A DNA stretch of 64,000 nucleotides from Candidatus Saganbacteria bacterium (GCA_016932255.1 JAFGDE010000009.1:66114-130113); one strand, 5' to 3'. Positions 1 to 64,000 are shown, counted from the first letter of the stretch. Made by a program: numbers and translations. The notes: generated from the letters alone by a model not told the origin.

Positions 1-31
1 CCAGGTTCATCGAAGAGCATTTCGGCGGCTA

Positions 32-433
32 ATGGGTAAACGATCTACTTCCCGCCGTTTGGCCATGCAAGCCCTGTACCAGTCCGAGCTGGCCGGCTCT
101 GATATCGAGACATCGCTGAAAAACATCACGGAAAGCGAACAGTTCATCTCCGAAACGATCGAATTCGCATCCAAGCTGGCCCGGGCCGCCTGGGGAGAGA
201 AAGACGACCTTGACCAGAAGATCAGCTCACTGGCGATCGACTGGCCGCTGGATCGCATCGGCAAGGTTGACCGCAGTATCCTGCGCCTGGCGCTCAAGGA
301 ACTCGACCTGAAGGAGACCCCGCAATCCGTGGTCATCAATGAGGCCGTTGAGCTGGCCAAGAAGTACTCGGGCGAGGAATCAGCCAAGTTCATCAACGGC
401 ATCCTCGGCGCCTATGTAAGAAAAACGAAATAG
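32..433 (+). CDS. nusB: transcription antitermination factor NusB
   Basis: 133-aa ORF. RRLAMQALYQ near the N-terminus and AKFINGILG near the C-terminus are typical of NusB. The ATG overlaps a preceding stop (TAATG). Confidence 0.9.
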   Translation: MGKRSTSRRLAMQALYQSELAGSDIETSLKNITESEQFISETIEFASKLARAAWGEKDDLDQKISSLAIDWPLDRIGKVDRSILRLALKELDLKETPQSVVINEAVELAKKYSGEESAKFINGILGAYVRKTK

Positions 434-455
434 ACCGACACTGAAAGCGTCGGTC
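433..455 (+). terminator. stem-loop just after the nusB stop (GACCGAC-N9-GTCGGTC), no U-tract
   Basis: Perfect 7-bp inverted repeat read directly from the sequence. No T-run follows, so terminator function is uncertain. Confidence 0.3.
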
Positions 456-502
456 CCTCAGAACTGAGACATTTAGCCTCGAGTTATGCGGTCCATGATA
501 TA

Positions 503-531
503 TTGTTTTACCCCTGAAAATATGGTAAAAT
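503..531 (+). promoter_or_regulatory. sigma70-type promoter upstream of the rib genes (TTGTTT-N17-TGgTAAAAT)
   Basis: -35-like TTGTTT at 503-508, a 17-nt spacer, and an extended -10 TGgTAAAAT ending at 531. It lies about 70 nt upstream of the ribE ATG. Confidence 0.45.
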
Positions 532-599
532 TGCCCTTTGTATCCCGACGCTTTGGTCGGGATCCCGTAACACAAGATTCTAATTAATAAGGAGAAGGG

Positions 600-1259
600 A
601 TGTTCACAGGGATCATTGAAGAACTGGGTATCGTTACTTCGATCATCCGCGGATCTTCCGCCGGCAAGTTGACCCTGTCGGTCAGCAGGAACCTGGCCGC
701 TGCCAAGGTCGGCGACAGTATCGCGGTAAACGGCGTGTGCCTGACAGTGGCCAATATCCGCCGCAATTTCCTCGAGTTCGACCTTTCCTCTGAGACCATG
801 AAGCGTTCCACCTTCAGTGAAACAAAGATCGGCGACAAGGTCAACCTTGAGCGGGCCCTGCCGATGACCGGCAGGCTGGGCGGCCATATTGTTAGCGGTC
901 ATGTTGACGGCATGGGGGAGATCAGGAAGAAGCTGGCTAAAGGCAAAGGTTTTGAGCTTTACCTCTCACTGCCTTCAGAACTGCTGCGCTATCTGGTGCC
1001 GAAGGGTTCGATCACGATCGACGGCATCAGCCTGACCGTGGCCGACCTGCGCGGCGGCCTGGCCCTTATCTCACTGATCCCGCAGACCGCCAGTGCCACG
1101 ACCCTAGGGTGGAAGAATGTTGGCGACCGGGTCAACGTTGAGGTCGATATCCTTTCCAAATATATCGAACGCCACCTCAAGGGCGAGCTGAGCAAAGGCA
1201 TGACCGAGGAGGTCCTGACCAAGGGCGGCTATCTGCCCATGGGCTGGATCGAAAATTAA
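600..1259 (+). CDS. ribE: riboflavin synthase (alpha chain)
   Basis: 219 aa starting [10 protein letters not shown], with the duplicated lumazine-binding repeat ([13 protein letters not shown] / [12 protein letters not shown]). AAGGAGAAGGG Shine-Dalgarno sequence upstream. Confidence 0.92.
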
Positions 1260-1272
1260 CGCAAAACTAAAA

Positions 1273-2565
1273 ATGCAAAACGCGAAACCAAGGTTTAATA
1301 TCATAGAAGAAGCCATCGAAGCGATCGCCAACGGCAAGATGGTCATTGTGGTCGATGATAAGGACCGTGAGAACGAGGGCGATCTGATCATGGCCGCGGA
1401 AAAGGTCACGCCTGAAGCGGTCAATTTCATGATCTCCAAAGGCCGGGGACTGGTCTGCGTGCCTATGACGGCCGAAAGACTGAATCAACTGGACCTGCCT
1501 CAGATGGTCGACCGCAATAGCGAGCCGATGAAAACGGCCTTTACCGTGTCAGTCGACGCGGCTAAGCAGCACGGCGTAACGACGGGCATTTCTGCCGCGG
1601 ACCGTGCCCGGACGGTCGAGGTCCTGATCAACCCGAACTCTGCCAGCGCTGATCTGGTCAAGCCGGGGCATGTTTTTCCCCTGCGGGTCTGTCAAGGTGG
1701 TGTGCTCAAGCGCGCCGGACATACCGAAGCCGCGGTCGACCTGGCGCGTCTGGCCGGGCTTTACCCAGCTGCGGTCATCTGCGAGATCATCAATGACGAC
1801 GGCAGCATGGCGCGCACCGGGCAATTGCTCGATTTTGCCAAAGAGCACGGGCTGAAGATCGTGACCATCGCCGACCTGATCTCCTACCGGATGAAGAAGG
1901 ATAAATTGGTCCGGCGGTTATCGGCTACCAGGCTGCCGACACGGTACGGTGATTTCATGGCCTATGGTTATGAAGATCTGCTGACCGGGGACCATCATGT
2001 GGCTCTGGTCAAGGGCAAGGTCGAAGGCAAGGAGAATATCCTGGTCCGTGTCCATTCCGAATGCCTGACCGGAGATGTTTTCGGCTCCTGCCGCTGCGAC
2101 TGCGGCGAACAGCTGCACAAGGCCATGGAAAAGATCGAGTTTTGCGGCCAGGGCGTGATCCTGTACATGAGACAGGAAGGCAGGGGGATCGGGTTATCCG
2201 ATAAACTGCGGGCGTATGAACTGCAGGACCAGGGAGCTGATACGGTCGAGGCCAACCACGCGCTGGGCTATGAAGCTGACCTGCGCGATTACGGCATCGG
2301 CGCCCAGATACTGGTCGATCTGGGCCTGTCCGCGATCAGGCTGATAACCAATAATCCAAAGAAAATAGTAGGGCTGGAAGGCTACGGTCTCAAGGTAAGC
2401 GAGCGTGTGCCTATAGAGATAGAGCCCAATTCATATAATCAGAAATATCTTGAGACCAAGCGGGCAAAGCTTGGACATATGCTCAAGGAGCCGGAGGGTA
2501 CAACCCCGGCTAAGGAGGTAAAGGACCATGGCAAAGATCATCGAAGGGAATCTGGACGCAAGTAA
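1273..2565 (+). CDS. ribBA: bifunctional 3,4-dihydroxy-2-butanone-4-phosphate synthase / GTP cyclohydrolase II
   Basis: 430 aa. The N-terminal half matches DHBP synthase (DRENEGDLI) and the C-terminal half matches GCH-II ([18 protein letters not shown]). Its tail overlaps the ribH start. Confidence 0.93.
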
Positions 2566-2986
2566 ATTAAAATTCGGGGTCATTGTATCGCGGTTCAATG
2601 AACTGGTGAGCAAGGGCTTGCTGGACGGGGCGCTTGACTGCCTCAAACGGCACGGCGCCAAGGAGACCGGCATTGACGTGATCTGGGCGCCCGGCGCCTT
2701 TGAGATCCCGTTGATCGCCAAAAAGGTGGCCAAGGAATATGATGCGGTCATCTGTCTGGGCGCGGTCATCCGGGGCAGTACGCCTCATTTCGAATATGTG
2801 GCGTCCGAAGCTGCTAAAGGCGTGGCCAAGGTCTCGCTTGACAGCGGTGTGCCGGTAATTTTCGGCATCCTGACCACGGACAACCTGGATCAGGCGCTGG
2901 AGCGCGCTGGAGCCAAGCCGGGCAACAAAGGGTTTGCCGCGGCGATGACGGCGATCGAACTGGCCAATCTGAACAAGGAACTATAA
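2528..2986 (+). CDS. ribH: 6,7-dimethyl-8-ribityllumazine synthase
   Basis: 152 aa. [10 protein letters not shown] and WAPGAFEIP segments are typical of lumazine synthase. GGAGG Shine-Dalgarno sequence upstream. Confidence 0.93.
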
Positions 2987-3023
2987 AGGACCGTTCTAAA
3001 AAGGCGGTAGAAAGGGCAGGATA

Positions 3024-4124
<1,101 letters not shown>

Positions 4125-4128
4125 ATTG

Positions 4129-4163
4129 CGAAATACGAATGGCGAATGACGAATCGATCAATC
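4129..4163. repeat. 7-nt-periodic mini-repeat (CGAAATA CGAATGG CGAATGA CGAATCG ATCAATC) spanning the gcvPB start
   Basis: Read directly from the sequence: four CGAA-NNN heptads followed by one related unit. The gcvPB ATG (4139) lies inside, and no Shine-Dalgarno sequence is present. Confidence 0.6.
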
Positions 4164-5632
4164 ATGATGAGCCGTTGATCTTCGAGAAATCATCTCCCGG
4201 CCGCAAGGCTTGTTCATTGCCGGCGGCGGATGTGCCGGAACAGAAGATCGAAGAGCTTATTCCCCGGGATCTATTGCGAGACGAACTGAACCTGCCGGAA
4301 CTTTCCGAACTGGATGTGGTCCGCCACTTTACCCGACTGTCCCAGAAGAACTTCGGTGTTGATTCGGGTTTCTATCCTCTCGGCTCCTGTAGCATGAAGT
4401 ACAATCCCAAGGTCAATGAAGACATCGCCGGAATGCCAGGCTTTACCGAGATCCATCCCCTGCAGCCGGCAGAGCAGGTCCAGGGAATACTGGAGCTGCT
4501 TTATAATTTCGAAAAATATCTCTGCGCTTTGTTCGGCTATGACGCGTTCACTTTTCAGCCGGCGGCCGGGGCGCACGGCGAGCTTACCGCCTTGATGATG
4601 ATCAAAGCATATCATAGTGAGCAAGCAGCAAGTGGAAAGTCGAGCGCGGAACACAGGAATATTATTATAGTCCCGGATTCTTCCCATGGGACCAATCCGG
4701 CCTCTGTTTCCATGGTCGGCTACCAGACAAAAGTGGTCAAGTCCAACGGCCGGGGCAATATCGATATGGCGGACTTGAAGCAGGCGGTCGGAGAGGATAC
4801 TGCCGGCCTGATGCTGACCAATCCCAATACTTTAGGCTTGTTCGACGAGCATATCCTGGAGATCGCTGAAACTGTCCACAAAGCAGGCGGCTTGCTTTAT
4901 TATGACGGGGCCAATGCCAATGCCACGCTGGGCATCTGCCGCCCGGCCGACCTGGGTTTTGACGTGGCGCACTTTAACCTGCACAAGACGTTCTCGACCC
5001 CGCATGGTGGCGGCGGCCCGGGTGCCGGGCCGGTCGGCGTCAACAAAAAGCTTGAGCCCTTCCTGCCTGTGCCAAGAGTTATCAAGAAAGGTTCCGATTT
5101 TCTATTTTCGATTGTCGATTTTCCAAGATCGATCGGCCGCGTCCACGGCTTCCACGGCAATATTAATGTGATAGTTAAAGCTTATGCTTATCTCAGGAGC
5201 CTGGGAGCTGAAGGTTTGAAGGATGTGGCTGAGAACGCAGTGCTCAACGCTAATTACGTGATGAACCGGCTCAAAGAATATTATTACCTGCCTTATGACC
5301 GCACCTGCCAGCATGAATTTGTGATCTCGGCCAAATGGCAGAAAGAAAAGTACGGGGTCAAGGCGCTGGATATCGCTAAACGTCTGCTGGATTACGGCTT
5401 CCATCCGCCGACCATTTACTTTCCCTTGATCGTGGAAGAGGCGCTGATGATCGAGCCGACAGAAACCGAGTCCAAGGAAACTTTAGATGCTTTTTGTGAG
5501 GCTATGATTTCCATTGCCAAAGAATGTGAAACCAATCCAGATCTGGTCAAGAAGGCTCCGCATACGACTCCAGTCAAGAGATTAGATGAAGCTAAAGCTG
5601 CCCGGGAGCTGAATTTACGCTGGAGTAATTAG
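4139..5632 (+). CDS. gcvPB: glycine dehydrogenase (decarboxylating) subunit 2 (P-protein, C-terminal subunit)
   Basis: 497 aa. [10 protein letters not shown] at the N-terminus and the PLP-lysine region [24 protein letters not shown] are typical of GcvPB. Confidence 0.9.
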
Positions 5633-5647
5633 AATTACTTTGGATTA

Positions 5648-6040
5648 TTAGTAGGTGCCGGCCGTATCGACCGAACTTGGGGGGCAGGTCATACAGACAT
5701 CAGCTTGCGCTGACGGAGCAGCACCTTCCTCAACTGAAGCAGAACCTCTAGGGCTTGATCCGGTTGAACTAAGAGGGCAGATGTTATTGAATAGCTGATC
5801 TTCTGTTGGCAGATTAAGCACCTGGCCTGGATGGATCATATCAGCGCTTTCAAGGCCATTAAATTGCGCTATATAATTGGCAGCACGCACAGCTTCACCT
5901 GGCGAAGTAAGATCATAATTTTCTTTAGCGATCTGAGCCAGTGTATCGCCAGCCTGGACAGTGACAGTTCCACTTGTTGCCGTCCTCAACCGAGGTAGCA
6001 GGATAATATCTCCGATTTGTAGACCGAATACTTCTGACAT
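5648..6040 (-). CDS. LysM domain-containing protein
   Basis: 130 aa. LysM-like core VQAGDTLAQIAKENY...IHPGQVLNLP. No obvious signal peptide. Confidence 0.55.
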   Translation of the reverse strand: MSEVFGLQIGDIILLPRLRTATSGTVTVQAGDTLAQIAKENYDLTSPGEAVRAANYIAQFNGLESADMIHPGQVLNLPTEDQLFNNICPLSSTGSSPRGSASVEEGAAPSAQADVCMTCPPSSVDTAGTY

Positions 6041-6150
6041 TTAAAGTGCCTCCCGAATTAAATGAGCATCTTGTTTCTACTACAGAATATATCGTATTTT
6101 AAGCTTCTAAGCTTGCATGTTTTACCGTTCCCAGACATCGGAGAATTGGG

Positions 6151-6156
6151 TATAAT
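6151..6156 (+). promoter_or_regulatory. -10 box TATAAT lying 7 nt upstream of the ATG at 6164 (implies a leaderless transcript)
   Basis: gggTATAATaatataaATG read directly from the sequence. No Shine-Dalgarno sequence lies between the box and the start. Confidence 0.45.
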
Positions 6157-6163
6157 AATATAA

Positions 6164-6931
6164 ATGAAAAATTGGGATTTGCTGAAAAATCCAGGATTTT
6201 CCGGTTCAGATAATATGGAATATGACCTTCAGCTATTTCACGATTTTGAACATGGATCAATTCCCTCGACCCTGCGTATCTATTCCTGGCAGCCGAAATG
6301 TATCTCTTACGGCTATTCCCAGAACATCGAGCAGGAACTTGAGGTCGTTAAAGCGCGACAATTGGGCTGGGATATCGTCAAGCGGCCGACCGGCGGCGGC
6401 ATTGTCTTTCACAATGAAGCTGAAGTGACCTATTCGGTCGTGACCGCGCTTGATGACCCGAAACTTCCGGATGGCCTGATCCCATCTTACAAGAAATTAT
6501 CTGAAGCAGTTGTTTGGGCTTTGAATTCAATTAATGTGCCAGCTTCGATAAGAGCCCAGAACCTGCCTGCCGCCTGCCTGCCGGCCAGGCAGGGCAAGGC
6601 AGGCACAGAACCTAGAACACAAAACCCATCTTTATGTTTTGCCGTGCCGGCTGAATATGAGATCGTTGTTGCTGGCAGGAAGATAGTCGGCGCAGCGCAG
6701 AAACGGGGCAGGGGCTCACTGCTCCAGCAGGGCTCGATCTTTGTCCGCAGCATGGGGCAGGCGGAACTCGACCTTTTACTTGACCGCGAGCAGGCGTATA
6801 ATGCGGTCAGCGTTGAGGAAGTATTAGGTAAGAAAATTGGGTTTGAGCAACTAAGTCAGGCTTTAGAAAAAGGGTTTGAACAGGTATTAGCTATTGAACT
6901 GGAACCTGCGACTGAACGTCGCGGTTCCTGA
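6164..6931 (+). CDS. lipoate-protein ligase / octanoyltransferase family protein (BPL/LPL catalytic domain)
   Basis: 255 aa. LRIYSWQPKCISYGYSQ, KRPTGGGIVFH and GRKIVGAAQKR resemble the LplA/LipM family. It contains an in-frame palindromic insert at 6562-6603. Confidence 0.75.
   Translation: MKNWDLLKNPGFSGSDNMEYDLQLFHDFEHGSIPSTLRIYSWQPKCISYGYSQNIEQELEVVKARQLGWDIVKRPTGGGIVFHNEAEVTYSVVTALDDPKLPDGLIPSYKKLSEAVVWALNSINVPASIRAQNLPAACLPARQGKAGTEPRTQNPSLCFAVPAEYEIVVAGRKIVGAAQKRGRGSLLQQGSIFVRSMGQAELDLLLDREQAYNAVSVEEVLGKKIGFEQLSQALEKGFEQVLAIELEPATERRGS
6562..6603. repeat. nested, duplicated copy of the CCTGCCTG...CAGGCAGG palindromic element inside a CDS
   Basis: CCTGCCTG ccg CCTGCCTG ccggc CAGGCAGG gca AGGCAGG. 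It is 42 nt, in frame, and encodes LPAACLPARQGKAG. Confidence 0.7.
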
Positions 6932-6935
6932 GTGA

Positions 6936-6963
6936 GGAGCCGAGACGTTTAGTCTCAGGCTCC
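6936..6963 (+). terminator. hairpin after the lipoate-ligase-family gene (GGAGCCGAGAC-gttta-GTCTCaGGCTCC)
   Basis: Inverted repeat with a one-base bulge. A second hairpin (GGAACCtGCGAC-tgaac-GTCGC-GGTTCC, 6901-6928) covers the last codons of the gene. No U-tract. Confidence 0.35.
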
Positions 6964-6979
6964 GAACGGGAGAAGAGGA

Positions 6980-8383
6980 TTGGGCTGGGGATCAGCTTTT
7001 AAACAACTGGACGAGTACCGCTTTTTACTGCCTAAGACCTTTCAGCCGGGTATGAGGGTCGATGGTCTGGTCTACGCTGACCAGGCAATGATCGACCACA
7101 TCTTCCGCGAAAACGCCCATCTTCAAGTAGCCAACGTTGCCTGCCTGCCGGGGATCGTTGGCAAGTCCCTGGCCATGCCTGATATCCACCTTGGTTATGG
7201 TTTTGCCATTGGCGGGGTGGCGGCTTTTAACCCAAAAGATGATGGCATTATCTCTCCCGGCGGGGTGGGTTATGATATTAACTGCGGGGTCAGGGTGCTG
7301 AGGACCGATCTGGAGAAAAAGGACGTCCAGCCCAAGCTGCTCGACATGGTCGAGGCCCTGGCCAGGAACGTACCTTCAGGCGTTGGTTCGGAATCAGAGC
7401 TGGCTTTATCAGCTAAAGACCTGGACAAGATCCTGGAAACCGGATCAAGTTGGGCGGTCAGGAACGGGTACGGTACTGGTGACGATTTGGAACATACCGA
7501 GTCCAGTGGTTGTCTGGACTGGGCTGATGCGTCACTGGTATCGTCACATGCCAAGGAACGCGGCGCTTCCCAGCAAGGGACTCTTGGCTCGGGCAACCAT
7601 TTTCTTGAGGTCCAGTACATAGATGAGATTTACGACGACAAAAAGGCGCAGGAGTGGGGCTTGTTCGCGGGCCAGGTGACGATAATGGTGCATACCGGCT
7701 CCCGCGGCCTGGGCCACCAAGTCTGCACTGACTATATTAAGGTGATGAATAGGGCGGCCCAGAAGTACGGCATAAAACTGCCGGACCGCCAGCTTTGCTG
7801 CGCGCCGATATCGTCACCTGAAGGGCGGGACTACTTTGCCGCCATGGCCGCGGCAGCCAATTTTGCCTGGTGCAACCGTCAGATGCTGATGCACTGGACC
7901 AGGGAGACCTTCAGCCGCGTCATGGGAGCCTCTGCTGAGCGTTTAGGCATCAGGCTGGTCTATGATGTGGCCCATAATATCGCGAAAATGGAAAAACATG
8001 GCGGTCAGGCGCTGTGCGTTCACCGTAAAGGCGCGACCCGGGCGTTCCCGGATCAGCCTGTCCTGGTACCCGGGGACATGGGTCGCTATTCCTTCATCCT
8101 GGTTGGCACGGAAAAAGCCCTGCAGGAGACCTGGGGTTCTGTTTGCCACGGTGCCGGCCGGCTGATGAGCCGCCACGAGGCCAGCCGCAGGTATTCCGCT
8201 AGCGAGCTGATCAGCCAGCTGGAGGGCCAGGGCATCCTGGTCCGCTCAGCTTCCAGAAAGGGACTGGTCGAGGAAGCGCCTGGCGCTTATAAAGATGTTC
8301 AGAACGTGGTCAATGTGGTCCACGGATCCGGCCTTGCCAAGAAGGTCGCCCGTATGAGACCATTGTGTGTGGTGAAGGGATGA
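6980..8383 (+). CDS. rtcB: RNA-splicing ligase RtcB
   Basis: 467 aa with a TTG start. The GYDINCGVR, GSGNHFLEVQ, HTGSRGLGHQV and HGAGR motifs are characteristic of RtcB. Confidence 0.92.
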   Translation: MGWGSAFKQLDEYRFLLPKTFQPGMRVDGLVYADQAMIDHIFRENAHLQVANVACLPGIVGKSLAMPDIHLGYGFAIGGVAAFNPKDDGIISPGGVGYDINCGVRVLRTDLEKKDVQPKLLDMVEALARNVPSGVGSESELALSAKDLDKILETGSSWAVRNGYGTGDDLEHTESSGCLDWADASLVSSHAKERGASQQGTLGSGNHFLEVQYIDEIYDDKKAQEWGLFAGQVTIMVHTGSRGLGHQVCTDYIKVMNRAAQKYGIKLPDRQLCCAPISSPEGRDYFAAMAAAANFAWCNRQMLMHWTRETFSRVMGASAERLGIRLVYDVAHNIAKMEKHGGQALCVHRKGATRAFPDQPVLVPGDMGRYSFILVGTEKALQETWGSVCHGAGRLMSRHEASRRYSASELISQLEGQGILVRSASRKGLVEEAPGAYKDVQNVVNVVHGSGLAKKVARMRPLCVVKG

Positions 8384-9405
8384 GCCTGAAAGAAGCCTTA
8401 TTCTATGAACAGCTGGCTGGTGACAAGATCAAATGCACTCTATGTCCCTGGCAGTGCGTGATCATATCAGGCAGCCTGGGTATTTGCGGGGTGAGGCAGA
8501 ACCAGGACGGCAAGCTCTATTCGCTCATCTATGAGATCGTTTCTTCCATTGCCGCAGACCCGATCGAAAAGAAACCTTTGTTCCATTTTTATCCCGGCAC
8601 AAAAGTCTTGTCTTTAGGTACGTTCGGCTGCAACATGCGCTGTGGCCACTGCCAGAACTGGCAGATCGCTCACGTCAAACTGGGCAAGAACCTGCCGGCC
8701 AATGCACGCAGAGTCCCGGTCTCTGAGCTGGTCGGCCTGGCCAAAGAGACCAATTCAGCCGGCATTGCCTGGACCTATAATGAGCCGACCATCTGGTTCG
8801 AATACGCGCTTGAAGGCGCCAAAGCGGCCAAAGCAGCCGGGCTGTACACCGTTTGGGTGACCAACGGTTATATCGATCCTGAAGCCCTGGATATGATCGG
8901 CCCCTATCTTGACGCTTATCGTGTTGACGTTAAGGCGTTCAGTAACGAGGCTTATAAACGATTAGCCAGGGTCAAGGACATGCAGCCGGTGCTGGACGCC
9001 GCGATCAGGGCGAAAAAGAAATGGAACATGCATGTTGAGATCGTCACATTGGTCGTGCCCACGCTCAACGACGATAAAGAACAGTTAAAAGCTATCGCCG
9101 AGTGGATCCTCAAAGAGCTTGGCCCAGAAACGCCCTGGCACGTGACCGCTTTTATGCCTTGCCTGGAGTTCGAAAACATCCCGCCGACACCTCCGGCCAC
9201 TTTAGACAAGGCGCGCCTGATCGGGCTGGAGACCGGCCTGCGTTTCGTGTACGTGGGAAATCTACCTGGCCATAAGGGCGAGAACACCTATTGCCCCAAG
9301 TGTCAAAAACTGCTGATCGAGCGAGTGGGTTATCAGACCGGTATTGGCAAGGTGATCGACGGCAAGTGCGGTTTCTGCGGCCAGGATCTCAACATCAGGA
9401 GCTGA
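8380..9405 (+). CDS. amrS: AmmeMemoRadiSam system radical SAM enzyme
   Basis: Radical-SAM cluster motif CNMRCGHCQNW and an N-terminal CTLCPWQC Cys cluster. I chose the ATG at 8380 because it overlaps the rtcB stop (ATGA). Confidence 0.8.
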   Translation: MSLKEALFYEQLAGDKIKCTLCPWQCVIISGSLGICGVRQNQDGKLYSLIYEIVSSIAADPIEKKPLFHFYPGTKVLSLGTFGCNMRCGHCQNWQIAHVKLGKNLPANARRVPVSELVGLAKETNSAGIAWTYNEPTIWFEYALEGAKAAKAAGLYTVWVTNGYIDPEALDMIGPYLDAYRVDVKAFSNEAYKRLARVKDMQPVLDAAIRAKKKWNMHVEIVTLVVPTLNDDKEQLKAIAEWILKELGPETPWHVTAFMPCLEFENIPPTPPATLDKARLIGLETGLRFVYVGNLPGHKGENTYCPKCQKLLIERVGYQTGIGKVIDGKCGFCGQDLNIRS

Positions 9406-9973
9406 GCGTCTTTTTCGCTTTCAGCCTTTTACGCCAAACAACGTAAAGGTGCAGCCCAAGCGTCAGGCCCAGCAGTCCGAAAGAGAGCGCCAGCTTGTTG
9501 CGGTCGACCGGATGGGCTCTCTGCCCGCCGGGGACAACTATTTCTAGTTTATCAGCGTGGATATCAAGGTCGCCCCCGTGCTCGCGGCAGGCCCGGTGGA
9601 AAGTCCCGGTCACGCGCACACGGTCGCCGGTCCGATCGTAACTGCCGGAATATTTGATGCTTTCAGCCTGGGCCGCGGTCAGCCAGATACCAATGGCGCG
9701 CTCGCCGTCATTGACGTTGACCCAGGCATGCGAACGCCTGATCATCACGTCGCCGATCACTTCGCCTTCAAAGGTCACTTTGTGGCCGTCAAAGACGTTG
9801 GCTAAATCGACTAGATTATTGCCGCTGACAGCAGAAGCAATTGACCAATTGCCAAGATACAATAACCAAACAAATAGCAATAAGCAATGACCAATAGCCA
9901 ATTTGAGATATTTAAAATTGGATCTTGAACATTTTTTGCATCTTGTCTCTTGGTTATTGGTTATTACGTTCAT
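9395..9973 (-). CDS. membrane-anchored OB-fold-like protein (hypothetical)
   Basis: 192 aa with a hydrophobic N-terminal segment and a C-terminal TM. The central GDRVRVTGTFHRACREHGGDLDIHA region is seen in small OB-fold proteins. The ATG overlaps the trkH stop (ATGA). Confidence 0.5.
   Translation of the reverse strand: MNVITNNQETRCKKCSRSNFKYLKLAIGHCLLLFVWLLYLGNWSIASAVSGNNLVDLANVFDGHKVTFEGEVIGDVMIRRSHAWVNVNDGERAIGIWLTAAQAESIKYSGSYDRTGDRVRVTGTFHRACREHGGDLDIHADKLEIVVPGGQRAHPVDRNKLALSFGLLGLTLGLHLYVVWRKRLKAKKTLSS
9838..9903. repeat. 7-nt-periodic tract (…ATAGCAA TAAGCAA TGACCAA TAGCCAA…), with inverted partner TTGGTTA TTGGTTA at 9950-9966
   Basis: Read directly from the sequence. It lies in the 5' end of the ORF 9395-9973 and encodes its hydrophobic N-terminus. 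Confidence 0.5.
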
Positions 9974-11487
9974 TTGCTTCTTCCTTTTGCTCCGGTGAAA
10001 CGTGCGATCGCCAGCCCAAACAGGATGAAGATCGACATGAACTCAAGCCTGCCGACCCACATCTGGATAATATAAGTGATCTTGAGCCCGGCCGGCATGC
10101 TTGCGTCGGTTATGCCGGTGGACAGGCCCACATTGGCCGCGGCAGACACGGATTCAAACGCAGCCATATCCAGGGGATAGCCGTAGTAAAGGCCGACCAC
10201 CAGCCCGGCCAGGTAGGTCAAAACATAAAGGATCAACATGACCATGGCCGAGCGGACCAGGCGGTCCTCAAGGATCAAGTCCTTGATGTGATGGAACTTG
10301 GTCACGATCACGGCCGAGCCGGGCGCCATAATGCGCCGCACGTCCTGGATCAGGGCTTTGAAGAATAGGCCGATGCGCAGGGCCTTAATGCCGCCGGCAG
10401 TCGAACAGGCTGAGCCGCCGAAGCCCATGGCCAGAATGACCATGACAAGGGCCAGCACACCCCATTCATTCGGGAACTGCGGCGCATAGACCGTCATGTA
10501 GCCTGTGCCTGAATGGGCTGAGATCAGCTGGTAGAAGCCCTTGCGGAAGACCGCCAGCCAGTCGGGATAGACCCGCCACTGGGTCAGCCCTACGGTCATG
10601 ATGACAAAGAGAACGCTCATCGAGAGGAACAGCGTCCTGGTCTCGATGTTCTTGAACAGCTCCTTGATACGGCCGTTCCAGATGGCATAGTGCAGGCTGA
10701 AATTGAGCGTACCTAGGACCATCAGCAAGATCGTCACCAGTTCATAAGGAAAGCTGTGGTAATAAAGAATGCTCTGGGAATGCGGGGTAAAGCCGCCGGT
10801 GTCAAAAGCCGCCATAAAGATCCAGGTGCCGTGAAGCAGCGAACGGATAAAGGGCATGCCCTCGAGCCAGCCGATCAGTGTCAGCATGAGCGTGCCGATG
10901 GCCAGATAGGCAAAACTGATCAGCCAGATGAACCGGGCGGTCTGGATGACGTTGGGCAGGACCTTTTCCTCGCGCGCTTCGCCGACATACATCCGGTAGG
11001 CTCCGGCCGTGCCGCGCACTAGGAAGGTCAACCCGATGACCACGATGCCCTGGCCGCCTAGGAACATGATCAGATGGCGCCACATGTTGAGCGAGACAGC
11101 GGCGTGGTCCAGGTTGACGATCAGAGCCAGGCCGGTGGTGGCAAAGCCGCTCATCGAATCGAAACAGGCGTCAAGATAGGACAGGTAATGACCGGAGAGG
11201 AACAGGGGAATGGCGCCCAGGAACATGGCCACCAGCCAGTAGATCGAGGTGACCGCCAGGCCCTGGCTCCAGTTAAGGTCCAGGTGCTCGGTGAACGATT
11301 GCTGCAGCAGCATGCCGATCATCACCGCAAGGCTGAAGCTGAGGAGAAAATTGACCGCCATGTCCCATTCGGCAAAGATCAGGGCGGTGATCAACGGTAT
11401 CAGGAAGATAAAACCCAGGCCGATCGTCAGCCGGCCGATATAATATAGTATCGTTCTTAGGTCATTGATCGTGGGTCGGAGCAGCAT
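9970..11487 (-). CDS. trkH: TrkH/KtrB family potassium uptake protein
   Basis: 505-aa polytopic membrane protein. Repeated pore-loop GFxTTG/TGG-like segments (SGFATTGL, FDTGGF, HSGTGY, STAGGI) are typical of TrkH. Confidence 0.9.
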   Translation of the reverse strand: MLLRPTINDLRTILYYIGRLTIGLGFIFLIPLITALIFAEWDMAVNFLLSFSLAVMIGMLLQQSFTEHLDLNWSQGLAVTSIYWLVAMFLGAIPLFLSGHYLSYLDACFDSMSGFATTGLALIVNLDHAAVSLNMWRHLIMFLGGQGIVVIGLTFLVRGTAGAYRMYVGEAREEKVLPNVIQTARFIWLISFAYLAIGTLMLTLIGWLEGMPFIRSLLHGTWIFMAAFDTGGFTPHSQSILYYHSFPYELVTILLMVLGTLNFSLHYAIWNGRIKELFKNIETRTLFLSMSVLFVIMTVGLTQWRVYPDWLAVFRKGFYQLISAHSGTGYMTVYAPQFPNEWGVLALVMVILAMGFGGSACSTAGGIKALRIGLFFKALIQDVRRIMAPGSAVIVTKFHHIKDLILEDRLVRSAMVMLILYVLTYLAGLVVGLYYGYPLDMAAFESVSAAANVGLSTGITDASMPAGLKITYIIQMWVGRLEFMSIFILFGLAIARFTGAKGRSK

Positions 11488-11490
11488 GTG

Positions 11491-12153
11491 CTATTCTTTC
11501 CCCAGCAAAGCTTCGCGCAAGGCCATTTCCGAATCGGTCGTGGCCAGAGCGATAATCGAATCGCCGGGTTTTAATACCGTTTCGCCCTTGGCAAAAATGA
11601 TATGGCTCTCGCGCACGATCGTGGCCAGGATCGAATCAGCAGGCAGCCTGAGCTCCTTAATCATCTTGTCGGCCGCCGGCGCCTTAGGGCCGATGATCAG
11701 TTCGACGATAGAGAGCTTACCGCGCTTGAGCGCCAGCAGAGTGAAGATGTCGCCGATAGTCGCTTCTTCCTCGATCAGCTTTGAGATGATGGTGGTGCTG
11801 GAGACAGTGTCAATCCCCAGTTTCTTGAAAGTGATCTCATTGCTCGGATTATTGACCCGGGCAATGACCCGGGGTACGCCGAAGGTATCGCGCGCCAGCT
11901 GACAGATAATCAGATTGTCCTCGTCATCGCCCGTGACAGCGGCCACGACCTGGGCCCGGGCAATACCGGCGTCCTCCAAGCGGCCGGGGTCGCAGCCGTC
12001 GCCGGCAATGACCAGGACCTGCTCCAAGTCCTCGGCAATACGCTTGGCCATACGCTCCTCTTTTTCCACCAGCGAAGCGTCAAAACCTTCATCAGCCAGG
12101 CGCCTGGCCAGGGAATATCCGACTTTGCCGCCGCCAACGATCAGAACATACAT
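11491..12153 (-). CDS. trkA: Trk system potassium uptake protein TrkA (RCK N + C domains)
   Basis: 220 aa. Rossmann motif VGGGKVG followed by an RCK_C-like C-terminal domain. Confidence 0.85.
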   Translation of the reverse strand: MYVLIVGGGKVGYSLARRLADEGFDASLVEKEERMAKRIAEDLEQVLVIAGDGCDPGRLEDAGIARAQVVAAVTGDDEDNLIICQLARDTFGVPRVIARVNNPSNEITFKKLGIDTVSSTTIISKLIEEEATIGDIFTLLALKRGKLSIVELIIGPKAPAADKMIKELRLPADSILATIVRESHIIFAKGETVLKPGDSIIALATTDSEMALREALLGKE

Positions 12154-12656
12154 TATTTTTTGCCTCCGCCACTCTCTTTGGCCGCTGTTTCTTCCTCTTC
12201 AACGCGATATTCGACCAGGCCGATGTCGTTACCGATGGTGAACTCGTGTTTGGCCGATTCCTTGAGCAGAGCGCTGCGGAAAATATGCGCCACCAGGGTA
12301 GTAGTGCCGATCGTGTTAAGGCCGAATTTTTTGTAGATATCAGCGCGCAGAGGGTCATATATCCGGGTCAGAACACGGGGCACGTTGTAAATGCGCTTGG
12401 CGATCTGACTGACCATGATGTTGCTGTTATCGCCGTTGGTCACCGCGGCTAAAGCGTCAGCCCGTTCAATGCCCGCGCGCTTGAGAATATCTGGGTCAAA
12501 ACCAACGCCGGTGATGGTGATGCCGTTGAAGTCAGCCCCCAGGCGCTTGAAAGACTCTTGGTTCTTGTCCACGATCACTACGTTGTGGCCTTCGGATGAA
12601 AGTATCTGGGCCAGCTGGGCGCCCACGCGGCCGCAGCCGACAATTATGATATGCAT
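12153..12656 (-). CDS. TrkA-N (RCK N-terminal, NAD-binding) domain protein
   Basis: 167 aa. IVGCGRVGAQLA Rossmann motif. Only the N domain is recognisable. Its stop overlaps the next trkA start. Confidence 0.8.
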   Translation of the reverse strand: MHIIIVGCGRVGAQLAQILSSEGHNVVIVDKNQESFKRLGADFNGITITGVGFDPDILKRAGIERADALAAVTNGDNSNIMVSQIAKRIYNVPRVLTRIYDPLRADIYKKFGLNTIGTTTLVAHIFRSALLKESAKHEFTIGNDIGLVEYRVEEEETAAKESGGGKK

Positions 12657-12657
12657 C

Positions 12658-13341
12658 CTACTGCTCCTTTTTCAGCGGCACTTCAGGCGGCAGCGTTGAA
12701 GGTTTCAATACCCCTCCGGAGACCACGTACTTGAACGCGTCTTCGGTCCTCATGTCCAGCAGAATGACATCCCTGGCCGGGACAATGATCAGAAAACCCG
12801 TGGCCGGGGTGGGGGTGTTGGGCACGAACACGTTGATCATCTTCTGTTTGGTCTTGGCCTCGATCTCCAGCGCCGCGTCGGATGTGACGAAACCCATGGA
12901 CCAGATGCCCTTGCGCGGATATTCAATCAAACAGGCCCGCCGGTATTCCTCAGTTGCCTTCTGCATAAAAAGCATGTCGTTGATCTGCTTGACCGCGGAA
13001 TAAACGCTCTTGACGATGGGGACGCGGTAGAGTATTTCTTCGCCCAGCTTGAAGATCTGGGCGCCAATAATATATGTGGCGAAGAAGCCAACCACCAGGA
13101 TCAGCGCCAGAGTGATGACCAGACCGAGGCCGGGGATGGGTTTGCCGGCGATCAGGGTGATGATATTGCCCAGGATGCTGTCCAGGAAAGTGAAAATGAA
13201 GTAAAGCAGCCAGATGGTCACCAGCAGCGGCAGCAGGGTGATCAGACCGCGCAGGAAGTATCCGCTGATCTTTTGCCACATAAAATAGGGCCTCCCTTGA
13301 TGATCTCGTATAAGTTTACCACCGGTATTTGCCTTTGGCAA
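12658..13341 (-). CDS. DUF502 domain-containing membrane protein
   Basis: 227 aa. Two N-terminal TM helices, with VPNTPTPATGFL and the general layout recalling the DUF502 family. Confidence 0.7.
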   Translation of the reverse strand: MPKANTGGKLIRDHQGRPYFMWQKISGYFLRGLITLLPLLVTIWLLYFIFTFLDSILGNIITLIAGKPIPGLGLVITLALILVVGFFATYIIGAQIFKLGEEILYRVPIVKSVYSAVKQINDMLFMQKATEEYRRACLIEYPRKGIWSMGFVTSDAALEIEAKTKQKMINVFVPNTPTPATGFLIIVPARDVILLDMRTEDAFKYVVSGGVLKPSTLPPEVPLKKEQ

Positions 13342-13352
13342 CCGGCATATGT

Positions 13353-13358
13353 TATACT
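13353..13358 (+). promoter_or_regulatory. extended -10 box (TGtTATACT)
   Basis: catATGTTATACTcgg. The ORF-track start at 13349 lies inside this box, so the real start is probably the GTG at 13388, which follows AGGAGG. Confidence 0.4.
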
Positions 13359-13387
13359 CGGCTAAACCTGTTCAGGAGGTGTTCCTT

Positions 13388-13621
13388 GTGACTAGCGCCT
13401 ATATTCTGGTTGAATCATTGCCTGGCAAAGCTATCGAACTGACCAATATCGTCAAGGGGATCAAAGGGGTCAAGACCGTCCATCTGGTGACCGGACCCTA
13501 TGATGTGATCGCTTTTGTCGAAGCGGCAGACTTAAAGTCCCTGGGCGAAGTGATCGTAAAGAAGATCCAGTCCTCGGGCTGCGTCGCCAGGACTCTGACC
13601 TGTATCACTGTCGAGCAGTAG
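13388..13621 (+). CDS. small Lrp/AsnC ligand-binding (RAM) domain protein
   Basis: 77 aa from a GTG that follows an AGGAGG Shine-Dalgarno sequence. AYILV...V..V..V.G.YD.I..V pattern of stand-alone AsnC-type domains. The 3' end overlaps leuA convergently. Confidence 0.6.
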
Positions 13622-15152
13622 TTCCTCGACTACGCTCGATGCCTGCGTAGATCAAACGGTTGATCGCTGCCAGATAAGCTTTGCCTGAGGCCACCAGTAT
13701 GTCCGTGTCGGCGCCGTGGCCCACATAGATCTTGTCCTTATCCTTGATCCTGACCGTGACCTCTCCCAGCGCATCAGTGCCGCCGGTGATGGCTTGGATC
13801 GAATAATCCACTAAACTGGCTTTGACCTTGGTCAACTCGGCGATCGCCTTGTAGACAGCGTCAACCGGACCGGCCCCGGTCGCGACCGCCTTGATCTTTT
13901 TGCCTTTGTGGCTCAACTGGACCTTGGCTGTTGGTCGGTCATGGGTGCCTGACTTGATAGCGATCTTCTCAACGCAATATTCTTCCGGCACGACATAGAC
14001 CTCTTCGGCCACTATAATCTCCAGATCGCGCTCGCTAACCTCTTTTTTCTTGTCCGCGACCTCGAGAAACCGCTGATAAGCCTTTTCCAAAGCGTCCTTG
14101 TCCAGATCATAGCCCATGTCCTTGAACTTTTTTTGCAGGGCGTGGCGGCCGGAATGCTTGCCCATGACGATCTTGCTCTCGGTCAACCCGATGTCATTGG
14201 GATGCATGATCTCGTACGTTTCGCGGGCCCGCAAGACACCGTGCTGGTGGATGCCGGCCTCATGGGCAAAAGCGTTGGCCCCGACGACCGCCTTGTTGGG
14301 CTGGACCATCATGCCGGTGAGGTTGCTGACCAACCGGCTGGTCTTGTAGATCTCTTTGGTGTTTATCCTTGTTTCGCAGTCAAAGAAATCCTTCCTGGTC
14401 TTGAGGTTCATCACGACCTCTTCGAGCGAGGCATTGCCTGCGCGTTCCCCGATGCCGTTTATCGTGCACTCGATCTGGTCAGCGCCTGCCTTGATCGCAG
14501 CCAAAGAATTAGCTACCGCGAGGCCAAGGTCATTGTGCACGTGTACGCTGATGACCGTGCTGTTCTTCTTGATCTGCGGCACGTTCTTGATGATGTTCTC
14601 GATCAGTTGGCCGAATTCCCAGGGGGAAGTGTAGCCGACCGTATCGGGAATGTTCACGGTTTGAGCGCCGGCGTCAATGACCGCGCCGACGACCTTGTAA
14701 AGGAATTCAGGGTCAGACCTGCCCGCGTCCTCCGGAGAGAATTCCACATCCGGGCAGAGTGATCTGGCATATTTGACCATCTCGACCGCCTGCTTGAGCA
14801 CCTGCTCAGGTGTCATCCGGAGTTTTTTCTCCATGTGAATAGGAGAAGTGGCGATGAAAGTGTGGATCCTGGGCCGCTCGCAGTATTTGACCGCTTCCCA
14901 GGCGCGCTCAATGTCCTCTTTTTTGGCCCTGGCCAGGGAGCAGATCTGAGGGCCTTTGACTGTTTGGGCAATGGCCTTGATCGCGTTAAAATCGCCCTGC
15001 GAAGCAATGGCAAAGCCGGCCTCGATCACATCAACATTGAGCTTGGCCAGCTGGCGGGCGATCTCCAGCTTTTCTTCGGGATTAAGCGACGCGCCAGGGC
15101 ACTGTTCGCCGTCCCGAAGAGTGGTGTCGAATATCTTGATTGTTCTGGTCAT
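13605..15152 (-). CDS. leuA: 2-isopropylmalate synthase
   Basis: 515 aa. [24 protein letters not shown] and a C-terminal LeuA dimerisation/regulatory domain. Confidence 0.92.
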
Positions 15153-15201
15153 AATGATCCCTCCTGAATCAGGGGTTTATTCTAACATAATTTGCCGTGA
15201 A

Positions 15202-15233
15202 ATGCGAAATATCTTTAATGAACAAGCGATAAT
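15202..15233 (+). promoter_or_regulatory. loose copy of the ATGCAAGTT-N13-TACGATA motif (ATGCGAAAT-N14-AGCGATAAT)
   Basis: Read directly from the sequence. The spacer is one nt longer than in the strong copies. The downstream box ends 7 nt before the ATG at 15240. Confidence 0.3.
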
Positions 15234-15239
15234 GAATAT

Positions 15240-16616
15240 ATGGTCACAGCAGCCGGAACGTTAAGACAAATATACAGTTCAATGACCGCCAGCCGCTGGC
15301 CGACGTACTATCGTTTGCCGGGAGACAAGACCCCTTCGAGGGCGCATCTGCCGGCGATCAAAGGCGTTGCCAGAAGCTCGATCGTTCATGCCTTGACCTT
15401 TCACGCGCTTCCTTTCCAGGTCGACCGAGTGATCGATGGTCTGCCTGCGACCGAGCAGCTGGACTCTTTGCCTGAACTGGGCAAACAGTACCTTTCTTTC
15501 TCGGTCTATGCGCTCAAACAGATGGTAGCGGCCGGTGCCATAAGCGCGAACACGGCCTGGAACATATTCAGCCACGATCTGGTCCGTGCCAGCCTTGTCG
15601 ATGAAGGCAATTATTCTGAGACCCGCAGGGATTTTCTGCGGGAGGCTTTTAACTTAAGCGTGCGCGGTGACGGTCTTGCCGATATATCAGACAACGGCCT
15701 GCTGCTGTTCGAGTTCCTGGCACGGGCGGGACAGGCCGGCCTGGCGCAATTTAATAAATTCTCTGATTGGTCACAACAGCTTGTTTTTGATGAGGAGACC
15801 TGCCGGGACCTGAGTGAACCGGTCAGGGATGAATATCGCAAAGCGCTTTGGCTGGAGATGCGCTTGATCGAACGGCAGATCGGCTTGCCTGCTTTCAATG
15901 CGGACCTGGAAAAATTCAGCCTGGGCTCTCCGGGCGGACTGTATAAGGACAATTCGATCACCGGGTCGGTCGACATCTTTAAGGTTTACGATCTCAATTA
16001 TAATGCCGAAGCCGGACTGCCAGTCGATTCAATAATCAAAGCGGAGATCGGCCACTGGATGTTCGGGAGACTGGGCTTGAAAGAGTTCGATTTTCCGGGC
16101 GGATTCCCTGGTCGATTGATCTCAGAGCTGATGCATCGTATGCATCACGCAGCATATACTCCGCGGATCGCCCGGTTGATGGAAACATTACCGCAGGACC
16201 AGCTGCCGCCGGAAGCATTGACTTTTTTGTCCGGTCAGTTCCTCTCGGAGATCATGACCCCTCCGTCTGTTTGGCAGGATTTTTTTCCGGTCTATCCAAT
16301 TTCTTTTCCCGCTAAATTAGCGGATTTTTTCAGCCAGATGCGTACGCATCCGGATCGGGGCAATATCTTAGGGGTGGTTGAGATCGGCGCTGAATATCTG
16401 GATAGCATTATCCGCTTCCGCTTGGTCCGCGCTTTGAGGCAGGGAGAAATAAACTGCCGGCAACTTTACCCTCTCTACCGCCGTTTGGGCGTTTATGTCG
16501 CTATGCTTCACCTGGGCGGCAAGCTTGATATTGAGATCGTCGACCGCATCGGCGACCTTGACCAGGCGGACATAAGCAGATATTTCGCTTTGGCCAGGGC
16601 CAGGACATTTATATGA
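15240..16616 (+). CDS. hypothetical protein (no family recognised)
   Basis: 458-aa ORF with no competing ORF of similar length. No TM or signal peptide seen. Its stop overlaps the next ATG (ATGA). Confidence 0.55.
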   Translation: MVTAAGTLRQIYSSMTASRWPTYYRLPGDKTPSRAHLPAIKGVARSSIVHALTFHALPFQVDRVIDGLPATEQLDSLPELGKQYLSFSVYALKQMVAAGAISANTAWNIFSHDLVRASLVDEGNYSETRRDFLREAFNLSVRGDGLADISDNGLLLFEFLARAGQAGLAQFNKFSDWSQQLVFDEETCRDLSEPVRDEYRKALWLEMRLIERQIGLPAFNADLEKFSLGSPGGLYKDNSITGSVDIFKVYDLNYNAEAGLPVDSIIKAEIGHWMFGRLGLKEFDFPGGFPGRLISELMHRMHHAAYTPRIARLMETLPQDQLPPEALTFLSGQFLSEIMTPPSVWQDFFPVYPISFPAKLADFFSQMRTHPDRGNILGVVEIGAEYLDSIIRFRLVRALRQGEINCRQLYPLYRRLGVYVAMLHLGGKLDIEIVDRIGDLDQADISRYFALARARTFI

Positions 16617-16918
16617 AAATAACCGCTCTCCCGAGATTAAGGCATACTCAGCGGCTGAACCAGCCGCAGGCTGAGCGTTTCTTTAAAGCGATCCGGCAGT
16701 GGCTGGCCGGGGCCAACCGCAAGGTGGCGGACTTGAAGAACGCCGATCAGAACCGCAACCACGTCGATCTCTATTCCAGCAAGATCCGCCGGGCGCTCAG
16801 CGAAGTCCAGCATCATCTCGATTATCTGCGGGCGCAGGGATTCCAAAACGAAGGATTGGAGCGGGAGCTGGCTATATTGGCAGAGCGGCTGGACCAGTTG
16901 GAGGACCGTGCGGGCTAG
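16613..16918 (+). CDS. hypothetical protein, helical/charged
   Basis: 101 aa, translationally coupled to the 458-aa ORF. No family recognised. Confidence 0.45.
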   Translation: MKITALPRLRHTQRLNQPQAERFFKAIRQWLAGANRKVADLKNADQNRNHVDLYSSKIRRALSEVQHHLDYLRAQGFQNEGLERELAILAERLDQLEDRAG

Positions 16919-17034
16919 TTCTTGCTGCGATCATCGCGGGCCTTGATCTTCATCGCTTTGGCAAACGACTTGATCCTGGCCTGCTTCTGCCTGATTTGTG
17001 TTAATTTATATTGTCTTCTGCCGATCTGGCGCAT
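16915..17034 (-). CDS. possible small basic protein (39 aa, MRQIGRRQYKLTQIRQKQARIKSFAKAMKIKARDDRSKN)
   Basis: My own translation of the minus strand. The ATG directly abuts the pmbA-like stop (TAAATG). The peptide is very Lys/Arg-rich and too short for the ORF track. Confidence 0.25.
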   Translation of the reverse strand: MRQIGRRQYKLTQIRQKQARIKSFAKAMKIKARDDRSKN

Positions 17035-18363
17035 TTAACCCCCGCTCACGCTCATGTCGTGGATCAATAGAGTAGGCGAGCCGATATCTTCAATAAACCT
17101 CAGGTCTGAGCCGACCGCTTCGATCTGTTTTAACATCTCGATCAGATTACCCGCGATAGTAATGCCTCGCACCGGATAAGTTTTTTCCCCATTCTCGATC
17201 ATCAACCCGGCAGCGCCGACCGAGAAATTGCCGGAGATCGGGTTGACCGTGTGCATGCCCATGACCCGGGTGATGAACAGGCCATGTTTGATCGAGGCCA
17301 GCATCTCTTCGGGTTTGACCGGACCGGCCGGGATGTAAAGGTTCGTTGTGCCTGTTCCCGGTAGGTTCATGAACGAGCCGCGCACCGCGTTGCCGGTCGA
17401 ATTGACCCCGCCTTTTTTCGCGGTGTAAGCGTTATAGAGAAAGGTCAGCAGTTTGCCTTTGTCGATCAGTTTTGTTTCCTGGGTGGCCGAGCCCTCGGCG
17501 TCAAAAGGCGCGCTGGATAAGCCATTGGGCAAGCGGCCGTCATCGATCACGGTCACAGCCTGGGCAGCGACCAGCTGGCCCAGTTTGTCCGCGAACATCG
17601 ATTTGCCTTTTTGTACCGCTTCAGCGGTCAGGGCCGCGACCATGGCGGAGATGATCTCCGCGCCGACCACCGGGTCGATCAAGAGCGGCAGTTTCCGGCT
17701 CTTGACATGTTTTGCTCCTAAAAGCAGGGCAGCGCGCTGGGCAGATTCTTCCCCGACAGCCGCAGGATCGAAGTCAGCGAATTTCTTTGTAAAACTCACG
17801 CCGAAACCGGCTTCCATATTGCCGTCAGAGCCGGCAATCATCTGGGCAAAACCGCCGCACATGTTGGTCTTATATGCCACTGCCAGACCAAGTGAATTGA
17901 ACAGCTCGATCTCAGAACTGCCATCGCTGTAGGAAACGCGCTCGGTCTTTTTGATCCGTTCGTCAGCCTTATAGGCAGAGTCCTCCATCTCTAAGGCAAG
18001 CCGGACCTTTTCTTTGATCTTGATTTCATCGATCTCTCTGTCGTAGAGATCAAGAGAAGAAGGCATGGCGGAACAAGGGGCGGGCAGGCAGTTGTTCTCA
18101 TCAGGTTCAGCGTTGGCAGCGTTGGCCAGGGCTTGCCCGATCGTTGACTCGATCACGCTCTCGTCGAATTCGGAAGTGTAGGCAAAACCGAGCCGCTTGT
18201 CCTTGATCAGCCGGATGGCGCAGCCGATATCCTCGACTTCCTTGATCGCCTCGACCTTGCCGTCCAGGACATCGATGGTCAGGGTCCTGTTCTTTGAAAG
18301 AAATACTTCTGCCTGGTCAGCCTTGTTTTTGAGTTTATTTAGTATATCGTTTGTGTTAATCAT
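17035..18363 (-). CDS. TldD/PmbA family metalloprotease
   Basis: 442 aa. Overall TldD/PmbA layout, with the C-terminal GNFSVGAAGLMIENGE...RGITIAGN region typical of the family. Confidence 0.88.
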   Translation of the reverse strand: MINTNDILNKLKNKADQAEVFLSKNRTLTIDVLDGKVEAIKEVEDIGCAIRLIKDKRLGFAYTSEFDESVIESTIGQALANAANAEPDENNCLPAPCSAMPSSLDLYDREIDEIKIKEKVRLALEMEDSAYKADERIKKTERVSYSDGSSEIELFNSLGLAVAYKTNMCGGFAQMIAGSDGNMEAGFGVSFTKKFADFDPAAVGEESAQRAALLLGAKHVKSRKLPLLIDPVVGAEIISAMVAALTAEAVQKGKSMFADKLGQLVAAQAVTVIDDGRLPNGLSSAPFDAEGSATQETKLIDKGKLLTFLYNAYTAKKGGVNSTGNAVRGSFMNLPGTGTTNLYIPAGPVKPEEMLASIKHGLFITRVMGMHTVNPISGNFSVGAAGLMIENGEKTYPVRGITIAGNLIEMLKQIEAVGSDLRFIEDIGSPTLLIHDMSVSGG

Positions 18364-18366
18364 TTT

Positions 18367-18401
18367 GTAGTCTGTAGCCGGTAGCCAGTAGTCTGTAAGG
18401 T
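18367..18401. repeat. five tandem heptads GTAGTCT GTAGCCG GTAGCCA GTAGTCT GTAAGGT between pta and the pmbA-like gene
   Basis: Read directly from the sequence. It fills the whole 39-nt intergenic gap, and no Shine-Dalgarno sequence precedes the downstream (minus-strand) start. Confidence 0.65.
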
Positions 18402-18402
18402 G

Positions 18403-19398
18403 TCATTGCGCCTGCACCGCGGTGATGGCCACCACGTTGACTATGTCGTCAATGGAACAGCCGCGGGAGAGGTCGTTGACCGGCTTGGCCTCGCCCTGGA
18501 AAATCGGGCCAAAGGCCCGGGCGTGGGCCAGCCGCTCTGTCAGCTTGTAACCGATATTGCCGGCGTCCAGATCAGGGAAGATCAGGACGTTGGCGTGGCC
18601 GGCCACATTGCTTCTGGGCGCTTTACGCTGGGCGACCTTGGGCACAATGGCCGCGTCCAGCTGCAGTTCGCCGTCAATGGAAAGGTCTGGCCGCTTTTGC
18701 TGGGCCAGCTCGGTCGCCTTGATCACTTTATCAACGTCAGGGTGCTCGGCCGATGTTTTAGTCGAAAATGACAGCATAGCGACCCGCGGTTCCTTGCCGA
18801 TCAGTTTTTTATATGATTCCGCGGTCTGGATGGCAATGTCCGCCAATTGCTCGGAATTCGGGTTGGGCACCACGCCGCAATCGGCGTAGAAGAGAATGCC
18901 ATCCTCGACAAATGTGCGCTCGTTCAGGATCATGACAAAAAAGCTGGAGATGATCGACTGGCCCGCGGCCTTGCCGATACAGTTGACCGTGGCCTTGATC
19001 GTGTCCGCGGTGAAATGGGTCGCGCCCGAAACAAGACCGTCAGCCTCACCCTGGCTGACCATCATGGCGCCGAAGTAGGGGTAGTCATCCGATAAAAGAT
19101 TGCGGGCCATTTCAATGGTCATGCCTTTGTGGCTGCGCTTGTCCTTGAGTACCTGGGTGAACTTGTCCAGCTTCTCGTGGTCCCGGGGATAGATGATCTT
19201 AACGCCGGACAGGTCGATATCGTTCTGCTGGGCCAGGGAATTGATCTGCTCGTTCTGGCCGACCAGCACGATCCTGGCCAGTTTGCTTTTAGTGATGAGC
19301 TCAGTTGCCTTGAGCACCCGGATGTCGTCAGTTTCCGGCAGGACGATGGTCTTGTTCAGTCGTTTTGCCTTATTCCATATCTCTTGGATGAAGTCCAT
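18403..19398 (-). CDS. pta: phosphate acetyltransferase
   Basis: 331 aa. IVLPE..D.RVL N-terminus and the C-terminal SRGCSIDDIVN segment are typical of Pta. Confidence 0.9.
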   Translation of the reverse strand: MDFIQEIWNKAKRLNKTIVLPETDDIRVLKATELITKSKLARIVLVGQNEQINSLAQQNDIDLSGVKIIYPRDHEKLDKFTQVLKDKRSHKGMTIEMARNLLSDDYPYFGAMMVSQGEADGLVSGATHFTADTIKATVNCIGKAAGQSIISSFFVMILNERTFVEDGILFYADCGVVPNPNSEQLADIAIQTAESYKKLIGKEPRVAMLSFSTKTSAEHPDVDKVIKATELAQQKRPDLSIDGELQLDAAIVPKVAQRKAPRSNVAGHANVLIFPDLDAGNIGYKLTERLAHARAFGPIFQGEAKPVNDLSRGCSIDDIVNVVAITAVQAQ

Positions 19399-19406
19399 AT
19401 TATTTA

Positions 19407-19462
19407 CCAGTAGCCAGTAGACAGTACCTGCCTGCCGGTCAGGCAGGGCCTATAGCCAGTTT
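19407..19462. repeat. 7-nt-periodic tract (CCAGTAG CCAGTAG ACAGTAC …CCTATAG CCAGTTT) with the palindromic element embedded
   Basis: Read directly from the sequence. It shares the 11-mer GTAGCCAGTAG with the 18367-18401 repeat. Confidence 0.6.
19427..19447. repeat. palindromic element CCTGCCTG-CCGGT-CAGGCAGG (intergenic copy)
   Basis: 8-bp stem with a 5-nt loop. The 22-mer aCCTGCCTGCCGGTCAGGCAGG is identical to the copy at 45302-45323. Confidence 0.75.
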
Positions 19463-19476
19463 GAAATATAGCATGT

Positions 19477-20127
19477 TTAGTTTAGCTGCGCAATCAGGGC
19501 CTCGAGCTCCTTTTGCGAGCTGATGTTCCTCTCCTTGAGCAGGGGAAGGAACCTGGTCCAGACCTGGAAAAGCAGTTCCACGTCGCCCATGGCCCGGTGC
19601 AGGTTGGCGCTTTTAAGCCCGAAGTGAGCGGCCACGGTACGCAGTTTATAATTGGCCAGGCCAGGGAGCAGATGCCGGGCCAGTTTGACCGTGCAGAGGA
19701 CCGGGTTGTCAATGGCCGGCTGGTTGGTCCGCCTGAGCATTTCCCTGACAAAGGTCGAATCAAAATCAGCGTTATGCGCGATGAGCAGGCGCGGGCCGGC
19801 GAAACTGACAAAGAGCGGCAAGACCTGCTCGATGGGCGGGGCGTCGGCCACCATCTCCGTATCGATGCCGGTCAGCCGGGTGATCTCCAGCGTGATCTGG
19901 CCGCGCGGCTTGACCAGCGAGCTGAACATATCCTCGATCTGGTCGCCCTTGACCTTGAGCGCGCCGATCTCAGTTATCTCATGCAGTGCCGGCTCAAGTC
20001 CGGTCGTCTCCAGGTCAAAGATGACCGCTTCGATGGTCTCGACGCTGCGGCCGCGGGCGCGGGAGAGGAACTTATATTCTTTTTCCAGTTCCTGGAATTG
20101 TTTGTCCTTGAACAGGTCGGCGCTCAT
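19477..20127 (-). CDS. 3'-5' exonuclease, DnaQ/DNA polymerase III epsilon-like
   Basis: 216 aa. Exo I FDLETTG, Exo II IAHNADFD and Exo III H....D segments. Confidence 0.8.
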   Translation of the reverse strand: MSADLFKDKQFQELEKEYKFLSRARGRSVETIEAVIFDLETTGLEPALHEITEIGALKVKGDQIEDMFSSLVKPRGQITLEITRLTGIDTEMVADAPPIEQVLPLFVSFAGPRLLIAHNADFDSTFVREMLRRTNQPAIDNPVLCTVKLARHLLPGLANYKLRTVAAHFGLKSANLHRAMGDVELLFQVWTRFLPLLKERNISSQKELEALIAQLN

Positions 20128-21065
20128 ATCTTGATCAGCTCATACTTTCTCGAACCCAGGTCGATCGATTCAGCGTGCTTGAGCTGGATGCTCCAATCAG
20201 CCTCTGGCCAGATGGTCCGGAATTTGTCAGGGCCTTTGATCCGGCCTTCGCTTTGGTTGACCAGGTCAACGCAGGCCTGGTCCAGGGCTACGGGATCGAA
20301 AGAGGCCAGGATGCCGATATCAGGCACGATCGGCGCTGAATTGTGGGCGTAGCAATCGCAGTTCTCCGAAACGTCGGTGATAAAACTGATAAAGCCGATC
20401 TTGCTTTTGAACTGTGCGGCAATACCGGCCGCGTATTCCGCGATCTTCTGCTGGACCAGCGGGGACGAACCGACCCAGCAGGATTCAAGCGTCTGGTTCT
20501 TTTTACAGGTCTTGACCTCAGGGCAATTGGGGCAATCCTGGTGCATCTTGAGCTTGCCCAGCTTGCTGCCGAGCCCCATGCCCAGGTTCTTTAAGGCGCC
20601 GCCAAAGCCGGTCAGTTCATGGCCTTTAAAATGCGTGATCACCAGCATGGCCTGGACCAGCGCCCGGGGCGCGACATGGATCTTGTTGCAGAGCGGGTAA
20701 TTGACCGAAATGGCCAGTCCGCGGACGTTGTCCGGATCATCGGCGATGATCACGTCAGCACCTGTCCGGTTCATGGTATAGCCATGATTATGCGCGGTCT
20801 GCAGGTGGGACTCGTTGTTGCTGCGCTTGCCTTTGTACAGTGTATTAGCGTCGGTCCAGAACGGTTTGCCGCCAAGGTCTCTGACTTTCCTAACCAGAGG
20901 TTTGACCCGTTCGGGTTTGATATAGGCATGATTGCCCGGTTCGCCAAAGTGTATCTTGAGCGCGACCTGGTCGCCTTTAGAGATAAGCGTTCGTAGACTT
21001 GCCCGGTCGAACAATTCGGCCGCCTGGTCCAGTTCCTTGGTGAAGAAAACTTTACTTGCCATCAA
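20124..21065 (-). CDS. DUF362 domain-containing protein
   Basis: 313 aa. KIHFGEPGN...FWTDANTLYKG...H and Cys-rich middle and C-terminal parts, as in DUF362 proteins. Confidence 0.7.
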   Translation of the reverse strand: MMASKVFFTKELDQAAELFDRASLRTLISKGDQVALKIHFGEPGNHAYIKPERVKPLVRKVRDLGGKPFWTDANTLYKGKRSNNESHLQTAHNHGYTMNRTGADVIIADDPDNVRGLAISVNYPLCNKIHVAPRALVQAMLVITHFKGHELTGFGGALKNLGMGLGSKLGKLKMHQDCPNCPEVKTCKKNQTLESCWVGSSPLVQQKIAEYAAGIAAQFKSKIGFISFITDVSENCDCYAHNSAPIVPDIGILASFDPVALDQACVDLVNQSEGRIKGPDKFRTIWPEADWSIQLKHAESIDLGSRKYELIKI

Positions 21066-21071
21066 TTACTA

Positions 21072-21710
21072 TTATAAGTTGTCTGTCAACTCGGCGACTT
21101 TTCTGTGGTACTCGAGCGCGTGCTTGACTTCCTGCATGTCCTGCCAGGTCAGCCATTTAGGCGATCCCTTGGCCTTGGACTGGTTGCGCAGGAGGTAAGA
21201 AGGGTGGAAGACCGGCAGGACGGCGATGTCCGTTCCAGGCAGTTTGGTCCACTTGCCGCGCAGCTTGCCCATGGGCTCATCGCTCTTCAGGACCTGTTTG
21301 CAGGCAGGCGAGCCTGCCAGCAGGATGATCTTTGGTTTAATGAACTTGATCTGGGCCTCAAGGTACGGCCAGCAGGCTTCCTGTTCTTTGGCCGAAGGCG
21401 TGCGGTTATTGGGCGGCCGGCATTTCAAGGTATTGGCGATATAGATGTCATCCGGCCGTTTGATGTCGATCGAGGCCAGGATCTTGGTCAGCAGCTGGCC
21501 GGCCCGGCCGACAAAGGGCAGGCCTTGAGCGTCCTCATCTGCGCCTGGTGCTTCTCCGATCAGCATCAGGTCACAGGGCACCGGCCCCTGGCCGAAGACC
21601 ACCTTGTTGCGGGTCTTGGCCAGCGGGCATTTCTGGCATTTTTCAGCCAGTGACTTGACCTCATCATAGGTCATTGACAGCAGATCAGGCTCTTTATTGA
21701 ATAAGTCCAT
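21072..21710 (-). CDS. uracil-DNA glycosylase, family 4
   Basis: 212 aa. CQKCPL Fe-S motif, GEAPGADEDAQGLPFVGRAG and HPSYLLR are typical of family-4 UDG. Confidence 0.88.
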   Translation of the reverse strand: MDLFNKEPDLLSMTYDEVKSLAEKCQKCPLAKTRNKVVFGQGPVPCDLMLIGEAPGADEDAQGLPFVGRAGQLLTKILASIDIKRPDDIYIANTLKCRPPNNRTPSAKEQEACWPYLEAQIKFIKPKIILLAGSPACKQVLKSDEPMGKLRGKWTKLPGTDIAVLPVFHPSYLLRNQSKAKGSPKWLTWQDMQEVKHALEYHRKVAELTDNL

Positions 21711-21892
21711 AATTGGATTTTAGCAATAATATAATGAAAATACAATTATTTAAGTATTTCTTTTACCGCAAGGAATAGTCCATCAAAAAAAGCTTGATTA
21801 TTTCCAGACTTATATTATACTTTATAATGTTGAGTGTTTTTTTTGCCATCCTACTTCGTATCAGATTTATTTTATGAAAGGGAGGAAGTAAA

Positions 21893-23389
21893 ATGCGTGT
21901 AGCCCGTTCTGTCCTTGTCTGCCTGGTCCTGTGCCTGTCCGTTTTTCTGTCCTTTGGCTGCGGTTCCGGTGGTGGCGGTGGTACGCCGACGACCACGACA
22001 ACTGTTACGACCACGACCACAGTCACATCCACTTCGACCGTGACCAGTACTACGGCCGCGGGCAGCACCAGCACCACATCGACCACCACCACTACGCTAA
22101 AAGTTTCAGCTCCGACCTTTGGTACGGCGTCAGGCTCTTACGAGGCCTCAGCTGTATCGGTGACGATCTCCTGTGCCACGGCCGGGTCCAGCATCTACTA
22201 CACGACAAATGGCAGCAACCCGACCACCTCTTCGACCCCTTATACCGGGGCGTTCGATCTTAATTCTTCAAAAGCACTCAAAGCTATTGCGGTCAAGTCG
22301 GGCATGGCCAACAGCGATATCTCCAGCGCCTGGTATGATGTTTACTGGTGGCAGCCGGTCGGCACCCTTGACAACACTGTTGAAGCGCTGGCCATGACGG
22401 ATACCGGTGTAATAGCCGGCGGACATTTCACAGGCTATGCGGCGCAATGGACAGGCAGCGCGTGGAGTCCTCCGCCGTCAGCCTTTAACGGGCCGGTCAA
22501 TGTCATTGTTGTGAACCCTGCTGACAGCAGGATCTATGTCGGCGGCAACTTCACCACCCCGGGTAATTATATTGTAAGCAGTGACGGCCCAACTTTTTAT
22601 GACTTGGCCAGCGGTGTAAACGCTGAAGTCTTAAGCCTGGCGGTCGACGGCTCAGGCAATGTTTACACAGGCGGCAAATTTACGACTGCTTCGGGTGTAT
22701 CCAGTGCCCGTGTGGTCATGTGGAATCGCAGCGGGACAAGCTGGGAGGCGCTGCAGGGGGGCACAACTAATACTGTGTATGCATTGGCTTATGATACCGA
22801 CGACGACCTTCTCTATGCTGGAGGCACGTTCAGCAAAGCTGGCGATGTTACAGCTAATAAAATAGCTGTTTGGAAAGCAGCTGTAGCTACACCGACATGG
22901 GAAGCTATCCCTAATGATCTAATGTATAACGGGGCGAGCGGCCCGGTCATGGCTTTGCTGGTCCATTCAGGAGGGGATTTACTTGTTGGTGGTACGTTCA
23001 ATCAAGTCGGTGTAGGGGGAAGCCCTGTTACTGCGCATAATATAGCTTATTATGATCCTGGTGGTGGTACCTGGAACGGGTTTGGCACAGGCGTAGATAA
23101 CACTGTCAGGGTGATCGCCCAATCGTATACCAAAAGCTATGGCGGCGATAATATACTTATAGGCGGCGACTTTATCCAGGCAAATGGGACGGATGCTGCT
23201 TATCGTATTGCCAGGTCAAGCCTGGGCGGCGGTCAGACCTGGACCCAGCTTTATAACGGGGTCGCTGGTTCGGCAACGGTCAAGGCGATTTGTATCGACC
23301 AGACTAACGGGGATATATATATTGGCGGCAGTTTTACTGAAGTGGGCGGTGTTGCCTGCAGTAACGTGGCCAAGTTCGGCAAGAAATAA
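21893..23389 (+). CDS. probable lipoprotein: Thr-rich linker + chitobiase/hexosaminidase-C-like domain + repeated GGxF beta-propeller
   Basis: 498 aa. Signal peptide ending ...FLSFGC, poly-Thr/Ser linker, SVTISCATAGSSIYYTTNGSNPT domain, then about 7 repeats of the y(v/i)GGxFt..g... type. It is a paralogue of 34347-35819. Confidence 0.7.
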   Translation: MRVARSVLVCLVLCLSVFLSFGCGSGGGGGTPTTTTTVTTTTTVTSTSTVTSTTAAGSTSTTSTTTTTLKVSAPTFGTASGSYEASAVSVTISCATAGSSIYYTTNGSNPTTSSTPYTGAFDLNSSKALKAIAVKSGMANSDISSAWYDVYWWQPVGTLDNTVEALAMTDTGVIAGGHFTGYAAQWTGSAWSPPPSAFNGPVNVIVVNPADSRIYVGGNFTTPGNYIVSSDGPTFYDLASGVNAEVLSLAVDGSGNVYTGGKFTTASGVSSARVVMWNRSGTSWEALQGGTTNTVYALAYDTDDDLLYAGGTFSKAGDVTANKIAVWKAAVATPTWEAIPNDLMYNGASGPVMALLVHSGGDLLVGGTFNQVGVGGSPVTAHNIAYYDPGGGTWNGFGTGVDNTVRVIAQSYTKSYGGDNILIGGDFIQANGTDAAYRIARSSLGGGQTWTQLYNGVAGSATVKAICIDQTNGDIYIGGSFTEVGGVACSNVAKFGKK

Positions 23390-23412
23390 TCGTCCAGACC
23401 CAAGCATCAAGA

Positions 23413-23439
23413 GGGGCGCCTTCGGGCGCCCTTTTTTTT
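23413..23439 (+). terminator. rho-independent terminator (GGGGCGCC-ttcg-GGCGCCC + T8)
   Basis: GC-rich stem, tetraloop and a T-run, read directly from the sequence 24 nt after the stop. Confidence 0.8.
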
Positions 23440-23541
23440 GCATATTTGCGCTTGCGCCAGGAATGAAATTTGTTCAAGATCTTGACGAAAAACATCTGTA
23501 ATATGTGATCCTGCGCTTCTTTTTAAGGGGGTCCAAAGCAA

Positions 23542-23988
23542 ATGAGCATTATCAACCGCTGCCGTGCCGTGCTGCGGTCATTTGGCTCGACCAATATGAT
23601 CATTGACTGGCTGGCCCGGGGTAAACTGACCAGGCAGGAGCTTGTTAGATATGCCAGCCATGATAATATTGTGCTCCGTTTCCGCGTCTGGATGGAGCTC
23701 AACCGCAATCCGGAACTGCTGATCTCCCTGGCTAAAAAGCAGCTTCCTGCGGCCGGCCTGTTCAACAAGGACATTGCTGAACTTTTAAAGTCGAGTCAGG
23801 CCAAGCCGGCAACAGTCGCCCGGGTTATCTGCGCCTGTGTCGGCCGGGAGCTGAACGGAGCAAAGCTTGCCCAGGCCTTTGATGTGGTCAACTGCCATTC
23901 GATCCCTGACCAGGGGGATATCATGGGCGAGATCGGCTCGCGCAACCAGGAGCTTTTTCAACTGCTGCATAATAAACTTAACGCTTAG
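23542..23988 (+). CDS. hypothetical protein
   Basis: 148-aa ORF between a strong terminator and the next orphan gene. No family recognised. Confidence 0.45.
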   Translation: MSIINRCRAVLRSFGSTNMIIDWLARGKLTRQELVRYASHDNIVLRFRVWMELNRNPELLISLAKKQLPAAGLFNKDIAELLKSSQAKPATVARVICACVGRELNGAKLAQAFDVVNCHSIPDQGDIMGEIGSRNQELFQLLHNKLNA

Positions 23989-24013
23989 TTATTCCTGAAA
24001 TTTTACTGTTCTT

Positions 24014-24044
24014 ACGCAAGAAAGCCTCTTTTTATCACGATTAA
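24014..24044 (+). promoter_or_regulatory. variant copy of the ATGCAAGTT-N13-TACGATA motif (ACGCAAGAA-N13-CACGATTAA)
   Basis: Same 13-nt spacing and the GCAAG / ACGAT cores. It is intergenic and co-oriented with the 696-aa ORF. Confidence 0.4.
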
Positions 24045-24052
24045 TTTACTGT

Positions 24053-26143
24053 ATGGAAGGATCATGCATGATAAATGGCATCAGGTACAGTTCTCTTGCC
24101 AGAGAGACCTGTCTGGCTGAGGGCGGCCTGCCAATGCCTGAAGACCACCATGACGATCTGCTGCCGGTTGAAACCATGCCGGTCACAGCTCCTTTGCGGC
24201 TGATCTCAGAACACCCTGAGTGGCATGCGGTTATTGCCGCGGCCGGCTGTGAAATTGAGCCAGGCCGGGCCAGGGATGAATTGAATGTGCTGGCCCTGGA
24301 CTTTTTCGCCGCGGCTTACCTGGCCGGAAGGCCCGGCGCGCTGTCTGACTGGAACTCATTCACAGCGCTGCTCAACAGCTCGCCTGTTCAATCTCCGATA
24401 ACCACGTGTTTGATGCGTTTGGGCCGTTCTTATTTAAATACGTCCGACCACGGACTTTTCTTTGATCTGATAACAGCGCCCAATGGCCCGGAGCGCAGAA
24501 GCGCTGAACGGGCTTTGAACGGCCGCCTGGTCGAGCTGGTCAGAGAGGATATCAGCGAACAGAACGATTGGTCCAGCGCGACTGATCCAACGCCTGCGGG
24601 CAGGATCTTGTCAGCGTTGGAAGCTCTGTACGGCCCTCAATTATATGAAGAGGCCCTGGGCCGGGCGGTCAGGCCTCATCTGGCCGGCCTGATGCAGTTC
24701 TACGGCCAGGACCAATTGAGCCGGCTGATAGCCTTGCCTGAGAATGAGCTCGCCAATCTGATCGTAGACACAATAAGCCGGATGGAAACACTGCCGTTGG
24801 GTTCAGCTGCCCGCCGGGCGGTCTCAGACCGCTACTTTGACCTCTCGCTGGTCGCTCTGAGCCGGGGCGTTTCCCTGGAACTGATCCGTTTCAATGTTTT
24901 TGCCGAAGGGATCCCTGGCCTGGAAGAGGCGGATTACGTTGAGCTTTACTGGCTGGGTTATTATGCTGATTCTCCGGAGCACAATGATAATCTGGCCATG
25001 CGCCAGCGGTTCGCGGACCAATTTACCTATTTCAGCGGGCGGCTGTTGAGCGCTGAACCTGGGTCAGTTGAGCGAGGCGCTTATGACTCGGCGATATGCT
25101 ATATGTATACAATGGGCCGCAGTTATGGCTACAGCTGTGCTGAACTTGATGAATTATTTGAACGCGTCGCGGCTGAGCATGTGGTTGAGCTTGAACCTGA
25201 TGCCAGGCTGGAGAGCCTGGACGACCTTGATCTTTTTGAACCTACTACGGTTGGCCCGGAAGGGTTGCCGCCGGAAGTGCTCGAAATACTTGATGAGAAC
25301 GGACAACTTGGCCTAGTCATAAACAACTTGCGCGAGATCGTGCTAACACCTGAGATCGAAGAGGGCATGGACCTGACAGTACCGGACCATGGCGGTGAGG
25401 CGAACGCCGCGACCCGCAGCGTACAGATAGATTTCCTCACTCCTGAGGGAGAGCTGCTGCCTGCCTGGTATATCGCGTATGTTCTGGTGCATGAGGCTGC
25501 TCATGTTGCCTGGGGCAGGAATGTGCGGCCGCTGTTGCTGAACGTATTGCCTGACGAGCGGCAGGCGTTCCTGACCGGTGCGGCATTCTTGCAGAGCTAT
25601 TATAATAATAGAATAGCTGACGGCACGCTTGAGCCTGGTTCGGCTGAAGCTGAGTATATCCTCCAACTGGTCCAAAACGATCGTTTGGCCGGACAGGCCG
25701 CCAATCTGGTCCTGGGCTATCAGGAAGACGATCTTGATCCCTACCGGTTCGACCTGCCGTCACGATCATTGCTGCTTTCCCGCGGACTGAACCGGGCCAG
25801 CGATCTGAACATGTCGGTCTATCCGACCAACCAGGCCATGAGCAATGTGCTAGAGGACCTTGACCGGATCACTGCTGCGCTTGATCTGCCGGAAGAAGAA
25901 CGCGCAGCAGTGTATGATCTTTTTTCGCGGATCATCTGGCAGGATGAGGTGGTCAGGGGGGTCTTCAGCGAAGCGGAGCCGGGCAGCGACCTGGCGTTGC
26001 TTGATCTGGCCTATGATGCGGTCGACCGCTTATTTCATGAGCGGTCTGAGATGCCTGACCATGAAATATATTGTACTTCAGTTGACCTGCTGCAGCTTTT
26101 AACCCGTGTTTACCTGCATCTGGAAAGCGGGATAGACGCCTGA
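24053..26143 (+). CDS. hypothetical protein with a single HExxH motif (possible zinc metallopeptidase-like)
   Basis: 696-aa ORF. VLVHEAAHVAW lies at nt 25490-25504. No TM or signal peptide. An alternative start is the ATG at 24068, after GGAAGGA. Confidence 0.6.
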   Translation: MEGSCMINGIRYSSLARETCLAEGGLPMPEDHHDDLLPVETMPVTAPLRLISEHPEWHAVIAAAGCEIEPGRARDELNVLALDFFAAAYLAGRPGALSDWNSFTALLNSSPVQSPITTCLMRLGRSYLNTSDHGLFFDLITAPNGPERRSAERALNGRLVELVREDISEQNDWSSATDPTPAGRILSALEALYGPQLYEEALGRAVRPHLAGLMQFYGQDQLSRLIALPENELANLIVDTISRMETLPLGSAARRAVSDRYFDLSLVALSRGVSLELIRFNVFAEGIPGLEEADYVELYWLGYYADSPEHNDNLAMRQRFADQFTYFSGRLLSAEPGSVERGAYDSAICYMYTMGRSYGYSCAELDELFERVAAEHVVELEPDARLESLDDLDLFEPTTVGPEGLPPEVLEILDENGQLGLVINNLREIVLTPEIEEGMDLTVPDHGGEANAATRSVQIDFLTPEGELLPAWYIAYVLVHEAAHVAWGRNVRPLLLNVLPDERQAFLTGAAFLQSYYNNRIADGTLEPGSAEAEYILQLVQNDRLAGQAANLVLGYQEDDLDPYRFDLPSRSLLLSRGLNRASDLNMSVYPTNQAMSNVLEDLDRITAALDLPEEERAAVYDLFSRIIWQDEVVRGVFSEAEPGSDLALLDLAYDAVDRLFHERSEMPDHEIYCTSVDLLQLLTRVYLHLESGIDA

Positions 26144-26165
26144 TCTGCCGGCCGGCCTGAAATTG

Positions 26166-26747
26166 TCAGTGCCTGTCTGAGTCAAACGCTTTCCATTCGG
26201 CAACGGTCGAGAAGATCATCTGGGCCGCGTAGCGGGGCATTGTTCTGCTTTTAATGACCTCGCCGACCAGCAGGGCTACATGATCGATCCTGCCGTCCCG
26301 GTCAATAAAATCCCGCAGGTCATTGAAAAATACCGCGCTGACCAGCTTGTCGCAGAGCGGCAGCGGGTCGCCCTGTTTGTCAATATCTATTCCCCGGCTG
26401 GTCAGCAGGCCGGCCAGGCTTTTGATGCTGGTCGGCATGGCGCCGTGTTTGCAAAAACCGCAATACGGGTCCAGGGTGATGATGTTCTCAGCGCTGTGCG
26501 TTTCGATCACGCCGATGCCTTTCACGGTCGGAAAGATTACCTCCGCCGGAATGATGCGCTCCGAGTCGCGCTGGCCCGAGGTGATCTGGATGTTCAACCC
26601 GCCGTTGCGCTTTTTCACTCGCAGGCGCATAGGGGCCTTGGTTTCGTCCGCGGCAAGGAAATGCGCCACATAACGGGTCTGCCTGAACATGAAAGTGGTA
26701 AAACGCGGCGGTATCTGAGCGCCGCTCGTTTTGTATGACAAGCTCAT
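26166..26747 (-). CDS. hypothetical protein
   Basis: 193-aa ORF convergent with the 696-aa gene. No family recognised. Confidence 0.45.
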   Translation of the reverse strand: MSLSYKTSGAQIPPRFTTFMFRQTRYVAHFLAADETKAPMRLRVKKRNGGLNIQITSGQRDSERIIPAEVIFPTVKGIGVIETHSAENIITLDPYCGFCKHGAMPTSIKSLAGLLTSRGIDIDKQGDPLPLCDKLVSAVFFNDLRDFIDRDGRIDHVALLVGEVIKSRTMPRYAAQMIFSTVAEWKAFDSDRH

Positions 26748-26906
26748 GATAATATATCAGGTAAAACTGCTGAATATTTCAGTTGAACTGCCAATTGAAT
26801 TAAAATAATGAACCCTTCTTTTGTTTAAATCGCTGGATCGGGCCGGGTTGTAAGCTGGCTTTAACTCCAAAGTTAAGTTATGTATAATGGGCCGGGAGAT
26901 GATTTT

Positions 26907-28271
26907 ATGAGAAGGCAGCTGTATCGGTTTTCGTTATTCCTCATGCTCATTGTCACGGCGCAGCTCTTTGGCTGCGTCCAGCCGAAGTTGAGCGAACCCC
27001 CGAACCAGCGCCGTCAGATATTCCAAGAGATCTATCCTTACACCGCGGAGCAGGCTAGGGCTATCCTGGCCAAGGAATTCCCGGCTGTCCCCGCGGAGCA
27101 GAGGGAGCAATGGCTGAAGGGCCGGAATATCGCTAACGCTAAGATCGACGGCCAAAAACGCTATTTCTCTGAAATGGTCAAGAACATTAAATTCCGCAAC
27201 ATCCCGCTGTTCCAGAAAGACTCAAATGCCATGGCGCGCTACCGCCAGATGTACCAGGTGATCAAACCTTATATCTATTCTAAATTTAAACTGCCTGCCT
27301 GGCAGAATTACCGCAATCCGAGGACCTATCATGGCACAACAATAGTCGATATCCCGCGCCGGGAATTGCCCAAGAAAGGCTTGTTCAGGCTCTGGCTGCC
27401 GCTGCCGGTCCTGACCGCAGCGCAGACGGATGTTAGGATCATTTCAATTGCTCCGGCTAAATATATCAGGTCAGACCCGACTATTGACCGTGATATCGGG
27501 TTGGTCTACATGGAAATCCCTCTGGAAGAGCTTAAGGGCAACCTTAAGGCCAGGCTTGAGTTCTCTTTCAAACGCTTGGAGCAGCGCTTTCAGGTAGATC
27601 CAGCCAGGGTGGGCGAATATGATCGGGAAAGTGAGCTGTACAAGAGGTACACGCGCTCTTACGGCAATACCAGGATCACTCCGGCGATCAGAGGGCTGGC
27701 CAAAGAGATCGTGGGCAGGGAGAAGAATCCCTATCTGGCGGCGCGCCTGATTTACGATCACGTCGTGCAAAAGATCAAGTACAGTTTTATGCCGCATGAC
27801 GTGCTCTGGCCGCGCGGTCAGCCCGAATCGGTCTTTGTCCACGAACACGGCTGGGGTGACTGCGGCGCGCAGAGTCTTTATTTCAGCGCCCTTTGCCGCG
27901 CTGTCGGCATCCCTGCCCGGACCACCGGCGGTTTTCAGCTCCTGCGCGGCGAGTTCGGATCCCATTTCTGGGCCGAATTCTATCTGCCTGGTTACGGCTG
28001 GGTGCCGGTCGACACTTCGGTGGCGCAGTTGCCGTACTACTTGCCCGAACTGACGGCCAGGCAAAAGCAGGATTACATCGATTTCTTCTTTGCCGGTCTG
28101 GATAACCGGCGCTGTGTGCTGCAAAAGGATATTGATGTGCCGCTCATTCCGCCGGCGGACGGCTTGGTCTCTTTACCCATGGCGATACAGTTCCCGGCGG
28201 CTTTATGCGAGGGCATGGAGCGAGTGCCCGGCAGCGTGGTTTATGAGCATGCGAAAATGTACTTGAGATAG
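26907..28271 (+). CDS. transglutaminase-like domain lipoprotein
   Basis: Signal peptide ending LFGC. Cys-His-Asp core WGDCGAQS...GSHFWAEFYLPGYGWVPVDTS. I chose the start at 26907 because 26880 lies inside a TATAAT box. Confidence 0.8.
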   Translation: MRRQLYRFSLFLMLIVTAQLFGCVQPKLSEPPNQRRQIFQEIYPYTAEQARAILAKEFPAVPAEQREQWLKGRNIANAKIDGQKRYFSEMVKNIKFRNIPLFQKDSNAMARYRQMYQVIKPYIYSKFKLPAWQNYRNPRTYHGTTIVDIPRRELPKKGLFRLWLPLPVLTAAQTDVRIISIAPAKYIRSDPTIDRDIGLVYMEIPLEELKGNLKARLEFSFKRLEQRFQVDPARVGEYDRESELYKRYTRSYGNTRITPAIRGLAKEIVGREKNPYLAARLIYDHVVQKIKYSFMPHDVLWPRGQPESVFVHEHGWGDCGAQSLYFSALCRAVGIPARTTGGFQLLRGEFGSHFWAEFYLPGYGWVPVDTSVAQLPYYLPELTARQKQDYIDFFFAGLDNRRCVLQKDIDVPLIPPADGLVSLPMAIQFPAALCEGMERVPGSVVYEHAKMYLR

Positions 28272-28349
28272 GGGAAAGGACGGAATTTAGAGGCATTATC
28301 TCTTGATCGCTGTTTTTCCGGCCCTATTAGCTAGTTTGTTTCATTCTGA

Positions 28350-28544
28350 TCAGGCTGTCTTTTTCTGGAAAAAGCTGAGATAGATTATCTCCAGTATCCC
28401 CGCCGTGTTGATGATCAGCAGGCAGACGAACCAGGCCGGCTGGCCCTGCCTGGCCGCTTTCCACAGGGCGATACCTTTCCAGATCAGAGACCAGATGATC
28501 AAAACGGTCAACAAAGAAACCTGGATATTGCTTAATTCACTCAT
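28350..28544 (-). CDS. small two-TM membrane protein (DUF5652-like)
   Basis: 64 aa from an ATG preceded by GGAGG. WKGIALWKAARQ between two hydrophobic helices. The longer track ORF would overlap the upstream gene. Confidence 0.5.
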   Translation of the reverse strand: MSELSNIQVSLLTVLIIWSLIWKGIALWKAARQGQPAWFVCLLIINTAGILEIIYLSFFQKKTA

Positions 28545-28560
28545 GGGCCACCTCCCGGGA

Positions 28561-29157
28561 TTATTCGCTCCTGCCGAAGCTGCCGAACTTGAAGACAACG
28601 CCAAAGGCCATGCCTGACAGGTCTGAATCTTTCAGGCCCGGAGTTGAATCAACGCCGCTGATGATCCTGTAGCTGCTGCTTAAGGCCAGGCGGAAGTTCG
28701 GGGTGATGTTTATTTCGTAATCAACACCCGGTTCCAGCACGGTGAAATTTGAATTATCGGTTGTAGCGGTGGTACCCGGCGGCTTATAAGCGGCCTGGCC
28801 CCAGCCGATCAGAGAATGGATCACAAAATGTGTCAGTTCATCGGAATTGAAGATCCAGCCCAGTTTAATGCCGCCGCAGGAGAATTCCAAGTTGCCGGTA
28901 CTGCTCGGGTTTAGTTTATCGGCCGCGATATTGGAAATAAGGGCCCAGCCGCCGCCGCCCAGTAAGAAAGTTTTATTGGCGATCCAGGCGCCTTCGCCGC
29001 CCATGAACAGGGCGTTATTGCCCTTGACGCTGCTGTAATGCATCAACGGCCCGCCGTAGCCGCCGCTTACAAAGCCCTGGTCGGCCAAGGTTCTTTGTTG
29101 AGCGAGGCTGGGGGATGCGAGGCAGAGGCAAATGAGCGCGATCAATAAATGTTTCAT
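28561..29157 (-). CDS. probable outer-membrane beta-barrel protein
   Basis: 198 aa. Signal peptide ending SLAQQ. Alternating Gly/aromatic-rich strands, with an aromatic-rich C-terminal strand (VVFKFGSF) shortly before the end. Confidence 0.55.
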   Translation of the reverse strand: MKHLLIALICLCLASPSLAQQRTLADQGFVSGGYGGPLMHYSSVKGNNALFMGGEGAWIANKTFLLGGGGWALISNIAADKLNPSSTGNLEFSCGGIKLGWIFNSDELTHFVIHSLIGWGQAAYKPPGTTATTDNSNFTVLEPGVDYEINITPNFRLALSSSYRIISGVDSTPGLKDSDLSGMAFGVVFKFGSFGRSE

Positions 29158-29193
29158 GGAGCTTCCTCCTTTGCTCTGGTTAAGCGCATTTTA

Positions 29194-29538
29194 TTATATT
29201 CTTTTGTATTTGGCCAGCTCTTCTTCACTCATCCCGAAGTAATGCCCGATCTCATGCTGGAGCACGTTGACTATTAAGTCTGCTAGTTTTTCCTCAGGAA
29301 AGCGGTCAAAGGCTTTTTTATAGATGATTATTCTATCCGGCATGACGTTGCGGTAAGCTGGCCCGCGGTTAGTATAGGGCACGCCCTGGTACTGGCCCAG
29401 GATCAGGTTGTTGTCCTTATCATATATAATGCTGTCCGGCTCAACCTCAATTGTTATATTCTCCAGCTTTTCCCGGAAGGTCTCAGGGATGTTGGTGATG
29501 GCGGTTTGGAGGAGTTGTTGGAATACGGAGAGAAGCAC
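29194..29538 (-). CDS. minimal zincin-like metallopeptidase family protein
   Basis: 114 aa with VLQHEIGHYFG (HExxH). Size and layout match the small metallopeptidase family (DUF1025-type). Confidence 0.7.
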   Translation of the reverse strand: MLLSVFQQLLQTAITNIPETFREKLENITIEVEPDSIIYDKDNNLILGQYQGVPYTNRGPAYRNVMPDRIIIYKKAFDRFPEEKLADLIVNVLQHEIGHYFGMSEEELAKYKRI

Positions 29539-29541
29539 GGA

Positions 29542-29841
29542 TCAAACGGAGGAGAGGCGCATGGATTTGTTGTAAAGCGATTTTGGATCAGCCTTGAATG
29601 GATCGATCATTTTTCTGGCCAGCTTTTGAAGCTGTAAGCCATGATCTGTTGGTATCGATGGGTCTGTTTCTAATACTGAGAAGAGTTCTTTCGCTCTCAT
29701 CAGGCAGGATCTCAATTCTTTGCCGCCGCCGTTCTTGGACAGACTGGTCGCTCTGGAGAATTCTGACGCAGCCATCATTAACAGTTTTTTCCAGCCGTAT
29801 TTTAAAAGATCTTTTCTTGTAAGGTTCTTATGGTAGATCAT
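29542..29841 (-). CDS. hypothetical protein
   Basis: 99-aa ORF in an AT-richer stretch. Its start overlaps the upstream gene's stop. Confidence 0.4.
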   Translation of the reverse strand: MIYHKNLTRKDLLKYGWKKLLMMAASEFSRATSLSKNGGGKELRSCLMRAKELFSVLETDPSIPTDHGLQLQKLARKMIDPFKADPKSLYNKSMRLSSV

Positions 29842-30188
29842 AGTTCAAAATAGTTGGACATTATCTCCTTGATCTTTTTTTGAATCGAGCTGTTATTGAT
29901 CAGTTGAGAATTATTTCCTTGTCTTGGGCGGATATTCATTAGAGCCGAATATTCCAGTCTTTGCCCTTTATTCTTAAATGGAAAATAATTAGCGCCCCAG
30001 ATGTTCTTTTGTTGAGAGCCCTGCTTCAATAAAACCTGTTCCGCGTCAGCGTGCAGGGAACAACCGGCAGCTACCAGCTCGCTCTCTATGTCTACAGCTA
30101 CCTTTATCATATCTTCAATGAATTGTTCGGTCAATTCTATTATCTGTTTCTTTGTTATGTGTGATACAAGTATGTGAGGCCAGGTCAT
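29838..30188 (-). CDS. hypothetical protein (DUF5674-like)
   Basis: 116 aa. VAVDIE...LHADAEQVLLKQGSQQKNIWGAN resembles the family I recall as DUF5674. This rests on memory only. Confidence 0.45.
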   Translation of the reverse strand: MTWPHILVSHITKKQIIELTEQFIEDMIKVAVDIESELVAAGCSLHADAEQVLLKQGSQQKNIWGANYFPFKNKGQRLEYSALMNIRPRQGNNSQLINNSSIQKKIKEIMSNYFEL

Positions 30189-30243
30189 AATATGTTAATT
30201 ATAACTTATTTTATCAAAAATGACGAATATCTATGTTGTGATG

Positions 30244-30272
30244 TTGACATGCCATTAACTCGGGTCTATTAT
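30244..30272 (+). promoter_or_regulatory. sigma70 promoter TTGACA-N17-TATTAT
   Basis: Consensus -35 box, a 17-nt spacer and a near-consensus -10 box, read directly from the sequence. An ATG follows 7 nt after the -10 box. Confidence 0.6.
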
Positions 30273-30279
30273 TTGTCGC

Positions 30280-30381
30280 ATGAGCATTAATATATCCAAA
30301 CCCTCAGACCTCGCGCGTTATATTGATGTTCTGCTTGTTTATATGAATATTGGGAAATTAAAAGATAAAAACATATGTTAA
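30280..30381 (+). CDS. possible leaderless small ORF (33 aa, MSINISKPSDLARYIDVLLVYMNIGKLKDKNIC)
   Basis: My own translation. It starts 7 nt after the -10 box, and its stop overlaps the next gene's ATG (ATGTTAA). Confidence 0.25.
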   Translation: MSINISKPSDLARYIDVLLVYMNIGKLKDKNIC

Positions 30382-30707
30382 CCATAGTAGCCCGGCTCCT
30401 TGCGTTAGCCTACATCGCCTTCCTGGTCCTCATGTCCCTTGATGTGTTCAATATCATTGGCTTTAGTATGATCGAAAAGGTCGTCGGCTTTATCATCCAC
30501 CTTATCCCGGCATTCCTTGTTGCTGTCTGCCTCATGATCGCCTGGAAAAAGGAAACAGCCGGCGGACTGCTGTTACTGATATTGGCGGTCGGGTTCACGT
30601 TTTTCTTCCGCACTTACCGGGATCCGGGCATCTTTATGATCGCCACACTGCCGCTGATAGTTGTTGGCACACTGTTCATTGTTATCGGTAAAAAACGGGG
30701 AGGATGA
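30375..30707 (+). CDS. small polytopic membrane protein
   Basis: 110 aa with four hydrophobic helices. No family recognised. Confidence 0.55.
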   Translation: MLTIVARLLALAYIAFLVLMSLDVFNIIGFSMIEKVVGFIIHLIPAFLVAVCLMIAWKKETAGGLLLLILAVGFTFFFRTYRDPGIFMIATLPLIVVGTLFIVIGKKRGG

Positions 30708-30710
30708 TCC

Positions 30711-31199
30711 ATGGTAATGAAAAAAGATGACTGCTGTCCGCAGTTCGATCCAACGCCCTGGGAAGGCAAGACGCACGTTTGGAACGATAAGCTGTTCATT
30801 GTAGGCTCGGTCCCTCAATTCCTGCATATTCCTTTTCCGCCAATGTTCGCCGCCACGGTCACCCGGATGTGGAAAAGAGCGGAAGAGGCCCAGGCTGCGC
30901 CCGATCTGAAAGACTTTATTCTAATGGCTTATGACCCTTCCCCCTGGAAATCGGAACTCTATATGACCGTCACCAAAGATGTCCCTGGCGAGAAAAGCGT
31001 CAGGCTCTCTGGCACCTTCATCACCAAGGTCTTTGACGGCCCGTATAACGCGCCGCCTAAATGGGTCAAGGAATTCGATGAATACCTTTCAGGGCAGAGC
31101 AAGAAAGCGCTGAAGTATTATTTTTACTTCACCTATTGTCCAAAATGCAGTAAGAAGTTCGGGCATAATTATTGCGTGGTCTTTGCCCAGGTGCAGTAA
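30711..31199 (+). CDS. conserved hypothetical Cys-containing protein
   Basis: 162 aa. N-terminal CCPQFDPTPWEGK and C-terminal CPKC...C. No family name assigned with confidence. Confidence 0.5.
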   Translation: MVMKKDDCCPQFDPTPWEGKTHVWNDKLFIVGSVPQFLHIPFPPMFAATVTRMWKRAEEAQAAPDLKDFILMAYDPSPWKSELYMTVTKDVPGEKSVRLSGTFITKVFDGPYNAPPKWVKEFDEYLSGQSKKALKYYFYFTYCPKCSKKFGHNYCVVFAQVQ

Positions 31200-31207
31200 G
31201 GACAAAC

Positions 31208-31696
31208 TTAAGCAGCGCGCGATACCGATACCTGAGTGCCCTGTTTGACCAGCTCCAATGTGATGGGGGAAACAATGCCCTGGTGCAGGGTGTAGCGGTA
31301 GGTCCTGCCTTCTTCCATGCCGGCTGCCGCGCGCTTAAGCGCCACCATCATCTGGGGCAGTGAAAATCCAAAACGCGCGCTCTCTTCGATCTTGATGCTG
31401 AACACGCGCTGGGCGATCAGCGCGATGTGAGCGCTGCAGTCGCTGATCTTCATTGTTTCGATCAGCCCTGTCCCGGCCTGCATTAGGCCGAGCATCTCTT
31501 CGCAGATCTTGTAAAGGTTCATTAAAATAGGGCTGTCATGCTGCAAGACGGCGCCGGCCCGGGCCAGCAAGAGGGATGGGGCATTGTTGATCTGCAACCG
31601 CGCGCTGCGGACCATGCCAGGCAAACCGGCCAAGGCCCTGAGGACAGGTCTCCCGCATCCGGCAAAAGGTGGTGTCATGATCGTGTTCCTCCTCAA
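31208..31696 (-). CDS. hypothetical protein
   Basis: 162-aa ORF (start uncertain). No family recognised. Confidence 0.4.
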   Translation of the reverse strand: MRRNTIMTPPFAGCGRPVLRALAGLPGMVRSARLQINNAPSLLLARAGAVLQHDSPILMNLYKICEEMLGLMQAGTGLIETMKISDCSAHIALIAQRVFSIKIEESARFGFSLPQMMVALKRAAAGMEEGRTYRYTLHQGIVSPITLELVKQGTQVSVSRAA

Positions 31697-31784
31697 TTTT
31701 AGTCACTTATTTATCAGGCCGCGGCCAGGATAATTTCATTCTTCCAAAGTTGTTTTTTATCCGGCTATCTGCTAAATTAACCGC

Positions 31785-32723
31785 ATGATCTATTTGCTTA
31801 TTGTCGCTCTCCTGCTGCTTTTGATCTATCTGATCTCTGCCTATGTTATGGCCTGGACAGTTATTCATCTGAACCGCCAGCCGATACTAAAAGATCCCAA
31901 AGACTACGGCATGGAGTTTGAGGACGTTTCCTTCCAGGCTGAGGACGGGGTCAGGCTCAAAGGCTGGCTTATCCCGGGCACGCAGCAAAAACTTGTTATC
32001 CTGACGCATGTCGGCGGCCTGACCAGATATGGTTCGATAGTGCGCTATAAGAATATCTCAAAGCTGTACAACAAAGAAATCGAGTTCCTCAAGACCGCCC
32101 GGCACCTGCATGACCAGGGCTACTGGGTACTGCTATTCGATTTTCGCAATCACGGCGAGAGTGGCCCCGACCCTGACCGCGGTTTGGCCGGCGTGGGCCT
32201 GAAAGAATATAAAGATGTCATCGCGGCGATGAAGTTCCTGCGCAACGACGTAAGAACAAAAGATATAGCCAAGGCCTTTGTCAGCTTTTGCATGGGCGCT
32301 AATTCCACGATCATTGCCATGAGCAAGGACCCGGAGACCTTCAAGGATGTTAAATGTCTGATGGCGATCCAGCCGATCTCTATGGAAGTGTTCGTGCGTT
32401 CGTATCTGAAAAGCCTGCTCACGCCGGCGGGCGTTTGGCTCTTTCTGCCGCTGGTCAAGCGGTTCGTTGTGCTGCAGGGCGGGGCGCCGATCGAGACAAT
32501 GTCGCCTAAAGAATATGCCAAAGACCTTAAGGTCCCAACACTCTATGTTCAGGCGTCTAACGATCCCTGGACCGAGTTGAGCGATATTCAGAGCTTCTAT
32601 GATAATACTCCGGTGACCAAGGAATTTTTCTGGATCAAGGACACCAAACACCGCTTTGAGTCGTACAGCTACTTCCAGGACAAGCCGGAAAAAATGCTTG
32701 AGTGGCTAGGTAAATGGCTCTGA
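31785..32723 (+). CDS. alpha/beta hydrolase with N-terminal membrane anchor
   Basis: 312 aa. N-terminal TM, a nucleophile-elbow-like SFCMGAN, and Asp/His candidates near the C-terminus (NDPW, KH). Confidence 0.7.
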   Translation: MIYLLIVALLLLLIYLISAYVMAWTVIHLNRQPILKDPKDYGMEFEDVSFQAEDGVRLKGWLIPGTQQKLVILTHVGGLTRYGSIVRYKNISKLYNKEIEFLKTARHLHDQGYWVLLFDFRNHGESGPDPDRGLAGVGLKEYKDVIAAMKFLRNDVRTKDIAKAFVSFCMGANSTIIAMSKDPETFKDVKCLMAIQPISMEVFVRSYLKSLLTPAGVWLFLPLVKRFVVLQGGAPIETMSPKEYAKDLKVPTLYVQASNDPWTELSDIQSFYDNTPVTKEFFWIKDTKHRFESYSYFQDKPEKMLEWLGKWL

Positions 32724-32755
32724 AGAGCCGGCTTTGATAAATAGTCCTGTTGTGT

Positions 32756-32761
32756 TATAAT
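32756..32761 (+). promoter_or_regulatory. extended -10 box (TGtTATAAT) 9 nt upstream of the cimA ATG
   Basis: ttgTGTTATAATttctccgtcATG. No Shine-Dalgarno sequence lies in between. Confidence 0.45.
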
Positions 32762-32770
32762 TTCTCCGTC

Positions 32771-34333
32771 ATGCAAGTAAAATTGTTCGATACGACATTG
32801 CGCGACGGCGCCCAGACAGAAGGCATCTCTTTTTCTCTTGAGGATAAGATTAAAATAGCCAAGCTGCTCGACGAGCTCGGCGTTCATTATATCGAAGGCG
32901 GCTGGCCCGGTAGCAATCCCAAGGATATCCAGTTCTTCAAAGCGATCAAAAAAGAGAAGCTGTTGACCGCCAAGATCGTGGCCTTTTCCTCGACCCGCCG
33001 TCCTGGCGTTAAGGTCGAAGATGACAAGAACATCCAGACCCTGCTAAAAGCCGAAACGCCCGCGGTCTCGATCTTCGGCAAATGCTGGGACTTCCATGTG
33101 ACCGACGCGCTCAAAACAACCCTGGGAGAGAACCTGGCCATGATCAAGGAAACAGTGGCTTACGCCAAGCAAGCCGGCAAAGAAGTTATCTTTGACGCGG
33201 AGCATTTCTTTGACGGGTTCAAGGCCAACCAAAAATATGCTATCGAGTGCCTGAAAGCGGCGACCGAGGGCGGCGCGGACCTGCTCTGCCTCTGCGATAC
33301 CAACGGCGGGACACTGCCTCATGAAGTGCTTGAGATAGTGCTCGACACCAGACGCATGACCACCAAGCCGCTCGGCATCCACGCGCACAATGATTCCGAG
33401 TGCGGGGTCGGGGTGTCACTGGCCGCGGTCAAGCAGGGCTGTGTCCAGGTCCAGGGCACCATGAACGGTTACGGCGAAAGATGCGGCAACGCTAATCTCT
33501 GTTCCATCATCCCGACCCTCTCGCTTAAAATGGGCATCGACTGCATTACCAGAGAGAATTTAAAACGCCTGACCGAGGTCAGCCGCCATATAGCGGAAAT
33601 AGCCAACCTGCCGCAATCAATGCATCAGCCTTTTGTCGGCCGCTCGGCCTTTTCGCACAAGGGCGGCATCCATGTTTCAGCCGTGGTCAAGAACCCGGGT
33701 ACTTATGAGCACATCAAGCCCGAGGCCGTGGGCAACGAAAGAAGGGTGACCGTATCTGAGCTGTCCGGCGTATCGAACCTGATGGTCAAGGCCAAGGAAT
33801 ATGGCGTCGATCTGGATAAGAACGACAAGCGGACCAAAGAGCTGATCACGGTCCTGAAACAGCTGGAGAGCGAGGGTTATTCGTTCGAGGAGGGTGAAGC
33901 CAGTTTTGAGCTGCTGCTCAAGCGCACCCTCGGCCTGGTCCAGCCTTCATTTGAGCTGGAGGATTTCCTGATCGAGACCCACAAGGAGAGCGCCAATGCG
34001 CCGGTCGTGACCGCCCATGTCAAGATAATGATCAAGAATAAGGTCCACGACGCCACCGGCTCGGGCGACGGCCCGGTCAACGCCATTGACACGGCCCTGC
34101 GCAAAGTGCTCGAGCGCATCTATCCCGAGATCAAGAAAGTAAAACTGACCGATTATAAAGTGCGCGTGCTCAATTCCGAGGCCGGCACCGCGGCCCGGGT
34201 GCGCGTTATCATCGAGTCTGCCGACGAAACCCGCACCTGGGGCACGGTCGGCGTTTCCACCAACGTGATCGAGGCTTCCTGGCTGGCCCTCGTTGATGCC
34301 ATCGAATACAAACTGATGCCTGAGAAAAAATAA
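32771..34333 (+). CDS. cimA: citramalate synthase
   Basis: [30 protein letters not shown] and a C-terminal LeuA-dimer-like domain fit CimA-type (R)-citramalate synthase. I chose the ATG at 32771. Confidence 0.85.
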
Positions 34334-34346
34334 AAAGGGGCCGCTA

Positions 34347-35819
34347 ATGCGAAGAACGTTGTTGCTGCTGTTTGCTTTATCTTTTTGTTTGCTGGCCAAT
34401 GGTTGCGGCAACGATGATATTGTCACGGTCTCGACCACGGCCACCAGCCTGACAACAGTGACCGGTCCTTTGAGCACAAGCACCACTTCGCCGTCGGTCA
34501 GTAGCACGACCGTCGCCTCAACGACCAGCACGACCTCGACCACCCTGGCGACAGTGGCAACGCCGTATTTTGTCACCAGCCCGGACTCATATGAGGGGAC
34601 ATCCCTTAATGTTACTATAGAATGCTCAACCCCCGGCGCGACCATCTATTACACGACCGATGGTTCCACGCCGACAACAGGCTCTTCTGTTTACTCGGTC
34701 CCGGTGGCTCTTTCAGCCTCGAAGAATGTCAGGGCCATGGCGGCCAAATCAGGGATGAACAACAGCTCGCCTACTTCCGGCCAGTTCGATCTCTGGTACT
34801 GGCAGGCCTTAAGCGGCGGTCTTAATAATGATGTTCGGGCCTTGGCCATGGACGACTCGGGCAATGTCTATGTCGGCGGGTGGTTTAATGATGTCAACGG
34901 GGAAACTGATTTTGACGGTCTGGCTATGTGGTCGGGCGGCGGCTGGCAGCGGGTCGGCGGCAGTCTGGACAATGATGACAGCGTCAATGCTCTTCTCTTC
35001 GATGGTTCGGGCAACCTGATTGTTGGCGGCGGTTTTGATGACGTTGGAGGTGTAACTAACGCTGATAATATCGCCCGTTGGACCGGCTCGAGCTGGGAAG
35101 CCTTTGGCAGTAATACCAGTACCGGCTACGTTAATGCCATTGCTTTGGACGGCACGACCATGTATATCGGAGGCAGTTTCGCTAACATGGGGGGCGACGC
35201 TAATGCGGACAATGTGGCTTACTGGGATGGTGCCTGGAACGCTATGGGCAGCGGTCTTGATTCCCAGGTCCTTGCTTTACATCAGCTGGGCGTCAATACT
35301 TATGTCGGTGGTTATTTTGACAATGCCGGCGGGCAACCGGAAGCGGATTCGATCGCCCGCTGGATCGGCGGCAGCTGGTTGAGTGTCGGCACTTCAGGTA
35401 TCGGTGAGAGCAGCCGTGTTGAGGCAATTGTCAGCTACAATTCCAATATGATTATAGGTGGTGTTTTTAGCAATGCCGGCAGCGTGCCTCAGGCCGATGA
35501 TCTTGCCAAATGGAACGGCGCTGCCTGGTCGGCCATCGGCGGCGGGGAATTCTCCGGTTCCGTATATTCCCTGTATCATGACGGCACCGATCTTTATGTC
35601 GGTGGTTTCTTTGATGATGCGGCCGGGATCCCGGAGGCGGATTCCTTTGTTATCTGGACCGGTTCTACCTGGGAGGCGAAAGGCGACCTGCAGATCAGCG
35701 GCAGCTCTGTCCGTGCTATCCTAGTCAACGGCGATGAAATATATATCGGCGGCTCTTTTCAGAACGCGGCAGGGATCGCTGACGCTGATTATGTGGCCAG
35801 GTGGGCTAGGCTGGAATAG
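34347..35819 (+). CDS. probable lipoprotein: Thr/Ser-rich linker + chitobiase-C-like domain + GGxF beta-propeller (paralogue of 21893-23389)
   Basis: 490 aa. Signal peptide ending LANGC, T/S linker, LNVTIECSTPGATIYYTTDGSTPT, then seven YVGG(W/F/S)F...A(D/N)..A.W.G..W blades. Confidence 0.7.
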   Translation: MRRTLLLLFALSFCLLANGCGNDDIVTVSTTATSLTTVTGPLSTSTTSPSVSSTTVASTTSTTSTTLATVATPYFVTSPDSYEGTSLNVTIECSTPGATIYYTTDGSTPTTGSSVYSVPVALSASKNVRAMAAKSGMNNSSPTSGQFDLWYWQALSGGLNNDVRALAMDDSGNVYVGGWFNDVNGETDFDGLAMWSGGGWQRVGGSLDNDDSVNALLFDGSGNLIVGGGFDDVGGVTNADNIARWTGSSWEAFGSNTSTGYVNAIALDGTTMYIGGSFANMGGDANADNVAYWDGAWNAMGSGLDSQVLALHQLGVNTYVGGYFDNAGGQPEADSIARWIGGSWLSVGTSGIGESSRVEAIVSYNSNMIIGGVFSNAGSVPQADDLAKWNGAAWSAIGGGEFSGSVYSLYHDGTDLYVGGFFDDAAGIPEADSFVIWTGSTWEAKGDLQISGSSVRAILVNGDEIYIGGSFQNAAGIADADYVARWARLE

Positions 35820-35820
35820 C

Positions 35821-37152
35821 TCAGAACCAGAACATGCGGGCTGTGGGCATAGCTTCACTGCTCAGGATATCGGCGATCGCCGTTAAAGCCTCGGTCTGTT
35901 TAGGGGTTGGATGGTTGCAGAAAAAAGCGCTCAGTTTTTGGGAATAGAGATAGAGCATCTGGAAGACGAACTCGTCATAAAGTTCTTCCTTCATCAGCGT
36001 GACCGCGTTGAACCCCCTGTCAAAAAAGAACGTGCTGGAGCTGGAGTGGGGCGCCTGGAAGAAGAGCGTCAGGTGCAGGTCCAGTTCGTCGAACAGAGGC
36101 GGATATTTCAGCCCGTCCTTGCCGCGCAACAGCATCTGAAAAAGGAAGAAGCGCGCCGCGTGCTTGGTCCGGCCTTCGAACGGATGGATCTGGTCATAGC
36201 GCGCGTAAAAGATATGAGCGCGGATAAATGGATGCAGAGCTTTGGCTCTGGCTGAATTGACCCAACCGATCAGTTCTTTCATCATCGGCCCGACCTGCTC
36301 CGGCGGGGTCATTAAAGTCGTCTGGGTCTGGCTACTGCGCCAGATGGCGTCCGTGCGGTAGTTCTCCGCCTCACCGTAGGGCCGCTGGCAGTAATGCGTG
36401 CCCTGGACCCGCTTGATCATGTCCTCAGTGATATCCTCTGACCTGAGCATCTTTTCCATGGTCTCCAGGCCGGTCCCTATCTTACTGATGTCCTTGTTGA
36501 CCCGCGATTCAAAGATCATGCCCGTGTCAGGATCGGTTTGGTTCGGGTCCTCGACAGGAAAGAACTCAAGGCGGTCGCGTAGAAAAACCCGTATAAGTTC
36601 ATTATAGGGGAAATTATGCGGCACATTGGCGACCAACCTGTCCAGTTGATCGAGCGCGGCCATGGTCTTGAGCCTGATCCTGAGGCAAAAAGTATAGCCG
36701 GTCGTGTCGAGCATCAAAACGGGTGACAGCTGCACTTTTCGCGGCATATCTGCCAAACCGCTGATGACGTCGCCTCTTAGTCCGGCCGGCAGATAATAAG
36801 CGAATTCGTGCAGGAAAACACAGGCGGCGACCTGGGATCTCGGCTGCCCGCTGTTGAACCAGGAGATGATCGTCTGGCCGTACCTTTGCCAGAGCGCTTC
36901 AAGCACCTCGTATTTAGCCAGGCAGATCAGATCGATGCTCAGGTCCAGCCGGCCGTCGCTCAGATAGCTGTAGATGATATCCGCGGCGCGGTCGACCGGA
37001 AAACCGTGCGCGTTGATATGCAGGGTGATCTCTTCGGCGCTGTGGCGGCGCAGCATGTCTGCCGCGCTCTGTTTTAAGCCGTAGCGAGCGATGAAATTCG
37101 TTATTCGCTGGGACGGCTGACGGTAGTATTTGACGATAGCCCTGCTGTCCAT
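35821..37152 (-). CDS. Fic-fold-like protein with a degenerate active-site motif
   Basis: 443 aa. LHPFIRAHIFYARYDQIHPFEGRTKHAARFF (motif at nt 36151-36186) aligns to the Fic HPFx(D/E)GNGRxxR region but lacks the GNGR loop. Confidence 0.55.
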   Translation of the reverse strand: MDSRAIVKYYRQPSQRITNFIARYGLKQSAADMLRRHSAEEITLHINAHGFPVDRAADIIYSYLSDGRLDLSIDLICLAKYEVLEALWQRYGQTIISWFNSGQPRSQVAACVFLHEFAYYLPAGLRGDVISGLADMPRKVQLSPVLMLDTTGYTFCLRIRLKTMAALDQLDRLVANVPHNFPYNELIRVFLRDRLEFFPVEDPNQTDPDTGMIFESRVNKDISKIGTGLETMEKMLRSEDITEDMIKRVQGTHYCQRPYGEAENYRTDAIWRSSQTQTTLMTPPEQVGPMMKELIGWVNSARAKALHPFIRAHIFYARYDQIHPFEGRTKHAARFFLFQMLLRGKDGLKYPPLFDELDLHLTLFFQAPHSSSSTFFFDRGFNAVTLMKEELYDEFVFQMLYLYSQKLSAFFCNHPTPKQTEALTAIADILSSEAMPTARMFWF

Positions 37153-37163
37153 GGTCTTAATTA

Positions 37164-38288
37164 TTACTCCGCTGTCCTTTTTCGCCTGATCTCGTTGTAC
37201 TTATCCCGGGCCTGGCGGTCGGTCAGGCTGGCGATCCGGTCGATCGTTGATTGCGGATCGTGGCCGAGATGTGCGTTGTAATAATCAAAAAGGGTGTCGA
37301 TGATGTCCGGGATGAAAGCGCAGGCCGATTGGACGAGTTCGCTGCCGATGATCCTCTCGTAATCAAAACGGAAAAAAGCCTGTCGCGCTTCCAGCATGCG
37401 GTCGCTGAGAGTGATGTAGTGCTTGCCACGGCTGGCGGCGACCAGGTCAGCGACCATGATGCCGATCATATCGTCGGGATCGGTCCCCAGGACCTGTTGC
37501 ACGACGACTGGCAGGTCTTCAGGTTTTACTATGCTCATGTTCAGGGCATCAAGATAATCATGCGCCAGATAGACGATGATATCGGTGGAGCGGACAACAC
37601 AGCCTTCAAGAGTGTAGGGCATTTCAGCGTCACTCATCCTGCTCGGGTCGGCCGGGACCTTGCCTGGCTTAAGCACCTCATCAAGTTGTTCGCCGCAGTG
37701 GCAAAGGATGCCGTTGCGCACTTCCGCGGTCAGGTTCTTATTCTCAAGTACATCGACCACGCGCAGGCTGTGGCGGTTGTGGCGGAAAGGCTGCCCCAGC
37801 AGCCTCTGGGCATGGCGGGAGAGGGCTTTTTCGCCGTCATGGCCAAAAGGCGGATGGCCCAGATCGTGGCCTTTGGATATCGCTTCGATCAGGTCCTCGT
37901 TCAGGCCCAGACGGCGGCCAATATCCCTGGCAACGCCGGCGACCTTGTCGACATGGAAGCGGCGATTGTGGATCAATGGACTGCGCGGAAAAGAGAGGAC
38001 CTGCGTTTTGCCGGCCAGCGCGGCAAAATGTTTCATGTACAGTATGCGGTCGCAGTCCCGGGCGTAGATCGTGCGGCTGTCCTCGGTTATTGGCTGCTGA
38101 CGGCCAAGCGACCTGGCGCTGGGCCAGGCATGTTCCGATAAAAGAAGTCTTTCACGGAGCTCCAGCGTACCGCGGTTCAGATTGGCGGAAAAACCGAAGT
38201 AAAGCTGGCCGGCGGTCAGCAGCTGGTCCTTTGTCAGGGTAGTGATCCTTGGAGGAACATAAGGCTTTTTTGTTATCCGTACTGTCAT
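37164..38288 (-). CDS. deoxyguanosinetriphosphate triphosphohydrolase-like HD-domain protein
   Basis: 374 aa. The HDLGHPPFGHDGE motif and an upstream NRRFH histidine are typical of Dgt-like dNTPases. Confidence 0.85.
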   Translation of the reverse strand: MTVRITKKPYVPPRITTLTKDQLLTAGQLYFGFSANLNRGTLELRERLLLSEHAWPSARSLGRQQPITEDSRTIYARDCDRILYMKHFAALAGKTQVLSFPRSPLIHNRRFHVDKVAGVARDIGRRLGLNEDLIEAISKGHDLGHPPFGHDGEKALSRHAQRLLGQPFRHNRHSLRVVDVLENKNLTAEVRNGILCHCGEQLDEVLKPGKVPADPSRMSDAEMPYTLEGCVVRSTDIIVYLAHDYLDALNMSIVKPEDLPVVVQQVLGTDPDDMIGIMVADLVAASRGKHYITLSDRMLEARQAFFRFDYERIIGSELVQSACAFIPDIIDTLFDYYNAHLGHDPQSTIDRIASLTDRQARDKYNEIRRKRTAE

Positions 38289-38346
38289 GGGATTATTTCG
38301 CAGCCTCGCGGCCGGAATTTCATTTTGTCTGATGTATTTTCTGTGT

Positions 38347-38352
38347 TATAAT
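38347..38352 (+). promoter_or_regulatory. extended -10 box (TGtTATAAT) upstream of lysA
   Basis: ctgTGTTATAATcat, lying 17 nt before the ATG at 38370. Confidence 0.4.
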
Positions 38353-38369
38353 CATAAATTGTCATTGAT

Positions 38370-39632
38370 ATGCGTAATCTGCCTGATACAGCGAAAATAA
38401 ATAAACAGAACCATCTGGAAATCGGCGGAGTGGACCTGGTTGACCTGGCCAAAGAATACGGCACGCCTTTGTTCGTGATGGACGAGGCTACGATTCGCAG
38501 CCGCTGCCGCAAATATATCGATTCGTTCCGTAAATATTATCCTAATTCTGATATTGCTTTTGCCTGTAAAGCTCTCTGTGCCGCGGGCGTTATCAAGATC
38601 GTGACCGATGAAGGCCTATGCCTGGACGTTTCTTCGGGCGGCGAGGCTTACACGGCACTAAAGTCAGGCGTTGATCCGAAAAAAATCTATTTTCACGGCA
38701 ATAATAAATCGATAGACGAGCTGAAAATGGCCGTTGAGGCCGGTTTCGGCCGCATTATGGTCGATACCTCCCAGGAGATCAAGAACCTGGATGCTGTGAC
38801 CCGGGAGCTGGGCAGGCGAGCTGAAGTGATGCTCAGGATCAATCCCGGGATCGAAGCGCACACTCACGAGTATATCAAGACCGGACTGATCGATTCCAAG
38901 TTCGGCGTGCCCCGGAACGAGATCGACGAGGCGGTCAGGTTTATCAGAGCTCAAAAGCTGATCAGCCTGGTCGGCTTCCACGCGCATATCGGCTCGCAGA
39001 TCTTCGACACCAAACCGTTCGTTGATGAAGCCAAGCTGCTGCTCGAGTTGACGAAAAGATACGGCACCAAAGAGATCAATCTGGGCGGCGGTCCGGGCAT
39101 CGCCTATCTCTCATCGGACGAGCCGCCGGACATCGAAACATACGCTAAAATAGTCGGCGATGTCCTGCGTGATAAGACCGGCGCCAAACTGGCGCTTGAA
39201 CCAGGACGGTCGATCGTCGGCACGGCCGGGGTAACACTTTACACGGTCGGCGCGGTCAAGGACGTTCCTGATGTGCGCAAATACGTGCTGGTCGACGGCG
39301 GCATGGCGGACAACCCGCGGCCGATATTATACAAAGCGGTCTATGATGCTAAAGTCGCCAATAAAGTTAACGACAAACCGGTCGAAAAAGTCACCATCGG
39401 CGGACGCTTCTGCGAATCAGGCGACATCCTGGTCCGGGATATCAAACTGCCTGAGATCGAGGCAGGCGATCTGCTGGCCGTGCTCTGTACAGGCGCCTAT
39501 AGCTATTCCATGTCCAGCAATTACAACCGCGTGCCGCGGCCGGCCATGGTCCTGGTCAATAACGGCGCGGCCACGCTTATTCTCAAGCGCGAGACCTATG
39601 ACGACCTGATAAGGAACGACATTATCCTATGA
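38370..39632 (+). CDS. lysA: diaminopimelate decarboxylase
   Basis: 420 aa. YGTPLFV, the PLP-lysine region FACKA, GGGPGIAY and CESGD are typical of LysA. Confidence 0.92.
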   Translation: MRNLPDTAKINKQNHLEIGGVDLVDLAKEYGTPLFVMDEATIRSRCRKYIDSFRKYYPNSDIAFACKALCAAGVIKIVTDEGLCLDVSSGGEAYTALKSGVDPKKIYFHGNNKSIDELKMAVEAGFGRIMVDTSQEIKNLDAVTRELGRRAEVMLRINPGIEAHTHEYIKTGLIDSKFGVPRNEIDEAVRFIRAQKLISLVGFHAHIGSQIFDTKPFVDEAKLLLELTKRYGTKEINLGGGPGIAYLSSDEPPDIETYAKIVGDVLRDKTGAKLALEPGRSIVGTAGVTLYTVGAVKDVPDVRKYVLVDGGMADNPRPILYKAVYDAKVANKVNDKPVEKVTIGGRFCESGDILVRDIKLPEIEAGDLLAVLCTGAYSYSMSSNYNRVPRPAMVLVNNGAATLILKRETYDDLIRNDIIL

Positions 39633-40450
39633 CCCTGCCGTTCGTACCATTCGCTATAAGATGGTTTGACCTAGTGGACATCACCGTGGTCGCGGTAATG
39701 ATCTATTACATGCTGCTCTGGCTCCAGGGCACCCGGGCCATCCCGCTGATCCGCGGCCTGGTGCTGGTCCTGCTGATCTATCTGGCCGGCCGCATCCTCG
39801 GTCTTTATACGATCAATTGGTTCTTTGATAAATTTGTCGCTTTGATCGCGGTCATGCTGGTCATTTTATTCCAGCCGGAGCTGCGCCGCACCCTTGAACG
39901 CTTTGGCCGCGGCCGACTGCTGGGCACATTGGGTTTTGCTCCCACGCCGCACGGCAGTTTTTACGTGCGCAACATTGTCCGCGCGGTCGAGCAAATGTCC
40001 GAGGAAAAGGTCGGCGCGCTGATCGTGCTGGAGCGCATGACCGGCCTGACCGAGTATCTGGAATCCGGCGTCAGGCTCGATGCTTTGCTGTCATCCGAAC
40101 TGGTGGTCTCGATCTTTGATCCGCGCTCACCGCTCCATGACGGCGCGATCGTGGTCCAGGGCGAGCGTATCCTGGCTGCCTCATGCCTGCTGCCGCTGTC
40201 AGAATCAAGGTTGTTGGACAAGCGGCTGGGCACGCGGCACCGAGCCGCGGTCGGTATTTCCGAACTGTCTGACGCGCTGGTCATTATTGTTTCGGAAAAG
40301 ACCGGGACTATTTCTCTGGCAGAGAACGGGTATCTCACCAGGTACCTGACCAAGGACCAGCTGGAAGAAAAGCTCTTCTCGCTTTATAAGGTCGAGAAGG
40401 TCAAGAACGAAGGCTGGCCGTTCAACCGTTTCAAGCTATGGAAAAAGTGA
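39629..40450 (+). CDS. cdaA: diadenylate cyclase CdaA (DisA_N domain, membrane-anchored)
   Basis: 273 aa. Three N-terminal TM helices, LHDGAIVV, GTRHRAAVGISE..DALVIIVSEKTGTISLA. Confidence 0.9.
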   Translation: MTLPFVPFAIRWFDLVDITVVAVMIYYMLLWLQGTRAIPLIRGLVLVLLIYLAGRILGLYTINWFFDKFVALIAVMLVILFQPELRRTLERFGRGRLLGTLGFAPTPHGSFYVRNIVRAVEQMSEEKVGALIVLERMTGLTEYLESGVRLDALLSSELVVSIFDPRSPLHDGAIVVQGERILAASCLLPLSESRLLDKRLGTRHRAAVGISELSDALVIIVSEKTGTISLAENGYLTRYLTKDQLEEKLFSLYKVEKVKNEGWPFNRFKLWKK

Positions 40451-41142
40451 CCCTGATAAGTTTGCGGCAGGCAAAACAACGCCGCCGCGGCATCAGTATG
40501 CTGACGGCCTTTGATCATCCGATGGCTGCGATCCTTGATAGTTCGGGTGTTGATATTGTCCTGGTCGGGGATTCCCTGGGCAATGTTGCCTTGGGTTACA
40601 AAAGCACAAGATCAGTCACCATGGCTGATATGGTCCATCATACCAAGGCTGTGGCTAAAGGCGTTAAGCGAGCCCTGCTGGTGGCAGACCTGCCGTACCG
40701 TTCGGTCTCGGTCAAGAACGCGAGGCTGCTGCTCAGGGCCGGAGCGCAGGCGGTCAAGATCGAGGGTTTGAAAGGCGTGCGGCAGATAGTCCGGGCCGGG
40801 ATCCCGGTCATGGGACATCTGGGTTATTTGCCGCAGACCATGAAAAAGCCGAAGGTTCAGAGGTCCGGCGACCTGATCGAACAGGCCAGGGAGCTGGAGT
40901 CGGCCGGAGTGTTCGCCATTACTCTGGAAATGGTCGAACCGTCATTAGCCGCGCAGATCACTTCCGCGGTCAGGGTCCCGACCATAGGCATCGGTTCAGG
41001 TAAATATTGCGACGGACAGGTCCTGGTCACCTATGACCTGCTCGGCCTGAGCCTCTGGTCACCGGGCTTTGTCAGGCCTAAAGCGGATCTGAAAAACGCC
41101 GCGGCTAGGGCGGTTAAAGCTTTTATAAGGGAGAGCAATTAA
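40438..41142 (+). CDS. panB: 3-methyl-2-oxobutanoate hydroxymethyltransferase
   Basis: 234 aa. MLTAFDHPMA, VLVGDSLGNV and VKIEG segments of PanB. It is somewhat shorter than usual. Confidence 0.85.
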   Translation: MEKVTLISLRQAKQRRRGISMLTAFDHPMAAILDSSGVDIVLVGDSLGNVALGYKSTRSVTMADMVHHTKAVAKGVKRALLVADLPYRSVSVKNARLLLRAGAQAVKIEGLKGVRQIVRAGIPVMGHLGYLPQTMKKPKVQRSGDLIEQARELESAGVFAITLEMVEPSLAAQITSAVRVPTIGIGSGKYCDGQVLVTYDLLGLSLWSPGFVRPKADLKNAAARAVKAFIRESN

Positions 41143-41561
41143 TGAGACCCTGTCCGCATAAAATGCATTTCGGCTACGGGGAAAGATATCCTGCCAACCT
41201 GCGCAACCTGACGCAGGACGGCCGTCATCATGGACAGGATTTTTTAACGCCCAAAGGCACGCGGATAATTGCCTGTGTCAATGGCGTGGTCAATTATAAG
41301 GGCTGGCTGAGAGGATATGGACTGACCCTGATAATTAAGTTCTGGGTCAGCGGCAAGACCTATCGTTTGATCCTGGCCCATTTATCGAGGGTCACTACAA
41401 GTAAAAAGATCGGCGAAAAGGTCAAGAAGACCGATATCGTGGCACTGACAGGCGACAGCGGCATGGCCACTGGTCATCCGCACCTTCATCTGGAAGTGCA
41501 GGTGCTCTGGGGCGGCAAGACCTGGCGCGCCGTCAATCCTGGTTTCGTGACCCATTGTTGA
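41142..41561 (+). CDS. M23 family metallopeptidase (minimal, no signal peptide seen)
   Basis: 139 aa. HHGQDF and GDSGMATGHPHLHLEV are the HxxxD / HxH signatures of LytM/M23. Confidence 0.75.
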   Translation: MRPCPHKMHFGYGERYPANLRNLTQDGRHHGQDFLTPKGTRIIACVNGVVNYKGWLRGYGLTLIIKFWVSGKTYRLILAHLSRVTTSKKIGEKVKKTDIVALTGDSGMATGHPHLHLEVQVLWGGKTWRAVNPGFVTHC

Positions 41562-41573
41562 ATAGGCTGAAAT

Positions 41574-41647
41574 GCGCCCGTAGCTCAACTGGATAGAGCA
41601 TCAGTTTCCTAAACTGAGGGTTGAGTGTTCAAGTCACTCCGGGCGCA
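41574..41647 (+). tRNA. tRNA-Arg (anticodon CCT)
   Basis: Manual cloverleaf fold: acceptor GCGCCCG/CGGGCGC, D-arm GCTC..GAGC, anticodon stem TCAGT/ACTGA with loop TTCCTAA, T-arm GAGTG-TTCAAGT-CACTC. CCA is not encoded. Confidence 0.9.
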
Positions 41648-41654
41648 TTTTAGT

Positions 41655-41682
41655 AAATCGAAAATCGATAATCGAAAATAGG
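41655..41682. repeat. tandem heptads AAATCGA AAATCGA TAATCGA AAATAGG just upstream of aroK
   Basis: Read directly from the sequence. It ends 3 nt before the aroK ATG, and no canonical Shine-Dalgarno sequence is present. Confidence 0.65.
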
Positions 41683-41685
41683 ATA

Positions 41686-42192
41686 ATGAATATCATTCTT
41701 GTAGGGTTCATGGGGTCGGGGAAGTCGGCTGTCGGGCATAAGCTGGCTGAAAAGCTGTGCCTGAGCTATCTGGATACCGATCAACTGATAGAGGAAGCGG
41801 CGGGTCTGAGCATTAAACAGATCTTCGCTCAAAAAGGGGAACAGGTATTCCGCGACCTTGAGACAGAGGTTCTGCAAAAGCTCCAGGGCAGTGACGGTCA
41901 TGTCATTGCTACAGGCGGCGGCATGGTCCTGCGGCGGGAGAATGTTGAGTTGTTGAGGAAGCTTGGCCCTTTGGTCCTGCTCTGGGCCGGTCCCGAGGTC
42001 ATTTTTCAAAGGATCAAGGGCCAGACGCACCGGCCTCTGCTTAATGTGCCGGACCCTCTGGTTGAAATAAAAAAGATACTGGCCGGGCGCAAAGCTGTCT
42101 ATGATAAAGTAGCGGATCTCAAGGTTGACACGTCAAAGCTGAATGTGGCCCAGGCGGCCGAAAGGATCGAACAATGGCTCGCATCAAAGTAG
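41686..42192 (+). CDS. aroK: shikimate kinase
   Basis: 168 aa. P-loop GFMGSGKS, DTD and GGG motifs of AroK. Confidence 0.9.
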   Translation: MNIILVGFMGSGKSAVGHKLAEKLCLSYLDTDQLIEEAAGLSIKQIFAQKGEQVFRDLETEVLQKLQGSDGHVIATGGGMVLRRENVELLRKLGPLVLLWAGPEVIFQRIKGQTHRPLLNVPDPLVEIKKILAGRKAVYDKVADLKVDTSKLNVAQAAERIEQWLASK

Positions 42193-43286
42193 AGCTCAAT
42201 GAAAGAAGTTACGATATCATGGTCGGCTCGGGGATACTCAGCGAGCTCGGCCGCATCCTTAAAGGCGAAGGCTTAAGCCGCGAGGTCTTTGTCATTACCG
42301 ATCCGTTGATCAATGACCTCCACGGCGACAAGCTGCGGGCCGGGCTCAAGGGCATCAAGCACGAAGTGCTGGAGGTGCCGCGCGGCGAACGTTATAAGAA
42401 CCTCAAGGTCGCGGCGAAGCTGATCGACGAGCTGGTGCAGCATAGCGCTCACAGGGATTCACTGATCATCTCTTTTGGCGGAGGAGTGATCGGCGACCTG
42501 GCCGGTTTTGTGGCCGCCACTTACATGCGCGGGATCAATTATATCCAAGTGCCGACAACACTTTTGGCCCAGGTGGATGCAGCCATCGGCGGCAAGACCG
42601 GGGTCAATCATCCCAAAGGCAAGAACCTGATCGGTTCTTTTTACCAGCCCAAACTGGTCTACGCTGATATCCAGTGCCTCTCGACCCTGCCGGCCAGGGA
42701 ACTGCGCACAGGCCTGGCCGAAGTGGTCAAATACGGCGTGATTGATGACGCTGATTTCTTTAAGTTCCTCGAGGCTAATTCTCATCACCTCAACACCCGG
42801 GCTTTTGAGGACCAGGACACGCTCCGGGCCTCGCTTAAGGTCTGGCAGACGATCGTGGCCGAATCGGCCAAGATCAAAGCTAAGATCGTGGCCAAGGATG
42901 AGACTGAATCGGGTCTGCGCATGATCCTCAACTTCGGGCATACCGTCGGGCATGCCATTGAAACGCTGACCCGATACAAGGCATATAACCACGGTGAAGC
43001 AGTGGCTATCGGGATGGTCGTGGCTGCCAGGCTGGCTAACCGGCTGCGTTTGCTGGATAATGGATCGGTCGACCGCCTGGTCGGCCTGCTGCTCAAACTG
43101 GGCTTGCCGACCGAAGTCGAGGCCCTGCCGGCTGCCAAGATCGTTAATGCCCTGGGTATCGATAAGAAAGTGCGCGGCGGCAAGGTCCTCTTTGTTTTGC
43201 CTGAGAGTATCGGCAAGGTGGTCATTAGGGACAATGTGTCTCCCAGGGCCCTTGCCAGCGTGCTGCGGGAGATGGGCTGTAAATGA
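42174..43286 (+). CDS. aroB: 3-dehydroquinate synthase
   Basis: 370 aa. [30 protein letters not shown] and GHTVGHAIE motifs. Confidence 0.92.
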
Positions 43287-44452
43287 AAAGCGCTGCTGAA
43301 CAGCTTAAATTGCTAAAACGCGGGACAGTGGAGATCATCCCTGAAGCGGAATTAATAAAAAAACTCCAAAGCGATAAGCCGCTCAAGATAAAGTGGGGTG
43401 CTGATCCATCAGCGCCCGATATCCATCTTGGTCATACGGTAGTGCTGACCAAATTACGCCAGTTCCAGGACCTGGGGCATCAGGTCATTTTTATCGTCGG
43501 CGATTTCACCGCCATGATCGGCGATCCGACCGGCCGGTCCGAGACCAGGAAGCAGCTCAGCAGGGAGGTCGTGGCCGGGAATGCCCAGACTTACCAAAAG
43601 CAGGTATTTAAGATCCTGGATAAAAAACGGACCAAGGTGGTCTATAACTCAAGCTGGCTTGAGAAAATGGACCTGATGGACGTTTTCAAGCTGTCAGCCC
43701 AATACACTGTGGCGCGCATGTTGGAGCGCAAGGACTTTAAAGAGCGCTTCAAGAACGAGGTTGATATCTCGGTACTTGAGTTCATGTACCCGCTGCTCCA
43801 GGGTTATGATTCCGTCCACTTGAGGTCAGATATCGAGATCGGCGGCACGGACCAGAAGTTCAACCTACTGATGGGCCGCACCCTGCAGCAGCGCTACGGC
43901 CAGGAGCCGCAGGTGGTGCTGACCCTGCCGCTGCTTGAAGGCACTGACGGCGTGCAGAAGATGAGCAAGTCGCTCAATAATTATATCGGCATTACTGAAC
44001 CGGCCAAGGAGATCTTCGGCAAGACCATGTCGATCTCGGATAAGCTTATGCTCAGGTATTATGAGCTTCTGACCGACAGCGACTTGAATGAGGTCAGGAA
44101 AATGCATCCTAAAGAGGCCAAGCAGAAGCTGGCCCGCATCCTGGTCAGCCGGTTCTATGATGATAAAGCCGCGGCCGAGGCGCAGAAGGAATTTGAGTCC
44201 GTTTTTGCCAAAGGCAATTTGCCGGAGGAGATGGAAACGGTCCGGTTGATTAATACAAAACCGAAAGCGTCTGATCTGCTGGTCAGTACTGGGCTGGCGG
44301 CTTCAGGCTCTGAGGCCAGACGCATCATTGCTCAGGGTGGCTTCAAGGTCGACGGCGAAACGGTTTCGGATCCGGCTATGGAGATCGATATCTCAAAATC
44401 CAGGGTCTTGCAAAGAGGTAAAAAGAGCTTTAAAAGGGTAGAACAGAAATGA
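43283..44452 (+). CDS. tyrS: tyrosine--tRNA ligase
   Basis: 389 aa. HLGH (HIGH-type) and KMSKS motifs, plus a C-terminal S4-like domain. Confidence 0.93.
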
Positions 44453-45336
44453 AGATCCTGGTCATTGGGGCTGACGGCCAGCTGGGGACGGACCTGGCTA
44501 AGGTCGTGCCAAAAAATGAGTTCGTCGGCCTGACCATTAAGGATATCGATATTACCGACAAGGCGCGCTGTCTGCATGTCATAAAACAGCACTCGCCTGA
44601 TGTGGTCATTAACACCGCGGCCTATCATCACGTTGACAAATGCGAAGATAACGAAGCCCCGGCTTTCGAGGTCAATACGTACGGACCGAAATATCTGGCC
44701 CAGGCCTGCAAGGCGGTCGATTGCGCGCTGGTCCATATCTCGACCGACTATGTTTTTGACGGCAAGAAAGGCAAGCCTTACGTTGAGACCGATGCGCCAA
44801 ACCCCGAATCGATCTATGCTATCTCAAAATACGCGGGTGAGCAGTGCGTTAAATATATACTCGACAAGCATTTTATTGTCAGATCGACCGGTTTATTCGG
44901 CACAGCCGGCTGTTTGGGCAAGGGCGGCGGTAATTTTGTCGAAGGCATGATAAAGCGTTCCCAGACCCAGCCGGAGCTCAAGGTCGTGACTGATGAAATG
45001 CTTTCGCCGACTTACTCACTTGATCTGGCCGGGAATATCAATGAGCTTTGCCGTACGGGCAAGTATGGTACATATCATATGGTCAGTCACGGTCATTGTT
45101 CCTGGTATGAGTTCGCCCTTGAGATATTCAAACAATTGGGCCGTCAGATCAAGATCAATGAGGCCAAGGCGGCTGATTTCAAGCCCCAAGCCAGGCGGCC
45201 CAAGTTCTCCGCTCTGGATAACGCCAATCTGAAAAAGATCGGTCTTGACCTGATGCGGCCCTGGCAGGACGCGCTTAAAGCCTACCTGATCGAAAAGGGA
45301 CACCTGCCTGCCGGTCAGGCAGGCCTGAAAACCTGA
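44449..45336 (+). CDS. rfbD: dTDP-4-dehydrorhamnose reductase
   Basis: 295 aa. GADGQLG Rossmann motif, TDYVFDG and YAISKYAGE (YxxxK). The last 11 codons are supplied by the palindromic element. Confidence 0.88.
45303..45323. repeat. palindromic element CCTGCCTG-CCGGT-CAGGCAGG (copy inside the 3' end of rfbD)
   Basis: Identical to the copy at 19427-19447. It encodes ...[10 protein letters not shown] and leads into the stop, which overlaps the next ATG. Confidence 0.75.
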
Positions 45337-46430
45337 TGCGACTGGCCATAGTTCATGATTATCTGAACCAATTCGGCGGCGCCGAGCGGGTCGTTTCCAC
45401 GCTGCACGAGATCTGGCCTGAGGCGCCGATCTATACTTCGATCTATGATCCGGCAGCTATGCCCGAGCAATTCAGCCGCATGGATATCAGGGTCTCTTTT
45501 ATGCAGAACCTGCCGCTGGTCAGGCGCTTCTTCAAGGTTTATTTTTTCCTCTATCCGCTGGCCTTTGAACGTTTTGACCTGAGCGAATATGACGTGATCC
45601 TGTCGTCCAGTTCGGCTTACGCCAAAGGCGTGCGCAAGCGCCCCGGCCAGCTGCATGTTTGCTATTGTCATACTCCGGCCAGGTTCCTCTGGCGCTATGA
45701 CGATTATGTCGCCCGGGAAAACATCCCGGCGGTTTTCCGGCATGTCCTGCCTTTCCTGATCGAGCCGATCAGGCAATGGGACCGGAGCAATTCCGGGCAG
45801 GTCGATCTTTTTGCGGCAAATTCGCAGAATGTGGCCGAGCGCATCCGGCAGACTTACGGGCGGGAATCTGTTATAATTAATCCGCCGGTAGAGAGCGCTC
45901 TGTTCCAGCCGTCGAGCGTTACGCTTGATTATTTTTTAGTGGTTTCGCGCCTGGCGGCTTATAAACGGCTTGATATCGTGATCGAGGCCTTCAATCGCCT
46001 TGGCCTGCCGCTCAAGATAATCGGCAGCGGTTTGGCCAGGCGCCAGCTGGAGAAACTCGCCGGACCGGAGATCGAATTCCTGGGCAGGGTCAGTGAGGCA
46101 CAGCTGGCCAAACACCTGGCTGAATGCCGGGCCCTGATCTTTCCGGGAGAAGAGGACTTTGGCATCGTGCCGCTGGAAGCCATGGCCTCAGGCCGCCCTG
46201 TGATAGCTTATCGCGCGGGCGGGGCGCTGGAAACCGTCATTGACGAAGTGACAGGGATCATGTTCGATGAACAGACGCCGCATTCACTGGAGCTGGCGCT
46301 CAAGCGTTTCCAGTTCGAGAGTTTTGACAAAGCGGCGCTGAGATCTCATGCTGTCGGTTTTGATAAAGAGGTCTTTAAAAGTAAGATCAGGGAGCTGGTC
46401 GAGACCAAGGCAAGGGAAAGGGACCTATGA
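45336..46430 (+). CDS. glycosyltransferase family 4 protein
   Basis: 364 aa. N-terminal IVHDYLNQFGGAERV and the C-terminal GT-B EX7E-like region (PGEEDFGIVPLEAMASG). Confidence 0.85.
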   Translation: MRLAIVHDYLNQFGGAERVVSTLHEIWPEAPIYTSIYDPAAMPEQFSRMDIRVSFMQNLPLVRRFFKVYFFLYPLAFERFDLSEYDVILSSSSAYAKGVRKRPGQLHVCYCHTPARFLWRYDDYVARENIPAVFRHVLPFLIEPIRQWDRSNSGQVDLFAANSQNVAERIRQTYGRESVIINPPVESALFQPSSVTLDYFLVVSRLAAYKRLDIVIEAFNRLGLPLKIIGSGLARRQLEKLAGPEIEFLGRVSEAQLAKHLAECRALIFPGEEDFGIVPLEAMASGRPVIAYRAGGALETVIDEVTGIMFDEQTPHSLELALKRFQFESFDKAALRSHAVGFDKEVFKSKIRELVETKARERDL

Positions 46431-48976
46431 AAAAGTTGAAACAATTGCTGCGCTGGGATGATTCGCGTGTCTTTGATCTGGCGATCGAAGGACTTATCCT
46501 GGTCGTGATACTGCTCATGCCGACGATCTTTGACCGAAGGCTGGGCATTGTCTTTTCCGGCACCAAGACGGCTTGGATGCGAGCTTTTGGCGCGGTGATC
46601 CTGGGTATCTGGGCGATCAAGCTCATCGTGACCAAACAGCACAGGTTTTTCCGGACGCCGCTTGACTGGCCGGTGCTTTCTTTTCTCCTTTGCACTACGG
46701 TCGCTACGTTATCTTCGGTCCATGTCTATACCAGCATCGTGGGGTTTTACGGCCGTTACGAGGGCTTGACCAGCTGGTATCTCTTTGGTCTGTTCTTTTT
46801 TGTGGTCACGAATTACATCCGTTCCTTTAACCAGCTCAAACGGGCGGCTATGATGGTCATCCCGGCGGCAACATTAATGGCGGTCTATTCAGTGCTCCAG
46901 CGCCACGCGCTCGATCCTTACATGTGGGGTGGGGTAGTCACCTGGCAGCGGGTCATCGGCACGATCGGCCAGCCCAACTTCCTGGCTGCATATATGCTGA
47001 TGGCTTTCTTTATCAATTTGGCTTTGATCATGATGAGAAAAGAAGCACGGCCTAAGGCTGCCTGGCATGACGGTGTTTTCCCGCTGGGCTGTTTTGCCTT
47101 TTCCCAGCTGACCTTCATTGCTATGATCTATAATCTTGAGGCGTATAACATTCTACTCTGGTATCTTGGTTTTACGATCTATACAGTGACTTCGCTGTTG
47201 TTCGTCTATACCTATGAACAACTGCCGCCCAGGGCGCTCAATCTTTTATTGGGCTTTACTCTACTGATAAATTATATTTCGATCCTCTACACCCAGAGCC
47301 GCGGAGGGTATCTTGGCCTGTTCACCGGACTGGTCCTTTTTCTCGGCCTGGCCGGCCGCGATTGGATATTTATTAATCGGCGAAAACTGCTGGCGGTAGG
47401 CGCGCTGATCCTGCTGATCTCCGGCGTGACCATGTCCCGGCCGGAATATTCCCCGTTCGCCCGCTTTGCCTCTGAGATCAAGACAGAACAGGTCGATGAG
47501 GAGCAAAAGGTTGAGGAGCAGCCGGCTGAAGGCGCGGCGGAAGAGAAAGAAAGCAAGCTTGTTCTGGAGGGCGCTGCGGGATCGCGCGGTGAGACCTGGA
47601 AATCGGCCTTTTGCATAGTCGCTGATTATCCGGTCTTTGGCATCGGCCCGGAAGTGCTTAAAATGGTCTTTCCCCGCTATGAAACAGACCTGTTCCGTTT
47701 TAAGGAAACATTTCATGTCAAGCAGGACCGCTGTCACAATGAGACCTTTGATGTCCCTGTGACCAAGGGTCTGCTGGCATTTTTTGTCTTTGTTTGGCTC
47801 TTGTTTACGCTGTTCAAGGTCGGCTGGCGCAAAAACAGCAGCTTGACGGGCAATGAGCGTAGCCTCTTGGTCGGCCTGCTCGGCGCGGCCTTGGCGTTCA
47901 TCATCCAGAACCAGTTCAGTTTTGGGGTCGTGGCGATCACTTCTCTGTTCTGGATGATCTGGGCTATGGTCATGGTCGTTGGTGAACGAGAAGAATCTCA
48001 AAAAACAGTTAACGTCAAATGGTCTGATCTGCCTTGGTTCCAGGTGGCGGCGGTCCTTGCCCTAGTTTGTTTAATGATCTATGTTTCTTTCTTTTCCTTC
48101 CGCGGCGATGTCTGGTTTAAATCAGGTAAAACTCAGATGCAGGTCCGGCGCTTTGATCAGGCGGTCGCTGATCTGAACAGGTCGCTTGATGTCTTTCCTT
48201 TTGAAGGGGGTACGGTTTCCCATTTAGGCATCTGTTATCTTAATCTCAGTAATATGAAACCGGAAGAGAGGATGAAGAATGTCGGCGAAGCGCTCAGGAT
48301 CTTCACCTATGGTACGGAGATCGACCCTTATAACGCTGATAATTTCTATCTCCTGAGCAAGATATTATTTTCTATGAACGATCTGGCCAGAGCCAAAGAG
48401 AAGGCGGATATAGCGATTAAAATAGACCCGTACTATGCTGAGGTCTACCACTTAAGGGGGCTGCTCTACGAACGTTTAGGCCAGAATGACCTGGCAGCGT
48501 CCGATTATCAAAAAGCTTTTATGATCAATCCCGGCCTGAGCGAGCCGATGCATAATCTTATTCTGCTAAATCGGCGTCTGAACAAAGAATCGGCCAGTCT
48601 TGCTGTTTTTGATCAGGCACTCAAACGTTATGGTGATCACCCCAGTATTTTGGAAACTGCCACCAAGTTGTATCTGCAGGCCGGCAGGATCGATCAAGCC
48701 AAGGCTACAGCTGCCCGGATGCTCAAGGTCTCACCAAAGTATCTGCCGGGTTATGTGCTGCGCGCAGCAGTGGCGATGCAGGAGGGACGACTGGAGGATG
48801 CTTACGCCGATCTGCAGCAGGTCTTAATGGACGATCCCAAGAATGTCAGCGCGCGCCTGGAGCTGGGCCGGCTTTACCTGATGAAAGGGCAAAGAGCCAG
48901 AGCCAGGCAGGAATTCGAACAAGTGCTGCGGCTTGACCCGAACAATGTTTTTGCCAGGCAGCTGCTGCAGCGGTAG
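46427..48976 (+). CDS. O-antigen ligase-like polytopic membrane protein fused to C-terminal TPR repeats
   Basis: 849 aa. About 12 TM helices with a Wzy_C-like loop (YTQSRGGYLG), followed by multiple TPR units in the last roughly 300 aa. Confidence 0.8.
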   Translation: MKKLKQLLRWDDSRVFDLAIEGLILVVILLMPTIFDRRLGIVFSGTKTAWMRAFGAVILGIWAIKLIVTKQHRFFRTPLDWPVLSFLLCTTVATLSSVHVYTSIVGFYGRYEGLTSWYLFGLFFFVVTNYIRSFNQLKRAAMMVIPAATLMAVYSVLQRHALDPYMWGGVVTWQRVIGTIGQPNFLAAYMLMAFFINLALIMMRKEARPKAAWHDGVFPLGCFAFSQLTFIAMIYNLEAYNILLWYLGFTIYTVTSLLFVYTYEQLPPRALNLLLGFTLLINYISILYTQSRGGYLGLFTGLVLFLGLAGRDWIFINRRKLLAVGALILLISGVTMSRPEYSPFARFASEIKTEQVDEEQKVEEQPAEGAAEEKESKLVLEGAAGSRGETWKSAFCIVADYPVFGIGPEVLKMVFPRYETDLFRFKETFHVKQDRCHNETFDVPVTKGLLAFFVFVWLLFTLFKVGWRKNSSLTGNERSLLVGLLGAALAFIIQNQFSFGVVAITSLFWMIWAMVMVVGEREESQKTVNVKWSDLPWFQVAAVLALVCLMIYVSFFSFRGDVWFKSGKTQMQVRRFDQAVADLNRSLDVFPFEGGTVSHLGICYLNLSNMKPEERMKNVGEALRIFTYGTEIDPYNADNFYLLSKILFSMNDLARAKEKADIAIKIDPYYAEVYHLRGLLYERLGQNDLAASDYQKAFMINPGLSEPMHNLILLNRRLNKESASLAVFDQALKRYGDHPSILETATKLYLQAGRIDQAKATAARMLKVSPKYLPGYVLRAAVAMQEGRLEDAYADLQQVLMDDPKNVSARLELGRLYLMKGQRARARQEFEQVLRLDPNNVFARQLLQR

Positions 48977-48984
48977 ATAAAACA

Positions 48985-50376
48985 ATGATAAAATTCATTC
49001 TGGACGCGGTCTTTATCGTTGTTTCTTTTATTCTGGCCTATTTCTTCAGGTTCAGGATACTATTATTTGTTTCTCCGCCCGGTACACCGGTATTGGACCA
49101 GTACGTGGAAGTCCTGATCTTTATTATGCTGATCTGGCTGGCCCTCTTCAAGCTGATCGGTCTTTATGAAGAGAAGCGGTTCTCTTCGCTGATCGATGAA
49201 TTAGCCTTGGTCTTCCTGGGAGTTTCCCTGGCCACGCTGGTCATGCTCGGCATGCTCTTCCTTTACCGCGAATTCTGGTTCTCGCGGCTGGTCGTGGTCA
49301 ATGCCTGGTGGATCGCCTTCTTTATCCTGGCGGTCGTCCGGATCGTGCTCTTTACCATTAAACGGAGACTGCGTCTGAGAGGCTGGGGAATAAGGAACGC
49401 TCTGATCCTGGGCGCAGGCGAAATGGGCCAGGTGCTGGCAGCCAAGATCTCCCAGGACCGGACCCTGGGTTATCGGATCCTTGGTTTTCTCGATGATGAT
49501 CAGGCCAAGCGTGGCAAGACCTACTATGACGTCCGTGTGCTGGCCGAGGTCGCTGCGGTCAGCCGGTTGATCAAGGAGCTCAAGATCGAGGAGGTCATTA
49601 TCGCCAGCTCTAAGTTCCCGGCCCAGAAGGTCCTTGATATCATCACGGAGTGCGAGCGTTACGGGATCGAGTTCAAGCTCGTGCCAGGCATCCTGGAGTT
49701 GATCGCTTCGCGGGTCGATTCCGATGAGCTGGGCGGCATTCCCCTGCTGACCGTTTCAGAGATCCAGCTCAAAGGTTTTAATGCGCTGGTCAAGCGCGCC
49801 ACCGATATTCTTCTGTCAGTGCTTTGCTTGATCATATTAAGCCCACTCTTGCTCATTTTCGCTTTGCTGGTGAAAGTCACTTCTGCCGGTCCGGCATTCA
49901 TTTTTCAGGACCGAGTCGGACTTGATGGTAAGACCTTTAAAATGTTCAAGTTCCGCTCCATGGTGGAGAATGCCGAGGCCCTCTTCCCCGAACTGGCGCC
50001 TCTGTCTGAAACGGAAGGTAATATTTTTAAGATGAAGAATGATCCCAGGATCACGCCTTTGGGTAAATTTATGCGGCGCCGGAGCATAGATGAATTGCCG
50101 CAATTGCTCAATGTTGTGTTCGGGCAGATGAGCATGGTCGGTCCCAGGCCGCCCTTGCCCCGTGAGGTTGTGAAATATACTTCCTGGCACATGAAACGGC
50201 TGCGCGTGCGGCCGGGCATTACCGGCCCCTGGCAGGTCTCCGGCAGGTCCCTGCTGCCGTTTGAAGAAATGGTCAGACTGGATATCCACTATATCGAGAA
50301 CTGGTCGCTCTGGCTCGACCTGAAGATCCTGCTCAGGACGGTCCCGGTAGTTGTTTTTGGCCAGGGAGCTTACTGA
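48985..50376 (+). CDS. polyprenyl glycosylphosphotransferase (bacterial sugar transferase, WbaP-like)
   Basis: 463 aa. N-terminal TM bundle, a central Rossmann-like region, and a C-terminal Bac_transf domain (KFRSM...DELPQL.NV..G.MS.VGPRP). Confidence 0.88.
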   Translation: MIKFILDAVFIVVSFILAYFFRFRILLFVSPPGTPVLDQYVEVLIFIMLIWLALFKLIGLYEEKRFSSLIDELALVFLGVSLATLVMLGMLFLYREFWFSRLVVVNAWWIAFFILAVVRIVLFTIKRRLRLRGWGIRNALILGAGEMGQVLAAKISQDRTLGYRILGFLDDDQAKRGKTYYDVRVLAEVAAVSRLIKELKIEEVIIASSKFPAQKVLDIITECERYGIEFKLVPGILELIASRVDSDELGGIPLLTVSEIQLKGFNALVKRATDILLSVLCLIILSPLLLIFALLVKVTSAGPAFIFQDRVGLDGKTFKMFKFRSMVENAEALFPELAPLSETEGNIFKMKNDPRITPLGKFMRRRSIDELPQLLNVVFGQMSMVGPRPPLPREVVKYTSWHMKRLRVRPGITGPWQVSGRSLLPFEEMVRLDIHYIENWSLWLDLKILLRTVPVVVFGQGAY

Positions 50377-53018
50377 CAGACCACGATCTTGCCCCGCCTG
50401 GTCTCTGTCCTGCTGCTGTTCTGAGCGGAGAAGAAAAAGGGATAAATGCCGTTGCTGACCGTCCGGCCGAATTGGTCGATCCCGTTCCAGGCCGTGACCT
50501 GACTGCCGCTGATATTGTTCTGTTTGCTGATCCAGATCAGTGTTCCTGTCAGGTCGTATATCCTTATGGTCACATCGGCAGGCTGGACCAGGGAATAGCT
50601 GAAGACCATGCCTTTGCCCTGGTCGGAAAAAGCCCCGGCCAGTTGCTGGCGGGGCGAAAATGGGTTGGGGCCGTGGACCAGCCCGCCGATCAGGCTGTCG
50701 CAAGATGCGGCCGAAGCAAAGGTCCTGAGCGTAGCCTGGGCCAGGTTGCCGGCTTTATCGGCTGCTTCCAGCCTGATCTCATTATTGCCGCTGACCAGAT
50801 CGATATCGGTCGAGAAATAGCTGCCGTTCAACTCGAAATCCTTGATCTTCTTATTGTTCAGGTAAATGGCTAATGAGGCCGGATTAAGGTCATTGACCAG
50901 GCCTGTGATGACCAGCTTTTCCTGGTGGGTCTGCGGTTCACAACTGCTCGTTATGGTCAGCATGGGGGAGGTATGGTCATAGACCAGGGTAAAGATAGTT
51001 GCAGCAGCGGTGTTGCCGACCAGGTCGCGCGGCGCGACCTTAACTTCATAGGTGCCTTCCAGCACCAATTGCTTGCACGACAGTATCAGCTGGTCGTTTT
51101 CCTCGCTGGCTTCGCTTTCAAGGGTCAGGCCGTTTATCTCGATCAGGGTCCCGCACAGGTCCAGGCCGGCGCCGCTGTCGGTGAGCGGCAGGCTGATCCG
51201 CTCGGCCTGGCTGGCATAACAATTGCCGTCGGCAGCAAGTTGCAGTTCCGGCGGTGAACGGTCAATCTTCAGGGCCAGACAGGTCGAGCCTGTGTTGCCG
51301 GCCTGATCCGTTAATTTAATGGTCAGGCAATTGCTGCCTTCTACCAGATCTTCGGCCAGCTGCAAGAAACCGTAAAGGCTTTTCAGCTCGGCATCGTAGG
51401 CCAGAACAGCCTCGACCGCTGCGCCATTCAGCTCAAGTTCAGCCGGGCAGCCGTCGGCCAGATCGTTCTGCAGGTCAAAGATAGAGGCTTCGATAACGAC
51501 GACCGAACCGGCCGCGAACCAGGAATCCGCTGCTGGAGAGATGACCTGGATCTCAGGAGAAGCTGCGTTATAAAAGACCTCTTTGGTTATCAAGGAGAAA
51601 TTACCTGCTTCATCGCTGGCCATAATGGTAAAGATGTTATTGCCGGCTTCCAAAGTGATCTTTGCTGTAAAACTATTATCCGCCTCCCAGGAAATGGCCG
51701 TGCTGTTGAGGGAGAGGCTGATCGGCGTTTCGTTCAATTTGCCGCTTAGACTGGCCTGGTCAATACTGCGGACCGCTTCCCAGGAAATGAGACCGGGCGC
51801 GGTCCTGTCAACAGTGAAGGCCAGCGCTTGGCTGGTTTGGCTTTGCCGCAGGCCATCTGTTGCCTTTGCCCGGATGAAATATCGGTTCTCCGGCACATCA
51901 TCCGGCAGCGGCACAGGGATCGTTGCGCCTGTTCCCGCAGTAGCGACAAGGGTCAGGCTCTGGGTGCTGCCGGTGTTGAAAGAACTGTTGGTTGACAGCT
52001 CGAATTCACACGACAGCGGACGATCGCCGGGCAGATCGGCGCTCGGAACCCGGCCTTGGAGCTTAGGCGCGGCCAGTTCCGGGAGGATCAATTCCGTTAA
52101 TAGCACAGTGTCGCTGAAGGTTGCCGCATACCAGCGGCCATTTTTTTGCCCCAGGGCATAGACAACCTGGTCTATATTTAGCAGCTGGGGCTGGCTGAAA
52201 TTCTCTCCTTTATCCGGAGAAGCTGAATAATATGAAGCATAACGACCGTTGTATTCGTTATGCCAGAGGATCAGCAGACTGCCTGGTGCCGGCTGCTGCA
52301 GCCTCAGGCCGGCGATCTCATCCTGGGAAACCGCCAGGCTGTTAGCTGACCGCGTTGTCACATTGGTCAACAGTTCCGGCGACCAGGCGAGGGACCTGAT
52401 CTGCCTGATGCTGCCCAGGGCAGCACTGCTGATAAAGCATAACTGGACCCTGCCGTCCGGATCGAGTTGTAGCCTTGGTGAACTGAGGCTTTCGTCTGTC
52501 AAGTTGACGGTCAGCTGGTGCGTGAAAGTCCTGCTCTGGTCCAGGCTGGCTTGCAAATGGATCTCCTGCCCGGATTGCCAGGCAACAGCGATCCTGTTGT
52601 CGAGCACTGCCACGGCCGGATCGCGGCCCGTATCTGATATCAGCAGGGCAGGGCTGAAAGAGCGGCCATTGTCAATTGAACCGGCCAGAAAGATACCCGG
52701 CTGGCCTTTGAGGGAATAGACCAGATAGGCTTGCTGGCCTGAACTTGAAACGTCAAATGATTCCGGAGAACCGCTGAAACTAAAACTGGTCTGGGCAAAG
52801 CCGGTGCCTGGATCCAAATGTTGCAAACTAACGGCCGGGCATTCGCCGGATGAGGTCGAGAGCCAATAAGCCTCTGTCTGTCCCCATTCATCCATATCGA
52901 TCAAGGCCGGGACAGCTGCTGTGGCTGTTGCGGCTAAGCACACCACTACTGCTAGCGATAAAGATATTTTACCGATAGTCATCCGCTTGAATTCTAGCAT
53001 GGCCTCGCGATAAATCAA
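50370..53018 (-). CDS. large secreted protein: Asp-box (BNR-like) region + Ig-like repeats + FlgD-Ig/T9SS-type C-terminal domain
   Basis: 882 aa. Signal peptide, Asp-box-like SIDNGRSF and SLDQSRTF, and a C-terminus NPFSP...VTIRIYDLTGTLI...WNGIDQFGRTVSNGIYPF...RGKIVV. The start codon is uncertain (TTG at 53018 or ATG at 52982). Confidence 0.65.
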   Translation of the reverse strand: MIYREAMLEFKRMTIGKISLSLAVVVCLAATATAAVPALIDMDEWGQTEAYWLSTSSGECPAVSLQHLDPGTGFAQTSFSFSGSPESFDVSSSGQQAYLVYSLKGQPGIFLAGSIDNGRSFSPALLISDTGRDPAVAVLDNRIAVAWQSGQEIHLQASLDQSRTFTHQLTVNLTDESLSSPRLQLDPDGRVQLCFISSAALGSIRQIRSLAWSPELLTNVTTRSANSLAVSQDEIAGLRLQQPAPGSLLILWHNEYNGRYASYYSASPDKGENFSQPQLLNIDQVVYALGQKNGRWYAATFSDTVLLTELILPELAAPKLQGRVPSADLPGDRPLSCEFELSTNSSFNTGSTQSLTLVATAGTGATIPVPLPDDVPENRYFIRAKATDGLRQSQTSQALAFTVDRTAPGLISWEAVRSIDQASLSGKLNETPISLSLNSTAISWEADNSFTAKITLEAGNNIFTIMASDEAGNFSLITKEVFYNAASPEIQVISPAADSWFAAGSVVVIEASIFDLQNDLADGCPAELELNGAAVEAVLAYDAELKSLYGFLQLAEDLVEGSNCLTIKLTDQAGNTGSTCLALKIDRSPPELQLAADGNCYASQAERISLPLTDSGAGLDLCGTLIEINGLTLESEASEENDQLILSCKQLVLEGTYEVKVAPRDLVGNTAAATIFTLVYDHTSPMLTITSSCEPQTHQEKLVITGLVNDLNPASLAIYLNNKKIKDFELNGSYFSTDIDLVSGNNEIRLEAADKAGNLAQATLRTFASAASCDSLIGGLVHGPNPFSPRQQLAGAFSDQGKGMVFSYSLVQPADVTIRIYDLTGTLIWISKQNNISGSQVTAWNGIDQFGRTVSNGIYPFFFSAQNSSRTETRRGKIVVCQ

Positions 53019-53081
53019 GCCCGGAAACGCTCCGACCGGCTTTACGGGCGGAGCATTATCGGCTATAATTAAAGGTCAGCC

Positions 53082-54224
53082 ATGAAGGGTGCCAATAAAA
53101 AGATAATCATAGTTGGGGCGGGGCCGGTCGGCTGTTATCTGGGCCAGTTGTTGAAACAGCAGGGTTTTGATCCATTGCTCCTGGAAGAGCATGCTGAGAT
53201 CGGCCGGCCTGTTCAGTGCGCCGGCATTGTCGGCCGGGGGATATTCGAGGAGACCAGGTTCCCGATCTCTCAAAAGTCCATTCAGAATACGATCGACGGT
53301 TCGCATGTGCACTTCAATGGTTCCTCCTTTGTTCTCAACCGCGGCCGGGTCGCTTATATCATTGATCGCGCTGTCTTTGATCAGGAGCTGAGCAAGGGGT
53401 TGCGCGTTGAGTTCAATACCCATGTTCAGCAGGTCAGCCAGATCAAGTCAGGCTTTATCCTCAAGACCAATAACGGGGAATATTATGCCGATCTGGTCAT
53501 CGGGGCTGACGGGCCGAACTCCCGCGTCAGAAAATCGCTGGAATTCTCTTCCGACATGAAACTATACCGCGGCTACCAGTACCGGATCAAGCTGGAACCC
53601 AGACATCAGAACATGGTCGAGGTCCATTATGTCAAGCCGTTCTCGCTGTTCACCTGGGTCATTCCCGAGGGCAATGGCACGGTCAGGATCGGCACGATCT
53701 CGCCGAACCCGTATCAGGAACTTAACGGTTTTATTGAGAAGATAGGGTATAAGGGCGAGGTACTTGAAAAGAATGCCGGCGCTATCCCGATCGGTACCTG
53801 CCAGCTGGTCAAAGGCCAGGCGGCGCTGGTAGGAGACGCGGCCTGCCAGATCAAACCGATCACTTCCGGAGGAATTTATTACGGCATCAAGTCCGCAGAG
53901 CTGCTGGCTGAAGCGATCAAAGAGAACGATCTGGGACTTTATGACCGCCGCTGGAAAGAGGAATTCGAGCAGGAGATCAGGATCTGTCTGCTGACCCGTA
54001 ATGTGCTGGAGAATATGGATGATAATGTCTTGAAAAAGGTCTTCACTTATGTTAAGGACAATGCCACGCTGATAGAGAAGATCGGCGATTTTGAGAACCA
54101 TTCTTCGATCCTCTGGAGCCTGGTCTTTAATCCCAGGACCTACCCGACGATCGGTTCGCTGCTTATGGGCATGGCCAAAAATCCGAAGTTCATCCTGCGC
54201 TCCCTGCTGAGGTCGCCGCGCTGA
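53082..54224 (+). CDS. geranylgeranyl reductase family FAD-dependent oxidoreductase
   Basis: 380 aa. IIIVGAGPVGC dinucleotide-binding motif, GADG.NS.VR and GDAA motifs. Confidence 0.8.
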   Translation: MKGANKKIIIVGAGPVGCYLGQLLKQQGFDPLLLEEHAEIGRPVQCAGIVGRGIFEETRFPISQKSIQNTIDGSHVHFNGSSFVLNRGRVAYIIDRAVFDQELSKGLRVEFNTHVQQVSQIKSGFILKTNNGEYYADLVIGADGPNSRVRKSLEFSSDMKLYRGYQYRIKLEPRHQNMVEVHYVKPFSLFTWVIPEGNGTVRIGTISPNPYQELNGFIEKIGYKGEVLEKNAGAIPIGTCQLVKGQAALVGDAACQIKPITSGGIYYGIKSAELLAEAIKENDLGLYDRRWKEEFEQEIRICLLTRNVLENMDDNVLKKVFTYVKDNATLIEKIGDFENHSSILWSLVFNPRTYPTIGSLLMGMAKNPKFILRSLLRSPR

Positions 54225-54226
54225 AA

Positions 54227-54823
54227 ATGAGACGCTGCGGTCTGGCCCTCCTTCTGGCTGGCTTGGTTCTCCTGGGGGCATGCCTGTTATATCCTTTTAT
54301 TCTTGAGTCGGCTGCCAGCTGGCTGATCGTGCGCCATGATCTTGCGCCTGTTGACTGCATCATCGTGTTGGGCGGCGATAATAATGGTGAACGCGTCAGG
54401 GAAGCGGCTGGGCTTTACCATCAGGAATACGCGCCAAAGGTCTTGCTCTCGGGCGGGCCGCTGGCCTGGGAGCTGTCAGCGGCTGATTGGATGAAAAAAC
54501 AGGCCCTCACGCTTGGCGTTCCCTCACGTGATATCCTGCTGGAAAAGGAGTCTGAATCAACGATCGGCAACGCGCTCTTCAGTTTACAGGCCGTCAAAAA
54601 GATCAAGGCCGGTTCAGTCATCCTGGTCACATCACCGACACATAGCCGCCGGGCCTACAGGGTTTTCAACAAGGTCTTTGGCAGGGAAGGGATAAAAGTG
54701 ATCTCCTGGCCGGCGCGGGAGCCTAAGTTCAGGCTTGAGCGCTGGTGGACCAGGCATGAGGACAGTCAGCAAGTGCTCTGGGAATACGCTGCCCTGGTCT
54801 TTTATCGATTGAAGCTATACTGA
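54227..54823 (+). CDS. YdcF/ElyC family (DUF218) protein
   Basis: 198 aa. N-terminal TM, IIVLGG and VTSPTHSRRA segments of DUF218. Confidence 0.78.
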   Translation: MRRCGLALLLAGLVLLGACLLYPFILESAASWLIVRHDLAPVDCIIVLGGDNNGERVREAAGLYHQEYAPKVLLSGGPLAWELSAADWMKKQALTLGVPSRDILLEKESESTIGNALFSLQAVKKIKAGSVILVTSPTHSRRAYRVFNKVFGREGIKVISWPAREPKFRLERWWTRHEDSQQVLWEYAALVFYRLKLY

Positions 54824-54839
54824 TGTCCCGGGTCTATGT

Positions 54840-54845
54840 TATAAT
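54840..54845 (+). promoter_or_regulatory. extended -10 box (TGtTATAAT)
   Basis: ctaTGTTATAATgacc, followed by an AGAGGGG Shine-Dalgarno sequence and the TTG start at 54869. Confidence 0.4.
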
Positions 54846-54868
54846 GACCGCGATAGAGGGGTGTTCTA

Positions 54869-55894
54869 TTGGCTAAAGATATCGTTCTGGTGACCGGCGG
54901 TGCCGGCTATATTGGTTCTGTTTTAGTCAAAAAACTCCTGGAAAAAGGGGAAAAAGTCAGGGTTGTTGATAAGCTTTACTTTGGCGACTCAGCCCTGGCT
55001 GATATTCGCGGCAAGATCGAGCTTAAGGCCGGGGATGTGCGTCAGTTCGATCCGGATCTCTTAGACGGTGTCAAGTGCGTCATGCACCTTGGCTCGCTCT
55101 CCAACGATCCGACAGCGGAATTCGACCCGAAAGCCAATAAGGAGATCAATTTTGAAGGCACGATGAGGGTGGCTGAAGCCTGCAAGAGAAAAGGCGTTAA
55201 AAAGTTCACTTTTGCTTCTTCCTGCGCTATATACGGGTTTCATGTTGACGATATTGCCGACGAAGATCATTCGACCAACCCCCAATCCGAGTATTCCCAG
55301 AGCAAGCTGGACGCGGAGAACGGCTTGCGTTCACTGGTCAGCGCTGCTTTTTGCCCGGTCATGCTCAGGCAGGCGACTGTTTTTGGCTTTTCCAACAGAA
55401 TGCGCTGGGACCTGGTGGCTAATACCATGACCAAGGATGCCTTTGCCAGCGACCGTATACACGTCTACTGCGCCGGTGACAACTGGCGGCCGCTGGTGGA
55501 CGTCAATGACGTAGCAGAAGCGCATATTGCTATGATGCAAGCTCCTGATGATAAGGTCAAAGGCCAGGTCTTTAACCTGGTGCACAAGAACTATCGTATC
55601 CTTGAACTGGGCCATTGGATCGCAGAGATCATTAAGCCGAAGCAGAAAATTGAGGTCAATGTCCTTTTTGGCTCAAAAGAATCCCGCAGTTACCGGGTAG
55701 CGGGAGACAAGATCAGCCAGGTCACCGGGTTCGAACCTAAAGTCACTGTTGAGGATGCTGTTAGATCGATCTGGCAGGTCCTGCATTCAGGCCGCTACAC
55801 TGATTTCACCAATCCTATTTATTACAATATCGAGTGGATGAAACTGCTTGTCGACATGGAGCAGAAACTAAAGCTGATCGGAAAGGTCTTTTAA
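54869..55894 (+). CDS. NAD-dependent epimerase/dehydratase (extended SDR)
   Basis: 341 aa with a TTG start. GGAGYIGS motif and the YSQSK catalytic YxxxK. Confidence 0.85.
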   Translation: MAKDIVLVTGGAGYIGSVLVKKLLEKGEKVRVVDKLYFGDSALADIRGKIELKAGDVRQFDPDLLDGVKCVMHLGSLSNDPTAEFDPKANKEINFEGTMRVAEACKRKGVKKFTFASSCAIYGFHVDDIADEDHSTNPQSEYSQSKLDAENGLRSLVSAAFCPVMLRQATVFGFSNRMRWDLVANTMTKDAFASDRIHVYCAGDNWRPLVDVNDVAEAHIAMMQAPDDKVKGQVFNLVHKNYRILELGHWIAEIIKPKQKIEVNVLFGSKESRSYRVAGDKISQVTGFEPKVTVEDAVRSIWQVLHSGRYTDFTNPIYYNIEWMKLLVDMEQKLKLIGKVF

Positions 55895-56370
55895 TGCGTG
55901 TCGGTTACGGTTACGATGTGCATCGGCTGGTCAAAGGCAGGCCTTTTATCCTGGCCGGCGTGGATATCCCGCACAAGACCGGCCTGCTTGGCTGGTCGGA
56001 CGGCGATGTGCTGGTCCATGCCATCATTGACGCGTTGCTTGGCGCGGCCGGGGAAGGTGATATTGGCAGCCATTTTCCGCCCGGTGATGAAAAATATAAA
56101 GGCATTGCCAGCCTGAAACTGCTGGAGTTCGTTCGCGAGCTATTGCGCAACCGCGGTTGGGCGATAAATAATATCGATTCAACCATCGTGCTGGAAGAAC
56201 CGAGGCTTGCCCAGCATGTCGCAAAGATCAAGGCCAATATTGCCAGCACGCTCCAGATCAGACTTGAGCTGGTCAGCGTAAAGGCAAAGACAGAGGAAGG
56301 CCTTGGTTTTACCGGCAAAAGTCAGGGTGTGGCAGCTCACGCCGTTTGTCTGATCCATAAAGAGGTCTGA
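55894..56370 (+). CDS. ispF: 2-C-methyl-D-erythritol 2,4-cyclodiphosphate synthase
   Basis: MRVGYGYDVHRL..., SDGDVLVHA and GDIG.HFP motifs. I chose the ATG at 55894 because it overlaps the upstream stop (TAATG). Confidence 0.92.
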   Translation: MRVGYGYDVHRLVKGRPFILAGVDIPHKTGLLGWSDGDVLVHAIIDALLGAAGEGDIGSHFPPGDEKYKGIASLKLLEFVRELLRNRGWAINNIDSTIVLEEPRLAQHVAKIKANIASTLQIRLELVSVKAKTEEGLGFTGKSQGVAAHAVCLIHKEV

Positions 56371-56382
56371 AGGGAGTTATTC

Positions 56383-57123
56383 TTGGCCGTTAAAGGTTCG
56401 AAGTTGCGCTTAGGTGTGAATATCGATCATATTGCAACTCTGCGCCAGGCCCGCAGGGAGGATTTTCCTGATCCGGTGGCACTGGCCAAAGAGGCGATCG
56501 CGGGCGGCGCTGACGGCATTGTCTGCCATCTGCGCGAGGACAGGCGGCATATCAATGATGCTGACGTTAAACGTCTGCACCGGCTCAGGACCAGGCTTGA
56601 TCTTGAAATGGCGGCCACGCCGGAGATGCTGAGGATCGCTTTGGGCTTGCGCCCGGACATGGTCACCCTGGTGCCGGAAAAGCGCCAGGAAATAACGACC
56701 GAAGGCGGGCTGGATGTTGTCAGGCATTATCGCCGGCTTAAGCCGTTCATTAATAAGCTCAAGGCTGCCGGAATAACGGTCAGCCTGTTCATCGATCCGG
56801 AGAAAGAACAGGTCAAGACCGCGGCCTTGCTGCAGGCTGATTTCATTGAGTTGCACACGGGAAAATACGCCCGCAGCGCTTACGTCAGAGGGAGGCCAGG
56901 CCCGCTCAAGCGGGAACTGGCCAAGATCAAGCTGGCTACAAAGCAGGCCAGAGCTAAAGACCTGCGGGTCAATGCCGGCCATGGCCTGGATTACCGCAAT
57001 GTCCGGGCCATTGCCAGGCTGGCCGGGGTCGAGGAATTGAACATCGGATTTTCTATAATTGCCCGCTCGGTCGTTGTTGGACTGCGCCAGGCGGTAAAAG
57101 AGATGAGGAGGGCTATCGGATGA
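56383..57123 (+). CDS. pdxJ: pyridoxine 5'-phosphate synthase
   Basis: 246 aa. LGVNIDHIATLRQAR, HLREDRRHI and NAGHGL motifs. Confidence 0.92.
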   Translation: MAVKGSKLRLGVNIDHIATLRQARREDFPDPVALAKEAIAGGADGIVCHLREDRRHINDADVKRLHRLRTRLDLEMAATPEMLRIALGLRPDMVTLVPEKRQEITTEGGLDVVRHYRRLKPFINKLKAAGITVSLFIDPEKEQVKTAALLQADFIELHTGKYARSAYVRGRPGPLKRELAKIKLATKQARAKDLRVNAGHGLDYRNVRAIARLAGVEELNIGFSIIARSVVVGLRQAVKEMRRAIG

Positions 57124-57560
57124 AAGTTGCTATCGGTTCCGATCACGCGGGCTTCAAGCTCAAACAGCAGGTCAAAGAAATGCTCCAAAAAAAGGGTTTT
57201 CAGGTCAGGGATTACGGCACTGATTCCGAAGTTTCGGTCGATTATCCTGATTATGTTTATCCCGTAGCTGATGCCGTGGCCAAAGGCGAGTTTGAGCGGG
57301 GGGTCGTTATTTGCGGCTCGGGTGTCGGTGCCTGCATCACGGCCAATAAAGTCTCCGGCATCAGGGCGGTCCTGGCCTATGATGCTTACACGGCCAAGCA
57401 GAGCAGGGAGCACGGCGATTGCAATGTTCTCTGTCTGGCCGGCAGGAAATTGAAGCCTGAACAGGCCGGGGAGATCGTTGATGTCTGGTTCAAGACAGGA
57501 TTTTCCGGAGAGGAGCGGCACAAGCGGCGCATCGACAAGATCGAGCGGGGTGGTAAGTAA
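57120..57560 (+). CDS. rpiB: ribose 5-phosphate isomerase B
   Basis: 146 aa. IGSDHAGF, CGSGVG and RHKRR motifs of RpiB/LacAB. Confidence 0.92.
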   Translation: MKVAIGSDHAGFKLKQQVKEMLQKKGFQVRDYGTDSEVSVDYPDYVYPVADAVAKGEFERGVVICGSGVGACITANKVSGIRAVLAYDAYTAKQSREHGDCNVLCLAGRKLKPEQAGEIVDVWFKTGFSGEERHKRRIDKIERGGK

Positions 57561-58655
57561 GTGAAAGCACTGATAATGGCGGCGGGATACGGCACCCGCC
57601 TGGAACCGCTGACCCTGGCGGTGCCTAAGCCTATGGTGCCGATCGTCAACCTGCCGACCATGCAGCATAATATCGAACTGCTCAAGCGCCACGGCTTCAG
57701 GGAGATCACGGCCAATATCCATTATCATCCGGAACAGATCGAGAACTATTTCGGCGACGGCCACTGGCTCGGCGTCAATCTGTCCTATTCTTATGAAAAA
57801 GAGCTTCTGGGCACAGCCGGCGGCGTGCGCCGCATGGCGGTCGATATCGCGGATATCAAAGAAACCTTCCTGGTCATGTCATCAGACGCGCTGACGGACA
57901 TCAACCTTAAACGGCTTGTCGATTTCCATAGAAAGAAAAAGGCGCTCCTTACCATCAGTTTGGCCAGGATGGACGATGTTACTCAGTTTGGCGTAGTCAT
58001 CACTGACCAGGCCAACCGCGTCACTGGTTTTCAGGAAAAACCCTCTCAGGAGGAAGCCAAGAGCGATCTGGTCAATGCCGGCGTTTATGTGATCGAACCA
58101 GAGGTTCTTAAGATGATGCCCAAGGGCTTTTATGATTTCGGCAAGGAGCTGTTCCCCAGGCTGGTGGCTGAAAAGGCTGCCTTGTTCGGTTATCCCATGG
58201 TCGAATACTGGAGCGATGTCGGCTGTCTTGATAAATACATCGCTTCCTGCTATGACGCGATGAAAGGCGCGCTGCAGATCAGGGTGCCGGGCCGCCGGGT
58301 CTCAAGATCGACCTGGATCGGCGCCCGCGAGAAGATTGACCGCTCGGCCAGGTTCGAAGGTTCCGTGGTCATCGGCGATCGCTGCAAGATCGGCAAGGAC
58401 GTTTATATCAGGGATGCGGTCATTGGCGATAAGTGTACCATAAGTGATAATGCCATTATCACCGGTTCGGTGATCTGGTCGGATTCCATTATCGGCAAAG
58501 CGGTCCAGGTCGAGCGCTCGGTCATTGGCAACTGGTGCCATCTTGAGGAAGGTGCCAGGATCGCGGAAGGCTCGATCTTGTCCAACCGTTGTATAGTCAG
58601 GAAAGGGGCCAACCTGCCGCAGCACAGCAGGCTTCAGCCCAACTCCATAATCTGA
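57561..58655 (+). CDS. sugar-phosphate nucleotidyltransferase (NDP-sugar pyrophosphorylase with C-terminal left-handed beta-helix)
   Basis: 364 aa with a GTG start. AAGYGTRL(E)PLT motif, and hexapeptide repeats in the C-terminal third. Confidence 0.85.
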   Translation: MKALIMAAGYGTRLEPLTLAVPKPMVPIVNLPTMQHNIELLKRHGFREITANIHYHPEQIENYFGDGHWLGVNLSYSYEKELLGTAGGVRRMAVDIADIKETFLVMSSDALTDINLKRLVDFHRKKKALLTISLARMDDVTQFGVVITDQANRVTGFQEKPSQEEAKSDLVNAGVYVIEPEVLKMMPKGFYDFGKELFPRLVAEKAALFGYPMVEYWSDVGCLDKYIASCYDAMKGALQIRVPGRRVSRSTWIGAREKIDRSARFEGSVVIGDRCKIGKDVYIRDAVIGDKCTISDNAIITGSVIWSDSIIGKAVQVERSVIGNWCHLEEGARIAEGSILSNRCIVRKGANLPQHSRLQPNSII

Positions 58656-58694
58656 TAATTAATATAATAATGTAATATCTTCCTTTTGCTCCTC

Positions 58695-58725
58695 ATGCAA
58701 GTTCAAGCGCCTGAATTACGATAAT
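58695..58725 (+). promoter_or_regulatory. promoter-like motif copy A: ATGCAAGTT-caagcgcctgaat-TACGATAAT
   Basis: Read directly from the sequence. It is intergenic, about 40 nt upstream of the ATG at 58767. Confidence 0.55.
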
Positions 58726-58766
58726 ATCAGTGTAAGACCGATCAATTCCCAAGGAGGAATAAGTTA

Positions 58767-59669
58767 ATGAAAAAGTTTCTTGTTCTGCTATCTGCCATTT
58801 TGATCGTCACTTCTGTCTGTTTCGCGCAAGAGAACATGGGTGCCAGGCCGATCGCCATGGGTGGCGCTTTTACCGGGCTGGCGGACGATGCCAATGCCAT
58901 TTTTCTCAACCCGGCCGGTATCGGCTATATTGAGGGCGAGGTCGCTGCTATTTCGACCAAGATCTCGGAAGGCAGTGAATATACCATCCTGGGCGGGGTC
59001 GAAAACACGCCTTACGGCAGTTTCGGTGTAGGCTACATCAGCTCATCTTACATTATTGAAGACCTGGAAACATCATCGGAGCTGGTAGATGCCGGGGACG
59101 CTTCGAACAAGAATTTAAACCAGACCTTGGTTTTGTCCTACGGCAGGCAGCTCAATGACTTCATGGTCGTGCCGAAATTCATGGGACGCTTGTCCCTGGG
59201 CACGAACGTCAAATTTGTCAGTTCCAAGATCAATAACGCCAAAGGCCTGACCAGCAGATCTGATTCAGGCCTGGACCTTGACCTGGCCGCTGTTTTTCAG
59301 CCTAATGATCATATCTCCTGCGGCATGAGCGTCAGGAATATTCTTGCTGCTGGGTCGGCCCTGGAGGACAGTTCAGAACCGTCCAGCCCGACCATGTCAG
59401 CTGGCATCGCCGGCAGGCTTCTTAATGATTCTTTGATCATCAGCCTGGAAACAGGCGCCGCTGGTGTGGAAGTTAAACTGATGCCGGAGCTGGCCTTAAG
59501 GGTCGGACGCGACGGCGACTATACGACCGGCGGGATAGGCGTCAGCCTCAATGGTGTTGGCATTGACTATGCTTATCTGAAAAAAGCCGAGCCTGTTCAT
59601 TACATAGCGATCTCGCTGGCTTTTGACAATCCGACCGATACCAGACAGGCGAGCATTATTAAGGAGTAG
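58767..59669 (+). CDS. outer-membrane beta-barrel protein, PorV/PorQ-like
   Basis: 300 aa. Signal peptide ending CFAQE. The N-terminal GARPIAMGGAFTGLADDANAIFLNPAGIG signature, as I recall it for PorV/PorQ-type barrels. Alternating beta-strand pattern. AAGGAGG Shine-Dalgarno sequence. Confidence 0.6.
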   Translation: MKKFLVLLSAILIVTSVCFAQENMGARPIAMGGAFTGLADDANAIFLNPAGIGYIEGEVAAISTKISEGSEYTILGGVENTPYGSFGVGYISSSYIIEDLETSSELVDAGDASNKNLNQTLVLSYGRQLNDFMVVPKFMGRLSLGTNVKFVSSKINNAKGLTSRSDSGLDLDLAAVFQPNDHISCGMSVRNILAAGSALEDSSEPSSPTMSAGIAGRLLNDSLIISLETGAAGVEVKLMPELALRVGRDGDYTTGGIGVSLNGVGIDYAYLKKAEPVHYIAISLAFDNPTDTRQASIIKE

Positions 59670-59717
59670 GGGGGCTTCCCGCAAATCTCTACTCACTGCT
59701 TTCTACTATCTAATTTT

Positions 59718-59757
59718 GGGGGGCGTTCTAGGCAGATGGCGCGCCCCTCTTTTTTTT
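59718..59757 (+). terminator. probable rho-independent terminator (GGGGCG...CGCCCC + T-run)
   Basis: 6-bp GC stem (59720-25 / 59742-47) with a large loop, followed by tcT8. Confidence 0.5.
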
Positions 59758-59759
59758 GT

Positions 59760-59765
59760 TATAAT
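59760..59765 (+). promoter_or_regulatory. extended -10 box (TGtTATAAT) 8 nt upstream of the ATG at 59774
   Basis: tttTGTTATAATgcggccaaATG. No Shine-Dalgarno sequence is present, which implies a leaderless transcript. Confidence 0.45.
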
Positions 59766-59773
59766 GCGGCCAA

Positions 59774-60493
59774 ATGATCATATTAAAATTCCTGTTCTCA
59801 TTGTTCTTTTGGGTCTATATCCAGCTTGGGATCCTGCTTGTGCTGATCTTGTCGCTGCCGGCCAATCTGCTGCCTAACAGGGGCAGGGCTTTCAATTACG
59901 CTTTGGCCAAGCTGCTGCTCAGGCTGCTCTTCTTTATAAGTTTTTTCAGGATAAGATTAAAAAGCGGCCAAAAAGTCGGCTTGGTGAACAGGGAGATCTT
60001 GATCGCCAATAAACCGGACCTGCTATCCACCTTTGCCTTGATCATCTCATTGCCGCGCCAGGTGCGGTTTGTCGCTGCCGAGAATATATTTTATATACCT
60101 TTCTTTGGCTGGCTGCTTAAGGCCATCGGCTGTATCCCGGCGGGAAAAAAACTTGGAGGTCCGCTGGGCTTTGCAGTTTCAGTGATGGCAGCGATGAAAC
60201 AGAACGAGGCTGTCTTGTTCTATCCCAGGAACCTGAGGCGTTTTAACGGCCGAGTCAGCGAGTTCAAGCCGGGAGAGATAAGCGTAGCCAGATCGGCCGG
60301 AGCGACCCTGCTGCCTTTGGTTGTGACCGGCACAAAAAAGCTGATCAAACGGGGCAGTGTCCTGCTCTGGCCCGGGGCGATCGAGATAACCGTTCATGAG
60401 CCTGTTACGCCGGCTGAGCTGGGATCGGTCGATACGGTCATGGCCAGGCTCACAAGGCTTTATCAGGGTGAATTACCGTTTGAAGGGGATTGA
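59774..60493 (+). CDS. lysophospholipid (PlsC-type) acyltransferase homologue with degenerate catalytic motifs
   Basis: 239 aa. N-terminal TM and PlsC-like block II (FFGWLLKAIGCIP). Block I reads NKPDLLS instead of NHxSxxD (60008-60028). Block III reads FYPRNLRR instead of FPEGTR (60218-60241). Confidence 0.65.
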   Translation: MIILKFLFSLFFWVYIQLGILLVLILSLPANLLPNRGRAFNYALAKLLLRLLFFISFFRIRLKSGQKVGLVNREILIANKPDLLSTFALIISLPRQVRFVAAENIFYIPFFGWLLKAIGCIPAGKKLGGPLGFAVSVMAAMKQNEAVLFYPRNLRRFNGRVSEFKPGEISVARSAGATLLPLVVTGTKKLIKRGSVLLWPGAIEITVHEPVTPAELGSVDTVMARLTRLYQGELPFEGD

Positions 60494-60496
60494 ATA

Positions 60497-60688
60497 GTGT
60501 TATTTTGGGGAATAATCATTTTTCTTGTTATTATGCTTATTTTAACAGGTCTTTGGATGATCGTTTATTCAAGCCGCTCTTCACGGGCCAGGCAAGGCCT
60601 GCGTCAGCTTGACCGGTCGGTCGCTGAATTTGACCGCCGGATCACAGAGGCAATCGATACCCTGGACCGAGCCGCTGAAAAAAAATAA
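60497..60688 (+). CDS. small bitopic protein (N-terminal TM + charged helix)
   Basis: 63 aa. The GTG start comes after a GAAGGGGA Shine-Dalgarno sequence, 4 nt after the upstream stop. Confidence 0.45.
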   Translation: MLFWGIIIFLVIMLILTGLWMIVYSSRSSRARQGLRQLDRSVAEFDRRITEAIDTLDRAAEKK

Positions 60689-60699
60689 TCATAAGCCCC

Positions 60700-60730
60700 A
60701 TGCAAGTTATTTGCCGCTGATCCCGATAGT
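60700..60730 (+). promoter_or_regulatory. promoter-like motif copy B1: ATGCAAGTT-atttgccgctgat-CCCGATAGT
   Basis: Read directly from the sequence. It is the first of two tandem copies upstream of 60816. Confidence 0.5.
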
Positions 60731-60762
60731 ATTCAATGAGAGATAGTAAATTATGCTTTTTT

Positions 60763-60793
60763 ATGCAAGTTATCGGCTTGTTGATACGATAGT
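60763..60793 (+). promoter_or_regulatory. promoter-like motif copy B2: ATGCAAGTT-atcggcttgttga-TACGATAGT
   Basis: Read directly from the sequence. It lies 22 nt upstream of the ATG at 60816, with a GGGAGGAG Shine-Dalgarno sequence in between. Confidence 0.55.
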
Positions 60794-60815
60794 TAGGTAG
60801 AGGGAGGAGTAGCTC

Positions 60816-61220
60816 ATGACAACTTGGGGAGTAAGTCCGGTCGGCGTCAGCACGGTTGGTACTGCTGATGCGTCAAGGACCGGCACCACCAGACATCTCA
60901 ATCCTGATCAGAGGTTCCGTTCGGAAGTCGGCCAGGCCGGCCAGGCCGGCTGCGACGCGATCGGCGGCACCAGCACCCGGGATGCTGAAGATGCTTTTGT
61001 TTGTTATGATAATAATGGCTATCAGCAGTCGCATCGCGGCTCGCTGTTTGAATGGATGGCTTACGGCATTGGCCGCCTGTTCGGGTTATACGATGTTGCC
61101 GGTGAGGCGCCTGATGTGCAGCAGCCGGACACAGCCGCGGCTGATGTCCTGCCGGGTGCTGGTGGAAGCGAGACCGCTCCCGGAACAGGCATTCCATCAT
61201 CTTTAACAGGGACTTATTAA
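60816..61220 (+). CDS. hypothetical protein
   Basis: 134-aa ORF with a strong Shine-Dalgarno sequence. No TM, signal peptide or family recognised. Confidence 0.5.
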   Translation: MTTWGVSPVGVSTVGTADASRTGTTRHLNPDQRFRSEVGQAGQAGCDAIGGTSTRDAEDAFVCYDNNGYQQSHRGSLFEWMAYGIGRLFGLYDVAGEAPDVQQPDTAAADVLPGAGGSETAPGTGIPSSLTGTY

Positions 61221-61221
61221 A

Positions 61222-61449
61222 ATGTGGGAATTTATCGTTCAAAACTTTAATTGGTTCACTTTCTTCCTGGCGCTGGGCGTTTTTGCCCTGCTGCAGAGCA
61301 TAGTGAATTTCCTGATCGCCCGTTCCGCCAGAAAGAGGGCGCGTCAAAGAACAGCGGTTGCTGAACAGAAGTACCAGGAACTTAAAGGCAAATTTGAGAC
61401 TAAGAAGCAGGAATACGACCAGATCTTAGGCACCAAGGAGGCCAAGTAA
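61222..61449 (+). CDS. small bitopic protein (N-terminal TM + Lys/Glu-rich helix)
   Basis: 75 aa. The start lies 1 nt after the upstream stop. Same design as the 63-aa protein at 60497. Confidence 0.5.
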   Translation: MWEFIVQNFNWFTFFLALGVFALLQSIVNFLIARSARKRARQRTAVAEQKYQELKGKFETKKQEYDQILGTKEAK

Positions 61450-61452
61450 GCC

Positions 61453-62925
61453 ATGACCGGCCCTAACGGCATATTAGTACCAGGAGCAACAGCTCACGCG
61501 ACGGCTGCGCCGGCTGTGACCGCGGCTGCCAGCAGCCAGCCTGATCAGGTTGGCGATCCCCGGTATTCACGCTCCTCGGCTCTTCTGGTCGTGCGTGAAT
61601 GGGATCCCCTGACCAACGAAGGCGACGAGAACAACGGCGCCATTGCTGATGCGCTGGTCGCCCAGATGGGGCCGGAAGATGAAACTCCCGGCCAGCTGAC
61701 CTTTGATGAGTTCCGCGAGGCCACCGGTTTTGATGACATGACCGAAGAGGCCTGGAACGCCATGATCGGCTTTGATCAGGGCAATACCCAGCTGGGTACA
61801 GGCGCGGCTGAAGGCGAGTTCGTTGTCAAGGACCTGAGGCACCTGGCCAGCTATTTGCAGCAGTTCCGCTTCTATACCGAGATCACCGGAGTGAATTTTG
61901 ACCGTTTTGCCAGATGGGAAAATATCACCATCGTGCCGAGGGAGCAGCTGCTCCAGTACATGATGTCCCTGAGCGAGCAAGGGATACGCGACCTGGTCCA
62001 CGGCATTAATTACCAGCACGCACTCCAGGCCCTGCGCCGGCTGGGCATCGTTAATATCGATGACCTGCCGGGCACTGATCAGGGCCGGCTTGAAGATGCT
62101 ATGGTCGAGGCGGTTATTCGATTGCAGGACGCTGCAGCCGGCAGCGGGCCGGCGGCTTTGCGCGCCAGACACGTCCTGAGCATGATCGGCCTGTTGACCC
62201 TGGGCCGGCTCAATGAACAGGTCGAGGATGAACATGGCAAGCCCGGCTTGGCTGCCGAGCGTTACGGCCTGCGGGACCCTCTGGCCGCGCGGCATTTCCT
62301 GAACACGGTCTTTACGTCCTATATCGCCGGAGAGACCATTTCCGACGAACAGCTTGAGGCTCTTGAAGGATTCTCTGATTCTGTCGGCCTGCTGCGGGAA
62401 GCTGCTGGCGATAATGTTGAGTTGAACCAGAAGATCGACAACGCTGATTATGAGTCTGAGGAGTTCCAGCAGGTGCTGGGCATGATCGATGGCTCGGCCA
62501 CCCATGAAGACGGTTCTGATTATACCGAGGTCGAGATCCAGGCCGCTATCAGGGACCTGCCGCAGGTCTTGACCCACACACCGGGTTCAACGACCCATTC
62601 AGCTGCTTCAGGCACCCTGGTCCCGCATCTACCTGGCGCTGTGCCTGGCCAGCCTGAACTGACCGTGGAAGATATCGAGATCACGCCGGCCCCTGTTAGC
62701 CAGGATGAGAGCCCTGAAGAAGCTGCTGCAGAAGGATCAGGAGAAGTTGCAGAAGAATCAGAGGAAGTTACGGAAGAACCAGAGGCAGCTGCCGCAGAAC
62801 CAGAAGCAGATGAGCCGGTGACTGATGAAACAAGCGGTACTGATGGGATCGAACCAGCAGCTATTCCCGTAATGCCTGAAGAGCAGCATGCTGTTGGGTA
62901 TCAGCCCATGGCTATCGTTGTTTAA
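61453..62925 (+). CDS. hypothetical acidic protein with Glu/Pro/Ala-rich C-terminal tail
   Basis: 490-aa ORF with an AAGGAGG Shine-Dalgarno sequence. No TM, signal peptide or family recognised. Confidence 0.55.
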   Translation: MTGPNGILVPGATAHATAAPAVTAAASSQPDQVGDPRYSRSSALLVVREWDPLTNEGDENNGAIADALVAQMGPEDETPGQLTFDEFREATGFDDMTEEAWNAMIGFDQGNTQLGTGAAEGEFVVKDLRHLASYLQQFRFYTEITGVNFDRFARWENITIVPREQLLQYMMSLSEQGIRDLVHGINYQHALQALRRLGIVNIDDLPGTDQGRLEDAMVEAVIRLQDAAAGSGPAALRARHVLSMIGLLTLGRLNEQVEDEHGKPGLAAERYGLRDPLAARHFLNTVFTSYIAGETISDEQLEALEGFSDSVGLLREAAGDNVELNQKIDNADYESEEFQQVLGMIDGSATHEDGSDYTEVEIQAAIRDLPQVLTHTPGSTTHSAASGTLVPHLPGAVPGQPELTVEDIEITPAPVSQDESPEEAAAEGSGEVAEESEEVTEEPEAAAAEPEADEPVTDETSGTDGIEPAAIPVMPEEQHAVGYQPMAIVV

Positions 62926-62972
62926 AGCCTATTAAATTCCCCTTTAATTAGCCCAAAAACCAGCTTATTTCT

Positions 62973-63003
62973 ATGCAAGTTTTACCCTGCTGATTACGAT
63001 ATA
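62973..63003 (+). promoter_or_regulatory. promoter-like motif copy C: ATGCAAGTT-ttaccctgctgat-TACGATATA
   Basis: Read directly from the sequence, in an intergenic position. An in-frame ATG (63012) lies 9 nt after the downstream box. Confidence 0.55.
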
Positions 63004-63011
63004 TAAGTAGA

Positions 63012-64000
63012 ATGGTTAATGTCGGAGATGTATCACAATCCCAACAAATAGCTGAGGAGCAGATGCAGGACCAGGTTGCTGGTGCCGGCGCTGAGCCTGA
63101 GTATCTCATTAATAACTCCATCCAGATGCAAGGGCTTGAAGCGGCCGACACTGCTGAGATCTCCGGCGGGCTATATTGCACTTCATCGGCCGTTGCTGAG
63201 GCTATTATCAGATGCAGTTCCGGGTCCGAGGACGAGGAACAGTACATCGAGAACACCACTGAGTACGAAGAAAAGGTCGGCGGCAGCGGTGGCGGTGGCA
63301 CGGAAGAGCCCTCGGGGACTTCCGGTTCTTCAGGGACTTCCGGCTCCTCCGGCACCTCGAATTCCGGCTGGTCAGGCGCCTATGACGCGCTCAAATCTTA
63401 TGAAGACAGCCTCATGGACGATGTCTTTGGTTTTGATGATGAAGACTTCATGACCCAGAACTCCGACGGCTACTGGGAGCTTGATGCCGAGGCCTTGCTG
63501 GCCTGGCAGATGAAACTGCTCAAGAAAGCCAATACCATGGGCTGTATGATGATCATGATGTCCAGCCCGTCCGAATGCCGGGCCATTGTTGAGGAAACGC
63601 TCACTGAAGTGCCTATTGAGGTCGAGGACGGCAAGAACTCATACAAGGAAGTCTATGCCCGCAGGATGGGCTTGATCCAGAAACTTGTCGGCACCGCTAT
63701 CAGCACCCTCTTTAAACAGATCAATGACCGCAACCAAAAGATCTATCAGCAGAAACTAGATGAGATCCAGGCGGAGAACGAAGGCTGCGGTGCGGATACC
63801 GCGAACTTTATAACCGGCGGCAAAGGCGATATCGAGACCCAGGAAAAAGCCCTGCAGGAAACCTGTGAATATCTTGAGGCTTCCAAATCAGCCCTGGCGG
63901 CAATGCAGGAAGTTGTCCGCTCATTGATGGAATTCCTTAAGGAAAGCGCGGCTGCCGGCGATATCGGCGCCATGGGCATGATCGATGCGCTGAAAAAGTT
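63012..64000 (+). CDS. hypothetical protein, 3'-truncated by the window end (Gly/Ser/Thr linker + helical region)
   Basis: It is absent from the ORF track because no stop is reached. In my own translation this frame is open from the ATG at 63012 to 64000. An alternative start is the ATG at 63063, after GAGGAG. It contains GGSGGGGTEEPSGTSGSSGTSGSSGTS, encoded by about 18-nt repeats. Confidence 0.55.
   Translation, partial: MVNVGDVSQSQQIAEEQMQDQVAGAGAEPEYLINNSIQMQGLEAADTAEISGGLYCTSSAVAEAIIRCSSGSEDEEQYIENTTEYEEKVGGSGGGGTEEPSGTSGSSGTSGSSGTSNSGWSGAYDALKSYEDSLMDDVFGFDDEDFMTQNSDGYWELDAEALLAWQMKLLKKANTMGCMMIMMSSPSECRAIVEETLTEVPIEVEDGKNSYKEVYARRMGLIQKLVGTAISTLFKQINDRNQKIYQQKLDEIQAENEGCGADTANFITGGKGDIETQEKALQETCEYLEASKSALAAMQEVVRSLMEFLKESAAAGDIGAMGMIDALKK

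Follow-up and report, generated by a model that had tools for sequence, protein, structure and literature searches.

In a window of 64,000 nucleotides from a Candidatus Saganbacteria genome ("the window" below means this whole stretch), several genes are preceded by copies of a two-block motif. Judging from sequence comparison, this is a putative promoter present in conserved form throughout the uncultured phylum Margulisiibacteriota, of which Saganbacteria form part, and it fronts what appear to be hundreds of genes without known relatives, none of them flagellar among those scanned. We consider it very probable that an alternative sigma factor reads the copies directly, as its promoters, and we lean slightly towards placing this factor in the sigma-28 family (FliA/SigD/WhiG type). 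The first-pass annotation of the window had proposed a distinct alternative-sigma or dedicated-activator regulon of uncharacterised genes, a proposal that now seems well supported by comparative evidence.

Motif copies in the window

The exact pattern ATGCAAGTT-N13-(T/C)(A/C)CGATA occurs four times in the whole window, always on the + strand (at 58695, 60700, 60763 and 62973), and the 9-mer ATGCAAGTT has no exact copy in the window beyond these four. The four matches to ATGCAAGTT-N15-CGATA stand against a chance expectation of 0.00 (0 of 100 dinucleotide shuffles). The copies had been described as sharing the 9-mer and a spacer of exactly 13 nt, and spacers and downstream boxes are indeed as written; the CTGA(T) noted before the downstream box in three of them is found as (C/T)TGA(A)T. 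All four are, again as claimed, intergenic and co-oriented with the next gene, whose start codon lies 10-87 nt downstream.

The earlier list was right about these four, but the minus strand has one more strong copy that it did not include, at 6118..6090 (ATGCAAGCT-N13-TACGATA). This fifth copy has one mismatch against the exact copies, and 49 nt downstream of it the gene for a 130-aa LysM protein begins with the ATG at 6040. All five strong copies contain CGATA. With a position weight matrix (PWM) from 75 sites in related genomes they score 25-42 bits, compared with a maximum of 16.2 bits in shuffled windows; the next-best match in the window (16.5 bits) lies within a gene and has no CGA. Of the two looser copies proposed earlier, the one at 24014 is well placed but marginal, because its 13.7 bits fall inside the shuffle range, below the maximum of 16.2, and the N14 copy at 15202 was rejected (less than 8 bits). 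The putative promoters are as follows.

58695..58732, + strand: copy 1, exact match, PWM 29.0 bits; -35-like octamer GCAAGTTC at 58697-58704, -10-like octamer TACGATAA at 58717-58724, predicted start ~58732 with T-G at motif positions 37-38
60700..60737, + strand: copy 2, upstream half of a tandem pair, exact ATGCAAGTT-N15-CGATA, PWM 25.0 bits; -10 octamer CCCGATAG, predicted start ~60737
60763..60800, + strand: copy 3, exact match, PWM 33.6 bits; -35 at 60765-60772, -10 octamer TACGATAG at 60785-60792, predicted start ~60800
62973..63010, + strand: copy 4, exact match, top PWM score (42.3 bits); -35 at 62975-62982, -10 octamer TACGATAT at 62995-63002, predicted start ~63010
6081..6118, - strand: copy 5, PWM 27.0 bits, predicted start ~6081, predicted to drive the 130-aa LysM protein
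24014..24044, + strand: possibly a weak or variant copy (ACGCAAGAA-N13-CACGATT); the ATG of a 696-aa orphan (24053) lies 10 nt downstream

Copy 1 would give the barrel gene behind it a 35-nt leader with a Shine-Dalgarno sequence, and copy 3 is predicted to drive the operon 60816-62925. The mRNA from copy 4 is predicted to be effectively leaderless, since the ATG (63012) follows the predicted start (63010) by 2 nt. A -10 block with CC, as in copy 2, is common among relatives, and tandem copies also occur in the related loci L137, L009 and L177. An orphan gene of L139 has a variant similar to that at 24014 upstream of it (ACGCAAGAA..TACGATT); when compared, the proteins encoded behind the two were not homologous.

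Conservation across Margulisiibacteriota

The same motif, with strict spacing, has hundreds of occurrences in Margulisiibacteriota genomes and metagenomes, where it is nearly always intergenic and co-oriented, with a start codon 10-120 nt downstream. An exact search for 16 bases in 185,579 species genomes gave at least 119 stretches. Titles naming Margulisiibacteriota, Saganbacteria, WOR-1 or Marinamargulisbacteria belong to 39 of the 119 listed, and these have up to 6 matches per genome; among the matches listed, other taxa have single matches only. If the positions outside the search pattern are scored alone, the Margulis matches reach +4 to +21 bits and the others less than +1.3. A check of placement had been suggested in the first-pass annotation. 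The placement differs from that of chance matches in other taxa: a Shine-Dalgarno sequence and an ORF start within 150 nt downstream are found for 32 of 39 Margulis sites, compared with 9 of 68 in other taxa and 2 of 14 on viral contigs.

Three syntenic loci (L135, L137 and L139) were retrieved via homology of the barrel protein, that is, the motif was not used to find them. They contain 5, 4 and 6 sites respectively, all on the gene strand and at called gene starts. All but one are situated in the orphan half of the locus, and the exception fronts a Pfam-less 500-aa gene in L139. Up to 6 sites are found within 21 kb, and in the 0.69 Mb of metagenome loci, which were selected by the motif, there are 188 sites.

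The spacing is nearly invariant: GCAAGTT-N15-CGATA was found 84 times, the N14 form once, and N10-13 and N16-21 not at all. Flanking positions beyond the search pattern are conserved as well, among them GCAAGTTTT. T10 and T11 have frequencies of 0.86-0.97, positions 30-35 after CGATA are A/T-rich, T37 has a frequency of 0.73 and a purine at position 38 one of 0.92. These extra positions are reproduced in the independent set of 188 metagenome sites, in which C25, G26 and A27 reach 0.99-1.00, T28 0.94 and A29 0.88. Position 38 lies 8 nt after the -10 octamer, so that the conserved T-purine step is found where we infer the transcription start. Start codons concentrate 10-12 nt past the box, a peak which would fit leaderless transcripts. 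The motif is conserved at orthologous gene starts throughout the phylum while the flanks diverge.

Genes downstream of the motif

Of the 209 proteins scanned that are encoded downstream of motif sites, about 94% are without any Pfam domain. Many of the genes belong to conserved islands of co-directional genes, together with giant proteins and a PorV-like barrel. The putative regulon genes of the window are listed here.

58767..59669, + strand: outer-membrane barrel, 300 aa, signal peptide, distantly PorV/PorQ-like
60816..61220, + strand: orphan, 134 aa, without signal peptide, no Pfam or NCBIfam match
61222..61449, + strand: 75-aa protein with one transmembrane segment, same operon as 60816
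61453..62925, + strand: acidic helical orphan, 490 aa (NCBI JW782_02940, Candidatus Saganbacteria bacterium), operon of 60816
63012..64000, + strand: giant protein, N-terminal 329 aa, cut by the window end
5648..6040, - strand: LysM-domain protein, 130 aa, without signal peptide (NCBIfam LysM, E down to 1.8e-7)

Apart from one PorV-like barrel, the genes behind the copies had been called unassignable, and this agrees with our searches: Pfam gave nothing for the genes at 58767, 60816, 61222, 61453 and 63012, and the barrel has only a sub-threshold PorV/PorQ match in NCBIfam (NF033709, E 6.6e-19, 68.6 bits, below the cutoff of 90), by which it is to be read as a distant PorV/PorQ relative and not as a certified member. 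It has about 43 orthologue clusters, every named one from Margulisiibacteriota or Saganbacteria, and its orthologues in L030, L074, L135 and L139 also have the motif upstream.

The N-terminus of the 134-aa orphan (MTTWGV) resembles MNTWGV of L034, and its positional orthologue in L068 is preceded by an exact motif copy; in L139 and L137, strong-scoring copies stand upstream of the genes that occupy the corresponding place behind the acyltransferase. No family above threshold was found for the 75-aa protein in Pfam and NCBIfam, and homologues of it stand in the same position in L068 and L139. Both of these loci also encode homologues of the 490-aa orphan (31% identity), for which a single-sequence AF2 model was unusable (pLDDT 39.6). 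The giant protein has no match in Pfam or the PDB and belongs to a family of 7 members, with orthologues of 1557-1831+ aa. It aligns from M1 with a 1765-aa protein of L139 at 41% identity, and the orthologous gene there has the motif, an ATG 11 nt past the box and a conserved N-terminus. The small LysM-like protein of L059 likewise lies downstream of an exact motif copy.

No flagellar Pfam families were found among the 209 downstream proteins, and tblastn with flagellin and FlgM probes was negative. Type IX secretion-flavoured proteins are represented by the PorV/PorQ-like barrel and by single matches to Por_Secre_tail and PorP_SprF. As a side observation, 2 of the 136 metagenome downstream proteins scanned contain GGDEF domains.

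Relation to sigma-28 promoters

Written as GCAAGTTT-N12-TACGATAA, the motif equals the E. coli sigma-28 consensus TAAAGTTT-N11-GCCGATAA (PMC2859248) at 12 of 16 positions. Like the class 3 FliA promoters of E. coli, Salmonella and Pseudomonas it consists of two octamers, the -35 one containing AAGTTT and the -10 one CGATAA, and it has the CGA core that is invariant throughout the sigma-28 family (PMC12871210, PMC2859248). The predicted start ~8 nt past the octamer resembles that of P. aeruginosa fliC, whose octamer spans -15 to -8 (PMC12784957). Unlike the class 3 promoters, the motif has GC for TA in the -35 block, TA for the GC of the extended -10 and an inter-octamer spacer of 12 instead of 11 nt, and its regulon has no flagellar or chemotaxis genes. 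A flagellar class 3 regulon was therefore rejected, with 0 of 209 downstream proteins being flagellar; FlgM and FliA genes were found in none of the loci examined. Flagellins and FlgV homologues have been noted in the literature for some Margulisbacteria.

In the -35 block, GCAAGTTT agrees with the TAAA(GTTT) type at 6 of 8 positions (AAGTTT), without T1 and A2; in E. coli, -35 changes at T1 or A3 (aer213, aer214) abolish sigma-28 activity (PMC2859248). Because the first two bases of the octamers differ from the consensus, a sigma-28-type factor would need an altered specificity. The first-pass annotation had set the motif apart from sigma-28 promoters by its upstream block and its spacing. 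For the block this is correct with respect to the first two bases of the octamer and incorrect for AAGTTT, which is common to both. For the spacing it is wrong, because the motif has the N16 spacing of Streptomyces WhiG promoters: GCAA-N16-TACGATAA corresponds to the WhiG2 form T(A/C)AA-N16-GCCGATAA (PMC12871210), where the n11 of E. coli equals N15.

WhiG is a sigma-28-family factor for a non-flagellar programme, sporulation, and its -35 tetramer varies between clades (TAAA, TCAA or CTCA), the WhiG1 promoters having CTCA-N16-17-GCCGAACT (PMC12871210). The tetramer of our motif is one base from TCAA, and the CGA is invariant in both. Unlike in WhiG promoters, the -35 block (ATGCAAGTTTT) is far longer and more rigidly conserved, the phylum is not Actinomycetota and the targets are unrelated orphans. 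Chlamydiae have likewise retained a sigma-28 family factor, which serves late-gene promoters of non-flagellar genes; that regulon is small and of known function, whereas the one described here is large and made up of lineage-specific unknowns.

We thus favour a sigma-70-family factor of sigma-28 type, conserved throughout Margulisiibacteriota, as the reader of the motif. Its region 4 would contact GCAAGTTT (around -36 to -29), while TACGATAA (around -16 to -9), with its invariant CGA core, would be contacted by regions 2-3; the first transcribed base would be a purine ~8 nt past the octamer, yielding short Shine-Dalgarno leaders or leaderless mRNAs. The regulon would consist of lineage-specific, domain-less genes, including islands with giant proteins, small proteins without signal peptide and the PorV-like barrel. 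Against this reading, a tblastn search with FliA and RpoD probes found no sigma-70-family gene in the window or in ~1.1 Mb of related loci, comprising ~0.4 Mb of genome loci, three of the homology-fetched loci and the 0.69 Mb of metagenome loci.

Other alternative sigma factors

Potentially, the promoters could belong to an alternative sigma factor outside the sigma-28 family, either of the ECF type (group 4) or of a phylum-specific, unclassified group 3, and the likeness to sigma-28 promoters would then be convergent or very ancient. Bacillus SigW-type promoters have the form TGAAAC-N16-CGTA, to which TGCAAG-N17-CGATA is close. On the other hand, ECF promoters carry AAC in the -35 and CGT in the -10 block, whereas the diagnostic letters of our motif are the sigma-28-like AAG and CGA, and the 12 of 16 matches to the sigma-28 consensus include both AAGTTT and CGATAA. 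The type IX secretion-flavoured items in the regulon recall Porphyromonas, whose type IX secretion genes require an ECF sigma, and the absence of flagellar targets among the 209 proteins scanned would also suit such a factor. ECF regulons are usually small and autoregulated, with the anti-sigma gene adjacent; here we see many promoters per locus and, in the loci searched by tblastn, no sigma gene near any of ~270 motif sites. On balance we consider this reading somewhat unlikely.

Housekeeping promoters and activator sites

A sigma-70 scan (TTGACA-N17-TATAAT or TGnTATAAT) calls none of the five sites, which also have no TG at the extended -10 position. The housekeeping genes had been said to use TGnTATAAT-type boxes, and we do find TGTTATAAT 17-32 nt before the starts of the genes at 38370, 54869 and 59774; close variants of it precede leuA and other genes. 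TACGAT retains T-12, A-11 and T-7 of the sigma-70 -10 hexamer.

It is quite unlikely, in our opinion, that the upstream block is an activator site (e.g. of OmpR/PhoB type) that replaces the -35, with TACGAT serving the housekeeping sigma as a weak -10. TACGAT keeps three key positions of TATAAT, but the CG at -13/-12, two positions without specific recognition by sigma-70, is invariant in ~270 sites, and an invariant CGA, not required by the housekeeping sigma, sets the motif apart from PhoB and OmpR sites. Moreover, the TGn extended -10 of the housekeeping promoters is missing from the motif sites, and the generic sigma-70 scan does not call them. Inside the spacer, a second GCAAGTT-like heptad follows exactly 11 bp downstream of the first, with at least 5 of 7 positions matching in 39 of 188 sites versus 0-5 sites at other offsets, and the mean match at offset 11 is 3.1 of 7, compared with 1.2-2.0 at most offsets (2.55 at 14). 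The pho box consists of two 7-bp direct repeats with an 11-bp period that replace the -35, and the succession of a 7-bp repeat, a T-rich 4 bp and another 7-bp repeat recalls it. However, the first heptad is invariant while the second is degenerate or absent in ~80% of sites, and the latter would be placed around -24 to -18, where it covers spacer and extended -10; the repeats are ~5 bp nearer to the -10 than those of the pho box. The second heptad (~21% of sites) is unexplained by a simple sigma model and resembles a direct-repeat activator site.

That the motif is no promoter at all but some other repeated intergenic element (REP-like repeat, end of a mobile element, site of recombination or replication, motif acting in RNA) is highly improbable: its copies do cluster and are sometimes tandem (60700/60763; L009, L177), but they show no inverted-repeat structure and eight motif-bearing loci scanned contain no Rfam families, while the two-block build around a spacer that is fixed in length but not conserved in sequence, the strict co-orientation with the gene, the constrained start-codon distance peaking at the leaderless distance and the phylum-wide conservation at orthologous gene starts with diverged flanks all speak for a promoter.

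Motif copies on phage contigs

Authentic-looking motif copies also stand before small genes on three phage contigs, of which two have terminase matches and one (L007) portal and capsid genes as well; we count this portability in favour of the sigma-factor reading. Such use by phages would fit a dependence on the housekeeping holoenzyme, as the activator reading implies. The motif before apparent early genes suggests that the factor may be available at infection. A factor under anti-sigma control would not usually be, and the observation counts against the sigma-28-type reading that we prefer.

Motif copies in the window

The first-pass annotation described four strong copies of a two-block, promoter-like element, in which an upstream GCAAGTT-type block is followed by a CGATA box. 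These copies are real: the pattern ATGCAAGTT-N15-CGATA matches the window four times at exactly the same positions, always on the + strand, and does not occur in any of 100 shuffles. The four sites also hold the only exact copies of the upstream 9-mer in the window. The list was incomplete, however, since a relaxed scan recovered a fifth copy on the minus strand. The copies are as follows:

58695, + strand: copy 1, exact pattern match
60700, + strand: copy 2, exact pattern match
60763, + strand: copy 3, exact pattern match
62973, + strand: copy 4, exact pattern match
6118..6090, - strand: copy 5, ATGCAAGCT-N13-TACGATA, relaxed scan; 49 nt 5' of ATG 6040, the start of a gene for a 130-aa protein

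A weight matrix derived from the sites of related genomes gives these five strong copies 25-42 bits. All of them are intergenic and on the same strand as the next gene, as had been noted for the first four, and a start codon follows 10-87 nt downstream. A generic sigma-70 scan called none of the five. Two looser copies that had been proposed along with the strong ones did not survive: the copy at 24014 scores 13.7 bits, which is within the range of shuffled sequences (maximum 16.2), and the one at 15202 was rejected with a matrix score below 8 bits. We also rejected a minus-strand match at 61251 (16.5 bits), which is intragenic and lacks CGA. The 34 nt that separate the box of copy 2 from the start of copy 3 (window 60729-60762) contain the beginning of a short ORF (ATG 60736, MRDSKLCFFMQVIGLLIR and stop, read by eye) that extends through copy 3.

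The genes behind these copies had been called unassignable apart from a PorV-like barrel, and our searches agree. None of the five tested genes in motif-driven units has a Pfam domain; among tested window genes without the motif, 35 of 44 have one. NCBIfam gave only two matches for the motif-driven genes, namely PorV/PorQ, below threshold, for the barrel (58767..59669, JW782_02915) and LysM for the 130-aa protein. The barrel and the 490-aa orphan (61453..62925, JW782_02940) are both annotated as hypothetical proteins in a Candidatus Saganbacteria bacterium MAG. The small regulon proteins encoded at 5648-6040 on the - strand (ending in DTAGTY) and at 60816-61220 on the + strand (ending in SLTGTY) are unrelated and share the terminal G-T-Y; we saw no common C-terminal motif among the regulon proteins of relatives.

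Distribution of the motif

We searched one genome per species (185,579 species) for ATGCAAGTT-N13-TACGATA, a pattern of 16 specified bases, and found at least 119 stretches with the motif. Among the 119 listed, 39 have titles from Margulisiibacteriota, Saganbacteria, candidate division WOR-1 or Marinamargulisbacteria, and about nine further bacterial stretches without a taxon title resemble these 39. One WOR-1 genome accounts for six of the matches listed, five of them on a single 83-kb contig, and the matches listed for other taxa are single and scattered over unrelated groups, as chance predicts. The same 16-base pattern gave 14 matches in viral contigs, all of them singletons.

We also scored only the positions outside the search pattern, which sets the Margulisiibacteriota matches clearly apart from the rest. 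Matches titled as Margulisiibacteriota reach +4 to +21 bits with one exception, whereas all other matches stay below +1.3 bits save for bacteria without a taxon title, one Omnitrophota-titled bin and two viral contigs. A Shine-Dalgarno sequence and an ORF start were found within 150 nt downstream for 32 of the 39 Margulisiibacteriota sites, as compared with 9/68 in other taxa and 2/14 in viral contigs. In metagenome contigs, an 18-base pattern yielded at least 120 stretches, which hold 188 sites above 22 bits.

A contig titled Candidatus Omnitrophota bacterium (DATJPS010000005.1) carries a 46-bit site at 2808 with the full flanking consensus. Unless this contig was binned or classified wrongly, the promoter type reaches beyond Margulisiibacteriota.

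Loci reached by protein homology

Orthologues of the barrel fall into about 43 protein clusters with 36-64% identity, and all those with a name belong to Margulisiibacteriota or Saganbacteria. Three related loci (L135, L137 and L139) were chosen by the identity of the barrel protein alone, which makes them a test free of ascertainment bias. All three keep the gene order of the window: a block of housekeeping genes (Wzy, sugar transferase, FAD enzyme, DUF218, YgbB, PdxJ, RpiB, NTP-transferase) and then the barrel, sometimes followed by an acyltransferase, and then a co-directional run of more than 10 kb in which nearly every gene lacks a Pfam domain. The weight matrix locates five sites in L135, four in L137 and six in L139, all on the gene strand and at the starts of called genes. 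They lie in the orphan half of the locus with the exception of one site in L139, which is found ahead of a Pfam-less 500-aa gene.

At several orthologous positions, the pairing of promoter and gene has been kept despite the divergence of the proteins. The motif precedes the barrel in the window and in L030, L074, L135 and L139, and it precedes the first small orphan past the acyltransferase in the window (60763), L137 and L139; L068 has an exact copy ahead of the positional orthologue of that orphan. The giant protein (63012 onward in the window) has the motif in front of it in the window (62973), L139, L066, L091, L100 and L077. Further copies are located just beyond the barrel, the acyltransferase or the NTP-transferase in L056, L078 and L100.

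Anatomy of the motif and predicted transcription start

The spacing is rigid. Related DNA of 0.48 Mb has 84 copies of GCAAGTT-N15-CGATA, one of the N14 version and none with N10-13 or N16-21. Outside the search pattern T10 and T11 are conserved, which extends the upstream block to GCAAGTTTT, as are an A/T-rich run past CGATA, T37 and a purine at position 38; all of this extra conservation is seen again in the 188 independent metagenome sites. Position 38 is 8 nt past the octamer TACGATAA. In the P. aeruginosa fliC promoter, the octamer is at -15 to -8 (PMC12784957), and if the same holds here, position 38 would be the transcription start.

Start codons pile up 10-12 nt past the box, which implies leaderless mRNAs. 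The last gene of the window would be one of them, with ATG 63012 located 10 nt past the box. A gene call on a 5.5-kb Logan contig that also encodes the 490-aa protein (L001 5107) puts the start of this gene at 63063, which is probably wrong: the N-terminus of the 63012 product aligns from residue 1 to its 1765-aa orthologue in L139 (41% identity), and this conservation together with the position of the promoter favours the leaderless ATG 63012. In this way the promoter may show which orphans group together, where transcripts start and which start codons are the true ones (e.g. 63012 over 63063).

Which factor reads the motif

We are confident that an alternative sigma factor reads both blocks, and lean slightly towards a member of the sigma-28 clade. 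In the register GCAAGTTT-N12-TACGATAA, 12 of 16 positions match the E. coli sigma-28 consensus, TAAAGTTT-n11-GCCGATAA (PMC2859248). The promoters of Streptomyces WhiG2 are T(A/C)AA-N16-GCCGATAA; across the sigma-28 family the central CGA is invariant and the -35 tetramer depends on the clade (PMC12871210). Read as GCAA-N16-TACGATAA, the motif has the WhiG2 spacing and a -35 tetramer within one base. Therefore, the earlier remark that the upstream block and the spacing are unlike those of sigma-28 is mostly a matter of register. On the other hand, the motif departs from the E. coli consensus in the first two bases of each octamer, and mutation of T1 or A3 in the -35 costs E. coli promoters their activity (PMC2859248); judged by this comparison, the factor of Margulisiibacteriota would have to read its -35 differently. 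It appears that the first bases of the octamers can drift while AAGTTT and CGATAA remain fixed.

Tblastn of the window and of about 1.1 Mb of related loci with regions 2-4 of E. coli FliA and RpoD, which served solely as search probes, recovered no sigma-70-family gene. According to the literature, some Margulisbacteria have flagellins and FlgV homologues; the supplements of the FlgV paper hold no Margulisiibacteriota entries.

An ECF-type or unclassified sigma factor would fit the geometry of the motif as well, and the barrel and sorting-tail matches have a flavour of type IX secretion. However, the motif has AAG and CGA at the diagnostic positions, where an ECF promoter would have AAC and CGT, and the large regulon shows no autoregulation. 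We regard such a factor as rather unlikely.

Somewhat less probable still is an activator that binds the upstream block as a direct repeat and leaves the rest to the housekeeping sigma factor. It would account for a second GCAAGTT-like heptad that lies inside the spacer exactly 11 bp 3' of the first (motif positions 14-20), which a simple sigma model leaves unexplained. This heptad matches at least 5 of 7 positions in 39 of the 188 sites (~21%), as compared with 0-5 sites for other offsets; the clearest cases are in L088, L100, L093, L021 and L026, and at window 60763 it reads GCTTGTT. Yet the second heptad is degenerate in most sites, and sigma-70 does not require the invariant CG in the -10. 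A role of the heptad as an alternative -35 is unlikely, as there is no CGATA at the corresponding distance. The promoter of a single-subunit, phage-type RNA polymerase is unlikely too, since the motif has two blocks and an unconserved spacer, and a non-promoter repeat is effectively excluded by the placement data.

From its sequence features, the motif is best described as a putative variant of the sigma-28-class promoter that marks out, throughout a candidate phylum, a large regulon of unknown genes unrelated to flagella. The cautious first-pass reading, a regulon of an alternative sigma factor or a dedicated activator over uncharacterised genes, holds in view of the phylum-wide, start-proximal motif and its mostly Pfam-less targets.

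Content of the regulon

Only about 12 of 209 scanned proteins downstream of the sites in relatives have a Pfam domain (transglutaminase, Ig-like, GT2, TPR, GGDEF, cohesin, type IX sorting tail and PorP/SprF), and there are no flagellar proteins or sigma factors among the 209. The shortest downstream proteins have about 40 aa and the longest more than 3,500 aa, and the median length is 138 aa. An N-terminal hydrophobic segment is missing in about 90% of them (at ~270 sites in relatives). N, P, S, Q and I are over-represented in the first 20 residues, and E, L and W under-represented, a composition that recalls non-Sec secretion signals and is only suggestive.

Many of the genes lie in islands of co-directional orphans. 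For example, twelve such orphans with five sites occupy the 22 kb behind the NTP-transferase gene of WOR-1 42_35, and none of the eleven that were scanned has a Pfam family above threshold. The 58.7-64 kb part of the window is the beginning of such an island. Several protein families are found in more than one genome, namely the giant protein, a 520-aa, a 240-aa and a 475-490-aa protein and a 75-aa membrane protein. In profile searches of the PDB, no match was better than E 0.8 for any of three conserved island families. For the 490-aa protein, homologue searches with the single sequence and with a three-sequence profile found nothing beyond the query protein, and AlphaFold2 without an alignment reached a pLDDT of 39.6.

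We also considered whether the small helical proteins are similar to type III needles or flagellin. This is unsupported, as probes with Salmonella FliC, B. subtilis Hag, FlgM, PrgI and MxiH gave no significant match; the sole needle-type hint is a sub-threshold match to HrpF (E 0.0066). Our guess is that an island encodes a cell-envelope or secretion apparatus with non-Sec substrates.

Leader RNAs and phages

Some island genes of relatives have long 5' leaders (80-150 nt), in which a first hairpin with a (U)UGCCUGU loop is followed by a terminator-like hairpin and a U-run; AACAGG, complementary to the first loop, is found in or next to the loop of the second hairpin. We see these hairpins in L034 (two leaders), L088 (after sites 826 and 4243), L128 (after 3080 and 6209), L093, L132, L018 and L049. 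Where 0.6 occurrences of TGCCUGU are expected in the 120 nt downstream of sites, there are 10, and both hairpins are present in minimum free energy folds of the leaders. No known Rfam family covers them. The pair could be a kissing-loop attenuator. The element is absent downstream of the window copies, which have short leaders of their own.

Three viral contigs carry one to three authentic-looking copies of the motif, two of them three each:

L007: IMGVR_UViG_3300015370_000036
L009: IMGVR_UViG_3300037067_007745
L177: IMGVR_UViG_3300014204_000572

PHROG matches are terminase, portal and major head protein for L007 and terminase for L009. The phage gene matches rest on these two contigs; L177 has the same gene layout as L007. 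In L007 and L177, the copies precede small ORFs on the strand divergent from the structural module. The three contigs are probably phages of Margulisiibacteriota that exploit the host factor.

Taken jointly, these observations would tentatively fit a flagella-free descendant of sigma-28 that runs a phylum-specific programme, an undescribed envelope, secretion or cell-surface apparatus, which the attenuator tunes and phages tap; we consider this joint reading possible, though doubtful. If true, the programme would comprise a PorV-like outer-membrane barrel and conserved islands of at least 20 kb that encode giant proteins of up to more than 3,500 aa and small proteins without known fold or signal peptide, and the apparatus would have its own substrates.

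The uncultured Margulisiibacteriota and Saganbacteria, which are sister lineages of Cyanobacteria, have so far been described almost only through metabolic reconstructions. In the literature searched we found nothing on their transcription and no description of this promoter, and a search for the motif string gave only primer matches. A rigid and easily searched promoter is a computational handle on hundreds of co-regulated dark-matter genes. It gives several leads: the sigma factor that would read it, a candidate for a new leader RNA, and phages whose promoters may assign them to this phylum. After Streptomyces WhiG and Chlamydia, this would be the third lineage to use a sigma-28-type promoter for a programme other than flagella.

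Housekeeping promoters in the window

The remaining window is made up of housekeeping genes (riboflavin genes, glycine cleavage, RtcB, Trk, LeuA, TldD, aro genes, TyrRS, rhamnose and O-antigen genes, PdxJ). For these, TGnTATAAT-type -10 boxes had been reported, and we do find boxes of the TGTTATAAT type before their starts:

38344, 54837, 59757: TGTTATAAT extended -10 boxes before housekeeping genes
15187, 21725, 26759, 30216, - strand: further housekeeping extended -10 boxes

The boxes are 12-35 nt from the start codons, and 17-32 nt in the case of the TGTTATAAT boxes; the one at 59757, for example, is 17 nt ahead of ATG 59774. Because they are so near to the start codons, many mRNAs of the Saganbacteria source organism are probably leaderless or nearly so. 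We also note two paralogous genes of a secreted type with CHB_HEX_C_1 and Fn3_assoc domains (window 21893-23389 and 34347-35819), and two LeuA/homocitrate-synthase-like genes within the same 64 kb (13605-15152 and 32750-34333).

Follow-up and report, generated by a model that had tools for sequence, protein, structure and literature searches.

What does a tightly packed set of genes without recognizable families do in a bacterial lineage whose envelope biology is itself unknown? Among non-photosynthetic bacteria, the Saganbacteria/Margulisiibacteriota lineage forms the sister group nearest to the Cyanobacteria/Melainabacteria; it has, to our knowledge, no cultured member, and for that reason the biology of its envelope is unknown. 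The window analyzed here is a stretch of 64,000 nt from Candidatus Saganbacteria bacterium (GCA_016932255.1 JAFGDE010000009.1:66114-130113), with the features under study at positions 60,497-64,000. An earlier note on this DNA described five open reading frames there and proposed that they form an envelope-associated module, which would be either a structure on the cell surface or substrates for export together with small membrane adaptors. Here, we describe a computational analysis of these genes, their promoters and their relatives. The evidence gives about an even chance that they are the promoter-proximal part of a lineage-restricted gene cluster within a sigma-28-type regulon that would build an envelope-associated module.

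Results

The five ORFs are conserved genes of one lineage

All five ORFs were recovered where the earlier note had placed them, except that the last begins at the ATG at 63012 rather than near 63063, because its orthologues align from residue 1. They are as tightly packed as described: the gene encoding the 75-aa protein (61222) begins 1 nt past the stop of the gene encoding the 134-aa protein. In codon-usage log-odds the annotated frame of every ORF beats the five other frames; scores of the 490-aa, 75-aa and last ORFs resemble those of housekeeping genes, and scores of the 134-aa and 63-aa ORFs are lower, yet with the annotated frame still best. A 336-aa antisense ORF was rejected, as the sense frame outscores it in codon usage.

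The gene order barrel, acyltransferase/mini-protein, 112-134-aa protein, 75-aa protein, 336-517-aa protein and giant protein is kept in six related MAGs, with synteny and promoters conserved in L002, L004, L005, L009, L011 and L012; the association of the 134/75/490-aa trio with the barrel thus extends to relatives. Compared pairwise with those of L012, the closest relative, the window proteins are 33-54% identical. Constraint is evident, pN being 0.27-0.46 against a saturated pS of 0.63-0.86 and lower than pS for every gene, as expected under purifying selection, and the cluster proteins evolve about 2x faster than the neighbouring housekeeping genes. Downstream, in a part that had previously been missed, the module runs on in relatives with ~10 more orphan genes and with glycosyltransferases of a GT2+TPR type and a CgeB-like type.

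That no family could be recognized for the five proteins was borne out by profile searches of Pfam, NCBIfam, PHROGs, PADLOC and PDB, all of them negative. The same searches gave no confident remote homology to housekeeping families, and no relatives were detectable outside Saganbacteria/Margulisiibacteriota. The five ORFs are genuine genes, conserved in and confined to Saganbacteria and related Margulisiibacteriota. By exclusion, having no family, fold or system match, the cluster may be categorically new.

Orphan genes could also have been left behind by a prophage or another mobile element, in which case the giant would be tape-measure-like and the small proteins phage ORFans. PDB profiles give weak, non-significant tape-measure matches (E 0.02-0.09), a 129-aa neighbour has coiled-coil PHROG matches, and both L009 and L012 carry inserted transposases. 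We find this origin scarcely credible, however, since the cluster occupies the same chromosomal site in all relatives, after ispF-pdxJ-rpiB-NTP transferase, base composition across the region is homogeneous and the flanking genes are housekeeping genes. Neither the giants nor the window proteins have significant PHROG matches, the giants are absent from viral contigs, and a Foldseek search of BFVD was negative. Matches to the promoter motif described below do occur in viral contigs, but they are confined to a few redundant contigs, with further motif copies in only one locus.

A sigma-28-like promoter motif heads the gene units

The motif TGCAAGTT-N15-CGATA occurs in four exact copies in the window, all on the plus strand, as against none in 100 shuffles. 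Copy 1 (58696-58723, plus strand) lies 43 nt upstream of the barrel gene, and barrel orthologues in L002, L004, L005, L009 and L011 also have this motif in front of them; exact copies at both thus bear out the claim that the cluster shares its motif with the neighbouring outer-membrane barrel. Copies 2a (60701-60728) and 2b (60764-60791), both on the plus strand, form a tandem pair; L012 likewise keeps such a pair, 64 bp apart. The former is 87 nt from the ATG; the latter lies 25 nt before the 134-aa gene and is followed by a Shine-Dalgarno sequence, GGGAGGAG. In copy 3 (62974-63001, plus strand), 10 nt separate the end of the -10 element from the start codon (ATG) of the giant gene. This gap measures 10-12 nt in six of seven aligned loci and 18 nt in the seventh (L004), implying that the giant-gene mRNA would be leaderless or near-leaderless. 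For the three window copies directly preceding genes, start codons lie 10-43 nt downstream.

The copies appear to head three units: the barrel gene, followed by the acyltransferase and 63-aa genes, which have no recognizable promoter of their own; a 134-75-490 operon behind the tandem promoter; and the giant gene with its own copy. A search of the intergenic gaps turned up neither sigma-70-like promoters nor intrinsic terminators. Across 230 kb comprising the window and related loci, 41 of 44 loose motif matches lie on the gene strand and nearly all are intergenic, upstream of cluster genes, with an invariant CAAG-to-CGATA spacing of 17 nt. A -10 block of (A/C)CGATA(A/T) is present in all four window copies and in 41 copies of related loci.

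This block agrees with the sigma-28 form (G)CCGATA(A). On the -35 side, where such promoters carry either TAAAGTTT or TTAAG with constant spacing (N16 between TTAAG and CCGATA), the motif corresponds as well, GCAAGTTT sharing the AAGTTT core, and it lies upstream of genes and on their strand. To judge from its sequence, then, the motif is a sigma-28/FliA-type (sigma-28-like) promoter, GCAAG-N16-(A/C)CGATA, an identity missed in the earlier note. The experimentally mapped FliA consensus of Bdellovibrio, TTAAG-N16-CCGATA (PMC3627812), has identical two-block geometry and differs in its -35 block, which is TTAAG there and GCAAG here. The E. coli counterpart is TAAAGTTT-N11-GCCGATAA (PMC4183435), and the spacer here is 1 nt longer than in E. 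coli examples. No sigma factor gene was seen within the 64-kb window; the sole sigma found among the loci examined is SigA-like, in L044.

The motif recurs beyond the cluster, and no flagellar gene is among the targets sampled

An exact-motif scan of metagenomes returned at least 120 matches, and the same promoter appears to drive many other orphan genes in this lineage, which had also escaped notice. For the matches listed, the median length of the first downstream ORF is 127 aa; these products very rarely carry signal peptides, and 4% of them have a hydrophobic N-terminus, as against 24% of window housekeeping proteins. The N-termini of these listed motif-driven proteins are rich in Pro/Ser/Ile/Asn/Gln and poor in Leu/Glu compared with the rest of the same proteins, a bias that is non-specific. 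A LysM protein without a signal peptide follows a one-mismatch motif copy.

A sigma-28-type promoter raises the alternative that the cluster consists of highly diverged flagellar class-3 genes, whose leaderless proteins would be late flagellar type III substrates (filament, cap, junction, FlgM-like or co-secreted) that receive glycans from the GT2-TPR enzyme while still in the cytoplasm. Co-secreted factors are known from Campylobacter and, as MakA, from Vibrio, and the GT2+TPR architecture presumably recalls flagellin glycosyltransferases such as GmaR. Enterobacterial class-3 promoters share the -10 CGATAA and the -35 core AAGTTT; the late substrates FliC, FlgK/L, FliD and FlgM likewise have no signal peptide and have polar, disordered N-termini, and the N-terminal composition here is T3S-like. 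In both cases ~100-aa proteins stand beside larger ones, with a TPR-glycosyltransferase nearby. Some Margulisbacteria, moreover, possess flagellins and FlgV (PMC7018530; PMC11607428). We nevertheless consider a flagellar identity improbable. The cluster proteins match no flagellar family of Pfam or NCBIfam, even at E <= 1, no homology to flagellin, hook-associated proteins, FlgM or FliS was found in Pfam, NCBIfam or PDB profiles, and PDB profile searches with the 533-aa and 97-aa families were empty. None of the 64 listed motif-driven proteins is flagellar, and a regex check, a weak test, found no flagellar signature motifs in 917 kb of DNA. The 1-nt-longer spacer is a further difference from the enterobacterial promoters, and flagellar class-3 components include neither a giant multi-TM protein nor an outer-membrane barrel. 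Another parallel is the attack-phase FliA regulon of Bdellovibrio bacteriovorus, which goes well past flagellar genes, taking in cell-surface proteins and many uncharacterised ones (PMC3627812); it differs in that no flagellar gene is among the targets sampled here.

Two basic mini-proteins and two acidic proteins

The 63-aa bitopic mini-protein (60497-60688, plus strand; GTG start) has a TM segment at residues 5-23 followed by a basic/charged helix (pI 10.2), and is 33% identical to its 63-aa counterpart in L012 (E 6e-7). In the 75-aa protein (61222-61449, plus strand; pI 10.0) a TM segment at 14-32 precedes an RSARKRARQR stretch and a Lys/Glu helix; its orthologues, of 73-78 aa, occupy the same position in L002, L004, L005, L009, L011 and L012, the closest being 37-48% identical. 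The earlier description of the two as one design is upheld, for they are weak paralogues, the 63-aa protein joining the 75-aa family in phmmer. From simple hydropathy and the positive-inside rule, the sole basis of the topology, we infer that the charged helices of both face the cytoplasm, and any adaptor role would therefore be played on that face. PspB-type small bitopic proteins are similar in size (~63-75 aa), N-terminal TM and cytoplasmic charged helix, but matches to PspB models are sub-threshold (E 0.018-0.035; 15 bits vs a cut-off of 90) and no psp genes lie near this cluster.

The 134-aa protein (60816-61220, plus strand) is acidic (pI 4.4), with few predicted regular features and a conserved RGS(L/V)(F/L)EWM(A/G)YG patch. 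It is 39% identical (E 2e-14) to the 121-aa protein encoded at the corresponding site in L012, has positional counterparts of 99-123 aa in L002, L004, L005, L009 and L011, and matches no family in Pfam, NCBIfam, PHROGs or PADLOC. The 490-aa protein (61453-62925, plus strand; pI 4.1; 89 Asp+Glu; no TM) has an all-alpha core at about residues 33-375, flanked by disordered Pro/Ala/Glu-rich tails; a 21-nt DNA repeat (x3.8) encodes its acidic Glu/Pro/Ala tail. A search of 1.84 billion (1.84e9) representative proteins yielded only 12 relatives of this family. An AlphaFold2 model built from 13 sequences (pLDDT 68.8, pTM 0.61, core blocks mostly 75-93) was compared by Foldseek, as the earlier note had advised, and had no match with E < 0.1 in PDB or BFVD, and hence no known fold there. 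No hydrophobic N-terminus is predicted for the 134-aa, 490-aa or giant proteins. A missing signal peptide is equally expected of cytoplasmic proteins.

The last ORF is the start of a predicted giant repeat protein

The last ORF (63012-64000, plus strand) encodes 329 aa, in which an acidic N-domain and a Gly/Ser linker are joined by the first of the ~200-aa helical repeats. Judged by its orthologues, it is only the N-terminal end of a giant repeat protein, predicted to be a membrane protein, a point missed earlier: the giant is 1,765-2,055 aa (~1,900) in relatives, so that the window holds the N-terminal ~17%. The fragment is 54% identical to the giant of L012 (1,932 aa), 39% to that of L005 (1,765 aa) and 35% to that of L002 (1,886 aa). 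Full-length giants have 4-5 tandem ~200-aa helical repeats with hydrophobic segments and a C-terminal coiled coil; with an HMM of one repeat, iE values were 1e-5 to 1e-17 for the others and 0.0018 for the fragment in the window. Some hydrophobic stretches, by sequence reading, are about 40-47 aa, long enough for hairpins. The DNA repeats reported beneath the Gly/Ser/Thr linker are present (TRF period 9, 63315-63358), readable as two ~18-nt units. With the 134-aa and 490-aa proteins, the N-domain makes up an acidic set of pI ~4.1-4.4.

Chlamydial Inc proteins and type III translocators combine a bilobed hydrophobic hairpin with a coiled coil. We take them to resemble the giant in their Gly/Ala-rich hydrophobic segments, helical/coiled-coil context and lack of a signal peptide. 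The giant differs in repeating the unit 4-5x in one ~1,900-aa chain; it has no homology to them, and injectisome genes were not seen in the loci. Against PADLOC its C-terminus gave coiled-coil, JetC-like noise only, and no known anti-phage defence system was recognized.

The putatively co-regulated barrel and the acyltransferase

Upstream lies a 300-aa outer-membrane beta-barrel of PorV/PorQ/FadL-like type with a signal peptide (58767-59669, plus strand) and about 43 orthologues (36-64% identity) in Saganbacteria/Margulisiibacteriota MAGs. The gene after it encodes a 239-aa membrane-anchored PlsC-like acyltransferase (59774-60493, plus strand; Pfam Acyltransferase, E 2.4e-11), present at the same position in L004, L005, L008, L009 and L012 and absent from L002, L007 and L011. 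The best match of the barrel is the PorV/PorQ family, which suggests type IX-like sorting, with the barrel as a shuttle that brings neighbouring proteins to the surface; among the motif-driven metagenome proteins, one (L036) combines a signal peptide with sub-threshold matches to the T9SS C-terminal domain. Such sorting is very unlikely here. The match to NCBIfam PorV_fam (68.6 bits, E 6.6e-19) falls below the cut-off of 90, the PorV/PorQ equivalog models give 19.8-29.4 bits against cut-offs of 220-325, the five neighbouring proteins have neither a Sec signal nor a T9SS C-terminal domain, and no other T9SS components occur in the loci examined. Type VII secretion was tried as a candidate and rejected, with neither an FtsK/SpoIIIE ATPase nor WXG100 among Pfam matches of the called genes of L002, L004, L005 and L007-L009 and of the small proteins.

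Discussion

The shared promoter with the barrel and the conserved gene set argue for the envelope-associated module of the original proposal, which may be a surface structure or may supply export substrates. We envisage that a FliA-class alternative sigma factor would switch on the module as one programme. The 4-5 repeats of the giant contain Gly/Ala-rich hydrophobic segments that may anchor it in the cytoplasmic membrane, and the 63-aa and 75-aa proteins would insert N-out/C-in, exposing their basic helices (pI ~10) on the cytoplasmic side. The acidic partners that lack a signal peptide, namely the 134-aa and 490-aa proteins and the N-domain of the giant, could dock there, and would then either stay as a membrane-associated scaffold or exit Sec-independently towards the co-regulated barrel.

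If they stay, the giant, mini-proteins and acidic partners would form a membrane-bound cytoskeletal or membrane-shaping platform on the cytoplasmic face, with no export and the barrel merely co-regulated. This is a real but minority possibility. The barrel is the only one of these proteins with a signal peptide, the mini-proteins are predicted to hold their basic helices in the cytoplasm, and, were all giant segments hairpins, every soluble part would lie on the N-terminal, cytoplasmic side. In addition, an export apparatus (ATPase, gate, secretin) is absent from all loci examined. Surface exposure, however, better fits evolution at ~2x the housekeeping rate, the disordered polar termini, the protein-glycosyltransferase-like genes and the tight promoter sharing with an outer-membrane barrel, and the LysM protein behind the one-mismatch motif copy also speaks against a scaffold alone. 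Between a purely cytoplasmic scaffold and export or assembly at the surface, we lean slightly towards the latter. The most specific version of export, a Sec-independent envelope-assembly/export system in Saganbacteria/Margulisiibacteriota without homology to secretion systems I-XI, is a more doubtful proposition than the scaffold; there, a FliA-class sigma would control a large regulon of small, fast-evolving, signal-peptide-less proteins, which the basic mini-proteins and the giant would recruit, the giant serving as platform or conduit, for delivery to the PorV-like barrel.

For a lineage of this kind, the locus provides several handles: a precise promoter that tags an entire regulon of proteins lacking annotation, a conserved cluster in which some 10-15 genes follow a defined layout, and a giant repeat protein together with an all-alpha fold without known relatives. 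If the products are exported, they would define a new route across the diderm envelope; if not, a new membrane-bound scaffold. Either way, by analogy with Bdellovibrio, a sigma-28-type factor would here serve non-flagellar genes.

A conserved and co-promoted gene cluster

The region from 60497 to the window end was described in the earlier note as a tightly packed gene set, and every ORF named there is present. A 63-aa ORF (60497-60688; TM at residues 5-23, pI 10.2) begins with GTG 4 nt past the stop codon of an acyltransferase gene and is followed by a 134-aa ORF (60816-61220; pI 4.4), a 75-aa ORF (61222-61449; TM at residues 14-32, pI 10.0) starting 1 nt past the preceding stop, and a 490-aa ORF (61453-62925; pI 4.1) with 89 acidic residues and no TM. 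The last ORF continues beyond the window end and, by sequence match to the relatives' giant proteins, is the N-terminus of such a giant. The 63-aa and 75-aa bitopic mini-proteins are paralogous. When codon-usage log-odds, trained on 27 long window genes, were compared between the annotated frame and the other five, the annotated frame was the best of six for every ORF, with values of 0.35-0.44 for the 490-aa, 75-aa and last ORFs (reference mean 0.36) and of 0.13-0.18 for the 63-aa and 134-aa ORFs; a 336-aa antisense ORF scored below the sense frame that it overlaps. The repeats said to encode a Gly/Ser/Thr linker in the last ORF were located as short DNA repeats at 63315-63358, and a stretch of the 490-aa protein's acidic tail is encoded by a 21-nt repeat in 3.8 copies. 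Base composition is even over 50-64 kb and thus gives no sign of a foreign island.

The order of this gene set is conserved across the contigs fetched from relatives. It starts with ispF, pdxJ, rpiB and an NTP transferase gene, followed by an outer-membrane barrel (58767-59669 in the window), for which Saganbacteria/Margulisiibacteriota MAGs contain about 43 orthologues (36-64% identical) and which scores 68.6 bits against PorV/PorQ, under the cut-off of 90. Next come a PlsC-like acyltransferase, accompanied in some loci by a 54-63-aa mini-protein, then proteins of 99-134, 73-78 and 336-517 aa, and the giant of 1,765-2,055 aa. After the giant come four small proteins (about 97, 77-92, 108-118 and 103-108 aa), with a protein of about 700 aa and others of 172-176 and 128-136 aa further downstream, followed by a GT2+TPR glycosyltransferase, a protein of about 533 aa and a coiled-coil protein of about 128 aa. 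One related locus, L010, additionally encodes a CgeB-like glycosyltransferase. In L007 and L008, which are more distant, the barrel is present along with the small proteins and the ~530-aa family, and the giant and the trio of 134-aa, 75-aa and 490-aa genes are missing. Mobile or selfish genes, namely a DDE transposase, a Y1 transposase and a 23S rRNA-intervening-sequence protein, lie inside the cluster in different relatives (L012:9850-11343, L009:11518-11910, L008:12396-12800).

The closest relative, L012, has a counterpart for each window gene: identities are 49% for the acyltransferase, 33% for the 63-aa protein (E 6e-7), 39% for the 134-aa protein (121 aa in L012; E 2e-14), 48% for the 75-aa protein, 43% for the 490-aa protein (517 aa in L012) and 54% for the giant N-terminus. 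Selection on these ORFs is also evident, with pN of 0.27-0.46 against pS of 0.63-0.86; because synonymous sites are saturated, only pN < pS is stated, and no dN/dS. Since pN lies well under pS and is about twice that of neighbouring housekeeping genes (0.15-0.20, compared with another relative), the cluster genes are constrained yet fast-evolving. Two of the outcomes that the earlier note took as refuting its reading are thus contradicted, as relatives share the gene set and it is under selection.

Upstream, a block at 46427-55894 is kept in all relatives and encodes a Wzy_C+TPR protein, a Bac_transf sugar transferase and a protein of about 880 aa (50370-53018, minus strand) whose orthologues have faint Big_13/Glucodextran_B/FlgD_ig matches. 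An FAD oxidoreductase gene comes next, then one for a DUF218 protein and an epimerase gene that occurs in the window and in L008. The block suggests a larger cell-surface neighbourhood.

A predicted FliA-type promoter element

The tandem and further motif copies reported earlier were recovered as TGCAAGTT-N15-CGATA, which occurs four times in the window, always on the + strand, with 0 matches in 100 shuffles. One copy precedes the barrel (58696), a tandem pair precedes the 134-aa gene (60701 and 60764), and one precedes the last ORF (62974). A looser pattern, CAAG-N17-19-CGATA, scanned over the 230 kb of the window and nine related loci, gave 44 matches, 41 of which share the strand of the gene and have a spacing of exactly 17 nt; nearly all of these 41 are intergenic and upstream of cluster genes. 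The consensus is ATGCAAGTTTT-N-(A/C)CGATAATATA. The window motif shares its geometry with TTAAG-N16-CCGATA, the FliA consensus mapped by experiment in Bdellovibrio, where it heads 92 of 140 attack-phase promoters, including those of many uncharacterised and cell-surface proteins (PMC3627812), whereas E. coli FliA promoters such as TAAAGTTTCCCCCCTCCTTGCCGATAAC are one nucleotide shorter (PMC4183435). An ECF-type reading (TGCAAC-N17-CGTC-like) was ranked below a sigma-28 assignment, which is in better agreement with the AAGTTT and CGATAA cores and with the spacing seen in Bdellovibrio.

No sigma-70-type promoters or intrinsic terminators were found in the intergenic gaps of the region. The window, which holds housekeeping and polysaccharide genes only, yielded no cognate sigma factor, and the only sigma gene in 917 kb of fetched DNA is SigA-like. 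This gene, a member of the sigma-70 family and not FliA-like in its region 2 sequence, is found in locus L044 (5829-6581, minus strand), some 0.9 kb upstream of a giant homologue that is itself motif-driven.

Scanned for exact matches to ATGCAAGTTTT-N13-CGATAAT, the JGI metagenomes gave at least 120 stretches. Among the matches listed, the first downstream ORFs have a median length of 127 aa, and 4% have a hydrophobic N-terminus, versus 24% of window housekeeping proteins. Families already present in the cluster (giant, barrel-like, ~533-aa, 97-aa, 77-81-aa and 75-aa) account for many of these ORFs, and others form new small families. The few Pfam matches among 64 of these listed proteins are to a kinase, Ig-like domains, a DUF5723 barrel and radical-SAM, the last probably by chance. 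At residues 2-25, the listed proteins have more Pro, Ser, Ile, Asn and Gln and less Leu and Glu than over the remainder of their length, a composition that resembles that of type III signals and is not specific to them. In the viral collection, the motif matches a few redundant contigs, with further copies in just one locus, and these look like chance; giants are absent from that collection.

A flagellar reading of the cluster is suggested by the promoter type and by the literature on Margulisbacteria, some of which possess flagellins and FlgV (PMC7018530, PMC11607428); these two points make up its support. However, no homology supports flagellar membership, the defining features of a flagellar system were not found, and none of the 64 motif-driven proteins among the matches listed had a flagellar Pfam match. 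As judged from its sequence, the element is a predicted FliA-type promoter serving non-flagellar genes, a new instance of a kind already known.

Several motif-driven or cluster proteins have features of their own. A fifth window copy of the motif, with one mismatch (ATGCAAGCT...ACGATATA; 6090-6118, minus strand), lies in an intergenic gap, and the 130-aa product of the ORF downstream of it (5648-6040, minus strand) lacks a signal peptide and contains a LysM domain (Pfam E 3e-8). This protein ends in ...DTAGTY and the 134-aa protein in ...SLTGTY. Many of the proteins that the cluster encodes, in the window as well as in L002-L012, have short hydrophobic tails (...MAIVV, ...VEAVV, ...TGAGVA, ...SFVV, ...GTVV), which could be a common C-terminal tag. 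In the metagenome locus L036, a motif-driven 920-aa protein (2895-5654, plus strand) combines an N-terminus resembling a signal peptide with Ig-like domains and with sub-threshold matches to type IX C-terminal sorting domains (CHU_C, E 9e-4; Por_Secre_tail, E 3e-3), a hint of a possible T9SS-like sorting route in this lineage.

The giant protein

With ATG 63012 as the start, giant orthologues align from residue 1, and the promoter-to-ATG layout ATGCAAGTTTTACCC...ACGATATATATTATAGAT-ATG is common to seven loci. The ATG lies 10-12 nt past CGATA in six of the seven aligned loci, namely the window (62974-63014), L002, L005, L009, L011 and L012, and 18 nt past it in L004. From this short distance we infer that the giant mRNA would be leaderless or near-leaderless; the leaders of the other cluster genes measure 25-43 nt and contain Shine-Dalgarno sequences. 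The giants carry R.(I/L)(A/V)...(F/M)(T/S)G motifs recurring about 200 aa apart, 3-6 Gly/Ala-rich hydrophobic segments and a C-terminal coiled coil of about 400 aa. A five-sequence alignment was too divergent for pattern design, and a two-sequence alignment was usable. An HMM of one repeat detected other giant repeats at iE 1e-5 to 1e-17 and the window fragment at iE 0.0018 (residues 131-184, numbered from the 63063 ATG). In locus L024, an ORF longer than 3,500 aa (3064-13680, plus strand; N-terminus MNSWGKVNNSWG) is likewise motif-driven, which makes giants apparently recurrent in the regulon.

Proteins without recognizable families

The earlier note recognised no family for the five proteins, and none emerged from Pfam, NCBIfam, PHROGs, PADLOC or PDB sequences, where nothing significant was found. 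Profile searches of the 490-aa family and the giants against PDB gave coiled-coil noise only, and a word-indexed search with the last ORF gave no match, low-complexity words having probably swamped the query. The 490-aa protein is identical to hypothetical protein JW782_02940 of a Candidatus Saganbacteria MAG and, when 5.8 billion proteins were searched by word index, matched nothing but itself; HMMER, run exhaustively against 1.84 billion cluster representatives, recovered 12 relatives (322-517 aa), the closest at 44% identity and only two with E < 1e-30. A single-sequence AF2 model (pLDDT 39.6) was replaced by one built on a 13-sequence alignment (mean pLDDT 68.8, pTM 0.61), in which about 17 helices make up a well-modelled all-alpha core (residues ~33-375; core blocks mostly at pLDDT 75-93) flanked by disordered tails. 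Foldseek searches of PDB and BFVD with this model returned nothing at E < 0.1. The family also has a conserved DG.LTR.EF..IF....TEEAWNAF helix-loop-helix (residues ~70-105), present twice in some members, with the look of a degenerate EF-hand; an EF-hand reading was rejected, as EF-hand/troponin C matches are sub-threshold only and the family shows no conservation at Ca-binding positions 1 and 3.

Phage origin was rejected on negative results from PHROGs, BFVD and viral contigs, and a defence system on those from PADLOC; the defining features of T7SS and T9SS were not found in the cluster. No known family, fold or system corresponds to the proteins or to the cluster, so their novelty is one by exclusion.

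Discussion

The cluster is conserved, lineage-restricted and co-promoted. It comprises an outer-membrane barrel, a membrane acyltransferase, two bitopic mini-proteins, two acidic proteins without signal peptides and a giant repeat protein carrying several hydrophobic segments. The gene set on which the earlier note based its envelope-associated module was confirmed and extended, and the module itself is a plausible reading. By the positive-inside rule, the mini-proteins would be oriented N-out/C-in, placing their basic helices in the cytoplasm. The giant would have its anchor in the inner membrane, and the acidic proteins would dock on a platform formed by the giant and the mini-proteins and would then either undergo Sec-independent export or stay as a membrane scaffold. 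Against export, no export machinery was found. Export is nevertheless slightly favoured over a scaffold, given the fast evolution of the cluster, the promoter that it has in common with the barrel, the presence of glycosyltransferases, the LysM protein without signal peptide behind a one-mismatch motif copy, and the near-absence of signal peptides in an otherwise structural-looking regulon.
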